In this document: positions 1-64,000 of the stretch, in pieces | Layout of the letters: every line of letters begins with the position of its first letter | Position numbering within the stretch: the stretch's first letter is position 1 | Source of the DNA: Pseudomonadota bacterium | Lineage (GTDB): Bacteria > Pseudomonadota > Gammaproteobacteria > Enterobacterales > JBCCZV01 | Assembly: GCA_039187085.1 (NCBI GenBank) | Contig: JBCCZV010000004.1 | Span: 2,492 to 66,491, forward strand | Reading direction: 5' to 3' | Length of the DNA stretch: 64,000 nucleotides | Notes under the pieces: model-generated | Told to the model about the DNA's origin: nothing | The model's input: only the letters and a program-made list of their open reading frames with translations | Databases searched by the model: none | Made by a program: the position numbers and the translations under genes

Positions 1-73
1 CAGTCGTTCACGCTATGGCATCACCTATGAAATAACAGGGCCTTTTCGCGGTTAAGTTGATTTAATTGATTGA

Positions 74-1663
74 TTAGCTGTTTTTTACGGTACTCATTAA
101 TCCATATTCTTTTAATTTATTAGCCACCGCCGTATGTGAAATGCCCAAGCGCTTACCTAATTTACGAGTGCTTGGGTATTTTGGATAAAGTGATTCTAAT
201 AAGTGTTTTTCGTAGTGTTTCATAGCTTCATCTAAACGCATTTCCCTTTCAAAATAGGGGTCTTGTAAAGGGGCTGATTCCTCTTGCGTTAAGTGATAAG
301 GTAAACGTAAGTGCATTGGCTCAATAATAGCAGTTTCAACAATGGTGACAGCCTGAAAAATAGCATTTTCAAGTTGCCGCACATTTCCAGGCCAATGATA
401 ATTTTGCATCAAGTCTAGTGCTGGTTTGGAAAATTTAGGGCAAGGGCGTTGAATTTGCTGACTGGATTCTTTGGCGAAATGCTCGGCTAAGAACTGGATT
501 TCCTCAGGGCCTCTCTCTTTTAACGTTGGAAGATTCAGCGTTAACACTTTTAAGCGATAAAACAAATCACCTCGAAATCGTTTTTGTTCTACCAGAGCAG
601 GTAAATCATGATGAGTTGCACAAATGACTCTCACATCAATTCGTATTTCATCCTGACTACCTACACGCCTAAATCGGCCATCTTGAAGAAATCGCAACAA
701 TTTTACTTGTAAGTAAGGAGACATATCGCCAACTTCATCGAGAAAAATTGTCCCACCTTCAGCAAGTTCAATCAAACCCGGCTTACCATGAAAATCGGAA
801 GCCTCATGATTGCCTAGCGCGGAACCAAATAACTCTGTTTCAGCTGCGTTTTCAGGTAAAGCAGCACAATTTAATGCAAGAAAAGGCTTATCACGCCGTT
901 CACTTTCTTCGTGACAAGCTCTTGCAAAAAGCTCTTTACCCGTTCCTGTATCACCTACAACCAGCAACGTGGCCTGTAAAGAAGCTACGCGTTGTGCTTC
1001 GGCAACAACAGATTTCATGCGTTCACATTGATGTAAAATCTGATCAAGAGCTCTTGATTGATTATGATTTTGAAAAGCAGCAAGTTGCTTACCAATACGA
1101 TTCATCGAATGTAAATAGATTACTGCACCAGAAATACGATTATTTTCATCGTTGCCTAAACACACAGGAAAGCTATCAGCAATAAAGTTTTCGCCAAAAC
1201 AAGAAACATGTAAACCAAACTGGTTATTGGAATCTTTTGTGAGATTTTCAATCTCCAAGTTATGACAGAATGTATTGAGGTTTTTTCCTATTATTTCTGT
1301 ATTTTGATAAGATTCTGCGGCTTGTTTGAAAAAGTTTTTTGTTGCTTGATTAGCTACCAGAACTACACCTTTTTTATCGACTGAAAAAATAGGTTCTGGC
1401 ATAGCATCCATAACAATATTAAATTCATAATGCTCACGTTCACTCGGCATAAAAGGAACTAAACACGCATGATTAACACCAGATATTTTAACTAAATCTT
1501 TTATGATAGCATTTAATGTATGTGTAGCAGCCCCTGGTAATTTTAGGAACAAACGCCTGTGGCCTAATTCAATCCCTGTTAGGTTAACTCTATGCTGTAC
1601 AACGATCGATAAAACTTCTTGTGTTATACCGAGTCGATCTTTACAAGATACCTCAATTCTCAT
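74..1663 (-). CDS. tyrR: TyrR-type transcriptional regulator of aromatic amino acid metabolism
   Basis: 529-aa ORF. N-terminal ACT-like segment MRIEVSCKDRLGITQEVL resembles E. coli TyrR. AAA+ Walker A GDTGTGKE, C-terminal HTH (STRKLGKRLGISHTAVANKLKEYG), no GAFTGA loop, as in TyrR. Its ATG overlaps the uup stop (ATGA). Confidence 0.85.
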   Translation of the reverse strand: MRIEVSCKDRLGITQEVLSIVVQHRVNLTGIELGHRRLFLKLPGAATHTLNAIIKDLVKISGVNHACLVPFMPSEREHYEFNIVMDAMPEPIFSVDKKGVVLVANQATKNFFKQAAESYQNTEIIGKNLNTFCHNLEIENLTKDSNNQFGLHVSCFGENFIADSFPVCLGNDENNRISGAVIYLHSMNRIGKQLAAFQNHNQSRALDQILHQCERMKSVVAEAQRVASLQATLLVVGDTGTGKELFARACHEESERRDKPFLALNCAALPENAAETELFGSALGNHEASDFHGKPGLIELAEGGTIFLDEVGDMSPYLQVKLLRFLQDGRFRRVGSQDEIRIDVRVICATHHDLPALVEQKRFRGDLFYRLKVLTLNLPTLKERGPEEIQFLAEHFAKESSQQIQRPCPKFSKPALDLMQNYHWPGNVRQLENAIFQAVTIVETAIIEPMHLRLPYHLTQEESAPLQDPYFEREMRLDEAMKHYEKHLLESLYPKYPSTRKLGKRLGISHTAVANKLKEYGLMSTVKNS

Positions 1664-3588
1664 GGTTTGGGTTCAACAGCTTCTTTCATTGCATCTAGAG
1701 TTTCCCAGCGTTCATAAGCTTTTTGTAGCTCAGATTGTTTTTCTCCTAATTGTGTGAAAATTTCATTGGCTACAGACTGATTTTGCTCATAAAAATGAGG
1801 GTCAGTCGTTTTTTCCTCTATATCAGCGATTTCTGTTTCCAGTTGTTCTATTTTTTCTGGTAATGCATCTAACTCACGTTGTTCATTGTAAGAGAGCTTT
1901 TTTGTTTTATTATTTTTTTTGCGGCTATCTACTTTCGTAACTCTAGCTGTAACTTGTTTTTCTTCGATGGATTGGCGTTGACGTAACCAATCGTCATATC
2001 CACCTACATATTCTTGCCAGTGACCATTGTCTTCACACACCCAAGTACTTGTTACAACATTATTAATAAATTCTCTGTCATGGCTTACGATAATAGCCGT
2101 ACCTTGATACTCCATAATAATTTCTTCGAGTAAGTCTAAAGTATCCATATCTAAATCATTGGTTGGCTCATCTAGAATCATTACATTGGAAGGCATTGAA
2201 AAAATTTTTGCGAGCAATAGGCGGTTTTGTTCTCCACCAGAAAGAGCTTTGACTGGTGTATTCACACGTTCTGGAGTGAATAAAAAATCTTTTAGGTAAC
2301 TAATGATATGTCGAGACTTACCATTGATTAGGATTTCCGATTTACCTTCAGCAACATTATCCATTACTGTTTTTTCGAGATTAAGTTGTGCTTTTAGCTG
2401 GTCAAAATAAGCGACTTGAATATTCGTACCAATTTTTATTGTACCTTCAGAAGGTTGTAGCTGCCCTAATATCAATTTAATGATAGTACTTTTTCCACTA
2501 CCATTAGGTCCAAGTAAACCAATACGGTCACCTCGAATAATAGTTGTCGAAAATTTTTTTAAAATCGTTTTTTCGTGATCATAACTAAATCCCACATTTT
2601 TTAATTTCGCAACAATTTTTCCTGAGCGTTCAGCACCTTCTATATTGAAACTGGCATTGCCTTCCAAATTTCTACGCTCAGACCTTTCTTGGCGTAATGC
2701 TTTTAAAGCTCTAACTCGTCCTTCATTTCGTGTTCTTCTTGCCTTTATGCCTTGACGAATCCAAACTTCTTCTTGTGCTAATTTTTTATCAAACAAGGCA
2801 TTATGCTTCGCTTCTACTTCTAAACGTTCTGCTTTTTTTACAAGGTATTCTTGATAAGTGCAATTCCAGGATAATAAATCACCACGATCTAGCTCAATAA
2901 TACGTGTTGCCATTTTTTCAGCGAAACGGCGATCATGCGTGATAAAAATTACCGCTCCTTCATATTGCAATAAAGTTTCTTCTAGCCATTCAATATTGTC
3001 GATATCCAAATGATTAGTTGGCTCATCAAGTAATAATAAATCGGGATTTTTTACTAATGCTTGCGCTAACGCAGCACGTCTTCGCCAACCTCCCGACAAA
3101 TTTTCCATGGTTTGAGTGCCTTCTAAATTCAACTTCATGAGTACAGTTGATACTCGCTGTTCTAGGTGCCAACCTTGTTTAGCGTCGAGAAATTGTTGAA
3201 TTTTTTCCAGTGCGAGAAGTTGATCTTTTGTTTGCTCACTATCAGCTTGTATTTCATCTTGTGCCAAAGCGTGACTGATTTCATGAAACTCTTGGATAGC
3301 TTTACCCACTTCAGCTAAGCCCTCTGCCACAAAAGTTTCTACACTCATTTGAGTTTGTTCAGGTAATTTTTGAGATAATTCAGCAACATTAATTTCTTGT
3401 TGGATTCTAATCTCTCCGTCGTCAGCTTTCTGTCTACCTGCAATCAAAGATAACAAAGTGGACTTACCAGCGCCATTGCGACCTAACAGACAAATTCTCT
3501 CACCTTTTTCTACGGAAAAACTCACATTATCTAATAATTGGTAATGACCAAATGCAATAGAAACATTATCAAATACTAACATGGCCAT
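1660..3588 (-). CDS. uup: ABC-F family ATPase Uup
   Basis: 642 aa with two ABC cassettes (GRNGAGKST and GPNGSGKST, LSGG signatures). Charged coiled-coil C-terminus typical of Uup. Confidence 0.85.
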   Translation of the reverse strand: MAMLVFDNVSIAFGHYQLLDNVSFSVEKGERICLLGRNGAGKSTLLSLIAGRQKADDGEIRIQQEINVAELSQKLPEQTQMSVETFVAEGLAEVGKAIQEFHEISHALAQDEIQADSEQTKDQLLALEKIQQFLDAKQGWHLEQRVSTVLMKLNLEGTQTMENLSGGWRRRAALAQALVKNPDLLLLDEPTNHLDIDNIEWLEETLLQYEGAVIFITHDRRFAEKMATRIIELDRGDLLSWNCTYQEYLVKKAERLEVEAKHNALFDKKLAQEEVWIRQGIKARRTRNEGRVRALKALRQERSERRNLEGNASFNIEGAERSGKIVAKLKNVGFSYDHEKTILKKFSTTIIRGDRIGLLGPNGSGKSTIIKLILGQLQPSEGTIKIGTNIQVAYFDQLKAQLNLEKTVMDNVAEGKSEILINGKSRHIISYLKDFLFTPERVNTPVKALSGGEQNRLLLAKIFSMPSNVMILDEPTNDLDMDTLDLLEEIIMEYQGTAIIVSHDREFINNVVTSTWVCEDNGHWQEYVGGYDDWLRQRQSIEEKQVTARVTKVDSRKKNNKTKKLSYNEQRELDALPEKIEQLETEIADIEEKTTDPHFYEQNQSVANEIFTQLGEKQSELQKAYERWETLDAMKEAVEPKP

Positions 3589-3753
3589 GATCGAATTTAT
3601 CTCCTTAATGATTGTCTAAATAAGCTATACTATGAACCGGAATGAAAGATTAGTTTGAATCGATTGAGCTTATCGAATCTATTCAATGTTATTTGTGTAC
3701 GTGTGGGAATTTCTCTCCTGCTTTGTCAGGTTTTACAACAAGGTTTTAGAAAA

Positions 3754-5793
3754 ATGCAAATAAGTGCTGTGCCGTCTCTTATTGTTTCGCATTTCATTAT
3801 ATTTCTTATTGTCTTTTGTCATAATGACTTAGCCCTAGCAAACTTAAATGGCTCAGAAGCATCAGCTTCTCATCCATCACTCCCCCTCATCAATATTGAA
3901 GAGCAACGCGAACTATTTTTATCAGCTGAAAAAGCTTTGAGAAAAAAAAAGCTTACACGTTTTAAGGAATTAAAGCGTCAGTTATCGCAATACCCACTTG
4001 AAATGTATCTCGATTACGCTTTTCTAAAACGTTATATCTCTCAAGCATCGTCTGAAGACGTTGAACATTTTTTTGAACGCACCATAAACTCTCCGCTTGA
4101 GAGAAGATTTCGTGCCAAATGGTTGAAACATTTAATCAAAACTGAACAAAATGCAGACTTCATCCGATTTTACAAACCTGGCATCAATACATCCTTGACT
4201 TGTCATTATCTTACACTGCGCACTAGGCAAGGTGAAAGGTTAGAACAACTTGACGCTGTTATTAACAATTTATGGCAAACGGGAAAGTCTCTACCTCCAG
4301 CCTGTGACACAATTTTACAAGCATGGCGCGATGAAAATTTTATTTCGGAACATCGTGCATGGAATCGCATTCATCTTGCTATTGAGCGCAAGAATTACGC
4401 GCTCGCTAAGTATTTGAAGCGCTACCTGCTAAAAAATGAGCGATATCTCGTCGATTGGGCCATTGAGCTTCGTCGTTATCCTCAAGGGGCTCTCAAAAAG
4501 CTTACACAAACGCCTCGCTCCGAGAAAGAATCAGAAATTTTCTCTGAATCAATCAGGAGGCTAGCTTGGATTGATCGCGATAAAGCTATACTTGCCTGGC
4601 AAAAATTACAAGATAGTCGTTCACTTTCTCCTGCTCAAGCTTACAATGTCAGTGAAACTATAGCCGTAAGCTTAGCCGTTGATAATCATGATGCTGCACC
4701 GCAATGGTTACAATCAGTTCCTCACAATGCTTCCAGCCCCAAACTTAACGAATGGCGACTCAGACATGCACTTCGGCATAGAGATTGGGAACAAGTCCAA
4801 GAATGGGTAACACAGCTGAATTTCGCTGACACTGAATTTGGTATCACCGGGCAACGTTATTGGTTCGCTCGAATGCTTTCTATACAAGGTTTTGAAAGTC
4901 GCTCGCAAGATATATTCAAAGAACTTGCTAATGAACGCAGTTACTACGGCTTTTTATCCAGCGCATTAATACAAAAATCTCCCAATCTCCGCCATCAACC
5001 TATGCGTGTTCCACTCGCTTTAATCGCACAAGTTGCTCAAAACGACACCATTAAACGCGCAAAAGAGCTTTTCCATCTTGGCCGTACAACTCAGGCACGC
5101 CGCGAATGGGCAGGTTTATATCAGCAGTTTAATCGGGATGAATTAAAAGCAGCCGCTATCGTTGCTTCTGAATGGCAATGGTATGATCGATCAATTTTCA
5201 CTGCCGCAGCTATTAAACACTTTAATGATATCGAATTGCGTTTTCCTTTAGCTTATAAAAACACATTACAGAAATATGCCGCTCAGCATAAGATTGATCT
5301 GTCGTGGGCATTTGCCATCACTCGTCAAGAAAGTGCTTTTATGTCAGATGTGCGTTCTCACGCAGGAGCTACCGGCTTAATGCAGCTGATGCCTTACACC
5401 GCTAAAAGTTTGGCAAAAAAAATGCGCATTCGTTATCGGGGTAAGCATGAATTAACTCGTCCTGAAAAGAACGTTAAATTTGGAACTTTTTATTTACAAC
5501 AGTTATCCAACCGATATCAAGGCAATCCTATTCTTGCCACAGCTTCCTATAATGCAGGGCCACATCGTGTTATACAATGGATTCCTAAAAATGACAGCTT
5601 ATCTATGGATGTTTGGATAGAAAATATCCCTTACAACGAAACACGAAATTATGTCAAAAATGTCGTAGCTTACGAAGCGATTTACAGCCAAAAGCTCGGC
5701 CAGCGTCCTTCACTCATCAAACGAGTTATTACCGAAACCGTTGGTAAAGACACAGGATCTGATAAATATGTGTCTCGCAGCCAGGCTGATTGA
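3754..5793 (+). CDS. slt: soluble lytic murein transglycosylase (Slt70-like)
   Basis: ORF 3655..5793. Probable start is the ATG at 3754 (MQISAVPSL..., signal-like segment). Superhelical repeat region, then a C-terminal SLT domain with ITRQESAF and ATGLMQLMP motifs. Confidence 0.85.
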   Translation: MQISAVPSLIVSHFIIFLIVFCHNDLALANLNGSEASASHPSLPLINIEEQRELFLSAEKALRKKKLTRFKELKRQLSQYPLEMYLDYAFLKRYISQASSEDVEHFFERTINSPLERRFRAKWLKHLIKTEQNADFIRFYKPGINTSLTCHYLTLRTRQGERLEQLDAVINNLWQTGKSLPPACDTILQAWRDENFISEHRAWNRIHLAIERKNYALAKYLKRYLLKNERYLVDWAIELRRYPQGALKKLTQTPRSEKESEIFSESIRRLAWIDRDKAILAWQKLQDSRSLSPAQAYNVSETIAVSLAVDNHDAAPQWLQSVPHNASSPKLNEWRLRHALRHRDWEQVQEWVTQLNFADTEFGITGQRYWFARMLSIQGFESRSQDIFKELANERSYYGFLSSALIQKSPNLRHQPMRVPLALIAQVAQNDTIKRAKELFHLGRTTQARREWAGLYQQFNRDELKAAAIVASEWQWYDRSIFTAAAIKHFNDIELRFPLAYKNTLQKYAAQHKIDLSWAFAITRQESAFMSDVRSHAGATGLMQLMPYTAKSLAKKMRIRYRGKHELTRPEKNVKFGTFYLQQLSNRYQGNPILATASYNAGPHRVIQWIPKNDSLSMDVWIENIPYNETRNYVKNVVAYEAIYSQKLGQRPSLIKRVITETVGKDTGSDKYVSRSQAD

Positions 5794-5864
5794 GATGATA
5801 AAGATAGAGTCAATCCATCACTTTAAATAAAGAAAGTAATGGATGACATCATAACTTTATTCTT

Positions 5865-7715
5865 CTAAAAGCGGTATTCTAGCGTGGCTCTGTACTCACG
5901 CCCTGCACCAGGATATTGATCGATAACAAAATAATCTTTATCAAAAAGATTATTGATCTTTATGGATAATAACCAATCTTGAAACCCTTCATAACTGGCA
6001 ATGGCATTCATCAAATTTCTTGCTGAGATAGTTATATCGCCAACATCTGATTGACGCCCATGATGTTCAAACTCTAAAGCACCATACCAAACTTCTTCCC
6101 AATTCATACTGACATTATAAAAAGCGGTAAAATATGGCCTTCTAATTAATTGTTGATCTGAATTTTTATCTTTTGCATCTTGATGACTTAATGTTAATTC
6201 ATGTGTAAGTTCATAAGATGCCAAACGTAATGTCAAATCAGTACCAAAGACTTCCGCTTTGTCGATATTAATAGGTTGAAAAACCCCTGTATCTGGATTA
6301 CTAGACCAAGTAATTAAATTATCGTATTCAGTAAAATACACTGAGCTTTCAAGTTCAAAAAAAGGATGAAGATAGCGAATTAAAAACTCTGAGTTATCGG
6401 CAATTTCTGAAACCAAGTCGGGATTCCCCATACTGCCAAAAGCTTCAGGGAAATACAAATCATTAAATGTTGGGGCTTTAAAACCACGAGCATGAGACAA
6501 AGTCATTAGCATGTTTTTTGTAGTAAAAAAACCTAAGCTTGCGTGATAAGTAAATTCTTCATCAATTCCTTCAACATCATCGTAACGTAATGATGCTTCT
6601 ATTTGTAACTGTTGCCTTTGATACTGCATGATTCCAAAAAGCGCTGAAACTTCTCTTTCTGTTTCACTGTATTGATCTCGCGTTTCAATAGACTCGAGAT
6701 ACCAATCAACACCAACGGAAACATCTACATGGCTTTGTATTGAAAAATGATTCACTAAATTCAGCTGTGTTCGGTCTGTTTTAAATAACGAAGTCGATGA
6801 ACCAGGAACAATTTCATCCGCATTATCTTCATCACGATCTTGTGAAAAACCCGCACTGAACTCTAGACGGCTGACACCCATATCGATTTGGTTTGTCCAG
6901 TGAACAAAACCGTTACGGTAATCTGTTTCGTCCCCGCCAAAACCACTATCAAATTCTACATTTCCTTGATCCCACTGTCCGCTGAGTTGTGAACGCCATA
7001 TATCAGATAAATATTTCTGACCATGAAAAGTGAAAGACTGGCGCTCATAGCCGTCATCATCAGGTTGGTCAACGGCAAAGGGATTACTTAAATCTGGTCG
7101 AATAACATCAAAACCATCAGAACTTTCTGATGAAAAAGTCACGCTGATGCCTTCTTTATCACCGATACCAAATCCACCACTCACTCCCCAATACGCATTA
7201 CTCCCTAAGCCAGCTTTTACATAACCTTCTTGTTGACGAAATTGACGAGTGAATATTTGGATCACGCCACCAATAGCATCCGATCCCCATAGTGAAGCAC
7301 GAGGGCCTCTTACAACCTCAACACGTTCAATCTGATCGACAGATAAACTGGATGTTGATTTTACACCAACAGTAGCCGATCCAACACGCATACCATCAAT
7401 CAAAATTAAAACGTGATCGGAATTACTACCCCTGAAAAACAAATCTGTATTATGAGCTTCCGTACCCTGAGTGATTTTCGTTACACCAGCAACACGCTGT
7501 AAAAGCTCTGCCAAAGATCGAGGTTGGATTTTTTCAATTTCTTCACGCTCAAAAACATCAATCGCAGCTAGTGCTTCCGATTGACTTTGTAGTACCCGCG
7601 AAGAAGTCACCTCTATAACTTCAGCATTATTTTCTGCTAATGATAAAGGTGTATGCATTAAACCAATAATAGCCATGCTCAGCATGACGGGTTTTCCCAT
7701 AATAATCAATTTCAT
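5865..7715 (-). CDS. btuB: TonB-dependent vitamin B12 outer membrane receptor
   Basis: ORF 5865..7754. Likely start is M14 (MKLIIMG..., signal peptide ending SLAENN). TonB box EVIEVTSSR, plug and beta-barrel, C-terminal ...TLEYRF. Last gene of the riboswitch-controlled operon. Confidence 0.85.
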   Translation of the reverse strand: MKLIIMGKPVMLSMAIIGLMHTPLSLAENNAEVIEVTSSRVLQSQSEALAAIDVFEREEIEKIQPRSLAELLQRVAGVTKITQGTEAHNTDLFFRGSNSDHVLILIDGMRVGSATVGVKSTSSLSVDQIERVEVVRGPRASLWGSDAIGGVIQIFTRQFRQQEGYVKAGLGSNAYWGVSGGFGIGDKEGISVTFSSESSDGFDVIRPDLSNPFAVDQPDDDGYERQSFTFHGQKYLSDIWRSQLSGQWDQGNVEFDSGFGGDETDYRNGFVHWTNQIDMGVSRLEFSAGFSQDRDEDNADEIVPGSSTSLFKTDRTQLNLVNHFSIQSHVDVSVGVDWYLESIETRDQYSETEREVSALFGIMQYQRQQLQIEASLRYDDVEGIDEEFTYHASLGFFTTKNMLMTLSHARGFKAPTFNDLYFPEAFGSMGNPDLVSEIADNSEFLIRYLHPFFELESSVYFTEYDNLITWSSNPDTGVFQPINIDKAEVFGTDLTLRLASYELTHELTLSHQDAKDKNSDQQLIRRPYFTAFYNVSMNWEEVWYGALEFEHHGRQSDVGDITISARNLMNAIASYEGFQDWLLSIKINNLFDKDYFVIDQYPGAGREYRATLEYRF

Positions 7716-7725
7716 TTTTCTCTCT

Positions 7726-8604
7726 TTAGTTTGTTTTGTACGAAGAGTTAGCATCGTGTGAGTAAAATTGTCGTGATTGTTCTAATTTTTCGCAAAGATT
7801 TATTAATTCGCCTAAAACACGTTCAGACATTCTATGGAGTTTATCAGCATCAAGTTGAATAATTTGCTGATTTTTTACTGCAGGTATTAATGTATAACGA
7901 TTCCAATCAATGTGTAAATTTTGCGGTGTACTTGCTGCTAAAGGCTGAATAATGACTTGTGGTTGCCATTGAAAAACACGTTCTAAACTCACCGTAGGAT
8001 AATCATTAGCTACGCTATCAATAACATTTTCTGCACCACAAATTTTTAACATTTGCATTGGCCAAGCTTGACGTGCTATAGAGGTTAAAGGTTTAGGAAA
8101 CAATTCATAAAAAACGCGCACCTTCGATTTCCCAAAATATTTTTTCTGTATGGCATTAAGCTTTTTTAAAAAACGATCCGCTTGATAGTTGGCCGTATCT
8201 TCTAACCCCAAAACCTTACCAAAATATTGCATTTCCTTAGCCACATCATCTAATTCTTTAGGTTCGGAAAAAATAATTGATAAACCTAAATCCTTGAGGC
8301 GCAGCAAATCGTTAGAAGAATTACCGGATTGCCAAGCAATAATCAAATCAGGCTTCAATGCAAATATTTTTTCAACCTGCAATCTACTATAATTACCAAT
8401 GATTGGGATGTTTTTTGCTTGTTCGGGGTAATCAGCGTGACTCGTGGTGCCGATAATACGTGAACCTGCTCCTATCAAGTATAATTGCTCAACGATATGT
8501 GGCGCTAAAGCAATCACTCGCTGAGGAGCCTCTGCGCTTATTTTTTTTGAGAAAATAATGAAAGCCGCTATAACTAAAATTAAGCGTATTGTGTTAAAAG
8601 ACAT
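7726..8604 (-). CDS. btuF: periplasmic vitamin B12-binding protein
   Basis: 292 aa with signal peptide. RVIALAPHIVEQLYLIGAG...ALKPDLIIAW aligns by eye with E. coli BtuF RVITLSPANTEL...ALKPDLVIAW. Confidence 0.75.
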   Translation of the reverse strand: MSFNTIRLILVIAAFIIFSKKISAEAPQRVIALAPHIVEQLYLIGAGSRIIGTTSHADYPEQAKNIPIIGNYSRLQVEKIFALKPDLIIAWQSGNSSNDLLRLKDLGLSIIFSEPKELDDVAKEMQYFGKVLGLEDTANYQADRFLKKLNAIQKKYFGKSKVRVFYELFPKPLTSIARQAWPMQMLKICGAENVIDSVANDYPTVSLERVFQWQPQVIIQPLAASTPQNLHIDWNRYTLIPAVKNQQIIQLDADKLHRMSERVLGELINLCEKLEQSRQFYSHDANSSYKTN

Positions 8605-9215
8605 TAGTAATCAATACCTTTTTGCGCTTTTATCCCTGCATCAAAGGCATGCTTGATAGAGTTTATCTCACTCACGGTATCCGCTAAATCCATTAGCTTT
8701 TTTGGGCAATCTCGGCCGGTAATTATAAGATGCTGCATTGGGGGCCTCTCTTTGATCGCTTTGATGACACTCTCTAGATCCAAATAGCCAAAATTAATCA
8801 TATAGGTGAGCTCATCTAAAACCAGTAGATCTAAAGCCGCTGTTTGTAACCAGGACAATGTTTTTTTCCAGACCTCTTCAGCAGCTTTTTTATCAGCGTC
8901 CTTGTCTTGTGTATTCCAAGTAAAGCCCGTTCCCATGACAATAAATTCTACTCCATGAGTCTGTAACAAATCTCTTTCTCCGCAAGTCCATTGCCCTTTA
9001 ATAAACTGTACAACAGCAGCTTTTTTTCCATGGCCTACAGCACGAGCGACAGTACCAAAAGCTGCTGTCGACTTACCTTTGCCATGACCTGTATTCACAA
9101 TAAGCAATCCTTTTTTATCACGGGCTGAGCGAATTTTTTCATCCACATTTGATTTTAACTCTTGCATTTTTTCTTTATGTGAAACATTATCATGATTTGG
9201 TTTTTTATTGGTCAT
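8604..9215 (-). CDS. cobO: cob(I)yrinic acid a,c-diamide / cob(I)alamin adenosyltransferase
   Basis: 203 aa. P-loop GHGKGKSTAAFG and a CobA/CobO/BtuR family layout. Lies inside the btu operon. Confidence 0.85.
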   Translation of the reverse strand: MTNKKPNHDNVSHKEKMQELKSNVDEKIRSARDKKGLLIVNTGHGKGKSTAAFGTVARAVGHGKKAAVVQFIKGQWTCGERDLLQTHGVEFIVMGTGFTWNTQDKDADKKAAEEVWKKTLSWLQTAALDLLVLDELTYMINFGYLDLESVIKAIKERPPMQHLIITGRDCPKKLMDLADTVSEINSIKHAFDAGIKAQKGIDY

Positions 9216-9272
9216 AATAAGAACCTTTTAAAATTTTTGTCCTATCAAAGAATTTTTTAATTTAAAGCCAAT

Positions 9273-10247
9273 TTATTTTTCAGATTGCTTAAAAAGCACG
9301 ATAATAAAAAATAAGCTACCCATTAGTGATGTGATAATACCTATTGGCAATTCTTGACCCACTAACAAAGAGCGAGCTAATGCATCAACCCATATGAGAA
9401 AAATTCCACCTAAAAGCCCTGAACCTAACACTAAGGGAATAATGGTGTGTCCAAACCAGAGGCGTACAATATGTGGTACCATCAATCCAACAAAGCCGAT
9501 TCCACCACAGAATGCGACAACCACAGCTGATAACAATGCACATAGAACGAGTAAAAAAGCTTTAAATACGGTGACTGAAACACCTAATAGCTTTGCTTGT
9601 TCATCACTAATTAAAAAGGCATCGATTTGACGACTAAACCCAATACAAATAATTGTGGTGAATAAGATAACAGGTACAATAAAATAGGTTGCATGTATTT
9701 TGACATCAGCCAAACTCCCCATTAACCAAAACAAAATACGCTTACTTGCTAATGGGTCAGTGATGTATAAAATACCTTGCATGATAGCGGCCAACAGAAA
9801 TGAAATTGCCACACCTATTAAGATAAGATGCTCCATACGTGCCGTCATTTTACCAATGATCAGAATAGCACTAATTGCAATGATAGCACCGGCAAATGCA
9901 CCTAAAGGCACGGATAGAAATGAAGCAGCAAAGCTTGTTACTACCACAGCTCCTAACCCTGCTCCGGAAACAATTCCCAGTAAATAAGGTTCAGCTAGTG
10001 GATTGCGCGTGGTGTTTTGCAAAATGGCCCCAGCAATAGCAAGTGCGCTCCCTGCTAAGAATCCAATTATCACTCGTGGTAAACGAAACTCCCACAGTAA
10101 AGTACGAGAAAAAGCATCATCACATTCCCAGAATAAGCATCGATAAAGTTGAAAACTATTAGTTTCAGTTGGCCCTATATTGATGCATAGAATAACACTT
10201 AATAAAGCTAACCCTAACAATCCCCATCTTAAGGTTATCGTATTCAT
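9273..10247 (-). CDS. btuC: FecCD-family ABC permease (BtuC-like)
   Basis: 324 aa polytopic membrane protein with typical FecCD/BtuC hydrophobic pattern. Overlaps the upstream ATPase gene by 4 nt. Confidence 0.8.
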   Translation of the reverse strand: MNTITLRWGLLGLALLSVILCINIGPTETNSFQLYRCLFWECDDAFSRTLLWEFRLPRVIIGFLAGSALAIAGAILQNTTRNPLAEPYLLGIVSGAGLGAVVVTSFAASFLSVPLGAFAGAIIAISAILIIGKMTARMEHLILIGVAISFLLAAIMQGILYITDPLASKRILFWLMGSLADVKIHATYFIVPVILFTTIICIGFSRQIDAFLISDEQAKLLGVSVTVFKAFLLVLCALLSAVVVAFCGGIGFVGLMVPHIVRLWFGHTIIPLVLGSGLLGGIFLIWVDALARSLLVGQELPIGIITSLMGSLFFIIVLFKQSEK

Positions 10248-11116
10248 CGATCATTCACATTGTGGGGATAAAAAAACCTAACATTGGGCAATTTTTTACC
10301 GTTTACTTGGCTTTCAGTTACTTGACAAGACAAATGAAAGGCTTCTTTTAATATATTTTCTTGTAACACGTCTTCTGCTATACCTGATGCAAGCAATTGA
10401 CCTTGTTGTAACAACAAAAGTTGGTCACAATACTCTGCAGCTAAATTAAGATCATGAATAGCAATGATAACCGTTAAACCTAACCCTTTAATCAGTGCTA
10501 GAACTTGATGTTGATGATAAACGTCTAAATGATTCGTCGGTTCGTCTAAAAATAAAAAAGGCGTATTTTGAACGAGAGCCCGTGCTATCAAGCACCGTTG
10601 TTGCTCTCCACCTGATAGGGTTGAAAATCGTTGCTGCTTTTTATCGAATAGGCTGACACGCTTCAAAGCTTGTTGAATGTTTTTTTCATCTTTTTGTGAA
10701 TCAAGTTGAAATGGTTTTTTATGAGGGATAAGTCCCATACGAACGACTTGCAAAAGCGACAGATCAAATACGGGTTCTATTTGTTGTGAAACAACAGCCA
10801 CAGAACGCGCCATTTCTTTTGGTTGCAGCTTACTAACACACAAGCCATTTAATAAAACTTGGCCTTGAAACTTTTCTAGGCCAGCAAGACAACGTAATAA
10901 CGTTGATTTACCAGCACCATTCGGCCCAAGCAACCCTACCAACTGCCCCTTATTGACAGAAAAGTTCAACATTGAAATAGCTGTGTATCCTTGACGCCAG
11001 CAACATAAATCCGTTACTTCAACAGCAGGTTTGACGATATTATGTTGAGTTTTTGGATCATCGCCAAATTTTGATGAGGCATTTAAAAAAGCCATTTTCT
11101 TGATAAGTGTAATCAA
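10244..11116 (-). CDS. btuD: ABC transporter ATP-binding protein (BtuD/HmuV-like)
   Basis: Walker A GPNGAGKST, signature LSGGEQQR, Walker B LFLDEPT. The ORF opens with TTG at 11116. ATG at 11095 (MAFLNASS...) is an alternative start. Confidence 0.8.
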   Translation of the reverse strand: MITLIKKMAFLNASSKFGDDPKTQHNIVKPAVEVTDLCCWRQGYTAISMLNFSVNKGQLVGLLGPNGAGKSTLLRCLAGLEKFQGQVLLNGLCVSKLQPKEMARSVAVVSQQIEPVFDLSLLQVVRMGLIPHKKPFQLDSQKDEKNIQQALKRVSLFDKKQQRFSTLSGGEQQRCLIARALVQNTPFLFLDEPTNHLDVYHQHQVLALIKGLGLTVIIAIHDLNLAAEYCDQLLLLQQGQLLASGIAEDVLQENILKEAFHLSCQVTESQVNGKKLPNVRFFYPHNVNDR

Positions 11117-11213
11117 TGATTAAAAGACGCCAAGAACAAGGCAGGAAATCATAGAAGATGCCAGTGGTGTTGAAACCATTGAATCATCGTGTTTTCCCGC
11201 ACGAAATCAATAG

Positions 11214-11380
11214 CTTGTAGGGCTGGTATCCTGACTCGTCGTGATAACCCGTTAAAACCCTTCCCAGCTTTTGGCCAGTGGTTTTTGTTTTAAAAGCACG
11301 ACTTACAGTTGCGGGCACAGTTACGGATTTTCACCGTATTCCCATTTAATGCTTTCAATACTTGAATGCAACCCTACAAG
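11214..11380 (-). promoter_or_regulatory. cobalamin (B12) riboswitch aptamer; expression platform runs on to about 11117
   Basis: Minus strand reads CTTGTAGG...GGGAATACGGTGAAAATCCGTAACTGTGCCCGCAACTGTAAG...CCACTGGCCAAAAGCTGGGAAGG...AGTCAGGATACCAGCCCTACAAG. This gives the conserved GGTGAAAATCC / CCCGCAACTGTAA core and a B12 box (AGTCAGGATACCAGCC). An 8-bp P1 forms between CTTGTAGG and CCTACAAG. Confidence 0.88.
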
Positions 11381-11472
11381 TTTCATGGAGCGGAATCATA
11401 GCAAAGTCTTTGTGTGATGTCGATGCTGAAATACTCGTTTAACAAAACACATTGAATGAGTTGCTTCATATA

Positions 11473-12462
11473 TCACTTCTTTTCGTCAGTGGACTCTTCT
11501 GCAAAAGCATCATCCCAAGAAGGCTGTTCTTCATCATTGAAGTCGTCAGTTTCTGCAAAAGCATCATCCCAAGAAGGATCTTCCTCTCCTTCGGAAGTTT
11601 CTGCTTCTTGCTCAATGTCTGGCATCGCAGCCTCTTCATCAGCTTGTGAAACTGGAGTAGCTTCCTCAGATTCAGCATTTTCTTCGGATTCAAAACTTTC
11701 TTCATTATCAACCGAGGCATCAGCAGTATCTTCTGCAACCTGGCTCGTTGAAGCTTGCGAGTCATCTGACACATCAACATCTCCAGAAGCTGGCGTATCT
11801 TCTGTGCCTAAAGCACGTTTTGAAAAAGCCGACATGGCTTCAACAATTTCTTCAGCCGTCATATCCTGGCTGTTGACTTCTTCACCAAACATGGAAGAAT
11901 ATTCAGCGAATATATTATTTAATGTTTTTAATGTTTTGTGTATTTCCCGTTTTAAATCTTTATTTTCACTTTGTAAATCTGATACCTTGGACTCAGATGT
12001 TTCTAATTCTTTACGTATACCCTCTTCGCCAACCTCTGCATTACTTTCAGATGATGACTCACCCTCCGTTGATGAAGGAGCCTCTTGCACACCACCTGAA
12101 GCGTTAATTTCCTGCTGTAATAAAAAAGTGGTTGTTTCATTGTATTGATCAACCAAATCAGACAATTTTTCATGATCATTGTGTAATACACCATCCATCA
12201 AATGAATAACGAAATTGTTACGAACTTGATTGAACCCTTTTAATTTTCCGTGAGAATTTTCTTCCTCAACACCAATCGCCCCAAAAAAATCTTGTGCCAT
12301 TTTTTCTTGATTAGGTTTAGTTTCAATCATTCGATTTTTAAGGTTTTCTAAAATCTTCTTTTTATTTTTTCGATTTTTAAACCAACTTACAATGAATATA
12401 ATGTTCAACAACAATGGAATGAATAATAATTCTGCGGTTAAAATCCAAAAGTCCATATTCAT
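11473..12462 (-). CDS. hypothetical bitopic membrane protein with coiled-coil and extremely acidic C-terminal tail
   Basis: 329 aa. N-terminal TM helix FWILTAELLFIPLLLNIIFIVSWF followed by KNRKNKKK, so positive-inside predicts the C-terminus is cytoplasmic. Central heptad-like region, then a D/E/S-rich tail ending in two PSWDDAFAE motifs. The ATG overlaps the vWA gene stop (ATGA). I recognise no family. Confidence 0.6.
   Translation of the reverse strand: MNMDFWILTAELLFIPLLLNIIFIVSWFKNRKNKKKILENLKNRMIETKPNQEKMAQDFFGAIGVEEENSHGKLKGFNQVRNNFVIHLMDGVLHNDHEKLSDLVDQYNETTTFLLQQEINASGGVQEAPSSTEGESSSESNAEVGEEGIRKELETSESKVSDLQSENKDLKREIHKTLKTLNNIFAEYSSMFGEEVNSQDMTAEEIVEAMSAFSKRALGTEDTPASGDVDVSDDSQASTSQVAEDTADASVDNEESFESEENAESEEATPVSQADEEAAMPDIEQEAETSEGEEDPSWDDAFAETDDFNDEEQPSWDDAFAEESTDEKK
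11497..11577 (-). repeat. exact 27-nt in-frame direct repeat (two copies, 54-nt period)
   Basis: ttctgcaaaagcatcatcccaagaagg occurs at 11497-11523 and again at 11551-11577. On the coding (minus) strand each copy encodes PSWDDAFAE. Confidence 0.95.
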
Positions 12463-14390
12463 GTAGTGCTTTCCTCATTGTCTTCTTCAGCACCCAATTC
12501 TCTCTTTAATGCTTCGACGGTAGATTGTGATGATTTTTTTGAACGCTTCCAAACTAAATAACCAATAGCACCGATAACCAGATTAATCACTAAACCCAAT
12601 GAAGCCCACAATAACAAATTAGAACCTCCTTCAGCTGGCTGGCTCTCTTCATCTGTTTCTTCTGGTGGTGTTTCTTCAGCTGAAGTTTCTTCCGTTTTTA
12701 CTTCTTGCTCAGGTTCTGCAGGCTTTTCAATTTCCTCAGGAGGTTCGGGTTCTTTAACAGGTTCTTTAACTTCTATTATGGGCTGCTCAAAAATAAAGCT
12801 AGGTAAACTCACACTGAAATCTCTTTGTGTTATCGTTTTACCCGATGCAGAAAAATCAACCGTGTAACGTCCACCTTTTTCCGAGAAAGGAACTCGAATG
12901 ACTTTGCGTATGGAGCCAAAGTCTTCTGCTTCTAATTCCAGTTCAGTGCCTTCTGGCGTCAGTATTTTTGCTTTTACAGTGAAGTTTTCCGTAGAAATAA
13001 CTTCTTCTTTGGGCGTGATTTCTAATTGATGGGTCACACCGGGTTTATCAGAAACAATAGGGTGGATATCCATAGGCGATCCATAGACATTCATTTGAAA
13101 ACGTTTTTGCCGTTTAAATGTTGGGCTATCCGCATTGATAACAACATCAACTTTGCCAGATTCTTCACCAACATTAAGCAACGAAGTGAAAACACCATCA
13201 CCGTCTTTTTCATCACTCGCTTTACCATCATCCATTGCTTCAACCGCAAATTTTTCTTGTTCTTCTTTAAGAATACTATTTGAGATTGTTGCTAATTCTA
13301 AAAATTCAGATTTGGTAATGATTTTATCATCTTGTTGAAGAGTAACTTTTAAGAGAAGTTTCTCATTGGCTAAAACATTATTAGGTAAACTGGATGTTAC
13401 CATTTTTAAATTGGAGACAATCATTACTCGATTATCAGGATCCATATCAGCTTGAATCATCCACGTGCCAGGTTCAGGAGTTTTTATTGTCACTAAATCA
13501 AAGTTGACATCTTCAAACCAAGAAACCGTTGCAATTTTTGATGAGCTAGTAATTTTTTGTTTCGATGGAGATACTAATACTGTTTGAGGAGCATCTTTTT
13601 TGGTGAATACTAATAAAGTGAATTCTTCTATAGCTTTATCAATATCAAACTCATTACCTTCAATAGGCACTTTATCTCTATCTGTGGCCTGCTCAAAAAT
13701 TTTTAAAAAAACCGGCGTTAGTTCCTCAGCCTTTTCAACTTGATTAAACCAACCATCCGTTTCTTTAGACAATCTTTGCAATAAATTGATATCAGCATCT
13801 TTAGACAGTGCAACCGTATGTATATTTACACCTGCATTTTTCAGTTGTGGTAGTACCTCTTTAATAATTTTGACTCTGGCTTGCGCATTTTGAAAAGAAT
13901 CTTTTGAAATATCAACAACACCATCAGTTAGCAAGATTAAACTTCTTTTCTCTTCATCATTTTTTGATAGCCAATCATAACTAGCCTTTATCATCGCATC
14001 ACCAATGTTGGTAAACATTGCATTTGACTTAATGGTTGGCGCAGCTTTATTGGCCATATCTTTCCAAGCATCATCAACTTTCTTATGAGGTACCAACATA
14101 TTTACATATTTGCCAAATGACCAGACTCCAGCTTCACTATCTGGTGGCATAAGATTGGTAATTAGCTGTAAGGCAGGAACACGAAGGTTTTCTGGATCAT
14201 TTTTTTTCATACTTCCTGAAACATCAATCAAGACACGAACATCACTTCGTTTCTGTTGAGGTTCTTCAGCAAGAATACTCATTGAAAGCAAGAAAGCAAA
14301 AGTAGATATCAACAAGCTTGGTTTTCTGCTAGCAGCGATTAGAATAAAGTCTTGTAGAAACCGAATAGCTGAAAGCATATGACAAAACAC
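12459..14390 (-). CDS. membrane-anchored periplasmic von Willebrand factor A (vWA) domain protein
   Basis: 643 aa. GGAG-N7-GTG start and N-terminal signal/anchor. vWA domain with MIDAS DVSGSM...LLTDG. About 330 aa of beta-rich middle region, a P/E-rich linker, a C-terminal TM (SNLLLWASLGLVINLVIGAIGYLVW) and a KRSKK plus 24-aa acidic tail. Confidence 0.75.
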   Translation of the reverse strand: MFCHMLSAIRFLQDFILIAASRKPSLLISTFAFLLSMSILAEEPQQKRSDVRVLIDVSGSMKKNDPENLRVPALQLITNLMPPDSEAGVWSFGKYVNMLVPHKKVDDAWKDMANKAAPTIKSNAMFTNIGDAMIKASYDWLSKNDEEKRSLILLTDGVVDISKDSFQNAQARVKIIKEVLPQLKNAGVNIHTVALSKDADINLLQRLSKETDGWFNQVEKAEELTPVFLKIFEQATDRDKVPIEGNEFDIDKAIEEFTLLVFTKKDAPQTVLVSPSKQKITSSSKIATVSWFEDVNFDLVTIKTPEPGTWMIQADMDPDNRVMIVSNLKMVTSSLPNNVLANEKLLLKVTLQQDDKIITKSEFLELATISNSILKEEQEKFAVEAMDDGKASDEKDGDGVFTSLLNVGEESGKVDVVINADSPTFKRQKRFQMNVYGSPMDIHPIVSDKPGVTHQLEITPKEEVISTENFTVKAKILTPEGTELELEAEDFGSIRKVIRVPFSEKGGRYTVDFSASGKTITQRDFSVSLPSFIFEQPIIEVKEPVKEPEPPEEIEKPAEPEQEVKTEETSAEETPPEETDEESQPAEGGSNLLLWASLGLVINLVIGAIGYLVWKRSKKSSQSTVEALKRELGAEEDNEESTT

Positions 14391-14567
14391 GTTTTGACTC
14401 CTTAAAAACCCAGAGTGAAACTAACTTACCTATTTTCAGCAAGTTATCACTTAGTAATCGCTCTTCAATAATGGCATTTATTGTTTAAGTGTAGTCAAAA
14501 GGGAAAAATTTGCTTGCAAACAAAGGGATAGGCCAGAAAAAGCTCATTTGAATGTCAGATATGGGTT

Positions 14568-14996
14568 TTAGTCAAACCAATCGATAACGTAATCTTCTAA
14601 ATCTTCTATTTCATGTTCTGAAATCACTCGACCTTGAACTGACTTGCCAAGCTCATGAATGCGATTTTTATCATTACAGACTAAATGGTGCCACTCAGGT
14701 AAATCTTGACCTAACCATACACGTCGGTATGCACAACTATCAGGTAACCAATCCATTTCTGGTACTTTTTTAGGTGTTAGCTTAACACAGCCAGGAACGA
14801 ATTTTTTTCGATTTTTATAATCTTTACAGTGACATGTCTGTGTATCTAACATAAAGCAGGATACATTGGTTTGGTAAAGTTCGTTGGTTTCATGATCTTC
14901 TAATACGTTGACGCAACATTTCCCACAACCATCACACAGCTGTTCCCATTCTTGTGATGTCATTTCCTCCAAAGATTTTTTTTTCCAAAAGCTCAT
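14568..14996 (-). CDS. ycgN: YcgN family cysteine-cluster protein (UPF0260)
   Basis: 142 aa with CDGCGKCC and further Cys motifs. Colinear with E. coli YcgN. Confidence 0.85.
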   Translation of the reverse strand: MSFWKKKSLEEMTSQEWEQLCDGCGKCCVNVLEDHETNELYQTNVSCFMLDTQTCHCKDYKNRKKFVPGCVKLTPKKVPEMDWLPDSCAYRRVWLGQDLPEWHHLVCNDKNRIHELGKSVQGRVISEHEIEDLEDYVIDWFD

Positions 14997-15655
14997 AAGC
15001 GCTTAACCCAAGTCTCTATTTTAAGCTTATCATCAAGACTCGCTACTATCTTGTCACCATCCATTAAAGCACCAACACCAGCAGGTGTTCCGGTCATCAA
15101 TACATCACCCTTTTTAATATCACACCAAGACACTATTGAACGAACCTGCTCTGTGACAGTAAAAATCATATCTTTGGCTATTCCCTGCTGGCGGTGTTGC
15201 GTATTGACAAACAATGAAAAAGTCAGGTTTTTAAACGTCTTAAAAGGATAATTTAGCCAAGGTCCGATGGGGCAACTGCCATCAAAGGCTTTAGCTGCTT
15301 CCCAAGGCAAACCCTTCGATTTAAGTATTGACTGTAACCCTCGCCGTGTTAGATCAAGACCAATAGAAACACCCACTATTGCTGATTCAATTTCTTCATC
15401 TTTTAATGATTCATTCGTTCGACTTATTGGATTGCCAAACAAAAGTGCAAGCTCTAATTCGTGGTGTACTTCACCAAACGCTTTCGGAATGAGTAAAGGA
15501 GCCCGCAAATCAACCCAGGCACTAGCAGGCTTCATAAACACCACAGGCTCCTCAGGAACTGTGTTGTTGAGTTCTTGTGCATGGTTTTGAAAATTTCGTC
15601 CAATACAAAAGATCCGGTTAACTGAAGGCCACTCATTTTGAACTGTCATTGTCAT
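14993..15655 (-). CDS. ycgM: fumarylacetoacetate hydrolase family protein (YcgM-like)
   Basis: 220 aa FAH-fold C-terminal domain (GRNFQNHAQE...GTPAGVG). 4-nt overlap with ycgN. Confidence 0.85.
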   Translation of the reverse strand: MTMTVQNEWPSVNRIFCIGRNFQNHAQELNNTVPEEPVVFMKPASAWVDLRAPLLIPKAFGEVHHELELALLFGNPISRTNESLKDEEIESAIVGVSIGLDLTRRGLQSILKSKGLPWEAAKAFDGSCPIGPWLNYPFKTFKNLTFSLFVNTQHRQQGIAKDMIFTVTEQVRSIVSWCDIKKGDVLMTGTPAGVGALMDGDKIVASLDDKLKIETWVKRL

Positions 15656-15685
15656 AATTTTTCTGTTGAAAATTCCGGGGGGTTT

Positions 15686-15940
15686 TTATGACTGTATTTG
15701 TTCTGATAAAGTTAAGGGTGGCATCTGGACATAAAAGCCCTCCTCCTCAAGTTTTCGAGTCACCTCTTTAATGTCTGCTCTTGCTAAATTTTCTCTTTTG
15801 GATAAGTTCACCATCATAGAAAACTCAGGTTTACCAAATACTTTTAACAAAGGTTCGGGGACAGCATCAAAAGCATCTTTTTCTTTAAGATACAAATAGG
15901 TTTCTAATTTATTAGGGCTTCGGTAGATATAACAAATCAC
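15686..15940 (-). CDS. ycgL: YcgL domain protein
   Basis: 84 aa, (M)ICYIYRSPNKLETYLYL... typical YcgL opening. GTG start. Confidence 0.8.
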   Translation of the reverse strand: MICYIYRSPNKLETYLYLKEKDAFDAVPEPLLKVFGKPEFSMMVNLSKRENLARADIKEVTRKLEEEGFYVQMPPLTLSEQIQS

Positions 15941-16001
15941 TCGGACTTCTCTAGTTTGTTAATATTAATCTGTTAAGTTAACAGCTTTCTGGGTTAAAAG
16001 A

Positions 16002-17162
16002 TTATTTTCGCTCTGCAGCCAAAGCATTTGATTTTATATAGCGTGAAATAGATACTTCAAACTTGTCTTGAAGCAAAGCCTTACGCCAACCCCGCCACAA
16101 ACGCGGTGGCTCAGATAATTTATCCAATCGAAAAAGTATGTATTGTTCAAGGAATTTTTTATTAACGAGATAGCTCAGTGGAATATTCATAGACTCGGCC
16201 GCTTGACTTGCAATGCTGCGAAGTTCTTCCAGTAAAGGCTTACTATGCTGGACATCTAAAATATTAACAATGCGCGCCGGTTTATCCATTTCTGGAATCG
16301 CCAAACCCAATTCAACACAACGCAGTAAACGCTGACCAAAACGCCTCACATCACTTGAATGTAAATCTTTTGCTTTAGAGAGGCGCCCTACACTGTTGGG
16401 TTGAATTTTAGCAATTTCCAACAAGGCAGCATCCTTGACGATGAAATTCCGAGGTAAGTTTTGTTCTCGCGCTTTTAATTCACGCCACGCAGCGAGCTCT
16501 CTTAGCACCGCTAACTCTTTAGGTTTGAGTCGAAAAGCACCTTTTACTTTTAGGTACATGTCTTCTGGAATGGGGTGATAGCGCTTTTTATCTAAAATAG
16601 CATTACAATCTTCTAGAAAATAATCGTAGAGTCCGCGACTTTTCAGTGTATTAACTTGTTTCTCATAAATCGCTTCTAAGTAAGCCACATCATCAGCAGC
16701 GTAGTTTAATAAATCTTCTGATAAGGGGCGAGCCAGCCAATCAGCACGTGACAATCCTTTTGGTACCGTTTTGTCAAAATAATGCTCCACTAAATAACTA
16801 TAACCCACTTGAGGGCCTATGCCCAAAAGCGCCGCTGCCATTTGTGTATCGAACAACTGGCTGGGTAGTTGGTGAAAATGATGAAAAAGCGCATCAACAT
16901 CTTCACCACAAGCATGAATAATTTTGACGATATTGGGAGAGACGATCAGTTGCTTGAGTGGTGTCGTGTCTTTTATAGAGACTAAATCAATAACATGGCA
17001 AACACCATCAACCGCGATTTGAACTAACCCCAACATCGGATAGTAGCTTTTATCACGCACAAACTCCGTGTCTATAGCAACAAATGCTTGCTTCATCCAT
17101 ATATTAACAGCCTGACTTAAGGCAGAATCTTCGGTGATATAATTAAATTGCAATAAAGTCAC
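16002..17162 (-). CDS. rnd: ribonuclease D
   Basis: 386 aa. DEDD 3'-5' exonuclease motifs (AIDTEF, HACGEDV, YAADDV) plus HRDC region. GTG start. Confidence 0.9.
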   Translation of the reverse strand: MTLLQFNYITEDSALSQAVNIWMKQAFVAIDTEFVRDKSYYPMLGLVQIAVDGVCHVIDLVSIKDTTPLKQLIVSPNIVKIIHACGEDVDALFHHFHQLPSQLFDTQMAAALLGIGPQVGYSYLVEHYFDKTVPKGLSRADWLARPLSEDLLNYAADDVAYLEAIYEKQVNTLKSRGLYDYFLEDCNAILDKKRYHPIPEDMYLKVKGAFRLKPKELAVLRELAAWRELKAREQNLPRNFIVKDAALLEIAKIQPNSVGRLSKAKDLHSSDVRRFGQRLLRCVELGLAIPEMDKPARIVNILDVQHSKPLLEELRSIASQAAESMNIPLSYLVNKKFLEQYILFRLDKLSEPPRLWRGWRKALLQDKFEVSISRYIKSNALAAERK

Positions 17163-17205
17163 CTAACCATAAAAAAACAAAAACATTCATTCTCTTACTA
17201 AAGCA

Positions 17206-18876
17206 TTAAGCAGCCGTGCGATCTCTCAATTCACGACGCAATATCTTGCCAACATTCGACTTGGGAAGCTCCGTCATAAATTCAACAAACTTAGGCACTT
17301 TATAAGCGGTTAACCTTTCTTTCGCATAGCTAATTAACTCTTTATCAGTAACGGATTGATCCTTTTTTACCACAAAGATCTTCACAACTTCTCCTGAAGA
17401 TTCTGAAGGAACTCCAACAGCAGCAACTTCTAACACCCCTTCATGCGCAACAACGACATCCTCAATTTCATTTGGATAGACATTGAAACCAGAAACAAGA
17501 ATCATATCTTTTTTACGATCGACAATACGCAAATACCCTTCGGCACTCATAGCTGCCATATCACCGGTGTAAAGCCAACGATCTTTGTCAAGTACTTTGT
17601 CTGTTTCTTCTTGCCTTTGCCAATATTCTCGCATCACCTGAGGGCCTCGTACGCAAAGTTCGCCCGCTTCATCCAAGCCTACTTCCTTCCCCTCTTCATC
17701 GCGAATACTGATTTCTGTTGAAGGGATGGGTAAGCCAATGGTTCCATTATATTTTTCAAGCGCCAGAGAATTGATACAAACAGCAGGGGAAGTTTCTGTA
17801 AGCCCATAAGCTTCAAGAAGTGGTTTACCTGTAATTTCATGCCAACGCTCGGCCACCGAACTTTGCACAGCCATACCGCCACCCAATGCAAATTTGAGGT
17901 GGCTAAAGTCAACATCCTTAAAACTTTCTGTATTAAGTAGCCCATTGAATAAAGTATTAACACCCGTTATGGCAGTAAATTTGAGATTTTTTATTTCTTT
18001 GACAAAGTTTTGCATATCTCTTGGGTTAGTGATCAAGTAGTTCAATCCACCCAATTTTACGAAAGTCAAACAGTTAGCTGTTAGCGAGAAAATATGGTAA
18101 AGAGGCAACGCCGTCACAATCACTTCACGACCTTGATCCATACTCGGCTTTAACCATGCGGACGATTGCTCAAGATTAGCAATAATGTTTTTGTGGGTTA
18201 ACACGGCACCCTTGGCAACACCCGTTGTCCCTCCCGTATATTGAAGAAAGGCAATATCTTCACCATTAACTTCAACAGGTTTAAACGTACAAGACTTGCC
18301 TTGTGCCAACGCATCTCGAAAAGAACGAGCCCCTGTCAAATGAAAATCAGGCACCATCTTTTTGACGTGTTTGATGACAAAGTTCACTAAAAAGCGTTTA
18401 AGAGGGTTGAGCATGTCACCAATAGCCGTCGTCACAATATGCTCTATCGGGGTATCTGACACAGTTTCTTCTAGTGTGCCTGCAAAGTTTTCTATGATAA
18501 CAATAGCTTTAGCGCCTGAGTCGTTTAGCTGATGCTTCAGCTCTCTCGCTGTGTACATAGGGTTAACATTAACCACCGTCAAGCCTGCTCTTAGCGCGCC
18601 AAACATAGCTATTGGATATTGCAAAACATTAGGCATCATGATAGCGATTCTATCGCCTTTTCTAAGATCCAATTTATTCTGTAAATATGCAGCGAAAGCT
18701 AGGGATAATTCATCGAGTTCACGGAAACTGATTTGAGTTCCCATATTTTCAAAACAAGGCCGTTCTCCGAATTTCGTCACCGATTGTGCAAGCACATCGT
18801 TCATAGAAGAATAGGCATCGGGGTTTATATTTTCTGGAACTCCAGTCTGATAGTTTTTCAACCAAATTTTTTCCAT
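17206..18876 (-). CDS. fadD: long-chain fatty acid-CoA ligase
   Basis: 556 aa. AMP-binding motif [12 protein letters not shown], plus TGD and GKILRRELR motifs. Adjacent to rnd as in many gammaproteobacteria. Confidence 0.9.
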
Positions 18877-19263
18877 CCGGTAGCTCTCTCTGTGTTTCTC
18901 ATCAATTTGTTATGCAATATTTGCGTCAAATTAACTCATTTGGGCTTCTTCGGTCAAACGCTTACCTATCAAGACATGCAAAACGTCTTGATGACACTTG
19001 CTTTGCCAAACCCTAAGGCCAAAGATGCGACTAAAATTACATACATATTTTTGTTACAGAAATACGACTTAATAAGTCTCATTGGCTTTGTTTAATACTT
19101 GATGTTCGGACAAACACTGTTTAATGAAAGCTTATTTTACAAACAAAAAGCAACACAAGCATTTGATTTTAATATAATTAATTATTATAGCATTCTAGTG
19201 CTACACTAAACTCATAAAACCTTTAAGCAACAAAATATTTCTAAAGTTTACGGAGCCCTATAA

Positions 19264-20061
19264 ATGAAAAGCGTCAGTATATCCGATCTTTCGATACTGC
19301 TTGTTGAGCCCTCTCTGATGCAACGCAAAATTATTTTGTCGATGCTTGAAGAATCTGGTGCCCAAAAAATAGAAGGTGTTGGTTCAGCTGAAGAGGCTTT
19401 AATTCGCCTTCAAACATTCATTCCTGATTTAGTCATCAGTAATTTATATTCAGGGGAAATGACAGGAGCAGACTTGGTGATGAAGTTACGCCAATCAGAA
19501 AAGATGGAACATATTCCTTTTATGCTTATTTCAAGCGAAAACCGTTTTAAAGCGCTAGATCCCGTACGTCAGGCAGGTGTTGTCGCTATTTTGCCTAAAC
19601 CCTTTGAAATAAAAGCACTGAAACGCGCACTGGCCGCTACTGTTGACTTTATTGAAGCCGAAGAGCTCGATTTAGAGCATTATGATATAGAAGATATTCG
19701 TGTATTACTGGTTGACGATAGTAACACCGCTAGAAAGCATATAGCGCGTGTTTTAGAAAGTTTAGGCGTTAAACATATTACAACTGCAAACAATGGAAAA
19801 GAAGCGAGCAAGCTCATCGACGAATCGATTTTTGATTTGATAGTAACCGATTACAACATGCCAGAAATGGATGGCGAAGCTTTAATACAACATATTCGCC
19901 AGAATACACACTTATCTCATGTTCCTATTCTCATGGTCACCAGCGAGTCGAATAATGCGCGATTGGCTAATATTCAGCAAGAAGGTATGTCTGCTGTTTG
20001 TGATAAACCTTTCGAACCTCAAGATGTAAGAAGTACTTTGGCTCGTCTTTTGAGTGAGTAG
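19264..20061 (+). CDS. stand-alone response regulator with two receiver domains (first one degenerate)
   Basis: 265 aa. REC2 is canonical (LLVDDS, VTDYNMPEMDG, MVTSES, DKPF). REC1 has EP in place of the acidic pair and ISN (Asn60, codon 19441-19443) in place of the phospho-acceptor Asp. No output domain. Confidence 0.8.
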   Translation: MKSVSISDLSILLVEPSLMQRKIILSMLEESGAQKIEGVGSAEEALIRLQTFIPDLVISNLYSGEMTGADLVMKLRQSEKMEHIPFMLISSENRFKALDPVRQAGVVAILPKPFEIKALKRALAATVDFIEAEELDLEHYDIEDIRVLLVDDSNTARKHIARVLESLGVKHITTANNGKEASKLIDESIFDLIVTDYNMPEMDGEALIQHIRQNTHLSHVPILMVTSESNNARLANIQQEGMSAVCDKPFEPQDVRSTLARLLSE

Positions 20062-20062
20062 C

Positions 20063-20087
20063 CTAGCAAAAATATTTTCATTGCTAG
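20063..20087 (+). terminator. possible hairpin after the response regulator gene
   Basis: ctagcaa-N11-ttgctag, a 7-bp stem just after the stop codon. No strong U-run. Confidence 0.3.
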
Positions 20088-20169
20088 ACGCCTTAAAAAC
20101 TAGCATGTATCTTTGCTTTCTATCTTTAGATTCGTTATTGAATAGCGAAATAAAAAACAGGGAACTTCC

Positions 20170-20613
20170 ATGCTAAAAATTTTTTCTGCCACAACTAATA
20201 ATCTTGATCAACTGACTCATTTATTCGACCTGTATCGTCAATTTTATGGACAAGATAGCGATATTCTTAATGCTAAACAATTTCTTTCAAAGAGATTAGC
20301 GCAACAAGAATCTAAAATTTTTATTGCCGAGCTCGATGGGTCAAGTGTAGGATTTGTGCAGCTTTACCCTTCTTTTTCTTCGGTATCGATGCAAAAAATC
20401 TGGATACTGAATGATTTGTTTGTTGTAGAACAAGCACGAAAACAAGGCGTGGCTAATGCATTGATGGAGAAAGCGAAAGATTTGGCAACAGAGACGCTAG
20501 CTGTCCGACTTGAACTCTCCACTCAGCAGGATAATCGCAAAGCCCAAGCACTTTACGAAAAATTAGGTTATGTTAAAGATAACGAATATTATCATTACTC
20601 ATTATCTTTATAG
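20170..20613 (+). CDS. GNAT family N-acetyltransferase
   Basis: 147 aa. Acetyl-CoA site pattern VVEQARKQGVANALM and C-terminal YEKLGY. Confidence 0.8.
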   Translation: MLKIFSATTNNLDQLTHLFDLYRQFYGQDSDILNAKQFLSKRLAQQESKIFIAELDGSSVGFVQLYPSFSSVSMQKIWILNDLFVVEQARKQGVANALMEKAKDLATETLAVRLELSTQQDNRKAQALYEKLGYVKDNEYYHYSLSL

Positions 20614-20640
20614 AAAATGAATTTTGAGACGTGCCGTTTT

Positions 20641-21498
20641 TCAATTTACACCATGTTTGTTTAAAAAAGAAAATATCGCATCGACACACACTTGCGGTTT
20701 TTCAATATGGACATGGTGTCCTCCTTCTACTTCAAATTTTTCCACTTTTTCTAAGCAAGCTTTGCGCTTTAAATAATGTTGTTTAGCATGCTTAAATCCA
20801 TTATCGGCTTCGATATAAAGCACAGGGCATTGAACCCCTTTCAATTGAGTTTGGACTTGCTTTTCAGTCAATCGAATAGCCGAGTGCACACGCAAACGAG
20901 GATCAGTACGCCAAACATAGCCTTGTGGTGTTTTTTCAAGGCCTCGCTCAACAATATCTCTCAAGGTTTCATCTTGGTTGTTACCAATTTTATTTCTTAA
21001 AGCAAGCGCGCTATCCACGCTATCATAAAAGGGTGATTTCTTGTTTTGACTAGCGACAAATTGTTCAACCGACATACGCAAATCTTCGAGAGCATTGCTG
21101 GGCTCGGAAACTAACGGCCCAAACACATCCACAGAGATCACTGCCTCAACTAAGTCTGGAGCTGCTGCTGCAATTAATGTTGAAATGCCGCCTCCCATTG
21201 AATGTCCTAACAAGATAACTTTTTCAAAACCTAACTGTCGGAGTAATACAATAATATGTGTCACACCATCAATAAAGTGATAGGCAGCGCCTGGTTGATA
21301 ATGACAAGACAACCCGTGGCCCATTTGATCCAATGCCAATACTGAGTGAGGTTTAAGTAATGGAGCGACAGAAAGAAAGCTCGCCGCATTATCCAGCCAG
21401 CCATGTAAAGCGATAATCGGTGTTTTATTTCCTGATTCCGATTTCCAATAAAGCCCTGCCAAGTTTAAATCACCTACATTGTAGGATACCGATTCCAT
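20641..21498 (-). CDS. alpha/beta hydrolase
   Basis: 285 aa. Nucleophile elbow GHSMGGG, HG oxyanion motif (ALHGW), C-terminal His (GGHHVH). Confidence 0.8.
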   Translation of the reverse strand: MESVSYNVGDLNLAGLYWKSESGNKTPIIALHGWLDNAASFLSVAPLLKPHSVLALDQMGHGLSCHYQPGAAYHFIDGVTHIIVLLRQLGFEKVILLGHSMGGGISTLIAAAAPDLVEAVISVDVFGPLVSEPSNALEDLRMSVEQFVASQNKKSPFYDSVDSALALRNKIGNNQDETLRDIVERGLEKTPQGYVWRTDPRLRVHSAIRLTEKQVQTQLKGVQCPVLYIEADNGFKHAKQHYLKRKACLEKVEKFEVEGGHHVHIEKPQVCVDAIFSFLNKHGVN

Positions 21499-21534
21499 TA
21501 TTTTCTCCTTAGCCAGACAATTACTGGTATTAAG

Positions 21535-22425
21535 TTAAAAGGTAATATCAATGCTATTTTGCCGTTCGCTAATCACGTAGCGTTTTTTTTCGTTTTTTAC
21601 GATACGTGCAGAGCATACTTCTGAGTCATGAGTGAAAAACAATCGTGAATTTTCATCGACCACTTTATCTAACAGCCATTGTTTTTCTTCGATCAATTTT
21701 TCGGGAAAGCGATCATACCCCATTGTTACGGGCAAGTGTACCCAAGGCACTCCCGGTATTAAATCAGCGGCATAAATGAATTTGCCTTGCGGTGTTTTAA
21801 TTTCTGAAACGAGCATACCTGGGGTATGTCCATGTGAACGATGGAAGGTTACCCAGTCTCCCAAAAGCGTTGAATGCTCTCCGCCTACAATCTCTAAGCA
21901 ACCACTATCTTGTAATAATTGATTGAGCTGGGGCAAAAAAGACGCCTTATCTCGAAAGTGTGGTTGTAAAGCTCTTTCCCAGGCTTCTTTACCTACAATA
22001 ACTTTAGCATTTTTAAAAACTAATTCCGGAGCAACATTCTCTTGATAGGCGCTTAATAAACCACCGGCATGATCGAAGTGCATATGCGATAACACAATTG
22101 CATCGATATCCTCCGGCTGCAAATCACACTGCTGTTTGAGGTTTTCAATAAGTACGTGATTATCCTCCACAACACCGTAGCGGGTTTTAAATTTCGGTTC
22201 GAAAAAGCTACCTATACCTGTTTCGAATAAAATTTTTTGTGTATCTGTTTCTACTAATAAAGCACGACAAGCTAATGGAATACGATTTTTCTCGTCAGTC
22301 TCTATCCATTGTTCCCACATGGCTTTAGGCACATTACCAAACATAGCGCCACCATCGAGTTTTTGTTGATTACCCATCACAGATACTAAGCGCTTTATTT
22401 TTGACATAATCAGTCTTCTCTTCAA
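21535..22425 (-). CDS. MBL-fold metallo-hydrolase
   Basis: 296 aa with HMHFDHAGG metal motif. The ORF opens with TTG. ATG at 22407 (MSKIKRL...) is the more likely start. Confidence 0.8.
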   Translation of the reverse strand: MKRRLIMSKIKRLVSVMGNQQKLDGGAMFGNVPKAMWEQWIETDEKNRIPLACRALLVETDTQKILFETGIGSFFEPKFKTRYGVVEDNHVLIENLKQQCDLQPEDIDAIVLSHMHFDHAGGLLSAYQENVAPELVFKNAKVIVGKEAWERALQPHFRDKASFLPQLNQLLQDSGCLEIVGGEHSTLLGDWVTFHRSHGHTPGMLVSEIKTPQGKFIYAADLIPGVPWVHLPVTMGYDRFPEKLIEEKQWLLDKVVDENSRLFFTHDSEVCSARIVKNEKKRYVISERQNSIDITF

Positions 22426-22454
22426 TTAAAATTAAATAGGCTCGTTTAGGTACT

Positions 22455-23090
22455 TTAACGATTTAACTTCATCAACCAATAGAAGCATATGGCACCGCTA
22501 GCAATCCAAACACCTATCCAGAAAAAAGCAGGGATCATTGTGATAGATGCCAAAGCTGTTGCATCACTATGAGGAGCACCCAACTGCCAGATAGGACTGA
22601 AAATGGCCCGCTGTAATACATACAAACCGATAAACTGAATGAATAGTTTTAGAGTTTCTTTTTGGAATTTTAATAAAGGCAGTGTAAATAGCCCGAGTAG
22701 AATGCATAGAATGATGGTTGTTTGAATACTGCCTGACAATAAAATTATAGCCAGAATAACCGATAAACACGTTAAAAAGGTAAACACACTACGAAAAGTT
22801 GATGAGTTCACCGTACCCGCCGCATAAAACAAGACAGCCATGAGTTGTGCACCCAGATAGCCACTGAAGGCAATCCAAAATCGTATACCTCCACTAGAAT
22901 AGGCTAATCCAGAACCATTCCAGTAAATTCGAATTGAATTGAATTTTCCACCCGTGAGAATACTAGCAAGACCATGACTCATTTCATGAAAATAGGTTTC
23001 AACCCAATTAAAAGGTTGATTGATGAAGGGCACATAACTGATAACAACAGCTAGTAAAGTGAGTAACCAAAATGACGCTTTTCGACTCAA
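22455..23090 (-). CDS. M50B-like integral membrane metallopeptidase family protein
   Basis: 211 aa with about 6 TM segments. HEMSHGLASILTGG...NGSGLAYSSGG resembles the Peptidase_M50B HExxH pattern. TTG start preceded by a strong SD (GGGAGG-N5-TTG). Confidence 0.6.
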   Translation of the reverse strand: MSRKASFWLLTLLAVVISYVPFINQPFNWVETYFHEMSHGLASILTGGKFNSIRIYWNGSGLAYSSGGIRFWIAFSGYLGAQLMAVLFYAAGTVNSSTFRSVFTFLTCLSVILAIILLSGSIQTTIILCILLGLFTLPLLKFQKETLKLFIQFIGLYVLQRAIFSPIWQLGAPHSDATALASITMIPAFFWIGVWIASGAICFYWLMKLNR

Positions 23091-23292
23091 GTGAACCTCC
23101 CTAAGTACTCTTTAAATGCTATTTGACCTGTTTTATCAATCCCAACAGTCTCTGAGATTCTGGAATTCAGATCAAGTGATTTACGCAAGTTTATCGAGAA
23201 ATTCTGTATGAGTATTACATTAAAAAGATGCCTAATGATTATTTCGAGTTCTTGAGAAGTCAACACTCTACTCCTCAAGAAGTCTATTCCAA

Positions 23293-24108
23293 TCACCTGG
23301 TCGCCGCTTGTCGCATATCCTTAACAAATGAAGATAAGTTTTCTAACATAACAGGCACATCATCAACATTTTCTTCAATAATTCTTACAACGGCTGATCC
23401 TGAAATCGCACCTTTTGCACCGGCTGCTTTGGCTGCTTTAACATGCTCAGTTTTTGAAATACCAAATCCTAATACCGGCGGAGCGGATTTCATTTGGGTT
23501 AAACGATTGATCATGGAGTCAGGAGGCATACTCGCCACCACTTCAGTGCCAGTAACACCTGCACGACTTAACATATATACATAGCCTTGACTATGTTCAG
23601 CCACTAAATGTACTACATCATCGCTGGCGTCCGGCGGCAATATCAAGACTTGTTCCAATGCATATTTTTTTGCCGCATCTAAAAACGGATGTGCTTCAAG
23701 CAAAGGGACATCCGCGACTAAAATGGAATCGACACCAATTTTAGACAAGCGTTGATAAAAAGCGTCCACACCTCCGCGCATTACCAAATTGCAGTAGGTG
23801 AGTAATCCAATAGGAATATCAGGATATTCTTCACGAATTTCTTTGAGCAACTGTAATGACTGTTCAATGGTCACTTGATTATCCAAGGCTCTTATGGACG
23901 CTTTTTGAATAGTTGGCCCATCCGCGATAGGGTCAGAAAAAGGAAAACCTAACTCAAGCGCATCTGCACCTGAAGCAATCAAGGTTTTGATAATTGACTT
24001 ACTGGTCTCAATGTCTGGATCACCGAGCGTGACGAAAGGGATAAACGCAATACGGTTTTGCGCTTCTACCTGTTGAAACACAGGTCCATAACGATTACTC
24101 ATTTTCAT
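23293..24108 (-). CDS. trpA: tryptophan synthase alpha chain
   Basis: 271 aa. [27 protein letters not shown] and GFGIS motifs. Confidence 0.95.
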
Positions 24109-25297
24109 TTACCTCTTGGTTTTTTAATACACGCCTGACGTGTTCCAGATCTTTGTCACCACGACCCGAGAGATTAATTAAAATCGTACTCGGCTCCGTT
24201 TGTTCTTGTGCATATTTGTATGCGTAAGCTAATGCATGCGCTGATTCCAATGCAGGAATAATACCTTCCGTTTCAGATAAACGCTTAAATGCTATCAAGG
24301 CTTCATCATCCGTCACAGCCACATACTCTGCCCTCCCAATATCTTTCAAATGTGCATGCTGAGGACCTACTGCGGGATAATCTAAACCAGCGGAAACCGA
24401 ATAACTCTCTTCAATTTGCCCCTCTTCTGTTTGCATAATATAAGTGCGGGCACCGTGTAACACGCCCGATTCACCTTTCGTCAATGTTGCTCCGTGATGA
24501 TGAGTGTCAATGCCTTTTCCGCCGGGTTCAACACCTATCAAGCGTACATTTTCCTCTTCAATGAAGTCAGCAAACATACCAATAGCGTTTGAGCCACCAC
24601 CCACGCAAGCAATCACAGCGTCAGGTAATACTGTCTCTTTTTCTAATATTTGCTTTTTGGCTTCTTCACCTATCATACGCTGAAATTCACGCACTAACGT
24701 TGGAAAAGGATGAGGACCAGCCGCTGTTCCCAATAAATAATGCGTATCTTTGTAAGTAGCGGACCAATCTCTCATGGCTTCGTTAACAGCATCTTTAAGC
24801 GTACCACTTCCAGCACTGACCGGTATAACGCGTGCGCCCATAAGTTGCATACGAAAAACATTGGGCTGCTGACGAGCACAATCTTTCGCTCCCATGTAGA
24901 TACGTGCATTTAAGCCGAGCAGAGCACAGGCAATGGCGGTTGCAACACCATGCTGCCCAGCTCCAGTTTCGGCAATAATTTCATTTTTTCCCATACGCTT
25001 AGCCAAAAGTGCTTGACCTAGCACTTGATTGGTTTTGTGTGCACCACCATGTAATAAATCTTCGCGTTTAAGGTAGATTTTGACTTTTGGGTTAGGTGAA
25101 AACTGCCGACAAAGCGTTAAGGGAGTTGGGCGTCCCGCATACTCCTTTAAAAGGGTAGCAAACTCATGTTTAAATTCTGAGTCATTTTGCGCTTTAAAAA
25201 AAGCTTCTTCTAATTGCGTTAAAGCCGGCATTAAAATCTCAGGCACGTACATGCCGCCATAGTCACCAAAGTAACGGTTATAGTGGAGAGCTTTCAT
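24095..25297 (-). CDS. trpB: tryptophan synthase beta chain
   Basis: ORF runs to 25309 from TTG. GAGGAA-N4-ATG at 25297 is the likely start. PLP lysine motif HGGAHKTNQ, plus GGGSNAIG. Confidence 0.95.
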
Positions 25298-25401
25298 TAT
25301 TTTCCTCAAATTTTGACAATTAAGGGCCTTAGCAAATCATATAGCGAGGGCTCTAAATAAAAAATAATTAAGTATTATCTGAAACTTTTGTGTTATTCAC
25401 C

Positions 25402-26790
25402 TTAAATCACGTAATCATCGCGTAATTGCGCAAAAAGCTGTGATATTTTTACTGAATCCTTGTAACCCTTTACCGACTCGACACCAGAATTTACATCTAA
25501 AATTCCAGAAAAATTTTGTCGAGCTTCAATAATATTGTTCGGGGATAACCCGCCTGCAAGTATAAAGCGTTGATCTTGCTTTATTTTTTCAGGAATATCT
25601 TGCCAAGATAAAACTTGGCCTGTTCCTCCAAAAGCATCACCAGCTTTTGAATCTAATAGTGTACGATCAGCGTAGGCCACTAGCTCAATTGAGCCCACTT
25701 CATTTCCTGGAATTGCCTGCCAAATTTCTACACCTTTAGGTAATTCACGACGCAATTCCGCACGATAGGCGTCGTTTTCTTGGCCATGAAGTTGAACAGC
25801 GAATAGCTTGAGCAAGGCTGCCGTTTGCACAATTTCTGGTATAGGTTGATTAACAAAAACACCGACAAAATCAAGATCAGCCGCTTCAGTAATCAATTTG
25901 GCTTGTTTAACACTAATTGCACGAATAGATTTTGGTGCAAAAATTAACCCTCCATAACGCGCCCCAGAACGAGCTGCTATTTGTGCAATATCCGCATGCA
26001 TCAAGCCGCACACTTTAATATCGCCATGCGTTAGACCTGCAGACGCTTTTCGTAAATTTGGTATACTCATTAATGCGCTACCTACCAAGAAAGCGTCAAC
26101 GCTTGACGCTAAGTGCTTGATGTGTTGATAGGACTGGATTCCCGATTCTGACACTAATAGTGAGCGAGAAGTATTTTTCGCGCTCAGCTTCATTGAAGTT
26201 TCAATATCAATACTCAAATCTTTTAAATTACGATTATTGATCCCAATAATTTTAGCGCCGAGTTGCGTAGCACGGTGAAGTTCTTCTTCAGTGTGAACTT
26301 CAGTAAGTACATCCATCTGCCATTTTGTTGCAACTTTATGTAATGACCGATAATCATCGTCATCTAAAACCGATAACATTAATAACACAGCATCCGCACC
26401 GTAATATCGTGCTTTTAAAATCTGATATTCATCAAAAATAAAATCTTTACACAAAACCGGCTTATTTGATTGTTGCTTAACTAATGTTAGATTGGCATCA
26501 GCCCCTTGAAAATAATCCGGTTCTGTTAATACTGAAATGGCAGCAGCATAGTCGTTGTAAACTGTTAGGATTTTTTCTATATCAAAATCTTCGCGTAATA
26601 ATCCCCGAGATGGTGACGCTTTTTTACATTCCAAGATAAACTGTGGTCCAGGCTTACGTAATGCTTCTTCTAAACTCCGCATGGAAACAGTTAATTGCTC
26701 TTCTATTAGAGCTATAGGTAGTCTGGTTTTATCGATTTCTATGCGTTCTTTGCGTCGTTCCACAATAGTATCAAGTACACTTTTAGCCAT
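25402..26790 (-). CDS. trpC: bifunctional indole-3-glycerol phosphate synthase / phosphoribosylanthranilate isomerase
   Basis: 462 aa with an IGPS half (ECKKASPSRG, LLM) followed by a PRAI half (KVCGL...). This is the TrpC-TrpF fusion seen in enterobacteria. Confidence 0.9.
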   Translation of the reverse strand: MAKSVLDTIVERRKERIEIDKTRLPIALIEEQLTVSMRSLEEALRKPGPQFILECKKASPSRGLLREDFDIEKILTVYNDYAAAISVLTEPDYFQGADANLTLVKQQSNKPVLCKDFIFDEYQILKARYYGADAVLLMLSVLDDDDYRSLHKVATKWQMDVLTEVHTEEELHRATQLGAKIIGINNRNLKDLSIDIETSMKLSAKNTSRSLLVSESGIQSYQHIKHLASSVDAFLVGSALMSIPNLRKASAGLTHGDIKVCGLMHADIAQIAARSGARYGGLIFAPKSIRAISVKQAKLITEAADLDFVGVFVNQPIPEIVQTAALLKLFAVQLHGQENDAYRAELRRELPKGVEIWQAIPGNEVGSIELVAYADRTLLDSKAGDAFGGTGQVLSWQDIPEKIKQDQRFILAGGLSPNNIIEARQNFSGILDVNSGVESVKGYKDSVKISQLFAQLRDDYVI

Positions 26791-27793
26791 TGGTCATCTC
26801 CACCAACTGCTCTAATTTTTTCAAGGCTTTACCTTGATGCAAAATGTCTAAAGTAAAATCCATGGCTTCTTTAAGCGTGTTTTTGATGCCGTATAAGTAC
26901 ACCAGTGCAGCAGTATTCATAGCAATGATATGTCGATGAGCAAGGTCACCTTCACCTGCCAACACAGCACGAATAGCTTGTGCATTTTCTTGCGCGTCTC
27001 CTCCGACAATTGCAGAAAGCTCAGCACGCTCTATCCCGAAGTCACTAGGTTCAATTGTATATTCTGTTATTTTGCCTTGATTCATTTCTGCCACTTGTGT
27101 AACACCATGCAAAGCAATTTCATCCAGCCCTTCTCCATGTACCACCATGGCTCGTTGGCAACCTAAATGTGCAAGAGTTTCGGCTATGGGTCGGCATAAT
27201 GTCGGGTCGTAAACTCCCATTAATTGAACTTCTGGTTTTGCTGGGTTCGACAAAGGACCTAGGACATTAAAAATTGTACGTGTTGCTAACGTTTTGCGAA
27301 TAGGTGCTGCATGACGTACGCCTTGATGATAAAAAGGGGCATAGAGAAAACACACATCAAGTTCTTGCAAACATTTCTCAGCTACCTCGGCATCATGTTC
27401 TACTTTAACACCGAGCATTTCAAGTACATCTGCAGAACCACACTGCGAAGATACGGAACGATTTCCATGCTTTGCCATAGGAATACCACAAGCTGCGGCT
27501 ACAAAAGATGCTGCAGTAGAAATATTGATAGTTTTTAATCCATCTCCTCCAGTACCACAAGAATCCGCAACCGGTTTGCTTGGTTTCGCGAATGATTGAC
27601 ATGCCCTTCTAACAGCCTGAGCAGCACCAGCAATTTCTTGGGGAGTTTCTCCTTTTATTTTTAGACCAATAATTGCTGCGGTCATAGTAATAACATCCAT
27701 GTCACCATTCACAATGTCATGGAAGAGCTGATTACTTTCTTCTTGTGTTAATGCCTCAGCAAGATAGAGCTTATCCAATAATGCTAACATCAA
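26783..27793 (-). CDS. trpD: anthranilate phosphoribosyltransferase
   Basis: 336 aa with CGTGGDG and KHGNRSVSS motifs. Confidence 0.92.
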   Translation of the reverse strand: MMLALLDKLYLAEALTQEESNQLFHDIVNGDMDVITMTAAIIGLKIKGETPQEIAGAAQAVRRACQSFAKPSKPVADSCGTGGDGLKTINISTAASFVAAACGIPMAKHGNRSVSSQCGSADVLEMLGVKVEHDAEVAEKCLQELDVCFLYAPFYHQGVRHAAPIRKTLATRTIFNVLGPLSNPAKPEVQLMGVYDPTLCRPIAETLAHLGCQRAMVVHGEGLDEIALHGVTQVAEMNQGKITEYTIEPSDFGIERAELSAIVGGDAQENAQAIRAVLAGEGDLAHRHIIAMNTAALVYLYGIKNTLKEAMDFTLDILHQGKALKKLEQLVEMTNG

Positions 27794-27832
27794 TACTTTC
27801 TCCTCTAATGCGTTAAAATTTTGTTAAAAACT

Positions 27833-28435
27833 CTAGAAATGTTGCTGTAACCAATGGATAGTTTGTTGTAATAATTGATAGCCTTGTGTGCTTAAAATAG
27901 ATTCGGGATGAAACTGAAAACCTACGATTCGATGATGGTCATCAACAAAACTCATGATAATTTCTTCAAAGTGTGCAATTGCTTTAAGTTCCGAAGGCAA
28001 TTCACTTACAACAAGAGAGTGATAACGTGCAATACGTAAGTTTTTCGGTAAATCAGAAAAAATAGTATGAGATTCCAGTTGAATCGTACTCGCTTTGCCA
28101 TGAACAATAACATCGGTTTGAGTCACTTGTGCACCGTAACTCAAAGCAATGGCTTGATGACCTAAACAAATACCTAACATTGGCAGTTTCCCTTTAAATC
28201 GATTAACGATTGCCACTAGCTTACCTGCCTCAGCAGGATGACCAGGACCAGGAGAAAGCACCAAAACGGTTTTTGGGTGTTGAGCAACAAATCGGTCAAT
28301 TAAATCCAAAGAAACATCATTACGATATACAGTGACGGCATAGTTTAACTTCAATAAATCATCAACCAAGTTGTAGGTAAATGAATCATAATTATCAATA
28401 AATAAGATATGCATATTTTTTTCGTATGAATTCAT
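27833..28435 (-). CDS. trpG: anthranilate synthase component II (glutamine amidotransferase)
   Basis: 200 aa. GICLGHQ catalytic Cys and FHPES. ATGA-type overlap with trpE. Confidence 0.92.
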   Translation of the reverse strand: MNSYEKNMHILFIDNYDSFTYNLVDDLLKLNYAVTVYRNDVSLDLIDRFVAQHPKTVLVLSPGPGHPAEAGKLVAIVNRFKGKLPMLGICLGHQAIALSYGAQVTQTDVIVHGKASTIQLESHTIFSDLPKNLRIARYHSLVVSELPSELKAIAHFEEIIMSFVDDHHRIVGFQFHPESILSTQGYQLLQQTIHWLQQHF

Positions 28436-30048
28436 ACTGATACCTCATCATCAATTTGAATATCAAAATGATGCGCTTCTGCGATCGCTTTAATGACCGC
28501 CATAGCTTTATTTAATGTTTCTGTAACTTCAGCGTCTGGATCTGAGTCATGAACAATACCCGCCCCTGCTTTAATATAAGCCATTTGATTTTTAATCAAT
28601 GCTGAGCGTATAACGATGCAGGTATCCATATTACGCTCGCCATCCAGATAACCGACGGCACCACCATATGCCCCACGACGCTTTTTTTCGACACGACGCA
28701 AAATTTCGGCTGCTTTTATTTTAGGTGCGCCCACTAAAGTTCCCATGTTCATACAAGCCAGGTAGGCATGAAGCGCATCCAATTCATTTCGCAGTTCCCC
28801 TCTAACTCGTGAAACCAAATGCATAACATGAGAGTATCTATCCACATTGAGTAATTCAGGCACATGACGAGAGCCCGGCTTAGATATACGAGCAATATCA
28901 TTTCTCGCAAGATCAACCAACATGAGATGCTCCGTTACCTCTTTTTCATCCATTTTCAGTTCGGCTTCAATTTTAGCATCGAGATCTAAATTCAATTGAC
29001 CATCATGATATTTACCTCGAGGTCTGGTGCCTGCGATAGGGTAGACTTCAACATGTCTCGAAGACTCTTCATATTTAACAGCACTTTCTGGAGATGCGCC
29101 AAATAATTGAAAGTTATCATCGTTCATAAAAAACATGTAAGGACTGGGATTTAAACTTTTGAGTTTTCGATAACTCAGAAAAGGATGAGTACAAGGTAAG
29201 CTAAATGTCCTTGAAGGAACAATTTGAAAAACCTCTCCTTTAGCAATTTCTTGCTTCATAGCACCAACAACGGATTTATACTCGGAACGACTCACATCAA
29301 CGGCTACGGATTGTTTTTGTGTATGGGTATTTAAATCCGGCAATGCAAATACTGTTCCTTCACTTACAGACTCAATTTGCCGTTTTAAATCAGCTAGCGT
29401 ACGACTCATATCAAAATAGCAAGCTTCTTGATTTTCTCCATCAAACACATTACCAATTAATCGAGCACTGTAACGTTTATGGTCAATAACTAATAAGGTT
29501 TCAGCAAGATAAAACACATAGTTGGGTGTATCAGCTTCTCCCGTATTAACCTCAGGTAAGGTTTCAAAGGTTTCTATCAAATCATAACCAAATAAACCAC
29601 ATAAAAAGCTTGAATAAGGCTCATTAGATTTACCAAAAACTTGTTGTATTTTTCTCAGAACATCAACAGGAGAGCGCGAAAATAGCCGTCCTTCTTCATC
29701 TTGATTGCGATCATTTTCTTCATAACTTAATGTGAGATGTTCATCTGAAGAAGAAGTCTCATCATCAGTCAAATTTAACTTTAACAATTTAAGAGCTTGA
29801 ACACCGTTAGCGTTAAGTGCTGATAGCGTTACTTGCCGTTCAACACAAACAATTCGCAACACAGAAGACAGAACCAAAAGGCTTTTTTCTGCATGTTTCG
29901 ATCCTATTTCACTAGACTCTAATAGCATGGTTGATTTTTTTTTGCCTTGATAAGTCAGGTGATAAAAAATATTTAAAGGGTCATGCTGACAATCCACTTT
30001 AACACTTAAGGATTTAACCTTAGGTTTCGTGTTTACAAAGGTAGTCAT
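28432..30048 (-). CDS. trpE: anthranilate synthase component I
   Basis: 538 aa chorismate-binding fold (GAPKIKAAEIL, GAYGGAVGYL, GAGIVHDSDP). The ATG overlaps the stop of the upstream DAHPS-like gene (ATGA at 30045-30048). Confidence 0.92.
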   Translation of the reverse strand: MTTFVNTKPKVKSLSVKVDCQHDPLNIFYHLTYQGKKKSTMLLESSEIGSKHAEKSLLVLSSVLRIVCVERQVTLSALNANGVQALKLLKLNLTDDETSSSDEHLTLSYEENDRNQDEEGRLFSRSPVDVLRKIQQVFGKSNEPYSSFLCGLFGYDLIETFETLPEVNTGEADTPNYVFYLAETLLVIDHKRYSARLIGNVFDGENQEACYFDMSRTLADLKRQIESVSEGTVFALPDLNTHTQKQSVAVDVSRSEYKSVVGAMKQEIAKGEVFQIVPSRTFSLPCTHPFLSYRKLKSLNPSPYMFFMNDDNFQLFGASPESAVKYEESSRHVEVYPIAGTRPRGKYHDGQLNLDLDAKIEAELKMDEKEVTEHLMLVDLARNDIARISKPGSRHVPELLNVDRYSHVMHLVSRVRGELRNELDALHAYLACMNMGTLVGAPKIKAAEILRRVEKKRRGAYGGAVGYLDGERNMDTCIVIRSALIKNQMAYIKAGAGIVHDSDPDAEVTETLNKAMAVIKAIAEAHHFDIQIDDEVSV

Positions 30049-31061
30049 AATCTTTTCCCCGCTGCAGAAATAAAAGGCTCAAGTTCCAACATTAAGCGTT
30101 TAAATTGATTGGCTGTGAGAGATTGGTATTCATCAGAAACGCTTTCGTTGAGTTTCAGGTGTGTTTCTAACATCAAACCGTCAGCACCACATGCAATAGC
30201 AGCTTTAGCCAAGGGTGTTACTAATTCTCTTATTGTTGTACCGTAAGATGGGTCAACTATGACGGGCAAATGTGATTTAGTCTTAATATAAGCGACAGCA
30301 TTTAAGTCCAAAGTGTTGCGAGCTGCATTTTCAATGGTTTGAATTCCTTGTTCACACAGTACAATATTTTCGTTACCTTCGTTATAGATGTATTCTGCCG
30401 CTAGTAAAAATTCTTCAATCGAAGCTGATAAGCCTCTTTTTAATAGAACAGGTTTTTGGGTTTGCCCAACACTTTTTAGTAATGCGTAGTTTTGCATATT
30501 TCTGGCATCGATTTGGAACATATCAACATATTCGCTAATACTTTCAACATCACGTGTATCAATGACTTCAGAAATCATTGCTAGGCCACTCTTATCAGCC
30601 GCCGCCCGCATCAACTTCAATCCCTCATACCCTAAGCCTTGAAAAGAGTAAGGACTGCTTCCCGGTTTAAATGTACCACCGCTCAGACCTGAAGCGCCAC
30701 TTTCTTTTACCATGGTGGCAATATCCTCAATTTGCGTAGCGTTTTCAACGGTACGGGGACCCGCTATCACTGAAAACACCTCTGAGCCAATGGTAAAATG
30801 TTCATTAATGTTTACCAAAGTATCATGTGCGTGAAACTCTCTGCTCACTAATTTATAAGGAGTAGTAACTGGTTTTATCGCTTCAATTAATGTACTAGGT
30901 AACGTGCTTAAGCGCTTTAACGCTGATTCTTCTCCGATGGCACCAATAACAAGTCGCTCTATTCCTGGCATCAAAAGCGGCTTCACTCCATGATCTTCTA
31001 TAAGTTTTACGAGCTGTTTCGCATCTTCATGCGTGGTCTCAGGTTTTAAAATAATTATCAT
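30045..31061 (-). CDS. DAHP synthase type I-beta-like protein with N-terminal ferredoxin-like domain; catalytic motifs substituted
   Basis: ORF runs to 31076 from TTG. AAGG-N5-ATG at 31061 is likely (MIIILKPE...). Colinear with Thermotoga/Bacillus-type DAHPS (YKLVSREF, SPYSFQGLG, ARNMQN, LLKRG, VSD). It reads GPRTVE where I recall GPCSVE, KPGSS for KPRTS, CEQGIQT for CERGIRT and DPSYG for DPSHS. Confidence 0.8.
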   Translation of the reverse strand: MIIILKPETTHEDAKQLVKLIEDHGVKPLLMPGIERLVIGAIGEESALKRLSTLPSTLIEAIKPVTTPYKLVSREFHAHDTLVNINEHFTIGSEVFSVIAGPRTVENATQIEDIATMVKESGASGLSGGTFKPGSSPYSFQGLGYEGLKLMRAAADKSGLAMISEVIDTRDVESISEYVDMFQIDARNMQNYALLKSVGQTQKPVLLKRGLSASIEEFLLAAEYIYNEGNENIVLCEQGIQTIENAARNTLDLNAVAYIKTKSHLPVIVDPSYGTTIRELVTPLAKAAIACGADGLMLETHLKLNESVSDEYQSLTANQFKRLMLELEPFISAAGKRL

Positions 31062-31086
31062 CTCTACCTTGCTCAAATTATTGTTT

Positions 31087-31113
31087 AAAAAAAACCCGCC
31101 GTTGAGCGGGTTT
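31087..31113 (-). terminator. attenuator terminator 2 (proximal to the aro-trp operon)
   Basis: Minus strand AAACCCGC-TCAACG-GCGGGTTTTTTTT (8 U). It ends about 25 nt before the ATG at 31061. The upstream segment GAGTAGGGTTT (31148-31138) is near-complementary to the 5' arm AAACCCGCTC and could act as an antiterminator. Confidence 0.75.
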
Positions 31114-31142
31114 CCTTAGGTTAAAATTAAAACGGAAAAACC

Positions 31143-31199
31143 CTACTCTATTAAGCAGAACCACCACCAAAAGCTATCTTGAAATAAGCATTTACACAC
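31143..31199 (-). CDS. putative trp leader peptide 2 ((M)CKCLFQDSFWWWFCLIE)
   Basis: AGGA-N9-GTG TGT AAA TGC TTA TTT CAA GAT AGC TTT TGG TGG TGG TTC TGC TTA ATA GAG TAG. Three consecutive Trp codons, and the stop codon lies inside the antiterminator segment. The GTG start is the weak point. Confidence 0.55.
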   Translation of the reverse strand: MCKCLFQDSFWWWFCLIE

Positions 31200-31246
31200 G
31201 TTTAATTTTCCTACGATACCAATAAGTTATTCCCATAAGCAAAATA

Positions 31247-31280
31247 CAAAAACAAAAAAGCCCGCTTTCGCGGGCTTTTT
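31247..31280 (-). terminator. attenuator terminator 1 (distal)
   Basis: Minus strand AAAAAGCCCGC-GAAA-GCGGGCTTTTTTGTTTTTG. The upstream GTGGGC (31312-31307) can pair with the GCCCGC arm (one G-U) as an antiterminator. Confidence 0.75.
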
Positions 31281-31318
31281 ACTAATAAGTGCTCGTGCAC
31301 GGCATTGCCCACTCCTAT

Positions 31319-31363
31319 TTAAGAATGTAGCCACCACCAGATTTTTGCACGTACACTATACAT
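31319..31363 (-). CDS. trpL: putative trp leader peptide 1 (MYSVRAKIWWWLHS)
   Basis: GGAGA-N7-ATG TAT AGT GTA CGT GCA AAA ATC TGG TGG TGG CTA CAT TCT TAA. Good SD, ATG start, three consecutive Trp codons, followed by an antiterminator and terminator. Confidence 0.75.
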   Translation of the reverse strand: MYSVRAKIWWWLHS

Positions 31364-31504
31364 TGTATTCTCTCCAAAAATAATAATCTTAGGCTAACAG
31401 ATATCATCAATGAGTCAAGCTATATTCACGAGACTTTTCTGACAATGTTGCAGTAGCTATTTTAAATAACTGATTAATCCATTATTCAAGTCAAAGTCTT
31501 TGAA

Positions 31505-34096
31505 TTACTCTGTCAACACAAATTCTCGTGCTGATTCGCGCCGATTATACATTGAGCCCATTACTTTGCCGTAAGCACCGGTATTAGCTATTGCAATAAT
31601 GTCGCCTTCTTCTGTCATGGGAAGATGACGGTCAACGCCTAATTTATCACCAGTCTCGCAAATAGGTCCAACAATATCAACCGTTTCGCAGGCGGCTTGA
31701 TTCAGTTTGGTCAAATTTGCAATTTCATGATGTGCCCCATAAAGAGCTGGACGTATGAGTGAGTTCATACCTGTGCTGATTCCAACATATTTGTGGCCTT
31801 CTTTTCCTTTTGTTTGTGTCACAGTGGCTAATAACACACCAGATTGCGCTACCAAAAAGCGTCCTGGCTCCAACCAGTATTCATACTGAGGAAAAGCTTT
31901 CTTCACTTCGCTTAATACACCATCGAGGGCAGCAAAATTCAATGCGACGTCAGAGTTCTTTTCAGGTACGCCCAATCCACCACCAAGATCGAGGTATTTA
32001 ACGTCAGGAAAGTTTTCAGCAACCTTGACTAGTGTTAATGCGGTATTTTTCCAATTTTCGTGATCCAAAATGCCAGACCCCGAATGTGAATGTAAACCAA
32101 TCACTCGACAATCGGTTTGTTTTACTGCTGTTACTAATTCATCCATTTGGAAAAGCGGTACACCGAATTTTGACTGGTTACCCGCTGTTTTGACATGCTC
32201 ATGATGCCCCTGCCCCTTGCCAGGATCGATTCGAATAAGAATGTCTCTACCCTTAAAGACTTCAGGCCAAGCCTGTAAAGGATAGAGGTTATCCAACGTT
32301 AATATCACGCCTTTTTCTATGCCATATTGATACTCTTCTCGCGGAGCAAAATTTGGTGTAAACAATATGCGCTGCTTGTCTAAGCTTGGAAATAGTGCTA
32401 ATACGTGCTCAATTTCTTCTGGACTTACGCATTCGAAGCCCATATTGGCGTCATAAACACGCTGTAAGATTTCAGGATGAGCATTAGCTTTAATGGCGTA
32501 AAAAACGCGCTTTATAGAAGACAAACTTTGTAATTGGTCAATCGCACCTTGCACACTTGGCAAATGATAAACATAGGCATGTTGGTGCTGCTTGGCTAAG
32601 GCGATAAGTTCAGCAGCCTGGCGTTGCCACCAAGCCTTTGCAATCGCGGTCTTTTCTTCAGAGACTTTCGCAAAAATTTGTTCCCAAGCTAAGCCAAGAA
32701 TACTGCTATCTGCATTTTGCGTGATAAAAATCTCATGGAGCTGTTGGACCAACCGATCCGCTTGCAATTCGTCAACAACAATCGTCAAGTTCAAATCATT
32801 AGCGGCTTGTGATAATAAATGAATTTTATGCTCATGGAAAACTTCAAAAGCATCCGCCAATTTATGGAGTATGGTGCGGATATTGTGTCCCACGATAGAG
32901 ACTGCTGCACAGTTTTCAAGTACACTAACTCGACATATAGTACTCAACTGACGTTGCAAATGCTCTAAAGTCTGTCGCTTTATTTTTCCAGCAGATGGAT
33001 CTAAAGAAACCGTCACACTCGATTCTGAGGTAGATACTAAGTCCACCGATAAACCAAACTGCTTAAAATAGGCAAATGCATCGGCCAAAAATCCAACTTG
33101 ATGCCACATCCCTACGGTTTCCATTGAGATGAGAATGACATTTTTTCGTGCTGATATAGCTTTCACTTGGGCTACACCGGTCACATCATCCGTAATTAAT
33201 GTACCTTCAAGTTCAGGCTGGGGCGTACTGCAAATTTTAGTGGGTATTTTGCGTTCTCTGACAGGATGGATACAGCGTGGATGAAGAATTTTCGCGCCTG
33301 TCGTTGCGATTTCTTGTGCTTCATCGTAAGAAATGTGTTTAATCAAACGAGCAGCAGGAATAGCTCGAGGATTTGCTGTAAACATACCAGGAACATCTGT
33401 CCATACTTCGTAGGATTTGGCTTCCAGTTTAGCTGCAAAATAAGCACCTGAAGTATCCGAGCCGCCCCGCCCTAACAGTACAGTTTCGCCATCAATGTTA
33501 CTAGCAATAAATCCTTGCGTGATAACCAAAGGACCATTTTCTTTAAAAACTCGTTGTAACTCTGGTTCTGGTTGAAAGTCACATGTAGAGTTCAAGTAAT
33601 GTTTTTCATCACCTAGAAGGACATCTCCCTCTGCCTTTAGGACATGGCGGGCATCTAACCAGTACGCAGCTACACTGAGCTCACGTTGTAAGTAGGCAGC
33701 ACCCAAAGTTGTTGACATCAATTCGCCGAGAGAGACGACTTTCGCTTGGGTACGTGGACTGTATTCTCCCACGAGTGATATGCCTTGTAAGGTATGCTCC
33801 AAAATCTCGAAATAGGCATTTAAGAGAGGCTCAGCAGTAAGGCCCAACTCTGTTGCCAATGTTACATGCTGTTCTCGTATAGCATTCACAACATCGATAT
33901 GCTCATTGGAAACACTACGATTGAGAGCTTCCTCCAATTGATTGGAAACTCCACTTAACGCCGAATGAACGATACAAACTCGAGCTTTATTCTCTAACTT
34001 TTGTTTCACAACCTTAGCAATAGTTGCCCAATTTTTAGCCGTTGAAACACTCGTGCCCCCAAACTTAAGTACTATCCAGGGATTTGTATTCGTCAT
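31505..34096 (-). CDS. bifunctional aspartate kinase / diaminopimelate decarboxylase (LysC-LysA fusion)
   Basis: 863 aa. The N-terminal half is an aspartokinase (VLKFGGTSV, GRGGSDTSG, two ACT-like segments). The C-terminal half is LysA-like (PLP Lys in YAIKANAHPE, GGGLGV, EPGR, CETGD). Single uninterrupted frame. Confidence 0.85.
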   Translation of the reverse strand: MTNTNPWIVLKFGGTSVSTAKNWATIAKVVKQKLENKARVCIVHSALSGVSNQLEEALNRSVSNEHIDVVNAIREQHVTLATELGLTAEPLLNAYFEILEHTLQGISLVGEYSPRTQAKVVSLGELMSTTLGAAYLQRELSVAAYWLDARHVLKAEGDVLLGDEKHYLNSTCDFQPEPELQRVFKENGPLVITQGFIASNIDGETVLLGRGGSDTSGAYFAAKLEAKSYEVWTDVPGMFTANPRAIPAARLIKHISYDEAQEIATTGAKILHPRCIHPVRERKIPTKICSTPQPELEGTLITDDVTGVAQVKAISARKNVILISMETVGMWHQVGFLADAFAYFKQFGLSVDLVSTSESSVTVSLDPSAGKIKRQTLEHLQRQLSTICRVSVLENCAAVSIVGHNIRTILHKLADAFEVFHEHKIHLLSQAANDLNLTIVVDELQADRLVQQLHEIFITQNADSSILGLAWEQIFAKVSEEKTAIAKAWWQRQAAELIALAKQHQHAYVYHLPSVQGAIDQLQSLSSIKRVFYAIKANAHPEILQRVYDANMGFECVSPEEIEHVLALFPSLDKQRILFTPNFAPREEYQYGIEKGVILTLDNLYPLQAWPEVFKGRDILIRIDPGKGQGHHEHVKTAGNQSKFGVPLFQMDELVTAVKQTDCRVIGLHSHSGSGILDHENWKNTALTLVKVAENFPDVKYLDLGGGLGVPEKNSDVALNFAALDGVLSEVKKAFPQYEYWLEPGRFLVAQSGVLLATVTQTKGKEGHKYVGISTGMNSLIRPALYGAHHEIANLTKLNQAACETVDIVGPICETGDKLGVDRHLPMTEEGDIIAIANTGAYGKVMGSMYNRRESAREFVLTE

Positions 34097-34195
34097 TGGT
34101 TTCTCCCATATATTTTAGATGTAAATGCGAATCGTTAAAAATCATCGAGCCAAACATCCTACACTATCGCTGGCCTCCCTGCCAACCAATGATCG

Positions 34196-34224
34196 TAAAA
34201 AACCAACTTCTTCATCGTATGAAG
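34196..34224 (-). terminator. possible terminator of the S9 peptidase gene
   Basis: Minus strand CTTCAT-ACG-ATGAAG followed by AAGTTGGTTTTTTA, just after the stop at 34231. Short stem. Confidence 0.4.
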
Positions 34225-34230
34225 GTTGAA

Positions 34231-36204
34231 TCAAGGTTTTAAGTGTTTGTCGAGAAACACTACCAGTTTTTTGTAGTATTCTTCACGATGTTCAATATCG
34301 AAAAAGCCATGACCTTCTGTAGGTTTATAAAGCCATTCATAAGGTTTATCTCTTGCTTTTAGTGCATCCCTTAAAAGATAAGCATGTTGTGGAGGCACTC
34401 TTTGGTCTTTTCCGCCATGAATAATGAAAACAGGGACATTGAAATCATCAATGTAAGTTAGTGGTGATTCAGTTTTTAAGAGTTTGACATCCGAGCTATA
34501 AGCTTCTTCAATTTCTCCGCGTAATGATTTAATTTCAGCGTAATCTGCGTTTTGTGACTGATAAACCAAATCGTATGGGCCAGCTGCAGCTACACTGCAT
34601 TTAAACAACTCAGGCGCTTTAATTGGAGCCATCACAGCAGAGTAACCTCCAAAACTCCAGCCCATAATACAAATTTTATCTGAATCAATTTTTTTCAGTT
34701 GCGCAGCCCAACGCGTTCCATCAAGAATGTCATTTTGAATCAGTGTCGAGCGCTTTTGATAAGCAACTTCTTCAAAGTTTGCTCCATAGCCACCAGAACC
34801 TCGATAATTGATTTGTAAAACAGCATACCCATTATTCGCTAACCATTGATTTTCACTGTCATAACGCCATCTATCCCGAACTCCAAATGGTCCACCATGT
34901 ACATTGACGACTAAGGGTAATTTATTCTGCGTCAGATGTTTCGGCCAAGTAATGTAACCGTGAAGACTTTCGCCATCTCGGGCCTCAAAAGTCACTGGCT
35001 CCACTTCCGCCAACCAATCGGGATTAAGCCACTCTTTTTTAGCCAGTAACCAACGAGCATCTTTCTTTTTTTGGTCATACAAAAAATAATCGCCTGAATT
35101 TTTATCAGAACTCACAGTAATAATGAGTTGATTACCATCTCTTGTACTAGACTCGAGATTTACAGTCTCTCCTTTAAATGCTTTTGATAATCCATTTAAT
35201 ATTTTGCTTGTCTTTTGCTTTTTATCAAAGTAAATAGTTTTCGGTTTGCCTGGCATCATTCTGACACCGATGATATCTCTAGTCATTGGGTCAAATAAAA
35301 AATTATCGACATCAAGCTTCGGATGTTGGAAAAGTTTTGCTAAAGATTTTTTCTCTTCATCAAATGCGTAGAGGGCTGTTGTATTCGTTTTTCGATCTAA
35401 GAAGTAGGAGATACTACCATCAGCATTAGTTGATAAGGGTTTGTAGTGATATAAAATATCGTCTTTTTGAATTTCTTGCCAATTTTCATCGACAAATTTA
35501 AAGGCTCGGTATTTTGATTGTTTATCTCGACCATAGGCATACTTCACTATGCCACCATGAGTCACAATAATATCAAGATTGCCAAAAGGTGTGCTCGCTA
35601 CTCTATTGAGCTTACCAGATTTAACATTAAGCCTATAAATCGTAAAAGCTCTGTCGATATCTTGTGTTTTACCCACAATTTTCCGTGATGAAATCAATAT
35701 ATTTTTAGGATCATCTGACATCATTGAAAGCACTTCACCCATTGCTTTCTTATAAGTTCCAGATGTTTTTTTTATTCTGGAACCCGTACTAGTCTGACTT
35801 GCTCTTTGTCCAAATAAAATTTTATTTTGATTGTTTTCTAAATCAATAACAAAAATTTCACCGTAGGTATGAGGCTTATCATTTGTACCTACTCTTAAGG
35901 ATCGAGAATAAATGATTTTATTGTTGGTGGCCCAATCAAAGAAATCTACGTGTTCGTGTCGCAACAACTTGTAATATTGCTTAGGTTTCAACCCATCTAA
36001 CGCTATAATAGCAATACCCGTTTGTTCACCTGAAGGTATTGTAGCGGCGAAATACCTGCCATCAGGTGATACTTTGACAACTTCGTAGGTGGGAAATCTA
36101 GCAAAAGCTTCCGCTGGAATTTTTGTGTGTTTGTTAGCCGATGAAGCCCCCACACCACTCGTTATAGTAATTGTTAATATGAAAAAATAAGCGAACCATT
36201 TCAT
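34231..36204 (-). CDS. secreted S9 family serine peptidase (prolyl oligopeptidase / DPP-like)
   Basis: 657 aa with signal peptide. N-terminal beta-propeller-like region, then a C-terminal catalytic domain with GWSFGGY (Ser), HGGKDQRVP (Asp) and EGHGF (His). Confidence 0.85.
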   Translation of the reverse strand: MKWFAYFFILTITITSGVGASSANKHTKIPAEAFARFPTYEVVKVSPDGRYFAATIPSGEQTGIAIIALDGLKPKQYYKLLRHEHVDFFDWATNNKIIYSRSLRVGTNDKPHTYGEIFVIDLENNQNKILFGQRASQTSTGSRIKKTSGTYKKAMGEVLSMMSDDPKNILISSRKIVGKTQDIDRAFTIYRLNVKSGKLNRVASTPFGNLDIIVTHGGIVKYAYGRDKQSKYRAFKFVDENWQEIQKDDILYHYKPLSTNADGSISYFLDRKTNTTALYAFDEEKKSLAKLFQHPKLDVDNFLFDPMTRDIIGVRMMPGKPKTIYFDKKQKTSKILNGLSKAFKGETVNLESSTRDGNQLIITVSSDKNSGDYFLYDQKKKDARWLLAKKEWLNPDWLAEVEPVTFEARDGESLHGYITWPKHLTQNKLPLVVNVHGGPFGVRDRWRYDSENQWLANNGYAVLQINYRGSGGYGANFEEVAYQKRSTLIQNDILDGTRWAAQLKKIDSDKICIMGWSFGGYSAVMAPIKAPELFKCSVAAAGPYDLVYQSQNADYAEIKSLRGEIEEAYSSDVKLLKTESPLTYIDDFNVPVFIIHGGKDQRVPPQHAYLLRDALKARDKPYEWLYKPTEGHGFFDIEHREEYYKKLVVFLDKHLKP

Positions 36205-36387
36205 GAATTTATTCCATAGTTTTTTCAGTTGTAAGTACTTTTAATGTTGATCAAAAACAGATAAGAAATACTTTGTTAATTTTTAATCAATTCTTTAAAA
36301 GAAACCTTCTCATCCTAATAATGCAGGACAAGCATACAATAAAAATCTTATGAAATAAAAAAGTATCAATCTCGAAATATCAATTTA

Positions 36388-39003
36388 TCAATTCTGTAAT
36401 TTTTCTTGTATATATTGACGAATCACATTGACATCTGCGGGTAAGCTATCGCAACGTTGCGGTAAACCCTCAAGCGCTGCGATACTTGCAGTTTTTTCAG
36501 GCAATATACCTATGGCTTGATGCACGCTATCTGGAAATTTAGCCGGATGAGCAGTACTTAGACAAATCACTCTATCGTCGGTATATTTTTTTGCTGCAGC
36601 AACCCCTACTGCCGTGTGAGGGTCACATACAATACCTTCTTCAGCCAATGCTTTAATAGTCGCTAAAGTTTCTGATTGGCTAACTTTATACGCCACAAAA
36701 AATTGTTGAGCTTTTAACAATTGAGTTTCACTCAGTTGATATTGTGAATAAGCTTTTAATTCAGCCATTTTTGCTCTTACTATGGAACCATCGTAACCAC
36801 ACAGATCATATAAGAAGCGTTCAAAGTTACTGGATACCTGAATATCCATGGCAGGACTTAACGTCGCTTGTACTTCTGTTACTTTGTAGCAACCCGTTTT
36901 TAATGTGCGCTCAAGAATATTGTTTTCATTGGTAGCAATGATAAGCTTGTTAATTGGCAAACCCATTTTTGTGGCAATATATCCTGCGTAAATATCGCCA
37001 AAATTACCAGTTGGTACAGAAAAAATCACTGGTTTTTTTGGATTTGCTTCCTGAAAACGCAATGTTGCATAAAAGTAGTAAACAACCTGTGACAGTATTC
37101 GAGCCCAATTAATAGAGTTGACTGCGCCTAACTGAAGTTTATCTTTAAAATCTAAGTCACTAAACAATGCTTTAACAATATTTTGACAATCATCAAAAGT
37201 GCCATCAATAGCAATATTGAATACGTTTTCATCCAATACGGTTGTCATTTGTTGCTCTTGGACTTTACTGATCTTGTCTTTAGGGTGGAGCATGAATATA
37301 TTAATACCTGTTTTACCTCTTACCCCTGTTATAGCAGCACTGCCAGTATCACCCGACGTTGCTCCTAATATATTAAGTTGTCTTTGGTTTTTGCGAAGAA
37401 AATAGGAAAAAAGATTTCCTAAAAATTGTAGAGCAACATCTTTAAAAGCATGTGTTGGACCATGATAAAGCTCAACTAATGAAACTTGTTTGGTATGTGT
37501 GATAGGCGTAATGTCTGGATGTGAAAATGTGTTGTAACTATTTTGCACAAGTTCACGTAGATCATCTTTTGGAATAGATTCTCCAGTAAAAAGTTGAAAA
37601 ATTTCAAACGCTAACTGTTGATAACTCAACATTTTCCAACGCTGAAAACGCTCTTGTACATTCGGTATGACTTTGGGTATAAACAGCCCACCATCTCTAG
37701 CGAGACCCTCTAAGACGACTTGTTCAAAAGTGTATTTTTCTTGTTTGTCATTGTCGCTTCTTGTGCTCACATACTCGATATTAAAGACATTACTCTTAGT
37801 TCTTTTGTTATTTTTTAGCATACTTTTAATATTTTTTAGGGCTTGTCGGGTTCTTTGTTCGTTTTCTATCAGCGCAAAACGCACATAATTATCACTGTAT
37901 TGGCCGAAACCTATGCCAGGAGACACTGCGACATTGGTTTCCTTTAAAAGTTGCTTCGCAAAGTCTAATGACCCCATATGATTGAATGCGTCAGGAATTT
38001 TTGCCCAGACAAACATCGTCGCTTTAGGAAGAGGCACCGACCAACCTATTTGATTAAGCCCCTCATAAAGTACGTTTCTTCGTTTTTGATACATCTGGCG
38101 AATATCTTCAACACAATCTTGCGGTCCAGACAATGCTTCAATGGCTGCAACTTGAATAGGCGTGAAAATACCATAATCCAAATAAGATTTAAGCTTAGTG
38201 AGCGCACCGATTAGTATAGGGTTTCCACAGCAAAAACCAACCCGCCAACCCGCCATGTTATAGCTTTTGGATAACGAATAAAATTCTACAGCTATGTCTT
38301 TAGCTCCCGGTATTTGCAAAATTGAAGGGGCTCGATAACCATCATAGACTAATTCAGCGTAGGCTAAGTCATGCACTATCCAGATCTCATGTGCTTTTGC
38401 CAAATCGACAATACGCTGGAAAAAATCAAGCTCTACACATTGAGTACTTGGATTGGCAGGAAAATTCAATATAAGCATTTTTGGCCTTGGCCAGCTATTC
38501 GCAATTGCCTCTTCTAAAGAGTCAATAAAAGCATTGATGTTTTCACTGAGAGGCACATGCCGAACGTCCGCACCAGCAATAACGACACCGTAAGGATGGA
38601 TCGGATAAGCGGGGCTTGGTACTAAAACCGTATCGCCACGTTGCAAGGTTGCTAATGCTAAATGCGCTATTCCTTCTTTTGAGCCGATGGTAACAATCAC
38701 TTCGGAATCATGGTTAAGTTCAACTTGATATTGCCGCTGGTACCATTCAGCCATAGCTAATCGTAAGCGCTCAATACCCTTTGAGGAGGAATAACGGTGC
38801 GTTTGAGGGTTCGCTGCAGTTTCAACCAATTTGTTGATGATATGTTCAGGCGTGGCGCTATCCGGGTTGCCCATACTAAAATCAATGATATCTTCCCCTG
38901 CAGCACGCGCTTGCATCTTGAGCTCGCCAATCACATTGAAAACATACGGGGGAAGCCTGTCAATTCGGTCAAAGTGTTTCTTCACGGCTGAGTCTTCTCT
39001 CAA
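36388..39003 (-). CDS. fusion of class I/II PLP aminotransferase (AlaC/AspC-like) and threonine synthase
   Basis: 871 aa. Residues 1 to about 395 are aminotransferase ([25 protein letters not shown]-Lys). Residues from about 409 to the end are long-form ThrC ([20 protein letters not shown]-Lys). The junction ...[25 protein letters not shown] (37780-37818) has no stop and no frame change. The N-terminal start may be the GTG at 38985. Confidence 0.8.
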
Positions 39004-39176
39004 TTAAACATTTAAAAATTGGTGATCAACCACCATATCTGTTTTTTAAACGGCATAATGGTGTATAAAATCATTATTTAACAAGCATTCTAGAGCAATG
39101 GGGCTTAGTTATACTCAGTTATAACAGTATAGTTTTGGTTGAGTCCAGAAAGCATAGTCAAACCTAGAGGAAAAAG

Positions 39177-39557
39177 ATGAACGAGAATAAAAGTAATAGC
39201 CCAGAACTTGATGAATTTATTCAATTCCGAGAAAGACGAAAAAAAGGTAACGAAGTTGTACTTGATACTGACAATAAAGTTATCAAGCGATTCTTTAACC
39301 TGGATACTCAATGCTATAAAGAAGGAGCGCTGGATAAATCAACTAAAGAGCTTTTAGGTTTGGTGGCTTCGCTGGTACTGAGATGTAATGACTGCATAGA
39401 CTACCATGTTGAAGAGACAGTGAAATCGGGGCTAACCAATGAGCAGATTGAGGAGGCAATGAGCGTTGCATTAGTTGTTGGAGGTTCTATTGTTATACCT
39501 CACCTTAGACATGCAAAACAAAGTTTACTGGCCTTAAGAGAGGAGCTTACTCCATAA
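39177..39557 (+). CDS. carboxymuconolactone decarboxylase (AhpD-like) family protein
   Basis: 126 aa with the AhpD-type motif LVLRCNDCIDYH. Confidence 0.8.
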   Translation: MNENKSNSPELDEFIQFRERRKKGNEVVLDTDNKVIKRFFNLDTQCYKEGALDKSTKELLGLVASLVLRCNDCIDYHVEETVKSGLTNEQIEEAMSVALVVGGSIVIPHLRHAKQSLLALREELTP

Positions 39558-39603
39558 AAATAAATGGGTTTTTAGAAAAACCTGAGTAAAGACAATTTAG
39601 TAT

Positions 39604-40317
39604 TTACCAACCCATTATTTCACGTACAAATGGAATGGTAATTTTGCGCTTACGAACCAGACTTTCGTGATCGAGCTGCTCAAGTGTTGTCAAAATTTGT
39701 TCTAAGTCTCGACCTACACGCTTTAGAATAAAGCTGGCAACTTCATCGGTCAAGGGTATACCCTTTACGCATGAACGGTCTTTCATCACTTGCAATTTAC
39801 CCTCGTCGTCTAACTCATTCAGTTTATAGACCGCAGACCAAGACAAACGAGAAAGTAGATCAGGGAGTTGGACGCCTAAACCTTGAGGAGCTTGGTCAGC
39901 ACTCATCAATAGTTGCCCACCAGCATCCTTAAGACGGTTGTAAAAATGAAATAATGCTTGTTCCCATTCTTTATTACCGGCCACCTTGTGCAAATCATCA
40001 AGACATACTAAATCAAAAGTTTCCATACCATCTAACCAATCAGGAACAGCTATGCTTTCACTCAAGGGTAGATAAGAGCTCATGAGTTCTTTTTCGGCAG
40101 CCAATTGACAAACAGCCTGCAATAAATGTGATTTACCGCTACCCGAAACTCCCCAGAGATATAGTGACTGGTATAAATCACTACCGATGAAATGTGATAG
40201 CATATAATGTATTTCATCGTTATCACCAACAATAAAGTTGTCCAATGTAATATCTTCTACAAGCTTGAAGCTCAGCGGAAGTTGGGAAAAATCTCTCGCA
40301 CTGTTTCGACTAGCCAT
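39604..40317 (-). CDS. hda: DnaA regulatory inactivator Hda
   Basis: 237 aa. N-terminal QLPLSF clamp-binding-like motif and AAA+ Walker A GVSGSGKSHLL. Short DnaA-domain-III-like protein. Confidence 0.85.
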   Translation of the reverse strand: MASRNSARDFSQLPLSFKLVEDITLDNFIVGDNDEIHYMLSHFIGSDLYQSLYLWGVSGSGKSHLLQAVCQLAAEKELMSSYLPLSESIAVPDWLDGMETFDLVCLDDLHKVAGNKEWEQALFHFYNRLKDAGGQLLMSADQAPQGLGVQLPDLLSRLSWSAVYKLNELDDEGKLQVMKDRSCVKGIPLTDEVASFILKRVGRDLEQILTTLEQLDHESLVRKRKITIPFVREIMGW

Positions 40318-41374
40318 TTTTCATTGCTCCATACAAGCCACTGCGTAAATAGCGCCCAACGCCATGTCTTAGAAGTACCACTATTACAGCAGCAATCGGT
40401 AAGGCCAGTAATACCCCAGCAAATCCAAAGAGTTGGCCCCCCGCCATAATAGCAAAAATTACAGCGACTGGGTGTAAACCAATTTTATCACCAACCATCA
40501 TCGGTGTTAAAACGTAACTTTCTATCAATTGACCAACACCATAAACAATAAATATAGGTATTAATGAAGCAATTTCGCCTTGGTATTGAACTAATCCTGC
40601 TATTGTTGCTGCTAGAATGCCAATAATTGTTCCAAGGTAAGGTACAAAACTTACCGCTCCAGATAAGATTCCTACCATGAGGGCGACATCTAATCCAACG
40701 AGTGTTAAACCAACAGAGTATATAATAGTTAGCGAAAACATAACCAGAAGTTGTCCCTTAAGGAACTGTCCGATGACTTCGTCACATTCTTGGGTGATTT
40801 TAACAACTGTTGGACGAATAGTACGTGGCAAAAGTCGATCGATCTGCGCCACTAAAATATCCCAATCTCTCAGTAAATAAAAAGCGACGACAGGAATTAA
40901 TACCAGATTACTTAATAACAAAATCACGTGAGCGCTTGAGGAAAATAGGGCTTTCAAAAATTTGGCAGCGACCTCCGTGGCACCTTGCCAATTATCTTGT
41001 AATGCTTTGCTCATAAGCTCTAAATTAATATCAGACTCAACACCCAAACGTTCAAGAATATTAGGAACAGCATCGTTCTGTAACCAAGTAATTATCAGTG
41101 GGGCTTGAGAAATAGCAATTTGCATCTGATAAGTAAGGACAGGAATAATCACGATTAGCAATAACAGAGTCATCAAAGCCACTAAGAAGAAAACAATAGA
41201 GACTCCCAAAGAACGCGGTATTTTGCGAGCTTCTAAACGATCAACAATGGGGTCACCTAAGTATGCAAGTAATCCTCCGATCAGAAATGGCGTCAACACA
41301 GGCATAAGCAAGTAGAAAACCCAACCCACGAACAAACCGGCAAAAAGGATACGCCACTTATAAGATTCAGTCAT
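40310..41374 (-). CDS. AI-2E family transporter (PerM/YdiK-like)
   Basis: ORF runs to 41437. The start at M22 (MTESYKW..., 41374) removes the overlap with the upstream gene. About 8 TM helices, typical AI-2E pattern. Confidence 0.8.
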   Translation of the reverse strand: MTESYKWRILFAGLFVGWVFYLLMPVLTPFLIGGLLAYLGDPIVDRLEARKIPRSLGVSIVFFLVALMTLLLLIVIIPVLTYQMQIAISQAPLIITWLQNDAVPNILERLGVESDINLELMSKALQDNWQGATEVAAKFLKALFSSSAHVILLLSNLVLIPVVAFYLLRDWDILVAQIDRLLPRTIRPTVVKITQECDEVIGQFLKGQLLVMFSLTIIYSVGLTLVGLDVALMVGILSGAVSFVPYLGTIIGILAATIAGLVQYQGEIASLIPIFIVYGVGQLIESYVLTPMMVGDKIGLHPVAVIFAIMAGGQLFGFAGVLLALPIAAVIVVLLRHGVGRYLRSGLYGAMKNG

Positions 41375-41939
41375 TGGCACTTCTCCGCCTTTCCTGCAAG
41401 AATTTACGGCTCCAAGCCACAACGTAATGGACACCACTCGATACTGTCAACGCAAAGACTAACCATATTATGGCCTTGATAACAACTTCTGCGATGACAT
41501 TATAAGCCAGCTCAATGAGAACCAATAACACCAAGAAAATTTGAAAAAATGTATTGGTTTTACTCAGCAATGATGGAGTCATTATAAAAGGTCCAATAAT
41601 GGAGTGATAGACAGTCGCTCCCGCAACAATCACAATATCACGAGCAAGCACTGCAAATAACAACCAAAAGGGAAGATAGCTTAAAAATGCCAAGGTGGTA
41701 TAAGCGCTAACCATCAGAAGTTTATCCGCTAATGGGTCAGTGATAGCACCGAAACGTGAGTGCCAACCGTAATGCTTAGCAAGAAAACCATCAACGCCAT
41801 CAGAAAGTCCTGCAACAAAAAATAGCAACAAGGCCCATTGAAAATCTTGAGCAAATAACAACCAGACAAAGGGAGGAACGAGTAAAACTCGCCCAACCGT
41901 TAAAATATTTGGCAATTGTTTCAGACTCACGGTACCCAC
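41367..41939 (-). CDS. CDP-alcohol phosphatidyltransferase family protein (PgsA-like)
   Basis: 190 aa. DGVDGFLAK...G...TDPLADK matches the CDP-alcohol transferase motif. Confidence 0.8.
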   Translation of the reverse strand: MGTVSLKQLPNILTVGRVLLVPPFVWLLFAQDFQWALLLFFVAGLSDGVDGFLAKHYGWHSRFGAITDPLADKLLMVSAYTTLAFLSYLPFWLLFAVLARDIVIVAGATVYHSIIGPFIMTPSLLSKTNTFFQIFLVLLVLIELAYNVIAEVVIKAIIWLVFALTVSSGVHYVVAWSRKFLQERRRSAND

Positions 41940-43003
41940 TCGTAAACGAGTTGTCTTTGTCCATCAACAGCAACGCCGAGTTCATCGCGCAACAGCAATC
42001 GTCTTGAAAGCTTTATCGCATTTTTTAAATCGGTTTCTGAACCATTCACACTAACCGACAAGCGTAAGTTTTGATTGCCAAGTTCTGAGACATTAATATG
42101 TTTCACAGCGGTTAAATTCTCAAGCGTATTCATAATTAGGCCGTAATCTTTCACATTTCGAATAGGACTAATGACTAAACTCAGTGTTTCGGCATTCACC
42201 TCGTTCAGGGCCAAACTATAACAACCGCCTAAAAAATCTGCTACTGCATCGATACCGGCATTGATATGGTCGCTAACATTTTGACTGCTAAAGTCCCAAC
42301 GGCGCTTGCCACAATCATCAACAATCGTCCAGCGGCTTCGAATAGTATCGCGCTGCTCTAGGCTAACCATTAAGAAGCTGTTGGCACCATAGGGTTCAGA
42401 TATTTCACGTACAGGTTCTTCAAAGTGACCCCAAATATCAGAGAGTAAGTAGTTGTTAGTTACATTTAAATCATTTCTAGGAAGTAAAAAAGGTAAACCT
42501 CTACGCCCACTTTCAGCTTTGAACAACTCAGTAATCGGAGAAGCTGCCGATTCATCAATTAATTGCCGGCCATTTTGTATATCGCTATACATCACCCAGC
42601 CTAATATTAATGGGCGATTTTCACTCCATAATTTAGCACTAGCATTTTGCAGTAATTGATTAATCTGTCGTTTATCAAATTTTACATTGAGTAATAAAGG
42701 AAACTCTTGCGGGTCAGCCAAGAGCATATTTTCATTTGGCGAATAGTGAAAACTTAAAATGTAGCGATTTGAGCGCCCTAATGCATCACGAATACTAGAA
42801 ATTGACAGCACGTCTTGGCTACCAGATACGCGAATAAGGATTTCACTCATGGCTTCCGACATGGCTTGATCACGAATGTTTTGCGTTTGATTTTCAACTG
42901 GCCACGCAGTGTTGTATAAATTTTCTACTGTTGCAGCTATAGATGTTTGATAGATTAGAGAAAGACCCATAAATCCGAGAAATTTTAGTCGATGTATAAG
43001 CAT
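41927..43003 (-). CDS. DUF2066-like secreted protein
   Basis: ORF runs to 43177. The likely start is M59 (MLIHRLKFLGFMGLSLIYQTSIAA, signal peptide). Divergent from purMN, the position occupied by DUF2066 genes in Pseudomonas-type genomes. The family call is from memory of synteny and sequence style. Confidence 0.6.
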   Translation of the reverse strand: MLIHRLKFLGFMGLSLIYQTSIAATVENLYNTAWPVENQTQNIRDQAMSEAMSEILIRVSGSQDVLSISSIRDALGRSNRYILSFHYSPNENMLLADPQEFPLLLNVKFDKRQINQLLQNASAKLWSENRPLILGWVMYSDIQNGRQLIDESAASPITELFKAESGRRGLPFLLPRNDLNVTNNYLLSDIWGHFEEPVREISEPYGANSFLMVSLEQRDTIRSRWTIVDDCGKRRWDFSSQNVSDHINAGIDAVADFLGGCYSLALNEVNAETLSLVISPIRNVKDYGLIMNTLENLTAVKHINVSELGNQNLRLSVSVNGSETDLKNAIKLSRRLLLRDELGVAVDGQRQLVYEWVP

Positions 43004-43340
43004 AGACTTTTTGAAGGATGAGATACTACTTGATAGTACGACTAAAACATGTAAGCTAAATAGCTTACTTTTGTTGAGCAACATCACAAAAAATAGTGAA
43101 CATTTTATAATCCAAGCAAGACCTACTCGGTCAGTATTCGTTGAAACTTGTTGGTTCATATAACAAAATTCTTTCATGACGGGTTAAGTATCAATATTTC
43201 AATGGCTAACCTACCACTTTCCATAGAAAATTGACAACGAAAATATGTCAGAAGGTTCGCCAAAAGGTTTCATCACTCTTCACAGATTGATAAAATAGCG
43301 CCCTCGCATTTTGCTGTTCACCTAACTTTGGAACAAAACC

Positions 43341-44396
43341 GTGTCAGAATCCAACCAAGACTCGAGAAAACCTCTCACTTACCGTGATGCAGGTGTCAAC
43401 ATTGACGCCGGAAATACTCTAGTTGAGCGTATTAAATCCGTCACCAAAAAAACACGCCGTCCTGAAGTACTTGCTGATGTAGGTGGTTTTGGTGCCTGTT
43501 TTGAATTACCAACAGGGTACCAACAACCCGTTTTAGTTTCTGGAACCGATGGCGTTGGTACCAAGCTCAAACTGGCAATCGAACACAATAAGCACGATAG
43601 TGTAGGCATCGATCTCGTGGCTATGTGTGTGAACGATCTCATCGTGCAAGGCGCAGAGCCTTTGTATTTTTTAGACTATTATGCTACTGGTCAACTAGAC
43701 ATTGATATAGCGGCTGAGGTGGTATCAGGTATTGGTGAAGGCTGCTTACAAGCAGGCTGTTCACTAACTGGCGGTGAAACTGCAGAAATGCCCGGTATGT
43801 ATGAAGGTTCAGACTATGATCTCGCTGGTTTTTGTGTAGGTATCGTTGAAAAATCAGACATTATTGATGGCTCTCTCGTGACCTCTGAAGATGTTTTGAT
43901 TGCCTTAGCCTCATCAGGTCCCCATTCAAATGGCTATTCATTGATACGCAAAATCATTGAAATACAAAATATTGACGTTACGCAAGCCTTCGGTGATTCA
44001 CGTTTAATTGATCATTTGATGCAACCTACCAAAATTTATGTTCGCTCGATACTGAAATTACTTAAGCAAGTTCCCGTCCATGCCATTAGTCATATCACTG
44101 GAGGCGGACTACTTGAAAATATTCCTCGCGTTTTGCCTAATGGCTCAAAAGCAATTATCCAAAGCAGGTCTTGGGAAATGCCTCAAATTTTTCATTGGTT
44201 GCAAGAACAAGGCAACATTGAGCGTGATGAAATGTATCGAACTTTCAATTGTGGAGTGGGATTGGTCATAGCAGTAAATAAAAACCAAGCTGAAAAAACG
44301 TTACAGCTACTCACAGAGGCCGGAGAAAAAGCTTGGATCATTGGTAATGTTTCGGAAAGCACTGACATCGACACTTCTTGCGTTGAGATTGTTTAA
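43341..44396 (+). CDS. purM: phosphoribosylformylglycinamidine cyclo-ligase (AIR synthetase)
   Basis: 351 aa, [24 protein letters not shown] start. Confidence 0.95.
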
Positions 44397-44439
44397 TCTC
44401 CAAAGTTTTGTAAAGATAATAAGTTATCTAAAAGAAAAT

Positions 44440-45156
44440 ATGCTATCTAAAAACCCACCCTTGTCTCTGGCTGTACTTATATCAGGAAATGGCAGTAATT
44501 TGCAGGCTATTATTGATGCCATTGCTGCCAAAAAGCTCAATGCCCAAATCACATGCGTCATTGCCAATCGGCCCAATGCTTATGGTTTAACAAGAGCAAA
44601 AGAGCACAATATTGCCACACACACCCTGGATCATAAGTTGTTCACTTCTAGAGAGTCATTCGATGAAGCTTTATCAACACTTATTGATAAAGCTGATCCT
44701 GACTTGATAGTACTAGCGGGATTCATGCGGATTTTAACCAAAGATTTTGTCCTAAAATATCAAGGAAATATGATCAATATCCATCCATCACTACTTCCCA
44801 AATATCAGGGCCTTAATACTTTCTCACGAGCAATACAAAACAATGACACCTTCCATGGAACATCCATTCATTTTGTTACTCCTGAGCTAGATGGTGGCCC
44901 AGTTATTGCTCAGTCAAAAACACAGATTCACTATCCCGAAGACAATGAAGCATCTTTGCGTTGTCGTGTCCAAAGCCTGGAACATGAATTACTTCCTCAC
45001 GTCTTGATACTATTCAGCGAAAATAAAGTTTCTTTGAGGCACAATGCACCTGAAACATCTATTGTGTTAAATGGTGATAGTTACTATCAATGCCCCTTGC
45101 AATGGAATCCGAACACTAAAACTTTGGAATCTAAGCCTAATGACAATACTGACTAA
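44440..45156 (+). CDS. purN: phosphoribosylglycinamide formyltransferase
   Basis: ORF starts at 44341. The likely start is ATG 44440 (MLSKNPPLSLAVLISGNGSNLQAII). NIHPSLLP motif. Carries about 25 extra C-terminal residues relative to E. coli PurN. Confidence 0.9.
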   Translation: MLSKNPPLSLAVLISGNGSNLQAIIDAIAAKKLNAQITCVIANRPNAYGLTRAKEHNIATHTLDHKLFTSRESFDEALSTLIDKADPDLIVLAGFMRILTKDFVLKYQGNMINIHPSLLPKYQGLNTFSRAIQNNDTFHGTSIHFVTPELDGGPVIAQSKTQIHYPEDNEASLRCRVQSLEHELLPHVLILFSENKVSLRHNAPETSIVLNGDSYYQCPLQWNPNTKTLESKPNDNTD

Positions 45157-45979
45157 AGCGTTTGCCGTATTTTTAGTAGTGTTTTGTGCTTGGGTTGTAT
45201 TGCTAATGAAAGAAGCTTTTGCAATTCAGCCCTTACCCAGCGTTGAATATCCCTCTAAAAAAAATACACGAGTTAGCATCGAAACAACGCATGAAAGCAT
45301 GAACTTTCCCGCCCAATTGTTGCTTCCTTATAAAGCTGAATATGACGGCTTTTATAACGGGAAAAAGGTAGGAACAGCATATCGCGAGCTTAAAAAGCTA
45401 GCGGAAAATCGCTATGAACTGATTTTTTCAAGCCATGCCAAGTTGCTATTATTTGAAGATAAGCGTTCAGAAAGTATTATTTTTCAAATAAATTCATCGC
45501 AATTAATGCCTCTTAAACAAACTATAGAAGAAAAGCGGCCTTTCAAAAATAAACGAACGGGGGAGTTCAGCATTGATTGGAAAAGCGGTTTAGAAAAAGG
45601 GAGTTTTGACGGCCGCCAATGGGAGGTACCTCACAAGAAGCCTGTTCTTGAGCAAGTTTCTCAAATTTTACAAGTACGCGCCGATATTTTTCATGAAAAA
45701 CCTATTGATACATACCTCATTACAAAGAAAGGGGAAGTAAAGTCTTATGATATCAAAATAGTAGGCTCGGAATTCATTAAAATTGGCGCACTAGAATATG
45801 AAACAATCAAAGTTGAACGGATGCGCTCTAATAGCCCCCGAGTAACGGAAATTTGGCTTGATAAAAATAGAGACTTTTTTCCTATAAGAATTCGTCAATT
45901 AAAAGATGACAAAGTCCAAGCTGATTTACAACTGCGTTCATTAGACTTTTTAAAAGTCACTAGCGCGAGTACACCATGA
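45140..45979 (+). CDS. DUF3108-like secreted protein
   Basis: ORF starts at 45071. The likely start is ATG 45140 (MTILTKAFAVFLVVFCAWVVLL, signal/anchor), overlapping the purN end. Position after purN matches DUF3108 genes in related genomes (from memory). Confidence 0.55.
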   Translation: MTILTKAFAVFLVVFCAWVVLLMKEAFAIQPLPSVEYPSKKNTRVSIETTHESMNFPAQLLLPYKAEYDGFYNGKKVGTAYRELKKLAENRYELIFSSHAKLLLFEDKRSESIIFQINSSQLMPLKQTIEEKRPFKNKRTGEFSIDWKSGLEKGSFDGRQWEVPHKKPVLEQVSQILQVRADIFHEKPIDTYLITKKGEVKSYDIKIVGSEFIKIGALEYETIKVERMRSNSPRVTEIWLDKNRDFFPIRIRQLKDDKVQADLQLRSLDFLKVTSASTP

Positions 45980-46014
45980 ACCCTTGTAAAAACAAAAGAA
46001 TAAAACGATAAGCT

Positions 46015-47004
46015 ATGGAAGTCATAACGCTAGGTACTTCCGCTGGTACGCCAACATTAACACGAAACGTTAGCGCAACCGCTATTCGGAAGCGCAATAA
46101 ACGTGCTTGGTACTTGGTGGATTGCGGCGAAGGAACTCAACACCAATTACTCCGTACTCATCTATCACTTCATCAACTTGAAGCCATTTTTATTACACAT
46201 GTTCATGGTGATCATTGTTATGGACTACCTGGTATTCTCGCTAGTACTTCAATGAGTGGCCGACGACACCCTCTCGTTGTAGTTGCACCCCAAACGATTC
46301 GTGATTGGCTAGAAATCACCTGTAAAATTACAGATATGAATCTTAACTACGAGATTGTTTGGAAAGATTCTCTTAATATGGCAACAACAGTGCAATTCGA
46401 ATCGTTTTTAGTAAGTACTGTTACTCTTTCTCATCGTGTTCCTTCTCGTGGTTTTGTTTTTGAAGAACGCCTCGTCCCTAAATTAGACACCCAGAAATTG
46501 ACATCAAAGAAAGTCCCTCCAGGGCCTATCTGGGGCGAGCTACAAAAAGGAAATGAAGTAGAGTTCGAAGGCACTCTACTAAAAAGTAAAGATTACCTAT
46601 TACCGCCTCCTACACCACGTACTGTGATTATTGGCGGTGATAATGACCAACCGGAATGTTATTCACATTATATGACAAATTGCCAGCTTATGATTCACGA
46701 AGCCACTTATACCGCTAAAGTTGCAGAAACAGTTGGTGATTGGCCACAACATACCTATGCAAGACAACTCGCTGAATTTGCTGAAAAATATTCATTGCCA
46801 AATTTGGTGATGACACACTTCAGCCCTCGTTATACCGATAGTTTGCATCGAAGCGTAAAACCAGCTATCGATGAACTTCGTGAAGAAGCAATGAGCTTCT
46901 ACAGCGGGAATTTGATGTTGGCTAATGACTTTGACATATTTTTACTCGATAACTCAAAATCTGTACAGCAAATTAAGCAAGGAGCGCTCAAGGAAACCTT
47001 GTGA
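46015..47004 (+). CDS. rnz: ribonuclease Z / MBL-fold hydrolase
   Basis: 329 aa with HVHGDHCYGLPG (HxHxDH). N-terminal TLGTSAGTPT and C-terminal THFSPRY are typical of RNase Z/BN. Confidence 0.75.
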   Translation: MEVITLGTSAGTPTLTRNVSATAIRKRNKRAWYLVDCGEGTQHQLLRTHLSLHQLEAIFITHVHGDHCYGLPGILASTSMSGRRHPLVVVAPQTIRDWLEITCKITDMNLNYEIVWKDSLNMATTVQFESFLVSTVTLSHRVPSRGFVFEERLVPKLDTQKLTSKKVPPGPIWGELQKGNEVEFEGTLLKSKDYLLPPPTPRTVIIGGDNDQPECYSHYMTNCQLMIHEATYTAKVAETVGDWPQHTYARQLAEFAEKYSLPNLVMTHFSPRYTDSLHRSVKPAIDELREEAMSFYSGNLMLANDFDIFLLDNSKSVQQIKQGALKETL

Positions 47005-47387
47005 AGGCTTTAAAAGCATGCAGATTTCCTGTGAAATGTCTCACAAAACCAATCTTATTACATAAACCAAGCGCTCAAAACAGGCGTTTAGTAAGCTTTT
47101 ATTTTGTTTAAGAAATTTTTGTTATTTTTCCAAATAACCTAACAATTATGGATAACATCTTCAAAATTAAAATCAAACGACACATACTCCATTCGCTAAA
47201 CTATTTCAAATATCTATTAAAATCAAAATCTTACTTATTTAGTAGGTAATTACTCACATGATGGATTCTGCTCTCTTCTCTATTTGACACTGGATCCCAT
47301 ACAAATTACACTGCGGTTAAATACAAAAGCTCGTTTATTTTTTAATCAGTTTGTTTTTGTATGGAAACTTATAACAGACTGGGATAG

Positions 47388-47912
47388 GTGATAATGAAAT
47401 CAATGCTTAACCGCAAATTACTGGTTGTTTTGATGCTGAGTGCCTCAGGAGCATCTGCCCAAAGCTACATGGATAGCTCGGTGTTTGAAGTCGATGTCAA
47501 TAACATTACATCCTACGAATATTTTAATTTTCGAGTTGGGAATTTAATTAGTGAATCCATCGCCGTAGAAGCTCGGGGCAATATTGGACAGAGTGAGGGT
47601 GGCTTTTATGTGAATGAATCTGACCAAACCAGCTACGAATTTGGATTTGTTACAAAACTATTTACTAAACCCATACAAAACCGGGCTTTCGGTCATTACT
47701 TTGCTATCGGTTATAGTAAAAGTAATGTTCAAGAAAATATACGTGCTTGGTGGTATCAAGATCAAATGACGGATCATGATTCAACTCTATCCTACGCTAC
47801 TGGTTGGGATTACCAGATTAATTCCAGATTTAAATTCAATACTGAATACATTCATTCCAGTCAGGAAGACATTGATGGTATTAATATTTCAATGTCTTTT
47901 AACTTTGATTAA
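47388..47912 (+). CDS. small outer membrane beta-barrel protein
   Basis: 174 aa. Signal peptide ending ASAQS, alternating aromatic/polar beta-strand pattern, C-terminal ...ISMSFNFD. Confidence 0.55.
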   Translation: MIMKSMLNRKLLVVLMLSASGASAQSYMDSSVFEVDVNNITSYEYFNFRVGNLISESIAVEARGNIGQSEGGFYVNESDQTSYEFGFVTKLFTKPIQNRAFGHYFAIGYSKSNVQENIRAWWYQDQMTDHDSTLSYATGWDYQINSRFKFNTEYIHSSQEDIDGINISMSFNFD

Positions 47913-47920
47913 TCCATTGA

Positions 47921-48853
47921 TTATTTAAAGGTTTCTTCTTGAATTCCGTTTACACTCGTTCCATCTTTGTAAAAATAACCACTAAACAGAGTGTTCGAGT
48001 TTTCATCTGATTGCTTTACTTGAAGCCAAACAGCATTTTCTGGCGTAACATTCGCAATATTATTATCGATAGCAATTACCGTCGTACCATTCGGCAATTT
48101 TTCATCCGTTAAATCAATTTCACCCGTTGTAGTCAACTGCTGTTTTAAAATGGATTGATCTTTATTGGACCAATATTCACGGTCATTTAATTCACCAATA
48201 AAATTCCATCCTTCTGCGTTTTCAAACAAAGCGAGCTGTTCAATTTTAGGCTGTATCGCCGCAGCAATTTGTATGGATGAGAACTTTGAAGACTGTACAG
48301 CTGTAGGAACACCAAATAAAAAACCATCATCTGAACGTGTGCTTCTATGACAATCACCGCATTCGGTAATCTTACCTTGTAAGAATTTTCCATTTTCATC
48401 TTTTTGGAATGTTCCATCAGAATTTAAAACGCCGTAAAAAAAATCACCACCATCCGGATAATAGCCTTGAGGTGCTTTCACCATGACAGTATAGGCATTA
48501 AAATAGTGATTTTGGTCCCAAACTTTTCGCACAATAACCGAGTTGATGGGTAACTCCACACCTGACCCAGTGCTGTTGGGGTCAACACGTCGAAAAACAT
48601 CGGCAGCAAAATTTGAAACATACACATCAATACTATTGTCGCTATTTAGTTCCGAGGTATAAGCATCGGCATTGATTTTCGTATAATCTTCGGACTCATA
48701 TTTTTGTAATGACAAACAATCATCGATCATATCAAGTATTAGTTTTTCTTGAGTAGCATCGGTACTACTCGTACTTGTACTTGTGCTAGACGTGCACCCA
48801 ATAACAATCAACGACGACAACATAGTAACTATGTTTAATGTTTTGTTCTGCAT
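47921..48853 (-). CDS. lipoprotein with cytochrome P460-like haem domain plus C-terminal extension
   Basis: 310 aa. Lipobox LIVIGC (Cys20) and a Ser/Thr linker. LPINSVIVRKVW...YTVMVKAPQGYYPDGGDFFYGV...ITECGDCHRSTRSDDGFLFG matches my memory of the P460 family layout, with a single CXXCH (TGC GGT GAT TGT CAT at 48347-48361). About 120 aa of unassigned C-terminal domain. Confidence 0.6.
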   Translation of the reverse strand: MQNKTLNIVTMLSSLIVIGCTSSTSTSTSSTDATQEKLILDMIDDCLSLQKYESEDYTKINADAYTSELNSDNSIDVYVSNFAADVFRRVDPNSTGSGVELPINSVIVRKVWDQNHYFNAYTVMVKAPQGYYPDGGDFFYGVLNSDGTFQKDENGKFLQGKITECGDCHRSTRSDDGFLFGVPTAVQSSKFSSIQIAAAIQPKIEQLALFENAEGWNFIGELNDREYWSNKDQSILKQQLTTTGEIDLTDEKLPNGTTVIAIDNNIANVTPENAVWLQVKQSDENSNTLFSGYFYKDGTSVNGIQEETFK

Positions 48854-49128
48854 AATCGGGTTTTCCCTTAAACTCGAATAAATATATTAGTATTTTATCA
48901 ATATTGCTGGCTTGCAAAACTATTTTATGCAACACCAAGAAAAGTTAACATAGAGGCTTTAAGTAATTGTGAATCTTCACACAAGCTAATTCTCTAAAAC
49001 TCCGACCAATTTAACAAAAAAGTAAGGTTATTTTTAACAACATTTTTTAAGCAAAAATAAAAGTGAGAACTACACCTATAAAACTATTTGAACAAGTCAT
49101 CATAAGCTGAGGCATTAGTTGGCTTATT

Positions 49129-50361
49129 TTAAAGACAATGCTGAGGAGAGATAACATCCAAATTACTAAAAAAACTTTTAAGAAAATCTAGCCTTGAACA
49201 ATCTAAATTTGGATTACCACTGATATCCAGTTGTTTAAGAGAAATAATATCCACTAACCCTGAAACGTCAATGATATCATTGTTAGCGAGAGTTAATTGA
49301 TTTAAAGTAATTAGCCCAGTAATTGAGCCTAATGATGATAAACCTATATTGATCAAGCTCAAGCTTTGTATATTAGATAGTGACGTTAAAAATCCCAAAT
49401 TATTAAGAGTAGCATTCTTAATGGAGAGCTGAGTTAAACGAAAAATAGAAGCTGGCAACAAAAGCTCTGTATTATTCGATATGCCCTCAATATCTAAGCG
49501 ACGTAACCCCGGCAAACTACCAATAAAGTTTAAATCATGATTAGCTCTAACACCGATGAGTAGTAAATCCACTAATTGAATAAGGCCTTCAAGATTTGAT
49601 AATAACCCAATATCCGTATCTGAAAGCTGCAGAAATGTAAGATTGGAAATAGTGGCAATATCTTTTGATTCAATGCCAACAACCTTGTCCAATATAAGAG
49701 TTTGTAAAGTATCCAAATTATTTAACCCTACAGAGTTTTCAACTTCTGTATCCACTAAAGTCAGTTCCAGTAAGTTGTCTAATTCTGCGAGTTCAAAAGC
49801 ATTGACTAGTTCGATAGCATTCAACTCAAGTATCTGTAACTGATTGATCTGATTAAAGTCAGTCACATTAAATTTGGGCACTCTGAGTTTCAAAGAAAGT
49901 ATATTGTCCAGTTGTTTTATCGTATCCAACTGCGTAACATCATAGTTATCACTCAAAAACTCAAATTCCAGTTCTCGCAAATTGGTTAAACTTAAAAAGG
50001 CACTAAAGTCAAGTTGATTTAAGTCTGCACGGCTTGATGACACAATGAGATTAAAAGCTTGCAAGTTATTAAGAGCCTCAATACCAGAAAAAGATTCGAA
50101 TTCATTAGTTTCTATGCTTAGGGACTCTAAACTTGAATAGTTTTGAAAGCGCTCTAGATTAATGATGTCATTAGTACACGATAAGTCAGTGACAGTAACT
50201 GGGTCGAAGTTATTAACACCGTTAATGTCGACGCAGCCTTCTACAGCACTATTGGTGGATGTATCGGGAGTCGTTGTTGTATCACTGCTACCACCGCAAC
50301 CAAGTAAGAATGAGCATAGCAGAGCGCATTTTATTGTGTTCATCATTGTCATTACTCCCAT
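49129..50361 (-). CDS. leucine-rich repeat (LRR) lipoprotein
   Basis: 410 aa. Lipobox FLLGC (Cys22), then about 14 repeats of about 22 residues (LxxLxxLxLxxxxIxxxxxL, e.g. LITLNQLTLANNDIIDVSGLVDIISLKQLDISGN). Confidence 0.7.
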   Translation of the reverse strand: MGVMTMMNTIKCALLCSFLLGCGGSSDTTTTPDTSTNSAVEGCVDINGVNNFDPVTVTDLSCTNDIINLERFQNYSSLESLSIETNEFESFSGIEALNNLQAFNLIVSSSRADLNQLDFSAFLSLTNLRELEFEFLSDNYDVTQLDTIKQLDNILSLKLRVPKFNVTDFNQINQLQILELNAIELVNAFELAELDNLLELTLVDTEVENSVGLNNLDTLQTLILDKVVGIESKDIATISNLTFLQLSDTDIGLLSNLEGLIQLVDLLLIGVRANHDLNFIGSLPGLRRLDIEGISNNTELLLPASIFRLTQLSIKNATLNNLGFLTSLSNIQSLSLINIGLSSLGSITGLITLNQLTLANNDIIDVSGLVDIISLKQLDISGNPNLDCSRLDFLKSFFSNLDVISPQHCL

Positions 50362-50555
50362 AAATTTTTGACATTATAGTAAAAAACTTACGGTAAGAGT
50401 GTCAGAGCAGTTAACAATGCTTTATATGTTGCTGTGATTTTTATCCAAGAATAAATCAAAATTTTAATTATGTGACATAATTACAAGCTTTTGCCATAGT
50501 TCGCCTAAAAATCATGCTTAAAATTCAAGCAAATCAATACGAGTTTGAATGTTAT

Positions 50556-51926
50556 TTATTCATTTTTAATTGGCAAGCTGAGTATGACTGATAACCCGTT
50601 TTTGTCTAGATTTTTAGCAGTAACTTTACCACCATGAATTTGTATGATCTCCGCAACCATGGCTAACCCAAGACCAAATCCATTTTTGTCACTGTGCTTG
50701 CGTACAAAAGGTAAGAAAATTGAGGATAATTGATTGGAGTCAACACCAGGACCTTCATCATTTACAATGACCATTATATTTTCATCATTATGCTGCAGTT
50801 CAATAGTCACTTGAGTGTTTTCTGGTGAATACTTTATGGCATTTCGAAGAACATTACCAATAGCTCTTGTTATCAATTGTTGATTAGCAATAACTCTGAG
50901 TTGTTGAAAACGATTAACTAATAAAAGAGGATGCTTATTTGCATCTTCATAAGTAACATCATCGATTAATTTATCAAGCAATTTCACCATATCACACTCA
51001 ACAAATTCAACAGACTTAAGTTCGTTTTCTAAACGAGAGAATTCTAGAATTTGTTGTATAAGATTTCCTAGCAAGTCCAGCTCGTTAGTGATTCTTTCAG
51101 CGCATATTGGCCAAGATTTTTCTGATTGTTCAGCAATGGCTAAAGTCACTTGCATACGAGTCAGTGGTGAACGTAGCTCATGAGATGCGTAGTTAAGAAA
51201 TTTTTTCTGTGCTTCCACAAGTTTCTCCACTTTCTCTGCCATTGTATTAAAATCTCTCGCTAACAAACCGAGTTCATCATATCGATGCCGCAGTGATTTG
51301 ATTCGCGTTTTTAAATCTCCTTTTGAAAAATTTTGGTTGGCTTCACGGAGCTTTCGAATCGGTGAAACAATAGTAAAAGTTAATATTGCACAAAGGGCAA
51401 TTGAAACCACAAAAGCAATGACAATACGCCACCAGTCAATTCTTGTATGTAAAGAGAAAAAAGAAGACTGCATGCGTTTATTGGTTTCACGCCAGAAAAA
51501 AAATTGATACTCTTTATCTTTAATCTTTACTGTTTTGGGACCAACGATTAACTCGTTAGCAGTTCGTTTTTGCATCGGAAACTCGCTCTCTCGCATTTGC
51601 ATTAACACTTCAAGCTCTAAGTTTTTTGGAACTCGACCAGTCATGTTATCTTGCATATCGATCAAAAAAGACCGATTCCTAGCGAGTTTTTGTTGCCAAC
51701 GAGAGTGGCGCTGCGCTTGTTTTTCTAGTCGATTCGACATTTTTTCCAATATTTGCGTTTGTCGAGGATCGGCAGGTACAGGAGAGGATGCTTCTAGTAT
51801 TTGGCGAAATAAAAAGGTAACAATGATTACTAGTAAAATATTAGTTAACCAAAACCAAAGAAATATTTTTGCATAAAGACTTCTAAGAGGGTTTATCGCT
51901 TGCAAACCCTTGTAAATTTTTTTCAA
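50556..51926 (-). CDS. cpxA: envelope-stress sensor histidine kinase (CpxA-like)
   Basis: 456 aa. Two TM segments flank a periplasmic domain. HAMP, HisKA (ASHELRSPLTRM) and HATPase (NDEGPGV, GFGLGLA). 4-nt overlap with the regulator gene. Context includes a divergent cpxP-like gene. Confidence 0.8.
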   Translation of the reverse strand: MKKIYKGLQAINPLRSLYAKIFLWFWLTNILLVIIVTFLFRQILEASSPVPADPRQTQILEKMSNRLEKQAQRHSRWQQKLARNRSFLIDMQDNMTGRVPKNLELEVLMQMRESEFPMQKRTANELIVGPKTVKIKDKEYQFFFWRETNKRMQSSFFSLHTRIDWWRIVIAFVVSIALCAILTFTIVSPIRKLREANQNFSKGDLKTRIKSLRHRYDELGLLARDFNTMAEKVEKLVEAQKKFLNYASHELRSPLTRMQVTLAIAEQSEKSWPICAERITNELDLLGNLIQQILEFSRLENELKSVEFVECDMVKLLDKLIDDVTYEDANKHPLLLVNRFQQLRVIANQQLITRAIGNVLRNAIKYSPENTQVTIELQHNDENIMVIVNDEGPGVDSNQLSSIFLPFVRKHSDKNGFGLGLAMVAEIIQIHGGKVTAKNLDKNGLSVILSLPIKNE

Positions 51927-52645
51927 GGGTTATTTCCCTCTGATTCGGCAAGCGCATAGCCTGCTCCTCGAACCGTTTTAATCACAAGCATTTTAGATGC
52001 TTTTTGCAATTTACGTCGAAGATTACTCATGTGCATATCTATACTACGATCATAAGTCACCAGGCGCCGCCCTAGAACAGCTTGACAAAGAGCTCTTTTA
52101 TCGACAACTTGATTCGCATTGTTAGTCAGTTCAATTAAAATCATATACTCCGTTTGAGTTAGTGGCAACGTTTTTCCAGAAATTTTCGCTTCACGCATTG
52201 AGAAGTTTAATGTCAAATCGCCAATTACAGTCTCGGTTGAAGGTATAGAGTTTGAGTAATTATTCCTTCTCACCAGCGCTTTGACTCTAGCGAGCAACTC
52301 CCTTGGATTATAAGGTTTTGGCAAATAATCATCAGCTCCCATTTCCAGGCCAAGTACTTTATCCATATCATCGCCTTTTGCAGTGAGCATTAAAACAGGC
52401 ACTAAGCTTATTTGACGTAATTGCCTCAAGACTTCAAAACCATCTAAATCTGGCATCATAACATCTAATAATACGCAATCAATAGACTCGTCAAGACATT
52501 CAAGTCCTTCTTTACCTCGCAAAGCATGAATAAACTCGAAGCCCTCGTTAGAAAAATACTCTTTTAGTAAGCTTCCCAACTCAACGTCATCATCAATAAG
52601 CAATAGCTTTTTGACTGAGTTTGCTGATTGTTCAAATGTATGCAT
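51923..52645 (-). CDS. cpxR: OmpR-family response regulator (CpxR-like)
   Basis: 240 aa. REC (LLIDDD, LLDVMMPDLDG, LTAKG, PKPY) plus a winged-helix output domain (TVRGAGYAL). Confidence 0.85.
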   Translation of the reverse strand: MHTFEQSANSVKKLLLIDDDVELGSLLKEYFSNEGFEFIHALRGKEGLECLDESIDCVLLDVMMPDLDGFEVLRQLRQISLVPVLMLTAKGDDMDKVLGLEMGADDYLPKPYNPRELLARVKALVRRNNYSNSIPSTETVIGDLTLNFSMREAKISGKTLPLTQTEYMILIELTNNANQVVDKRALCQAVLGRRLVTYDRSIDMHMSNLRRKLQKASKMLVIKTVRGAGYALAESEGNNP

Positions 52646-52689
52646 TTTAAGCCTCTAACTATATTGGCTGATGAATAGATTATTATGGC

Positions 52690-52736
52690 GTTTACCTAAA
52701 GTAGTTCAAAACAGATTTACACTCTCTTTACAGTAA
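52690..52736. promoter_or_regulatory. cluster of GTAAA/TTTAC pentamers (candidate CpxR boxes) in the cpxR-cpxP divergent region
   Basis: TTTAC at 52690, 52715 and 52726, and GTAAA at 52732 (TTTACactctcTTTACaGTAAA). The E. coli CpxR consensus is GTAAA-N5-GTAAA. The spacing here is 6, so the match is imperfect. Confidence 0.35.
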
Positions 52737-52818
52737 AAAGACGTTGCTTTTCATTTCATCTCGTATTCTTAAATTGTACTCTCATTTTGAATAACTACGA
52801 AGACGAAGGAATCTTATC

Positions 52819-53256
52819 ATGAAAAACAAATCATTATTATTGAGTATTTTTATACTTTCGACTTTTGTCGTGTCTGGAGTTTTTGCAAAACCTCACAAAG
52901 CACGAAGCAATGATATCAAACGTTTAGTTAAAAATATTTTTGTAAATCTTGATGTGACAGAGGAACAAAAGCAGGAAATCAAAAGTTTTGTTCAGTCTGC
53001 AAAAGAAAATAGAAAAAAACAACAAGCTGAGCCTGATAGTTACCACTCTCAAATGCAAGAGTTTTTGAACAACAGTAGATTTGATGAAGAAAAAGCACGT
53101 CAACTAATAACGTTCAAACAAGAAAATCGTATTACGAATCAAGTAGAGCGATTAAAACTTAAGCATTCGATTATGCAAGTTTTAACCCAACAACAAAGGG
53201 AGCATTTACAAAAGCTTAAATATCAAAGTAAATCACTTAAGGAGAGCAACAATTAA
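52819..53256 (+). CDS. cpxP: periplasmic Spy/CpxP family chaperone/adaptor
   Basis: 145 aa with signal peptide. Helical, K/Q/E-rich, two LTxxQ-type motifs (LDVTEEQKQEI, LTQQQREHLQKL). Divergent from cpxRA as in E. coli. Confidence 0.75.
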   Translation: MKNKSLLLSIFILSTFVVSGVFAKPHKARSNDIKRLVKNIFVNLDVTEEQKQEIKSFVQSAKENRKKQQAEPDSYHSQMQEFLNNSRFDEEKARQLITFKQENRITNQVERLKLKHSIMQVLTQQQREHLQKLKYQSKSLKESNN

Positions 53257-53277
53257 CGGAATGCATATTGAAATACA

Positions 53278-53301
53278 CAGTGATAAGCAAGCTTATCACT
53301 G
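53278..53301. terminator. strong hairpin between convergent cpxP and holin-like genes
   Basis: cagtgataag-caag-cttatcactg, a perfect 10-bp stem with a 4-nt loop. It abuts the stop of the minus-strand gene. Flanks are only moderately U-rich. Confidence 0.5.
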
Positions 53302-53637
53302 CTAAAATAACCAAGAAATCAAACTGTTAAGTATAGATAATAAAATACTTCCCAATAACGCGCTTAAAAAACCACGAATCTCAACGCCGTCAACGAGTTT
53401 TGCACAAACATAAAAGCAAAATGCATTAATAACCAATAAGAATAAACCTAAAGTGATAATAGTTATTGGAATTGTTAGAAATATAAGCACAGGTTTAATA
53501 ATGGCATTTGCAAGTCCTAAAACTAAGGCCAGAATTATAGCGCTTTTCAAGTTCTTTATGTCAATGCCCTTTAAAATATCTGCAACGACGAGTAACAAAA
53601 AAGAGCTGACAATAATATGAACAATGAATTCGAACAA
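53302..53637 (-). CDS. phage holin family IV / DUF360-type small membrane protein
   Basis: 111 aa with 4 TM segments. The pattern ...LANAIIKPVLIFLTIPITIITLGLFLLVINA... is typical of the YvlD/holin_4_2 family. Confidence 0.7.
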   Translation of the reverse strand: MFEFIVHIIVSSFLLLVVADILKGIDIKNLKSAIILALVLGLANAIIKPVLIFLTIPITIITLGLFLLVINAFCFYVCAKLVDGVEIRGFLSALLGSILLSILNSLISWLF

Positions 53638-53909
53638 AATTTCCCCCTAACTCGCTTAATTACTAATATCATATCAACATACTTGAGTCTTCCATAAGGA
53701 TAAAAAACTAACAAGTTAGTAAGTGTTACTTGATATTGCTTTAAATGAATCTATTTATTCGTCCGAAAATCTCTTTTTTTGAGTTAGCTTTGGGGTTTCT
53801 AATATGGCGAAAAAATTGTAACAAAAATGTGATTTGTTTGACATTATCTGGTTTTTCAGGCAACGTGAAGAAGTTGTTTTCAAACATCTTTATTAGAATA
53901 GTAAATACT

Positions 53910-54392
53910 ATGAAACTCCTATTGATTACCCTGATTTTACTTCCTTTTATTGAAATTGCTGTTGCTATTCAGGTTGGCGGCTCTATTGGTGCGTTAAATA
54001 CAATATTGCTTATGATAGTATCCGCGATATTAGGTATTTATTTTGTTAGGCAACAAGGCATTCAAACTTTAACGAACTTCCAGAGAAATGCCCAGTTGGG
54101 ACGACTTGAGCTTGGCTCTCTTCTATCTGGAGTTCTATTAGCTATAGCAGGCTTAGCACTCATTATACCAGGATTCATCACTGATGGTTTTGGTTTGTTG
54201 TTACTTTTTCCTCCTATTCGTAAAATTATCCTATTACTCTTTGTAAGATTTTCAGCGAACAACTTACACTTTCGCTCAGCAAACTCACAAAATGCTAACA
54301 GCTTTAATACTGTAGAAGGCCATTACGAGGATATTACCGAAAGTAAAAGCAAAGCTCATCTAAGCAACTCAGAAAAAGTAGACAAAAGTTAA
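53910..54392 (+). CDS. fxsA: FxsA family membrane protein
   Basis: ORF starts at 53745. The likely start is ATG 53910 (MKLLLITLILLPFIEIAVAIQVGGSIG...), the typical FxsA N-terminus. PGFITDGFGLLLLFPPIR motif. Confidence 0.8.
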   Translation: MKLLLITLILLPFIEIAVAIQVGGSIGALNTILLMIVSAILGIYFVRQQGIQTLTNFQRNAQLGRLELGSLLSGVLLAIAGLALIIPGFITDGFGLLLLFPPIRKIILLLFVRFSANNLHFRSANSQNANSFNTVEGHYEDITESKSKAHLSNSEKVDKS

Positions 54393-54399
54393 GGTAAAA

Positions 54400-55476
54400 T
54401 TACCGAAAAGAATCATTGATTTCCTCTAAAACTTTCATCCCAGGACATAATTCAGATTGAGATAGACTGTTCAGTGGCTCTTCCGAGGTACCTATCATGG
54501 AATGAGTATCCTGACTCTGTGAATCATGGAAAAGCAGACCTGTTAATATTTCTCCTTTGTTTTTGCTATTCTCAACCGCTGTTATTGCAGCAATACGGTC
54601 AGTTACATCATGCTCTCTATTCAATTTTGTCAGTTTGATAATAGAACCATCGTGTAAGGGAATTTCTTCGCTATGCCCTGGCTTATAGTAAGCCGTAATA
54701 GCTTCTTTTTCGTCAATAAAATCCACCGCATTGAGTGCTTCATTATGCGCCCTCACAAAATCATAGCTTTTGGTTGACTGCCCCGTGTTATTAAATGTCA
54801 CACAAGGTGATATCGCGTCTATAAGTGCGAAACCATGATGAGCTATTGCAGCTTTAATAAGCGGAATAAGTTGCGCTTTATCACCCGAAAAACTACGAGC
54901 AACAAATGAGGCTCCCAGTTGCAAAGCCGTCGAGACTAAATCAATGGGTTCGTAGAGGTTAGGCTGGCCTTTATTACTGGTTGAACCCACATCAGATGTG
55001 GCAGAATCTTGGCCTTTCGTTAAGCCATAACATCCATTATTCATCACAATATAGACCATATTTAAATTTTTACGCACAACATGTGCAAACTGCCCTATAC
55101 CAATAGAAGCTGAATCTCCGTCTCCGGATACAGCAATATAGATCAATTCGCGGTTTGCCATATTGGCACCCGTAGTTACACTTGGCATTCGACCATGAAC
55201 AGTATTAAAGCCACTGGAATTTCTAAGAAAATAAGCTGGGGATTTTGAAGAACAGCCGATTCCTGACATTTTTGCAACTTTATGAGGCTCTACATTACTT
55301 TCAAAGCAGGCTTGTACTATTGCGCTGTTCACTGAGTCATGACCACACCCAGCGCAAAGCGTCGATAATCCCCCTTCATATTCAGCCCTTGTGTAGCCTA
55401 AATCATTTTTAGGTCGCTCAGGATGTCGAAAAATAGGTCTTATATAAGTCATAACTGTTCCTAATCTATTAGTCAT
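54400..55476 (-). CDS. korB: 2-oxoacid:ferredoxin/acceptor oxidoreductase beta subunit (TPP-binding)
   Basis: 358 aa. CAGCGH Cys motif and the TPP motif GDGDSASIG...NN. Confidence 0.85.
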   Translation of the reverse strand: MTNRLGTVMTYIRPIFRHPERPKNDLGYTRAEYEGGLSTLCAGCGHDSVNSAIVQACFESNVEPHKVAKMSGIGCSSKSPAYFLRNSSGFNTVHGRMPSVTTGANMANRELIYIAVSGDGDSASIGIGQFAHVVRKNLNMVYIVMNNGCYGLTKGQDSATSDVGSTSNKGQPNLYEPIDLVSTALQLGASFVARSFSGDKAQLIPLIKAAIAHHGFALIDAISPCVTFNNTGQSTKSYDFVRAHNEALNAVDFIDEKEAITAYYKPGHSEEIPLHDGSIIKLTKLNREHDVTDRIAAITAVENSKNKGEILTGLLFHDSQSQDTHSMIGTSEEPLNSLSQSELCPGMKVLEEINDSFR

Positions 55477-57313
55477 TAGCCGAGGAATGAAGTGATATCA
55501 GTTTATCAGACGGTATAATTTCTTTGTGAATAGCATTGACAATATGTTTAGCAGTTATAGGCTGTCCATCATAGTTTAAAACAGATATTAATTTATTAGC
55601 TTCCAAATTACATTCATTACATAAAAGTGTTTTCATTTGTGCATCACGATTTTGCTCAATGATGAAAACACTTGTATGTTGATGAATAAAATCATCAATC
55701 GATTGAGAAAATGGAAAGCTTACAATTCTCAATGCATCGATAGTAAATCCTTTATTTGCAAGCTCTTTGAATGCTTCCAAAGAAGCATCAGTTGAAGTTC
55801 CAAAGAAAATTGTGCCATAATTAGATTGATTTTTATTTTGATAAAATTCAGGGACTGGAACCATAGATTTAGCTGTTTCAAATTTTCGAATTAGCCTATC
55901 CATGTTATCAACATAAGCTTCGCTGCTCTCTGTGTAAACGGCAAAAACATCTTTAGAAGAACCTCGCATTACTGCTGCACCTTTATCTGGATGTACACCC
56001 GGAATAGTTCGATAGGGTATACCATCACCGTCGACATCTTCATAACGTCCCCATTTATCCATAGCATCAAGTTCTTGTGCAGACAGCACTTTACCTCTTT
56101 TATATGCTCTGGATTTTTCCCATACAAAAGGCTCTGATATATGATCGTTCATACCTAAATCTAAATCACTCAGTATAATAACGGGAGTTTGTAACTCCTC
56201 AGCTAAATCAAAAGCCTGAGCCGCAAGTTCAAAACATTCTTTAGGTGTTGATGGGAACAAAAGCACATGTTTAGTATCACCATGTGAAGCATAAGCTGCA
56301 TTTAGAATGTCAGATTGCTGAGTACGAGTTGGCATGCCAGTAGATGGACCAGCACGTTGTACATCGACTAATACAGCGGGTATTTCAGAAAAATAAGCAA
56401 GACCTAAAAATTCATTCATCAATGATAAGCCAGGACCTGATGTTGCGGTAAAAGCTCGAGCACCATTCCAACATGCACCAATCACCATACCAATAGCAGA
56501 TAGCTCGTCTTCTGCTTGTAAAATAGCGAAGTTATTGAGATCTGTTTTTTCATTAACACGAAGTTGAATGCAATATTTTTCAAAAGCTTCTATAACAGAA
56601 GTTGATGGTGTGATGGGATACCAACCAGCAACAGTAGCTCCAGCATATACACACCCTAATGCTGTGGCAGTATTGCCATCAATCATAATTTTGTTTGTAA
56701 CTTTATCAACACCTGCGACTTGTATACTAAAAGGGCAAGAAAAATTATTCACAGCATACTCGAAACCTAATTTAAGCGCATGGATATTGGGAGCAATTAA
56801 TTTTTCTTTACCCTGAAATTGTTGTTTTACAAGCTCTTCTAAAACAGAAAAATCAATAGAGAGTAACGCAGATAACGCACCCACATAGATAATATTCTTA
56901 AATAATTGTCGCTGCCTTGGATCAGAATATTCTTTAATACAAATATTAGTCAATGGTAAACCAATGACATGAATGTCATTACGAGTGAAGGTTATTGGCA
57001 AATTTTTACTTGAATCAAAAATAAAATAACCACCAGGTAATACATCATGATAATCCTTTGCCATACTTTGAGGATTAACACTGACAGAAATATCAATACC
57101 ACCACGTCGTCCTAAAAAGCCTTTTTCACTGACTCGAACTTCGTACCATGTTGGAAGACCTTGAATATTTGAAGGGAAGATATTTTTGGGACTGACAGGT
57201 ATACCCATTCGAAAAATAGCTTTAGCGAATAGATGATTAGCACTTGCTGAACCTGTACCATTCACATTTGCAAAGCGTATTACAAATTCATTTACCGCTT
57301 CTATTTTTTGCAT
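55469..57313 (-). CDS. korA: 2-oxoacid:ferredoxin/acceptor oxidoreductase alpha subunit
   Basis: ORF runs to 57376. The likely start is ATG 57313 (MQKIEAVNEFVIRFANVNGTGS...), which overlaps the upstream stop as TAATG. About 614 aa fused gamma+alpha type as in two-subunit KOR enzymes. Confidence 0.85.
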   Translation of the reverse strand: MQKIEAVNEFVIRFANVNGTGSASANHLFAKAIFRMGIPVSPKNIFPSNIQGLPTWYEVRVSEKGFLGRRGGIDISVSVNPQSMAKDYHDVLPGGYFIFDSSKNLPITFTRNDIHVIGLPLTNICIKEYSDPRQRQLFKNIIYVGALSALLSIDFSVLEELVKQQFQGKEKLIAPNIHALKLGFEYAVNNFSCPFSIQVAGVDKVTNKIMIDGNTATALGCVYAGATVAGWYPITPSTSVIEAFEKYCIQLRVNEKTDLNNFAILQAEDELSAIGMVIGACWNGARAFTATSGPGLSLMNEFLGLAYFSEIPAVLVDVQRAGPSTGMPTRTQQSDILNAAYASHGDTKHVLLFPSTPKECFELAAQAFDLAEELQTPVIILSDLDLGMNDHISEPFVWEKSRAYKRGKVLSAQELDAMDKWGRYEDVDGDGIPYRTIPGVHPDKGAAVMRGSSKDVFAVYTESSEAYVDNMDRLIRKFETAKSMVPVPEFYQNKNQSNYGTIFFGTSTDASLEAFKELANKGFTIDALRIVSFPFSQSIDDFIHQHTSVFIIEQNRDAQMKTLLCNECNLEANKLISVLNYDGQPITAKHIVNAIHKEIIPSDKLISLHSSAND

Positions 57314-59097
57314 TAACAGCCTGCCTTTGCTTCTTTGTACAAATATTTTTGCATATCCCAAGCGGCTGTTGGGCATCGCTCAGCACATAAACCACAATGT
57401 AAACAAACATTTTCGTCTTTAACTAGAACTCTTTTGGTCTTCAAGTTATTGCTAACATATAAATCTTGCTCCAGATGATTTGCTGGAGCATTTAGTTTTT
57501 TTCGCAGTTCAGATTCTTCATCATTTTCAATAAAAGTGATGCAATCTGTCGGACAAACATCTGTGCAGGCATCGCACTCAATACATTTTTTTTCGTTAAA
57601 AATGGTTTGGATATCACAGTTTAAGCATCTTTGCGCTTCTTTATAGCCATCATCTTCATTGAAGCCAATTTCGACTTCTAAAAAGCGGTCATTAAGTGTT
57701 TTGCTTTTATCTCGATGTGGAACATGATGTCTAAGATCATTTGTAACGTCATTGGCATATATCCATTCATGAACCCCCATTTTTTGAGCAAATAAGTTTG
57801 TTTCTGGAGCAGGGCGTTGATTCTGTATATTTTTGCCATGACAAAATAAATCGATTGATATTGCTGCCTGATGACCATGTGCAACCGCAGTAATCACATT
57901 TTTAGGACCAAATGCTGCATCACCACCAAAGAAAACTTTTTCAAGAGAAGATTGAAAAGTTTGCCGATCAACTATAGGGTTACCCCACTCATCAAAAGCC
58001 ATTCCAATATCTTTTTCAATCCATGGAAACGCATTTTCTTGACCAATAGCAATGATGACATCGTCGCATTCAATAACAACTAGAGCTTCACCCGTAGGTT
58101 CTAAATAACGCTGTCCTTTCTCATTGTAGAGAGCTTTAACTTTTTCGAAGGCCATACCCGTCAATTTACCATTCTTTACAATGAAAGACTGGGGAACATG
58201 GTTATCAATAATAGGAATGTCTTCCATCTCAGCATCTGCTATTTCCCAAGAAGAGGCTTTCATTTCTGTACGGGGGCTTCTCACAACAACAGTGACATTT
58301 TGTCCCCCTAAACGTCTTGCAGTGCGACAACAATCCATCGCTGTATTCCCACCGCCTAAAACAATCACACGTTTCCCAATACTTTGTGTATGTTCAAAGG
58401 CGACATTAGCTAACCATTGAATACCAATGTGAATATTATTATTGGTATCATTTCTACCAGGCAAGCTTTTTAAATCTTTGCCTTGTGGTGCTCCTGTACC
58501 CACAAATACAGCATCGTAATTTTGAGTCAAAATGGCTTTCAAACTATCAACGTAAGTATTAAAAGTCGTCACAACACCCGAATTGAGTATGTATCCAACT
58601 TCCTGATCCAAAACGCTTTCTGGAAGTCGAAAACTCGGTATTTGACTTCGCATAAAACCGCCAGCTTTGGAATGCTCATCATACAAATCGATGGTATAAC
58701 CCAATGGCATTAAATCGCGAGCAACGGTGAGGGAAGCAGGTCCTGCACCTATCACCGCAATGCGTTTACCATTTTTTTCGGAAGGGATTTTGGGCAATCT
58801 CTGCAAAACTTCATTATCATCTTTGTTATCAGCAGCAACACGTTTTAATCGGCATATAGCAACAGGTTCTTTTTCAACACGACCTCGACGACATGCTGGC
58901 TCACATGGTCGGTCGCAAGTTCTTCCCAATACACCAGGGAAAACATTGGACTCTAGATTAATAATATAAGCTTCTGTGTACTTACCCTCAGCAATCAAAC
59001 GTATGTATTCTGGGACTGGCGTGTGTGCAGGGCAAGCATACTGGCAATCAACAACTTTATGGAAATATTGTGGTTCTGAAGTATTGGTTGGCTTCAT
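57313..59097 (-). CDS. GltD-like NAD(P)H-dependent FAD oxidoreductase fused to a 2x[4Fe-4S] ferredoxin domain
   Basis: 594 aa. N-terminal Cys cluster (CQYACPAHTP...CDRPCEPACRR). Two Rossmann motifs (VIGAGPASL, VLGGGNTAMDC) as in the glutamate synthase small subunit. C-terminal CIECDACTDVCP and CLHCGLCAERCP. Confidence 0.8.
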   Translation of the reverse strand: MKPTNTSEPQYFHKVVDCQYACPAHTPVPEYIRLIAEGKYTEAYIINLESNVFPGVLGRTCDRPCEPACRRGRVEKEPVAICRLKRVAADNKDDNEVLQRLPKIPSEKNGKRIAVIGAGPASLTVARDLMPLGYTIDLYDEHSKAGGFMRSQIPSFRLPESVLDQEVGYILNSGVVTTFNTYVDSLKAILTQNYDAVFVGTGAPQGKDLKSLPGRNDTNNNIHIGIQWLANVAFEHTQSIGKRVIVLGGGNTAMDCCRTARRLGGQNVTVVVRSPRTEMKASSWEIADAEMEDIPIIDNHVPQSFIVKNGKLTGMAFEKVKALYNEKGQRYLEPTGEALVVIECDDVIIAIGQENAFPWIEKDIGMAFDEWGNPIVDRQTFQSSLEKVFFGGDAAFGPKNVITAVAHGHQAAISIDLFCHGKNIQNQRPAPETNLFAQKMGVHEWIYANDVTNDLRHHVPHRDKSKTLNDRFLEVEIGFNEDDGYKEAQRCLNCDIQTIFNEKKCIECDACTDVCPTDCITFIENDEESELRKKLNAPANHLEQDLYVSNNLKTKRVLVKDENVCLHCGLCAERCPTAAWDMQKYLYKEAKAGC

Positions 59098-59871
59098 AGC
59101 TGTAAAGTTTCACTTAAGTGTATGAAAGATAATAACGCTCATATAAATATGCTTACATATCAGCTTTTTTAAGACATGCAATTATTTTAAGCTTTTAAAA
59201 AACTTTCTTGCAAACAAGCTACAATCGTTATGCAATTTAATAGTAATGTTAATGAGAGAAATAAGTAAAGATGCGAGATCTCATTGCGAGAATTATTTAA
59301 TAAAAAAGATTTTTTCAGATTTTGTTAGATAACAAATTAATAATAGTAAAGCGCAAGCTTATTAATAAAGGCGTGAACCCTTCATATTAGATGCAAACAT
59401 TTGAACTTTAGTGTCTATATTTTTTTAAAGTCTATGCTTTTAATTCAATTAAAGTAAAAAAGCTCAACTGTCTCATTACGTTTATTTTGTTGTTTTAAAA
59501 ATTTTTCATCACACGAATATTGTGTTGCGGGCGCACAACCCATGGAGTTTTTTTTACCTAAAAATTATTTTTACAAGAGCTTAGCAAGATACTTAGTTTG
59601 AACTTTTCTAGTTTCAGCATTTAAGTTGAATGTTTTAATTTCCTATTCAAAATTTTCGTAAATTTTTAAATTAAACTGTTGATTTTCAGCACTTAATACT
59701 GATTAGAACAAACCATTTATCTGAGCAAGTGTTAAGATATTAACAATAGAATATACGAGGTAATTCTATTTGCCTGATGGCCCAACCAATGAATTTGTCA
59801 CCATGGTAAGAACTTTAAAGATTAATCTCATCGTAAAAGATAAAAGACTCGTAAATATTTATTGAAAATTA

Positions 59872-59882
59872 TGGTCTGACCA
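59872..59882. promoter_or_regulatory. FadR-type operator palindrome upstream of the acyl-CoA dehydrogenase gene
   Basis: TGGTCtGACCA is a perfect palindrome matching the core of the E. coli FadR box (CTGGTCCGACCTG). It lies 45 nt upstream of the ATG at 59927. Confidence 0.5.
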
Positions 59883-59926
59883 GATAGATTTCTATCTACA
59901 CAAAGTCGATAAAACGGAGATTAAAC

Positions 59927-61711
59927 ATGTCTGAATATAAAGTTCCACTTGATGATATTCATTTTATCAGCCATGAGTGGTTAAATTTACCTCAGCATTA
60001 CCAACAATTAGATAAAGGTGACGTTGCTGACAAAGAAACCTTAAGTACAATCTTCGAAGAAGCAGCCAAATTCTCTGAGTCTGTGATCGCTCCAACCTAT
60101 GAAACTGGTGATACCCAAGGTTGTCATTGGGAGGATGGTATTGTATCAACACCTACGGGTTTTAAGGATGCCTATCAACAATATATTGAAAATGGTTGGC
60201 CTACACTCTCGGCCGCCCCAGAATTTGGAGGGCAAGGTTTTCCTTACTCTGTTGGACTTATAGTTAGTGAAATGATAGGAAGTGCCAACTTAGCATGGTC
60301 TATGTATCCTGGGTTAACCCAAGGCGCTATCGAAGCATTGGAAAGTCACGGTACAGCTGAGCAACAAGCTTTGTATCTCAACCCAATGATTGCAGGTACT
60401 TGGAGCGGCACAATGTGTCTTACAGAACCACACTGCGGTTCTGATCTCGGTTTGTTGCGAACAAAAGCTGTACCCAATGATAATGGAACTTATTTGATCA
60501 GTGGGACCAAAATTTTTATTAGTGCTGGAGAACATGACTTAACCGACAATATCATCCATCTAGTTCTCGCACGTTTGCCTGATGCACCGCAAGGCACAAA
60601 AGGCATTTCGCTCTTTATCGTACCTAAATTTTTAGTCAATAATGACGGTACTTTATCCGATCGTAACACTGTTAATTGTGCTTCTATTGAACATAAAATG
60701 GGCTTGAATGGTTCAGCAACCTGTGTAATGAATTTTGACGAGGCCACCGGTTTTTTATTGGGTGAAGCCAACAGAGGTTTGCAGTGCATGTTTACTATGA
60801 TGAATGCCGCGAGACTCGGTACTGCAATGCAAGGCATTTGTTTGACCCAAATCAGTTACCAAAAATCTTTGGCGTACGCTCGAGACCGCTTACAAATGCG
60901 TTCACTTTCGGGACCTAAACACCCTGAAAAAGCAGCAGATCCGATCATCGTACACCCTGACGTTCGAAGAATGTTATTAACTCAAAAAGCGCTTGTCGAA
61001 GGTAATCGGGCTCTAGCTTACTATGTAGCAACTTTGGTGGACAAAACACGATTAAGCCAATCAGACGAAGAAAAAGCTTATGCCGAATTATTGTTAGGCT
61101 TTCTCACTCCAATTTGCAAAGGCTTCATGACTGAAACCGCACTTGAAACAACAAGCCATGGCTTACAGGTATTTGGTGGCCATGGTTACATTAAAGAGTA
61201 CGGTGCAGAACAAATTGTTCGAGACGCAAGAATCACAACCATTTACGAAGGCACTACTGGTATCCAAGCACTCGATTTGTTAGGTCGCAAAACTTTACTC
61301 AATAACGGTCAAGCACTCAAACTTCATATCAGTAATATTATGGCTTTCATAGAAACCAACAAAGACAAAACCCAACTACTTCCTTACATGGAACGCTTGG
61401 GCGGTCTTCTTAAAAAATGGGGCGACATTACTGCTGCCATCGGCCAAAAAGCTATGTCTAATCAAGACGAGGTAGGTGCAGCCTCCGTTGATTATCTCAT
61501 GTATTCTGGCTATGTGACTCTCGCATATATTTGGCTAGAGCAAGGAGCTGCAGCTCTGAATCAAGGAGAGTTAGCTGATACTTTTTATGAATCAAAACTT
61601 CAAACAATGGCGTTTTATTTTGATAAGATATTGCCTCGCGCTAAAGCTCTTGAACTTACAATGTTAAGTGGTTGCAATTCATTATCTGCTTTTAAAGACA
61701 CTCACTTCTAA
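59927..61711 (+). CDS. acyl-CoA dehydrogenase (about 600-aa FadE-like class)
   Basis: 594 aa. GGAG-N8-ATG start. ACAD N-terminal, middle and C-terminal domains (TEPHCGSDL, GGHGY, IYEGTTGIQ) plus a C-terminal extension domain. Confidence 0.85.
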   Translation: MSEYKVPLDDIHFISHEWLNLPQHYQQLDKGDVADKETLSTIFEEAAKFSESVIAPTYETGDTQGCHWEDGIVSTPTGFKDAYQQYIENGWPTLSAAPEFGGQGFPYSVGLIVSEMIGSANLAWSMYPGLTQGAIEALESHGTAEQQALYLNPMIAGTWSGTMCLTEPHCGSDLGLLRTKAVPNDNGTYLISGTKIFISAGEHDLTDNIIHLVLARLPDAPQGTKGISLFIVPKFLVNNDGTLSDRNTVNCASIEHKMGLNGSATCVMNFDEATGFLLGEANRGLQCMFTMMNAARLGTAMQGICLTQISYQKSLAYARDRLQMRSLSGPKHPEKAADPIIVHPDVRRMLLTQKALVEGNRALAYYVATLVDKTRLSQSDEEKAYAELLLGFLTPICKGFMTETALETTSHGLQVFGGHGYIKEYGAEQIVRDARITTIYEGTTGIQALDLLGRKTLLNNGQALKLHISNIMAFIETNKDKTQLLPYMERLGGLLKKWGDITAAIGQKAMSNQDEVGAASVDYLMYSGYVTLAYIWLEQGAAALNQGELADTFYESKLQTMAFYFDKILPRAKALELTMLSGCNSLSAFKDTHF

Positions 61712-61728
61712 AATATTTTGAGTATTGG

Positions 61729-61763
61729 GGCATCATCTCTTTATTTATCGGAGTCATGATGCC
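61729..61763. terminator. possible bidirectional hairpin between convergent genes
   Basis: ggcatcat-N19-atgatgcc, an 8-bp stem that extends via ctc/gag with a bulge. It overlaps the stop of the minus-strand gene. Confidence 0.35.
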
Positions 61764-63031
61764 TATGTCTTTATTGGTTGAAAACGGGTCATTGAACTTA
61801 TTAACAAACCTGACACCAATGACAGTCCAATAATTGCCATTTCAAAAGCTGTTTCAAAAGCATCGACCACTTGATGATCAACTAATGATTGGATGCTTCT
61901 AAAACCTATAGAACCTGGAACCAAGAGTAGAATTCCTGGTAATAAAATGAATGCTCCTGGAATACTAAATTGTTTATTAACCCATCTCGCAGTGATACCA
62001 ACAGCAATAGCGCCCACAAAAGCTGCCGAACTTGGAGCTGTATAAAAATTCATAAACGTTGATGTACCGAAAGCAACCACTCCCGCAATGATCATCCAGC
62101 CAGCATCTTTTAATCGAGCATTAAAGGGAACAATGAGTGCCCCACTAGCAATGATTAAAGCAATCCATTGCGACACTTCGGGTAATGGGTTTACTTCAAA
62201 ACTCATCATTTCCCACCCAATCATTTCTCGAAAAGTATTTCCTAATAGCAAACCTAAACCTAGTTGCAAAAAAACAATCCCGGAGCCAGTTAATCTAGCG
62301 GTTCCTGACACAAGATTTTGAGTGGCAAGTTCTGCCATAGCTATGGTTAAAGTTAAACCGGGTAAAAGCACGATAAGGCCTGCAACTATGGTTATTGATG
62401 TCGCAAATCCTCCTAAAAAATTTGCTAAACCAAATGAAATCACAGAGACAGAAAATGCAGCAATCGTTGGCAATACCGAGCCCAAAAACAAAAAATATTT
62501 AGTGAGATTTATCAAAGCGCCGAGAGACAAACCAGCTAGAGCACTCACCCATATTTCAGTCACTCCACCGCCCAAAATTCTTGCTAATGCTGCTGAAAAG
62601 CAAGCAACAGCAAGCATAAGCACTAAACCTCCAAAATTTTCAGCAAGCTGTTCAACCTGTTTTAATTGTTTCGCTCCATCTTTAGGAGAAATTTCTTTAT
62701 CAATAACACTTTGAGCTGTTTGAGTAACGCGTCGTAGCTTTTCTAAATTTATCTCGCCTGGTGCTACACGTGTAACGAATGTCTGATATTCATTATCTTC
62801 ATGCATGAACGTCAGAGAAATGCTAGTTGGTAAACTCATACATTGAATACCAAAACCTAAACGGGATGCGACAAGACTAATAATTTTTTCAAGCTCATAA
62901 GCTGGCACACCATAGGTATGAAGGGCTTTTGCCAATCTTAAAATAAAGCCAATTGGTTCAGAACGCTCCGGTGAAAATAGCACATTATCAAGCGATCGCT
63001 TGTCTATAAAATTATCGCGTAATGCAGTCAT
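61763..63031 (-). CDS. threonine/serine exporter family protein (ThrE; YjjP+YjjB-like fusion)
   Basis: 422 aa with a soluble N-terminal part and about 10 TM helices. The LLPG motif occurs twice (VLLPGLTL, ILLPGILLLVPG), as in ThrE / ThrE_2 domains. Confidence 0.7.
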   Translation of the reverse strand: MTALRDNFIDKRSLDNVLFSPERSEPIGFILRLAKALHTYGVPAYELEKIISLVASRLGFGIQCMSLPTSISLTFMHEDNEYQTFVTRVAPGEINLEKLRRVTQTAQSVIDKEISPKDGAKQLKQVEQLAENFGGLVLMLAVACFSAALARILGGGVTEIWVSALAGLSLGALINLTKYFLFLGSVLPTIAAFSVSVISFGLANFLGGFATSITIVAGLIVLLPGLTLTIAMAELATQNLVSGTARLTGSGIVFLQLGLGLLLGNTFREMIGWEMMSFEVNPLPEVSQWIALIIASGALIVPFNARLKDAGWMIIAGVVAFGTSTFMNFYTAPSSAAFVGAIAVGITARWVNKQFSIPGAFILLPGILLLVPGSIGFRSIQSLVDHQVVDAFETAFEMAIIGLSLVSGLLISSMTRFQPIKT

Positions 63032-63333
63032 GCTTTATGCTCTCATAGGGTATAAAAACAACAAGTAACAACGCTTGATTAATAGACTATTATTAATATA
63101 GCGAATAGTTGATTGTTTTTGAGCCAATCGACACAGCATGCTTTCAGATTCATAAAAAAGAAAAGCTACAAAGGTGAATATGGCTTTGGGATTAACAACA
63201 CGGTATTACAATATTACGCATAATATAGTAATTTACATAGAACTTTTCATTAACCTCTTTGTATATCAAAATATTTTGAGGTTATACATTTTTGCTTAAT
63301 TCAATACTGCTTTAACAATTGGAGTGTCCAGCT

Positions 63334-64000
63334 CATGATGTACCATATGCACGACCTTATGCGGTCAACTTTGTTGCCCATGCACCAATGGGCAAAAACA
63401 AGTCGTATGTTGGCATCCAATCCTTTTAATCCATTATCATACAGTTATTTTGGTCGTACTTTAGAAGCGAATCTAGAGTTAATTGAGAGACAAACAGCCA
63501 ATTATGAAAAACCACGATTTGGACTCAATTATACAGAAATTGATAATGAACCTGTCGCTATCCTAGAAGAAATTGTTGCTGATAAACCTTATTGCCAGCT
63601 TTTACGCTTTCGAAGAGACGCTGATAATTTAATACAACCCAAAATCTTAATGGTTGCACCATTGTCTGGACATTTTGCCACCCTTCTGCGAGGCACTGTC
63701 AAAGAATTTCTTCCCGATCACGATGTTTACATTACCGACTGGAAAAATACTCGAGATGTGTCGTTAGATTCAGGACCTTTTCACTTTGATGATTATGTGA
63801 AATATATCATCGACTTTATGGACTTTTTAGGGCCAGAAACTCATTGTATAGCAGTCTGCCAGCCAGCTGTTCCTGTTATGGTTGCAGCTGCTGTAATGTC
63901 TGACATTAGCCACCCATGCCAACCGAAATCTATTACTTTAATGGGTGGACCCATCGATGTACGTAAAAACCCTACGGAAGTCAATGATTATGCGACTAAC
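63334..64000 (+). CDS. phaZ: intracellular polyhydroxyalkanoate (PHB) depolymerase, 5' partial (runs off the window)
   Basis: Not in the ORF track because the frame stays open to the window edge. My own translation from ATG 63334 gives MMYHMHDLMRSTLLPMHQWAKTSRMLASNPFNP...KILMVAPLSGHFATLLRGTV...YITDWKNTRDV...CQPAVPVM...LMGGPID. This matches the PhaZ intracellular depolymerase family as I remember it. Confidence 0.8.

Follow-up and report, generated by a model that had tools for sequence, protein, structure and literature searches.

A catalytically degenerate type I-beta DAHP synthase homolog, and candidate pseudoenzyme, as the first cistron of a Trp-attenuated trp operon

Introduction

The type I-beta DAHP synthase (DAHPS) of Thermotoga maritima (structures 1RZM, 1VR6, and 3PG9) matches the DAHPS-like protein described here in its two-domain architecture and in length, and the two are 45–46% identical in an ungapped alignment. 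Within the same superfamily, the non-metallo KDO8P synthases naturally carry Asn in place of the metal-site Cys and are active enzymes. The roles of the active-site residues of T. maritima DAHPS have been described (PMC6362186). A degenerate relative has also been reported: the AroQ-PheA fusion of Shewanella carries an aroA(I-beta) pseudogene domain (PMC1173090).

In genomic setting, the best match is provided by the attenuator-controlled I-beta DAHPS proteins encoded in trp operons of marine gammaproteobacteria (Aliikangiella, Enterovibrio/Grimontia/Photobacterium, Aeromonas, and Thalassomonas/Colwellia). Their genes occupy the same first-cistron position, often with the same ATGA overlap; as in the present locus, Trp leaders precede these canonical first cistrons (in tandem in the Aliikangiella-like clade), and the encoded proteins are 55–60% identical to the DAHPS-like protein. 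A canonical DAHPS gene lies directly upstream of trpE in six lineages, including Aliikangiella, Enterovibrio, Aeromonas, Thalassomonas, and related MAGs. This layout, with a canonical I-beta DAHPS gene at the head of the trp operon, is ancestral and widespread in marine Gammaproteobacteria; thus, the position of the DAHPS-like gene is ordinary.

Gene model, domain architecture, and operon setting

The window, i.e., the whole stretch of 64,000 nucleotides that was analyzed, contains the features listed in Table 1. The open frame of the DAHPS-like gene as called spans positions 30045–31076 on the minus strand, with a TTG at 31076. The ATG at 31061 is likely the real start, because AAGG is found 6–9 nt upstream of it and the TTG lies directly against the T-run of the terminator. 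The 338-residue product from this ATG is identical to the protein in the NCBI and Logan assemblies (P0001).

Table 1. Features of the DAHPS-like gene and the trp operon in the window (Tm, T. maritima DAHPS numbering)
Feature	Position	Strand	Remarks
Leader peptide 1, MYSVRAKIWWWLHS, stop	31319..31363	-	Rfam Trp_leader 31 bits, E 7e-4 (below the RF00513 gathering score of 41)
Attenuator terminator 1	31255..31280	-	11-bp GC-rich stem and T-run
Leader peptide 2, (M)CKCLFQDSFWWWFCLIE, stop	31143..31199	-	GTG start; Rfam Trp_leader 27.7 bits, E 5e-3 (below the RF00513 gathering score of 41)
Attenuator terminator 2, AAACCCGC...GCGGGTTTTTTTT	31087..31113	-	About 20 nt before the start of the DAHPS-like ORF
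DAHPS-like ORF, 338 aa	30045..31061	-	ATG 31061, TGA 30047-30045; catalytically degenerate type I-beta DAHP synthase homolog
Ferredoxin-like (ACT-like) N-terminal regulatory domain, residues 1-66	30864..31061	-	Pfam PF18152 (DAHP_snth_FXD), 4.1e-13
DAHP_synth_1 TIM-barrel domain	30093..30809	-	Pfam PF00793, 6.9e-65
Arg108 codon CGT	30753..30755	-	In place of metal-ligand Cys (Tm Cys102); orthologs TGT/TGC
GLSGGTFKPG segment	30660..30683	-	Ser132 for PEP-binding Arg (Tm R126); Gly139 for E4P-phosphate Arg (Tm R133), codon GGA, 30662-30660, read on the DNA; Lys137 kept
Asp190 codon GAT	30507..30509	-	In place of invariant Gly of QIGARN (Tm G184, PEP contact)
QGIQ	30339..30350	-	Gln243 for Tm R237 (PEP phosphate), codon CAA, 30350-30348; Gln246 for Tm R240, codon CAA, 30341-30339; both read on the DNA
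Tyr278 codon TAC	30243..30245	-	In place of metal-ligand His (Tm His272)
Rewritten beta8 loop around the kept metal/E4P ligand Asp315	30129..30152	-	P303L, A306S, L307V, G310E (Tm numbering)
ATGA, stop of DAHPS-like ORF and start of trpE	30045..30048	-	Translational coupling; same 4-nt overlap in Enterovibrio, MAG L031, and Thalassomonas
trpE-trpG-trpD-trpC(F)-trpB-trpA	23293..30048	-	All intact

In sequence and fold the protein is a member of the type I-beta DAHPS family, defined by PF00793 together with PF18152. It scores 410 bits against NCBIfam PRK08673 (cut-off 335) and 332 bits against a second NCBIfam DAHPS model (cut-off 268), 50–70 bits below its orthologs on the same models. Its AF2 model has a pLDDT of 90.9, a confidence driven by the alignment of canonical homologs, and matches T. 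maritima 1VR6 with a TM score of 0.92 in Foldseek. The colinearity with DAHPS enzymes carrying a ferredoxin-like (FL) domain that the first-pass annotation had proposed is borne out by both Pfam domains and by phmmer, which aligned the protein with 1RZM/1VR6 (E about 1e-92) ungapped through every motif. Its description of the gene as intact, attenuator-controlled, and overlapping trpE likewise held up on the DNA.

The two tandem units upstream of the gene, each consisting of a WWW run, a GC hairpin, and a T-run, have the features of ribosome-mediated Trp attenuators. All six Trp enzymes encoded downstream scored above their NCBIfam equivalog cut-offs, indicating that the pathway is not decaying, and the neighborhood of the operon is ordinary and intact. 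As a first cistron that overlaps trpE behind Trp leaders, and with nearest homologs in the trp-operon I-beta DAHPS clade of Gammaproteobacteria, the gene qualifies as an ortholog of these enzymes; its product groups with the Aliikangiella-like clade.

Active-site substitutions

The ungapped alignment with T. maritima DAHPS revealed the substitutions C102R, H272Y, R126S, R133G, R237Q, R240Q, and G184D, whereas K131, R186, K207, E298, and D309 have retained equivalents (Lys137, Arg192, Lys213, Glu304, and Asp315, respectively). Thus, two members of the metal-ligand quartet (C102, H272, E298, and D309) are lost, having become Arg108 and Tyr278, and two are kept. The PEP-binding set (R126, K131, A/S185, R186, K207, and R237, with G184 as a contact) is broken by R126S, R237Q, and G184D, and the E4P-phosphate motif KPRT/S (R133 and T134) reads KPGSS, at a position where all 119 close homologs have Arg. 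The beta8 loop is HLKLNESVSDE vs. the consensus HLNPKEALSDG. Nearly all of the active-site changes are single-nucleotide steps.

The substituted columns are 97–100% invariant among the 119 nearest homologs; therefore, the substitutions are not due to chance. The same columns are conserved more broadly: in 150 diverse representatives the metal-ligand Cys is present in 145 and the His in 144, and the Arg residues that bind the PEP carboxylate (R126), the PEP phosphate (R237), and the E4P phosphate (R133), invariant in the 119 close homologs, are found in 144–147. Of the conserved columns, 12 had an a priori functional assignment, and 6 of these changed; of the other 121, 13 changed (Fisher p = 0.002).

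The first-pass annotation had read GPRTVE, KPGSS, QIDARN, CEQGIQT, and DPSYG by eye. The ungapped phmmer alignment confirmed these readings, so the alignment by eye was not shifted, and the Arg108 and Tyr278 codons were found on the DNA as it had described. Its list was incomplete, however, omitting both the replacement of R126, the PEP carboxylate binder, by Ser132 and the beta8 loop, and its statement that all binding motifs are substituted went too far in view of the five retained equivalents. The alignment does support its central point: with two metal ligands out of four gone, along with several arginines that bind substrate, ordinary DAHP synthase activity is, as judged from the sequence, very unlikely.

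Phyletic distribution of the substitutions

In a full-length search the protein itself was recovered at 100% identity and the next match at no more than 60%, and all 119 nearest homologs were canonical. An exhaustive representative-level search of 1.84 billion proteins yielded no R/Y variant among its top 150 matches. We also searched 5.8 billion clusters for the variant motifs with an X-masked query, in which only 5-mers with variant residues were kept; it yielded six candidates, and the DAHPS-like protein itself was the only one that passed with the residue combination. A peptide-pattern scan of genome contigs, with patterns unique to the query, returned only chance canonical DAHPS loci (from a Spirochaete and others) and did not match the source genome. 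The databases searched yielded no sister sequences, and literature searches for a DAHPS that is dead or a pseudoenzyme, or that is encoded in a trp operon, returned nothing specific. All evidence for the protein thus comes from one sequence in one sample, represented by the NCBI MAG and the Logan assembly of SRR22824305; the putatively dead version is so far a singleton, known from one uncultured lineage. On the question of whether orthologs share both the position and the substitutions, raised in the first-pass annotation, the answer is divided: the DAHPS of relatives also precedes trpE, but none of the 119 nearest homologs shares the R/Y substitutions.

Other degenerate I-beta homologs exist. 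P0124 is a singleton dead copy inside a visibly decaying aro/trp cluster, P0187 is a dead homolog on a 2.5-kb contig, and P0251 and P0186 are DAHPS-prephenate dehydratase fusions in which the DAHPS half is degenerate. A common family of dead I-beta homologs was considered and rejected, as neither P0124 nor P0187 has the pattern of the DAHPS-like protein.

Selection on the scaffold and the active site

Among conserved barrel columns, 12 of 46 near catalytic residues are changed vs. 1 of 56 elsewhere (p = 4e-4). Canonical outgroups of equal overall identity, used as a control, show the reverse, for example, 0 changes close to catalytic residues and 9 away from them. The FL domain has retained 21 of 27 clade-invariant columns. 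Relaxation of the regulatory domain, with the remaining 6 of 27 columns changed, was considered and rejected, because canonical outgroups change 9–20 of these columns. As judged from column conservation, both the scaffold and the regulatory domain are probably still under selection.

The DAHPS-like branch evolved about 2.3-fold faster than expected. Its terminal branch equals those of TrpE, TrpG, and TrpD, and the DAHPS/TrpE branch ratio is about 1.0 here vs. 0.23–0.63 in canonical lineages. The acceleration, together with the single-nucleotide active-site steps, is compatible with a fairly recent relaxation. In a neutral simulation that ignored indels, only about 1–2% of genes were still stop-free at the divergence of the active-site columns. 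Synonymous sites are saturated in comparisons with relatives (57–60% protein identity).

Interpretation

The protein is a clear enzyme homolog without residues essential for catalysis, and we consider it somewhat probable that it is a lineage-specific pseudoenzyme, catalytically dead but selectively maintained. On this reading, its gene would be the positional ortholog of the Trp-attenuated type I-beta DAHPS that is the first trp cistron in relatives, where the enzyme would supply extra entry flux to the shikimate pathway under Trp starvation. One lineage would have lost the DAHP-synthase chemistry, with two metal ligands replaced (Cys by Arg, His by Tyr), three or four arginines that bind substrate phosphate or carboxylate changed to Ser, Gly, or Gln, and two acidic residues gained (Gly to Asp and Gly to Glu). 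Arg108 may sit where the metal was bound and pair there with the Glu and Asp ligands that remain; removal of cationic residues would neutralize a pocket that has ceased to bind PEP and E4P, and might thereby stabilize the apo barrel. The protein would still be made under Trp starvation and still fold, with its barrel scaffold and FL domain under purifying selection; retained expression, folding, and purifying selection would make it a pseudoenzyme rather than a decaying pseudogene. The most likely reason for its retention, we infer, is a combination of roles in cis and in trans. In cis, translation of the first ORF would bring ribosomes to trpE via the ATGA overlap and avert polarity; in trans, a folded, tetramer-type protein could act non-catalytically, e.g., by binding an effector through the conserved regulatory domain. 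The first-pass annotation had suggested a TrpE-binding pseudoenzyme, a ligand sensor, or an enzyme with new chemistry; retention of the open frame for a reason in cis, such as coupling or polarity, was not among its hypotheses.

An account that we regard as rather unlikely is that the gene is a relic: a dispensable isozyme would have lost activity fairly recently, and the ORF would stay open only because its closure by a nonsense or frameshift mutation would bring about polarity and break the coupling with trpE, the protein itself being functionless. The singleton status amid canonical relatives, the accelerated rate, and the active-site changes of mostly one mutational step each are all in keeping with it, as are the ATGA overlap with trpE conserved in relatives and the sporadic dead I-beta copies elsewhere, of which P0124 sits among decaying genes. 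However, selection for an open frame alone leaves unexplained why changes reached 26% of the active-site-proximal columns but spared 55 of 56 scaffold-invariant columns and most of the clade-specific FL columns. Moreover, the ORF could easily have been deleted instead, as many trp operons have no DAHPS-like ORF, and neither the trp genes nor their neighborhood are decaying. Concentration of change in the active site on a preserved scaffold would also suit a neo-functionalized barrel, whose less cationic, metal-free pocket binds or transforms a non-phosphorylated ligand of the Trp branch (chorismate, pyruvate, or anthranilate) or docks on anthranilate synthase. Such a site would combine the kept Lys137, Arg192, Lys213, Glu304, and Asp315 with the gained Arg108, Tyr278, Asp190, and Glu316; several substitutions are non-conservative and charge-changing, beyond mere loss of function, and the gene is co-expressed and translationally coupled with trpE. 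Nevertheless, we rate this possibility as improbable: with no second sequence carrying the same residues, selection on the new residues themselves is unsupported, single-step mutations are expected from drift at released sites, and we know of no member of the DAHPS/KDO8PS/NeuB superfamily with such a site.

Continued activity as a DAHP synthase, or as some other PEP-dependent aldolase, through an atypical active site that works without a metal, by analogy with the non-metallo KDO8P synthases, appears very improbable. The protein does pass both NCBIfam DAHPS cut-offs and retains the K131, R186, K207, E298, and D309 equivalents, and KDO8PS is generally known to tolerate substitution of the Cys with activity; 2NWR and 2NXG, members of an engineered KDO8PS series, were both among the structure matches. 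Yet the losses extend beyond Cys and His to R126, R237, and R133, and the scores on those models fall short of those of the orthologs. An assembly, binning, or sequencing artifact, which the single sample might suggest, is scarcely credible: there are thirteen or more coordinated missense differences at invariant columns without a frameshift, the sequence is identical in two assemblies (NCBI MAG and Logan), and the gene is colinear within an intact operon.

If the maintained pseudoenzyme, our preferred reading, has a function in trans, it would add a new type of regulator to aromatic amino acid biosynthesis. The specific proposal that this is the first DAHP-synthase-derived pseudoenzyme with a positive role in the Trp branch, as a subunit binding anthranilate synthase or a metabolite sensor (through the metal-free pocket or the FL domain) that modulates chorismate flux, is doubtful at present. 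If there is no function in trans, the locus would be an example of operon architecture holding a dead first cistron open. In either case, although its singleton status limits generality, the locus would be a natural experiment: a protein that lost catalysis but retained its fold and regulatory domain, from a gene whose expression signals and translational coupling persist. There is also a practical consequence: the gene passes the NCBIfam cut-offs and is given the name 3-deoxy-7-phosphoheptulonate synthase by all automatic pipelines, and in NCBI, which would be an annotation error given that DAHP formation is predicted to be very unlikely, and metabolic reconstructions of this MAG would err at the point of entry into the shikimate pathway.

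Comparison with known systems

T. maritima DAHPS has Cys102, His272, Arg126, Arg133, Arg237, Arg240, and Gly184, where the DAHPS-like protein has Arg, Tyr, Ser, Gly, Gln, Gln, and Asp; with these seven substitutions and the rewritten beta8 loop, metal and substrate binding are not expected. The non-metallo KDO8P synthases, as is generally known, keep the His, Glu, and Asp ligands and all PEP and sugar-phosphate residues, whereas the DAHPS-like protein lacks the substrate-binding arginines. The Shewanella fusion, P0251, and P0186 resemble it in being I-beta homologs that persist in aromatic amino acid biosynthesis minus catalytic residues; however, these are fused domains with other substitutions, while the DAHPS-like protein, encoded in a trp operon, is free-standing and has no close relationship to any of them. 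Its marine gammaproteobacterial counterparts at the head of the trp operon keep every catalytic residue, and the DAHPS-like protein alone does not.

Loss of the DAHPS active site

The product of the first trp operon gene (P0001) belongs unambiguously to the type I-beta DAHP synthase (DAHPS) family by sequence and fold: it matches Pfam DAHP_synth_1 (6.9e-65) and DAHP_snth_FXD (4.1e-13), exceeds the cut-offs of NCBIfam PRK08673 (410 vs 335 bits) and a second NCBIfam DAHPS model (332 vs 268 bits), and matches T. maritima DAHPS (1RZM/1VR6) at about 1e-92 in a phmmer search of PDB sequences. The T. maritima alignment has a single one-residue gap, well ahead of the barrel; therefore, the catalytic columns cannot be shifted, a concern attached to the by-eye alignment of the first-pass annotation.

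Functional residues were set a priori and mapped onto T. maritima numbering (PMC6362186): metal ligands C102, H272, E298 and D309; PEP-binding residues R126, K131, A/S185, R186, K207 and R237, with PEP contacts from G184 and H272; and E4P-binding residues R133, T134 and D309. Codons at changed positions were taken straight from the DNA and then set against those of orthologues. In the window protein (343-aa numbering; minus 5 for the 338-aa protein), C102 is replaced by R108, H272 by Y278, R126 by S132, R133 by G139, T134 by S140 (Ser also in 11 of 120 homologues), G184 by D190 and R237 by Q243. Kept are K131 (K137), A185 (A191), R186 (R192), K207 (K213), E298 (E304) and D309 (D315). Further changes are R240Q and G275T, and the beta8 loop is rewritten (P303L, A306S, L307V, G310E). 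Every motif substitution listed in the first-pass annotation was borne out by alignment and codons, although its claim that all motifs were substituted went too far, given the residues kept, and it overlooked R126S and the beta8 loop. Three features define the enzyme functionally, namely a complete metal tetrad, KPRT and the full set of PEP arginines, and none of them is intact in the window protein. The doubt already voiced about ordinary activity stands: with the metal, PEP carboxylate/phosphate and E4P phosphate residues gone, canonical DAHP synthesis is very unlikely.

Rarity of the residue combination

The 119 nearest homologues (55-60% identity) all carry Arg126, Arg133, Gly184, Arg237 and His272, and 118 of them carry Cys102; none has the Arg/Tyr substitutions, and all are canonical. 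Of the 133 columns conserved to 97% or more in this set, 19 differ in the window protein. Among 150 representatives taken from an exhaustive search over 1.84 billion proteins, 144-147 are canonical at the active-site columns named above. When 5.8 billion clusters were searched with only those five-residue words that contain variant residues, the window's own protein was the sole return. The combination is a singleton in public data, where no homologue more than 60% identical to the window protein was found. A Logan protein (P0017, 58% identical), otherwise a canonical trp-clade DAHPS, has Gly for the metal-ligand Cys, which may reflect an error in sequencing or the beginning of another inactivation.

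Operon context

The most likely start of the ORF is ATG 31061, preferred because AAGG lies 6-9 nt upstream, whereas the alternative TTG 31076 directly follows the terminator T-run. The resulting 338-aa protein is identical to an NCBI entry ([quoted passage not shown]) and is also contained in the Logan assembly of SRR22824305. The genes that follow are trpE, trpG, trpD, trpC(F), trpB and trpA, whose products all exceed NCBIfam cut-offs; the remaining window genes are intact and ordinary for a free-living gammaproteobacterium. The Trp pathway of the window is not decaying.

Coordinates of features in the window and in comparison loci
Feature	Position	Strand	Details
DAHPS-like ORF	30045-31076	-	ORF call
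P0001	30045-31061	-	338 aa
ATGA	30045-30048		TGA of DAHPS-like ORF overlaps trpE ATG
Tandem attenuators	31080-31365	-	two units
Unit 1 leader peptide	31363-31319	-	MYSVRAKIWWWLHS*
Unit 1 terminator	31280-31255	-	
Unit 2 leader peptide	31199-31143	-	GTG start; CKCLFQDSFWWWFCLIE*
Unit 2 terminator	about 31113-31087	-	
LysC-LysA-like fusion	31505-34096	-	863 aa; aspartokinase (AA_kinase + ACT) + diaminopimelate-decarboxylase-type PLP decarboxylase
Aminotransferase-threonine synthase fusion	36388-39003	-	871 aa; class I/II aminotransferase + complete threonine synthase (Thr_synth_N + PALP + THR4_C)
Cobalamin riboswitch	11204-11391		116 bits
B12 uptake/salvage cluster	5865-11391	-	ABC ATPase, FecCD permease, BtuR/CobO adenosyltransferase, periplasmic binding protein, TonB-dependent receptor
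ORFs of 310-410 aa	11473-12462; 47921-48853; 49129-50361	-	no Pfam match, E <= 1e-6
L002 (Aliikangiella) tandem attenuators	5575-6000		
L005 (related metagenomic contig) tandem attenuators	5630-6000		
L030 aro-trp supraoperon	2346-15649		ENA ERZ25039514 contig_85621; P0124

The gene had been described as intact, preceded by Trp attenuators and joined to trpE by ATGA, and this is what we see. The two ribosome-mediated attenuators each have a WWW leader peptide and their own terminator; their Rfam Trp_leader scores (31 and 27.7 bits) are below the gathering score of 41. That score is exceeded 5' of the DAHPS gene in Aliikangiella (L002) and Enterovibrio (L003), and a WWW leader peptide with terminator occurs in all five lineages with sufficient upstream sequence. 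Aliikangiella and a related metagenomic contig also have tandem units; Enterovibrio and Aeromonas have one each.

The position before trpE is likewise shared. Canonical I-beta DAHPS genes lie directly 5' of trpE in six lineages, namely Aliikangiella maris (L002), Enterovibrio baiacu (L003/L004), a metagenomic contig (L005/L006), an NCBI MAG (L031), Aeromonas diversa (L032) and Thalassomonas actiniarum (L033), with a 4-nt start/stop overlap in L003, L031 and L033. Neighbor-joining trees of DAHPS, TrpG and TrpD group the window with Aliikangiella-like sequences. Since layout, leaders and trees are as in relatives, the window gene is, by position, orthologous to a DAHPS isozyme under Trp attenuation. 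Judged from these loci, the layout is ancestral and ordinary for the clade; the novelty is confined to the active site, and its loss is lineage-specific.

Selection on the scaffold

The comparison covered columns with at least 97% conservation across the clade; those within three residues of an a-priori catalytic residue were counted as near. In the barrel, 12 of 46 near columns are changed, as opposed to 1 of 56 others (Fisher p = 4e-4); in the N-terminal ferredoxin-like (FL) regulatory domain, 6 of 27 are changed, mostly conservatively. The pattern is inverted in canonical I-beta enzymes whose overall identity to the clade consensus equals that of the window protein (FL, near and far changes: 9, 0 and 9 in P0126; 15, 1 and 8 in P0125); therefore, the scaffold and regulatory domain of the window protein show the degree of conservation expected within the clade, and only its active site is aberrant. 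Given the FL counts of these controls, the idea that the FL domain was also relaxed was dropped.

The terminal-branch ratio of DAHPS to TrpE is 1.01 in the window vs 0.23-0.63 in six canonical lineages; the DAHPS branch is about 2.3-fold accelerated, yet here the protein does not outpace TrpE, TrpG and TrpD, which are working enzymes. In a rough simulation of neutral nucleotide substitution that ignored indels, only 1-2% of genes were stop-free once 20-26% of residues had changed, the level seen at active-site-proximal columns. The AF2 model (pLDDT 90.9, pTM 0.86, TM 0.92 to 1VR6) has its sole weak block in the flexible beta2-alpha2 (KPGSS) loop; its confidence is weak evidence of fold, because the alignment consisted mostly of canonical homologues. 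Taken from one sequence without sister taxa, these results argue that catalysis was freed from selection or actively remodelled, and that folding and probably the regulatory domain are still selected. Most of the changes in the active site each take a single nucleotide step, so an old date for the relaxation is not required.

A probable maintained pseudoenzyme and its alternatives

On balance, and with moderate confidence, we regard the protein as a dead but maintained pseudoenzyme. Arg108 could fill the place left by the metal, flanked by the kept Glu304 and Asp315, and loss of four Arg with gain of Asp190 and Glu316 would remove the cationic character of the pocket. Such a pocket would no longer bind about five negative substrate charges, and its neutralisation may make the apo barrel more stable, a trait typical of pseudoenzymes. 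The protein would be produced only on read-through of the tandem attenuators, that is, upon Trp starvation, and its translation terminates within the trpE start codon. Two non-exclusive roles seem most likely: in cis, handing ribosomes to trpE and avoiding polarity; and in trans, a folded, non-catalytic protein binding an effector through the conserved FL domain or associating with other pathway proteins. Regulation of anthranilate synthase, as one example of a trans function, we rate as unlikely; a trans function of this kind, if true, would make the protein of much higher biological interest.

The cis role accounts for the open reading frame but not for scaffold conservation; a relic that has no function and whose frame is held open by cis constraints is a tentative alternative with a real, if lesser, chance of being correct. 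A neo-functional pocket or partner binding is quite doubtful. That some DAHPS activity is left is highly improbable, the residues that bind metal, PEP and the E4P phosphate being absent. The substitution pattern is real and statistically non-random, and an artefact is barely credible.

Annotation and other window features

Because the protein passes DAHPS model cut-offs, it has practical relevance for annotation; its NCBI name is likely a functional over-annotation. The LysC-LysA-like fusion adjoins the trp leader region directly upstream, and the cobalamin riboswitch heads the B12 cluster.

Comparison with known systems

In sequence and fold, the window protein is a member of the trp-operon-embedded gammaproteobacterial I-beta DAHPS clade. 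Non-metallo KDO8PS is a poor analogue, because only its Cys is replaced (by Asn) and all else is kept. Free-standing, sporadic I-beta homologues with degenerate active sites include P0239 and P0187; the latter keeps 27 of 27 clade-invariant FL-domain columns and has a wrecked barrel active site. In Shewanella, an aroA(I-beta) pseudogene is fused to AroQ-PheA (PMC1173090), and P0251 and P0186 are DAHPS-prephenate dehydratase fusions with a degenerate DAHPS half; these are fused domains with other substitutions, whereas the window protein is free-standing. No paper describing a trp operon with a dead, free-standing DAHPS was found in the literature searched, a set outside which the two most relevant reviews fall. 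P0124, an I-beta homologue without several catalytic residues (K131T, G184D, R186G, K207E, H272R, E298Q), is flanked by aroC and trpE; in this aro-trp supraoperon EPSP synthase, TrpE, TrpC and TrpB seem split or truncated, as a result of either pathway decay or many errors in a long-read assembly. In contrast to that cluster full of split genes, the trp genes of the window are intact. The window protein, with its lost active site, is best described as a pseudoenzyme derived from a well-known enzyme.

Follow-up and report, generated by a model that had tools for sequence, protein, structure and literature searches.

Tandem tryptophan leader-peptide attenuators predicted upstream of a DAHP synthase-trp operon, with counterparts in Aliikangiella-like loci

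Two tryptophan (Trp) attenuator units lie on the minus strand of the 64-kb stretch of DNA analysed here (the window), between a lysC-lysA gene and a DAHP-synthase (DAHPS)/trpEGD(CF)BA operon. In each unit an SD sequence is followed by a short ORF, in which three Trp codons lie in frame, and by a strong intrinsic terminator. From the predicted structures and the comparison with relatives we consider it likely that two separate leader-peptide attenuators of the ribosome-mediated kind control the DAHPS-trpEGD(CF)BA operon; they would stand in series on one leader transcript and would both sense charged tRNA-Trp. To our knowledge, textbook accounts of trp leader-peptide attenuation invariably present one leader and one terminator.

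The features of the locus are listed in Table 1. Family matches confirmed the identities of LysC-LysA, DAHPS and TrpE, G, D, C-F, B and A, and the coordinates given for all elements of both units in a preliminary description of this DNA were reproduced base for base from the sequence and with ORF and terminator scripts. One distance had to be corrected: the intergenic gap of 428 nt rested on TTG 31076 as the DAHPS start. Homologues start with MIIVLKP, which places the start at ATG 31061 and widens the gap to 443 nt. The DAHPS carries an N-terminal ferredoxin-like regulatory domain, and its stop overlaps the start of trpE. Over the 450 nt ahead of DAHPS, a terminator scan found T1 and T2 only, and no terminator belonging to lysC-lysA ahead of unit 1; T1 lies 225 nt downstream of the lysC-lysA stop codon.

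Table 1. Positions of the genes, leader elements and candidate promoter sequences in the window
Feature	Position	Strand	Basis or remark
lysC-lysA fusion (bifunctional aspartate kinase/diaminopimelate decarboxylase)	31505..34096	-	NCBIfam NF006515, 1221 bits; gene upstream, same strand as units
Alternative promoter hexamers TTGACT and TAAGAT	31418-31413 and 31391-31386	-	Consensus match; 21-nt spacer, too long
Best sigma-70-like candidate promoter for leader, ATGATA-16-TATTAT	31380..31407	-	9/12 consensus match; weak
SD of leader 1, GGAGA, 7 nt to ATG	31371..31375	-	Sequence
Leader ORF 1, MYSVRAKIWWWLHS (stop), start ATG 31363	31319..31363	-	Sequence; within relatives-model match of 44.5 bits
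Leader ORF 1 Trp codons	31339-31331	-	WWW, then 3 codons to stop
Unit 1 segment 1, CUGGUGGUGGCUACAUUCU, contains Trp codons	31322..31340	-	RNAfold 31363->31297 and 31363->31247
Leader ORF 1 stop TAA	31321-31319	-	Sequence
Unit 1 segment 2, AGGAGUGGGCAAUGCCG, core GUGGGC 31312-31307	31300..31316	-	Fold and duplex predictions
Terminator T1, AAAAAGCCCGC-GAAA-GCGGGCUUUUU + U-tract	31247..31280	-	-18.2 kcal/mol
T1 5' arm (segment 3)	31280-31270	-	Contains GCCCGC 31275-31270
T1 3' arm (segment 4)	31265-31255	-	Then U-tract U6GU5 to 31248
SD of leader 2, AGGA, 9 nt to GTG	31209..31212	-	Sequence
Leader ORF 2, (M)CKCLFQDSFWWWFCLIE (stop), start GTG 31199	31143..31199	-	Sequence; relatives-model match 42.5 bits
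Leader ORF 2 Trp codons	31169-31161	-	WWW, then 5 codons to stop
Unit 2 segment 1, CUGCUU, directly 3' of Trp codons	31153..31158	-	RNAfold
Unit 2 segment 2, GAGUAGGGUUU, overlaps stop codon	31138..31148	-	Duplex and fold predictions
Leader ORF 2 stop TAG	31145-31143	-	Sequence
Terminator T2, AAACCCGC-UCAACG-GCGGGUUUUUUUU, U8	31087..31113	-	-15.9 kcal/mol
DAHP synthase type I-beta, first regulated gene	30045..31061	-	NCBIfam NF006421; Pfam PF18152 + PF00793
trpE, trpG, trpD, trpC-trpF fusion, trpB, trpA (remaining regulated operon)	23293..30048	-	Gene identities confirmed

Alternative structures were predicted for both units. In unit 1, segment 2 begins 3 nt past the leader stop codon, and RNAfold pairs 31340-31322 with 31316-31300 as a 1:2 hairpin when no ribosome is present. 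The antiterminator proposed earlier for this unit, GTGGGC with GCCCGC, was recovered as a predicted GC-rich helix between GUGGGC (31312-31307) and GCCCGC (31275-31270). The helix is short, 6 bp closing a loop of ~35 nt; the duplex has an energy of -12.7 kcal/mol versus a shuffle mean of -7.7, a modest result in that 2.8% of shuffles were equally good. In unit 2, whose GTG start has no alternative in-frame ATG, the 1:2 helix predicted by RNAfold for the ribosome-free RNA is likewise short, 6 bp between CUGCUU and GAGUAG. The antiterminator is predicted to form between segment 2 and AAACCCGCUC (31113-31104), with a duplex energy of -15.0 kcal/mol that none of 500 shuffles equalled. The preliminary description had called these strands near-complementary; the pairing stood, but the supposed mismatch did not, since GAGU-A-GGGUUU/AAACCCGCUC forms 10 bp with one bulged A. 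For units 1 and 2, respectively, the terminators are at -18.2 and -15.9 kcal/mol and the antiterminator decision-time folds at -13.7 and -13.1 kcal/mol. The predicted alternative folds agree with what attenuation requires: the Trp-codon region takes part in the 1:2 hairpin, the GC core of the terminator 5' arm takes part in the 2:3 antiterminator, and segment 2 is close enough to the stop codon for a ribosome to cover it. The 3' end of T2 lies 25 nt upstream of the DAHPS ATG, a distance that leaves no room for a promoter downstream of T2. The WWW run of leader 2 has F on either side.

A covariance model was built from 14 units of relatives only, with the window sequences left out. In the 64-kb window this model matched 31251-31345(-) with 44.5 bits (E 5e-8) and 31085-31177(-) with 42.5 bits (E 1.3e-7). 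Terminator 1 read on its reverse strand came next, and every remaining match had E > 1. The two full-length matches are separated by 74 nt (31251 to 31177), and each includes a terminator. A control of 590 kb, made up of unrelated DAHPS loci with 43-54% identical enzymes among the metagenome matches listed, gave a single match, truncated at a contig end. The best Rfam match of both units was Trp_leader (RF00513), at 31.0 bits for unit 1 (E 2.9e-4) and 27.7 bits for unit 2 (E 2.1e-3) in a 751-nt stretch. Both scores are under the RF00513 gathering score of 41 bits. Among seven relatives' units with RF00513 E <= 0.01, scores ranged from 32.8 to 46.1 and only two passed 41 bits, which indicates that the gathering threshold is conservative for this clade; as a point for annotation, the Rfam Trp_leader threshold overlooks both window units and most of the relatives' units. 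No T-box or riboswitch family of Rfam matched in the leader region. Each unit has the parts of a ribosome-mediated Trp attenuator (an SD-led Trp-rich ORF, a terminator, a predicted antiterminator and a 1:2 hairpin), and the 5' leader holds two complete sensor and terminator units, as a tandem regulator does. The putative sensor is a translated ORF, not an aptamer or a tRNA-binding T-box.

The comparison with relatives carries the most weight. Tandem units precede the same operon in all seven distinct Aliikangiella-like loci (L024, L027, L111, L113, L114, L118 and L119), among them Aliikangiella maris and A. marina. The W-rich ORF is intact in every unit of these loci and is accompanied by an antiterminator and a terminator. 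In all seven the gene upstream of unit 1 is a divergent cheW, so unit 1 there is not the terminator of a neighbouring gene. The preliminary description had weighed the idea that hairpin 1 is simply the lysC-lysA terminator, with the WWW of leader 1 fortuitous and unit 2 the sole attenuator. T1 is the only terminator available to lysC-lysA, and its position is far from the stop codon yet possible. Against this, unit 1 is a full-length match to the relatives' model that scores slightly above unit 2, and it has an SD, an ATG, an in-frame WWW, a predicted 1:2 hairpin and an antiterminator. Moreover, TGGTGGTGG occurs three times on the two strands of the 64 kb, compared with 0.20 expected, and no shuffle gave three copies; the third copy (31977-31985) lies inside lysC-lysA, out of frame, and is read as Gly codons. 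Together with the first units that stand behind a divergent gene in seven other loci, which removed this alternative, these findings make it scarcely credible. The claim of two Trp leader-peptide attenuators in series, on the other hand, is supported by the relatives-only model, by the tandem units in seven loci and by the divergent cheW.

A single unit was found in four species, Enterovibrio, Thalassomonas, Colwellia and Aeromonas (Vibrionales, Alteromonadales and Aeromonadales), ahead of the same DAHPS-trp operon. The second unit is therefore not obligatory. Relatives with one unit had been named beforehand as evidence against the tandem arrangement; on this point the result was divided, with one unit in these four species and two in the seven Aliikangiella-like loci. 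Units 1 and 2 are only 39-49% identical within each genome examined, a divergence that implies long-standing maintenance of both and agrees with the earlier statement that they are not recent duplicates. One of the units might be what is left of an old duplication, decaying and no longer regulatory, given that the four single-unit species manage with one, that leader 2 starts with GTG and that the unit 1 antiterminator is short. We regard this as highly improbable: the ORF, Trp codons, antiterminator and strong terminator are intact in both units at 8/8 loci despite the low identity, and an inactive unit that still terminated strongly and unconditionally would shut the operon down.

Conservation extends to the predicted pairing. 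An antiterminator was predicted in 16/16 units, and across these 16, with relatives counted as independent, the pair seg2[+1]:arm[-1] was C:G seven times and U:A six times. Units formed 67/96 antiterminator pairs with their own partner, compared with 57.3 +/- 3.0 with permuted partners, and 6/5000 permutations reached the observed pairing; these values also count relatives as independent. The leader peptides of relatives have nothing in common beyond the Trp run. The motif UGGUGGUGGCAC is common to the window units and those of relatives. Window unit 2 matched L024_U2 best (z = 11), sharing a GAGUGGG/CCCGCUC motif that is kept in unit 2 of most relatives; this is suggestive of positional orthology. 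The positional match of window unit 1 was ambiguous. A search of genome contigs with exact peptides of the window DAHPS, a divergent query, returned only enzymes of 36-52% identity, which belong to Spirochaetes and a small number of other phyla, and no relatives of the window Uup and DAHPS above 57-60% identity were found. In a midpoint-rooted NJ tree the window DAHPS fell outside the Aliikangiella-like and the Vibrio/Alteromonas-like clades. The tandem layout in the window may be ancestral, transferred or convergent.

We also examined where transcription of the leader could begin, using a scan for the sigma-70 consensus, which weak or alternative-sigma promoters may escape. A promoter-like site was found upstream of leader 1 in 7/8 loci. 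In the window the expected start site of the 9/12 candidate falls within the leader 1 SD, and the hexamers TTGACT and TAAGAT, which look better, are 21 nt apart. In relatives leader 1, and not leader 2, is preceded by a -35 that matches TTGACA perfectly, with a spacer of 18 nt. Between T1 and leader 2 the scan detected no site of at least 8/12 in 6/8 loci, the window included. The absence of such sites, together with a gap of only 17 nt from the T1 U-tract to the leader 2 ATG in L119, points to units that act in series and would share a single transcript. The alternative is that both attenuators are genuine but there are two transcription starts. Most operon transcripts would then begin in the spacer that separates T1 from leader 2 and would pass unit 2 only, while unit 1 would gate read-through from lysC-lysA and from any promoter ahead of leader 1, as an insulator or booster conditional on Trp and not as an obligatory first checkpoint. 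The inter-unit spacer of the window, at 47 nt and AT-rich, would accommodate this arrangement, the longer spacers of L114 and L118 contain weak 8/12 matches, the window promoter ahead of leader 1 is itself poorly defined, and the scan was restricted to the sigma-70 consensus. However, besides the empty spacers in most loci and the position of the perfect -35, the spacers of L119, L111 (~33 nt) and L113 (~40 nt) are too small for a promoter outside the terminator. We believe that an inter-unit promoter is unlikely.

In several relatives leader 1 begins only 6-7 nt past a strong promoter, so that unit 1 resembles an independent leaderless unit. It might be primarily a stand-alone small gene, with its place ahead of the operon secondary, and its terminated RNA of ~110 nt, its 14-residue peptide or both might work in trans as rnTrpL/peTrpL do; trans functions have been documented for sRNAs and leader peptides derived from attenuators (PMC6614838, PMC7298713). 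The leader peptides, however, are unconserved except for the W run, and conservation lies in the attenuator logic, with the covarying antiterminator as part of it. A trans role for unit 1 is in any case compatible with attenuation in series and does not exclude it; as the explanation of unit 1 we consider it very unlikely.

Under the preferred reading, two attenuators in series, a ribosome would translate the short ORF of each unit with its three consecutive UGG codons. When Trp is ample, the ribosome would reach the stop codon and mask segment 2, the terminator hairpin would form, and RNA polymerase would halt at T1, or at T2 after escaping T1. When Trp-tRNA is low, the ribosome would stall at the UGG codons, covering segment 1 and leaving segment 2 free to pair with the terminator 5' arm; the resulting antiterminator would permit read-through. 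Termination in both units would in this way respond to Trp, and the polymerase would have to clear both checkpoints. Because each checkpoint needs its own ribosome loading and stalling, the two effects should multiply, with operon expression approximating r1 x r2. This product would lower the basal level, widen the dynamic range and make expression depend more steeply on Trp-tRNA charging than one attenuator would. T1 in this genome would also end lysC-lysA transcripts and so insulate the trp operon from the lysC-lysA promoter unless Trp is limiting. Given that the tandem arrangement is conserved in Aliikangiella, the operon is probably turned on only when two successive checks signal a shortage of Trp.

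Two further ideas were considered and rejected. The second attenuator could substitute for TrpR repression. No TrpR-operator-like palindrome is present in the window leader, where the site nearest to the consensus differs from it by 8 mismatches. A TrpR box was found in Enterovibrio only (2 mismatches); Thalassomonas, Colwellia and Aeromonas diversa, each with one attenuator, lack it, so the available data do not bear out the correlation. Sensing of Phe or Tyr by one of the leaders, as might suit an operon that begins with DAHPS, was ruled out by the leaders of relatives, which have only the Trp run in common.

The searchable literature, which leaves subscription-journal comparative papers aside and may therefore omit an earlier description, contained no published tandem same-signal trp leader-peptide attenuators. 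What it holds on tandem or double attenuators is limited to mgtCBR, synthetic pT181 tandems, tandem T-boxes and a tandem terminator in the rimP leader. With slightly less than even confidence we propose that serial same-signal ribosome-mediated attenuation is a conserved natural design, found in Aliikangiella, in its uncultured relatives and in the unrelated deep-branching MAG that contains the window, that it gives a squared, switch-like response to tRNA-Trp, and that it is convergent with the tandem T-boxes of Bacillota. Tryptophan is the costliest amino acid. If the proposal is correct, tryptophan biosynthesis repeatedly selects a double check regardless of the chemistry of the sensor, and attenuators of the ribosome-mediated kind lend themselves to stacking, as riboswitches and T-boxes do in tandem, for a sharper and deeper response. 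It would also link the double T-boxes of Bacillota with gammaproteobacterial double leader peptides, which have so far been treated apart, and such a link would point to mechanism-independent selection on the regulatory transfer function for tryptophan. Species of Aliikangiella, a genus of marine Gammaproteobacteria, have been cultured, and the units are expected to function in E. coli reporters, which makes the system accessible to experiment. Two stochastic termination decisions could be measured there in combination for dynamic range, Hill slope and noise, a subject of relevance to current work on attenuation and transcriptional bursting.

The classical trp operon leader is the trpL attenuator of Escherichia coli and other Gammaproteobacteria (Rfam RF00513). 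The window units resemble it in their SD-led short ORFs with consecutive Trp codons 3-5 codons ahead of the stop, in a segment 2 that adjoins the stop codon, in the alternative 1:2, 2:3 and 3:4 pairings predicted, and in GC-rich terminators of the GCCCGC...GCGGGC-U(n) type. They differ in that there are two complete tandem units instead of one, that the locus lacks a palindrome resembling the TrpR operator, and that the first regulated gene is DAHP synthase, not trpE.

A single attenuator is the norm in biosynthetic operons (PMC3641672). The mgtCBR leader of Salmonella has, like the window leader, two short ORFs on one leader RNA, each tied to alternative structures that control transcription. 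Its mgtM and mgtP ORFs sense ATP and proline and act additively, and the leader is without two intrinsic terminators (PMC3641672). In contrast, both window ORFs contain Trp codons, with WWW in each in place of codons for different signals, and each ORF is followed by a canonical intrinsic terminator of its own. The rnTrpL sRNA and peTrpL peptide of Sinorhizobium meliloti also derive from an attenuator with a Trp leader peptide, which on termination yields a discrete small RNA (PMC6614838, PMC7298713), as a window unit would; the window peptides differ in being unconserved beyond the Trp run among relatives.

A further parallel is provided by the Bacillota, in which tandem T-boxes are the commonest contiguous arrangement and trp genes are the most enriched targets (PMC12452182). 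The same operon is regulated, tRNA-Trp charging would be read twice by two sensor and terminator units in series, and a pseudo-cooperative, more 'digital' response is expected. The sensors are different, since a T-box binds uncharged tRNA directly whereas the window units would rely on a ribosome translating a leader ORF, and the phylum is another one, so the window system is an analogue and not a member of the class. It is best read as a ribosome-mediated counterpart of the trp tandem T-boxes of Bacillota.

The interval between lysC-lysA and the DAHP synthase (DAHPS)-trp operon contains, on the minus strand, two small Trp-rich ORFs, each followed by an intrinsic terminator (T1 and T2), with the elements as the preliminary description had given them. 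The interval is 443 nt long, not 428 nt as first stated, since the DAHPS start is placed at ATG 31061 rather than TTG 31076 (homologues start with MIIVLKP). A terminator scan of the 450 nt preceding the operon found none besides T1 and T2, which means that transcription of lysC-lysA continues into unit 1. With no terminator of its own, lysC-lysA must end its transcripts at the Trp-regulated T1, and Trp starvation could in this way couple lys-gene transcription to read-through into the trp operon.

Features of the trp locus and other elements in the window
Feature	Position	Strand	Basis
lysC-lysA, bifunctional aspartate kinase/diaminopimelate decarboxylase, one 863-aa protein	34096-31505	-	NCBIfam
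Unit 1: GGAGA-N7-ATG; leader ORF 1, MYSVRAKIWWWLHS-stop	31363-31319	-	Sequence
T1 terminator	31280-31247	-	Hairpin, -18.2 kcal/mol
Unit 2: AGGA-N9-GTG; leader ORF 2, (M)CKCLFQDSFWWWFCLIE-stop	31199-31143	-	Sequence
T2 terminator, end 25 nt upstream of operon ATG	31113-31087	-	Hairpin, -15.9 kcal/mol
DAHP synthase type I-beta, first operon gene	31061-30045	-	NCBIfam, ORF list
trpE, trpG, trpD, trpC-F, trpB, trpA, rest of operon	30048-23293	-	NCBIfam, ORF list
TyrR-like sigma-54-type regulator	74-1663	-	NF008085, 518.6 bits (cut-off 576)
TonB-dependent B12 receptor-like gene	5865-7754	-	
Cobalamin riboswitch	11204-11391	-	RF00174, 116 bits
871-aa ORF: aminotransferase (residues 4-403) and threonine synthase domain (residues 477-830)	36388-39003	-	NF006033, 710 bits; TIGR00260

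Each unit is predicted to have all the alternative pairings known from the E. coli trp attenuator, with a 1:2 hairpin, a 2:3 antiterminator and a 3:4 terminator. In unit 1 with the ribosome absent, the Trp-codon region (31340-31322) is predicted to pair with 31316-31300, which includes GUGGGC. When the 5′ part was masked as if a ribosome had stalled on the third UGG and the terminator 3′ arm was absent, the proposed antiterminator was recovered, GUGGGC (31312-31307) pairing with GCCCGC of the T1 5′ arm (31275-31270) at -13.7 kcal/mol. Segment 2 starts 3 nt past the stop codon, so that a ribosome at the stop covers it. In unit 2 the predicted 1:2 pairing joins CUGCUU (31158-31153), directly 3′ of the Trp codons, with GAGUAG (31148-31143), and segment 2 overlaps the stop codon. 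With CUGCUU masked, GAGU-A-GGGUUU (31148-31138) is predicted to pair with AAACCCGCUC (31113-31104). The complementarity noted earlier for this unit is present, and what had been called near-complementary is a helix of 10 bp with one bulged A (duplex -15.0 kcal/mol; 0/500 shuffles as good).

Decision-time folds of all 16 units examined placed a segment at or just past the stop codon in a helix with the GC core of the terminator 5′ arm. When the units were anchored on the invariant GGG:CCC, position +1 of segment 2 and position -1 of the arm formed C:G in seven units, U:A in six and U:G in one, and were unpaired in two; antiterminator position -4 varied among G:C, A:U, U:A and U:G. Segments formed 67 of 96 pairs with their own partners, compared with 57.3 ± 3.0 when partners were permuted among units. 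This level was reached in 6 of 5000 permutations, a count that carries no formal probability because the units are related. The covariation in these modelled folds is evidence for a real antiterminator.

We also compared both units with sequence and covariance models. Three copies of TGGTGGTGG are present in the 64-kb window versus 0.2 expected, the third being out of frame within lysC-lysA. Of the Rfam families, Trp_leader (RF00513) matched best in both units; its scores, 31.0 and 27.7 bits, are under the 41-bit gathering score, as are those of most bona fide units in relatives. A covariance model, R1, was made from 14 relatives' units, with the window left out and only the terminator helix annotated. 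Over the whole window it gave full-length minus-strand matches at 31251-31345 (44.5 bits, E 5e-8) and 31085-31177 (42.5 bits, E 1.3e-7), and nothing else with E < 1 besides the reverse strand of T1. Among 590 kb of unrelated DAHPS loci there was one match, clipped by the contig end and directly upstream of a DAHPS gene. Two tandem loci not used in R1 (L118 and L119) gave two matches each. T1 itself is symmetric (31246-31284, plus strand): its perfect GCCCGC/GCGGGC stem is preceded by an A-tract and followed by a U-tract. The reverse strand reads as a terminator too, with 23.8 bits from R1, and no convergent gene requires it.

No relative of the window DAHPS exceeds 60% identity among 5.8 billion proteins, and none of Uup exceeds 57%. 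Consequently, the comparison was made at the level of architecture, orthologous intergenic DNA being not alignable. The DAHPS-trpE... operon is common to two groups. Enterovibrio baiacu, Thalassomonas actiniarum, Colwellia sp. and Aeromonas diversa have one WWW leader and terminator, with the operon divergent from a PHP-domain gene. Aliikangiella maris, A. marina and five metagenomic relatives have two units, with leader pairs ending, for example, in ...GQWWWRHSL/...GNWWWNSLN, ...THWWWHL/...YAWWWHSIN, ...TLWWHWQN/...TAWWWHSDTLSG and ...TLWWWQLL/...NSWWWHLIALSG. The expectation that relatives would keep both units thus held for these seven loci and not for the four other species. The preliminary description had weighed whether hairpin 1 is simply the lysC-lysA terminator. 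In all seven tandem loci the operon is divergent from cheW-DUF2802-gshA, so in these loci unit 1 has no neighbouring gene whose terminator it could be, and this reading of unit 1 is contradicted. Units 1 and 2 are only 39-49% identical inside every genome examined; both have therefore been long maintained and are not recent duplicates, as had been proposed. Two Trp attenuators in series are supported by this comparative evidence.

A midpoint-rooted NJ tree of DAHPS proteins places the window outside both groups, and its tandem layout may be ancestral or convergent, or may have come with the operon by transfer. The best match of window unit 2 is unit 2 of locus L024 (z = 11), with a GAGUGGG...CCCGCUC motif in common, which is only suggestive of a closest kinship with relatives' unit 2.

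In Thalassomonas (L115, 2907-2969) a second W-rich small ORF with a good Shine-Dalgarno (GAGGAATTAAAG-ATG; MLTTKVKSWFIWWLLPIYAG-stop) follows the single attenuator and ends ~30 nt before the DAHPS start without a terminator; it may be a translational, not transcriptional, second Trp check. Upstream of the single attenuator of Enterovibrio (L025, 3737-3754) lies a palindrome, ACACTAGTTAACTAGTAC, differing at 2 positions from the TrpR operator consensus used; it is the sole TrpR-box-like site in the ten upstream regions covered by the scan (the window, four single-unit loci and five tandem loci, L118/L119 excluded). The TyrR-like protein, encoded on the same contig as the window's trp operon, is a candidate regulator of aromatic amino-acid genes in the window's organism.

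A sigma-70-like site precedes leader 1 in 7/8 tandem loci. Perfect TTGACA is found in five of the seven non-window loci, with an 18-nt spacer and a -10 element ending 6-7 nt before the leader-1 ATG. In six of eight loci, window included, the stretch from T1 to leader 2 has no sigma-70-like site of at least 8/12. The T1 U-tract and leader-2 start are separated by 17 nt (L119) up to ~136 nt (L118), with ~33-40 nt in L111/L113 and 47 nt in the window; a separate promoter would not fit into the short spacers, so unit 2 is probably transcribed by T1 read-through. The window's candidates for a unit 1 promoter, ATGATA-16-TATTAT (31407-31380) and TTGACT-21-TAAGAT, are poorly defined, and lysC-lysA read-through may also feed unit 1.

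Among the Aliikangiella-like loci, leader 1 lacks a Shine-Dalgarno in L027 (3539-3577), L111 (2597-2635), L119 (2081-2119), L114 (2550-2588) and L118 (2009-2048). Their promoter-like sites (TTGACA-18 nt-TAAAGT, TACCTT or TAACTT) end 6-7 nt before the ATG, and transcription is thus predicted to start at or beside the A of AUG. The peptide would be translated from leaderless mRNA, while window leader 1 is Shine-Dalgarno-led.

From the sequence elements, predicted folds, homology, conservation and covariation established here, we infer that ribosomes translate each ORF, that the response depends on Trp, that one transcript spans the two units and that their effects are multiplicative. A polymerase from the upstream start, or arriving out of lysC-lysA, would meet T1 and pass it only with a leader-1 ribosome stalled at 31339-31331. 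Leader 2 would be transcribed next, a new ribosome would have to load, and T2 would be passed only if this ribosome also stalled, at 31169-31161. Expression would approximate the product of two read-through probabilities, so that the basal level would fall, the range would widen and the response to tRNA-Trp charging would become steeper.

Elsewhere in the window, the 871-aa ORF joins an alanine-transaminase-like aminotransferase to a threonine synthase domain. This may be an unusual fusion, or the ORF call may have joined two separate genes. The cobalamin riboswitch, the only above-threshold Rfam family in the window, heads a minus-strand cluster whose last gene is the B12 receptor-like one.

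Both units belong to the classical Trp leader family as diverged members, agreeing with it in every structural criterion tested and falling short of the Rfam threshold; it is the tandem layout that sets the window and Aliikangiella units apart. According to Lee and Groisman (PMC3641672), biosynthetic operons normally have one attenuator, and the mgtCBR leader is a singular case whose two ORFs sense different signals, without two intrinsic terminators. In some Gammaproteobacteria the rimP leader has a second terminator in tandem, as Naville and Gautheret (PMC2965389) reported. In the full-text literature searched, tandem attenuators with Trp leader peptides are not described, although its coverage of proteobacterial attenuator comparative genomics is incomplete and an earlier mention is possible. 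Since the layout is conserved in a clade with cultured members, it is directly testable. Functionally, the tandem T-box comes closest. In a 2025 survey, contiguous T-box pairs were most enriched at trp operon genes of Bacillota, and a pseudo-cooperative, digital response is expected of such pairs; leader peptides were not considered (PMC12452182). The tandem Trp leaders are probably a ribosome-mediated counterpart of tandem T-boxes.
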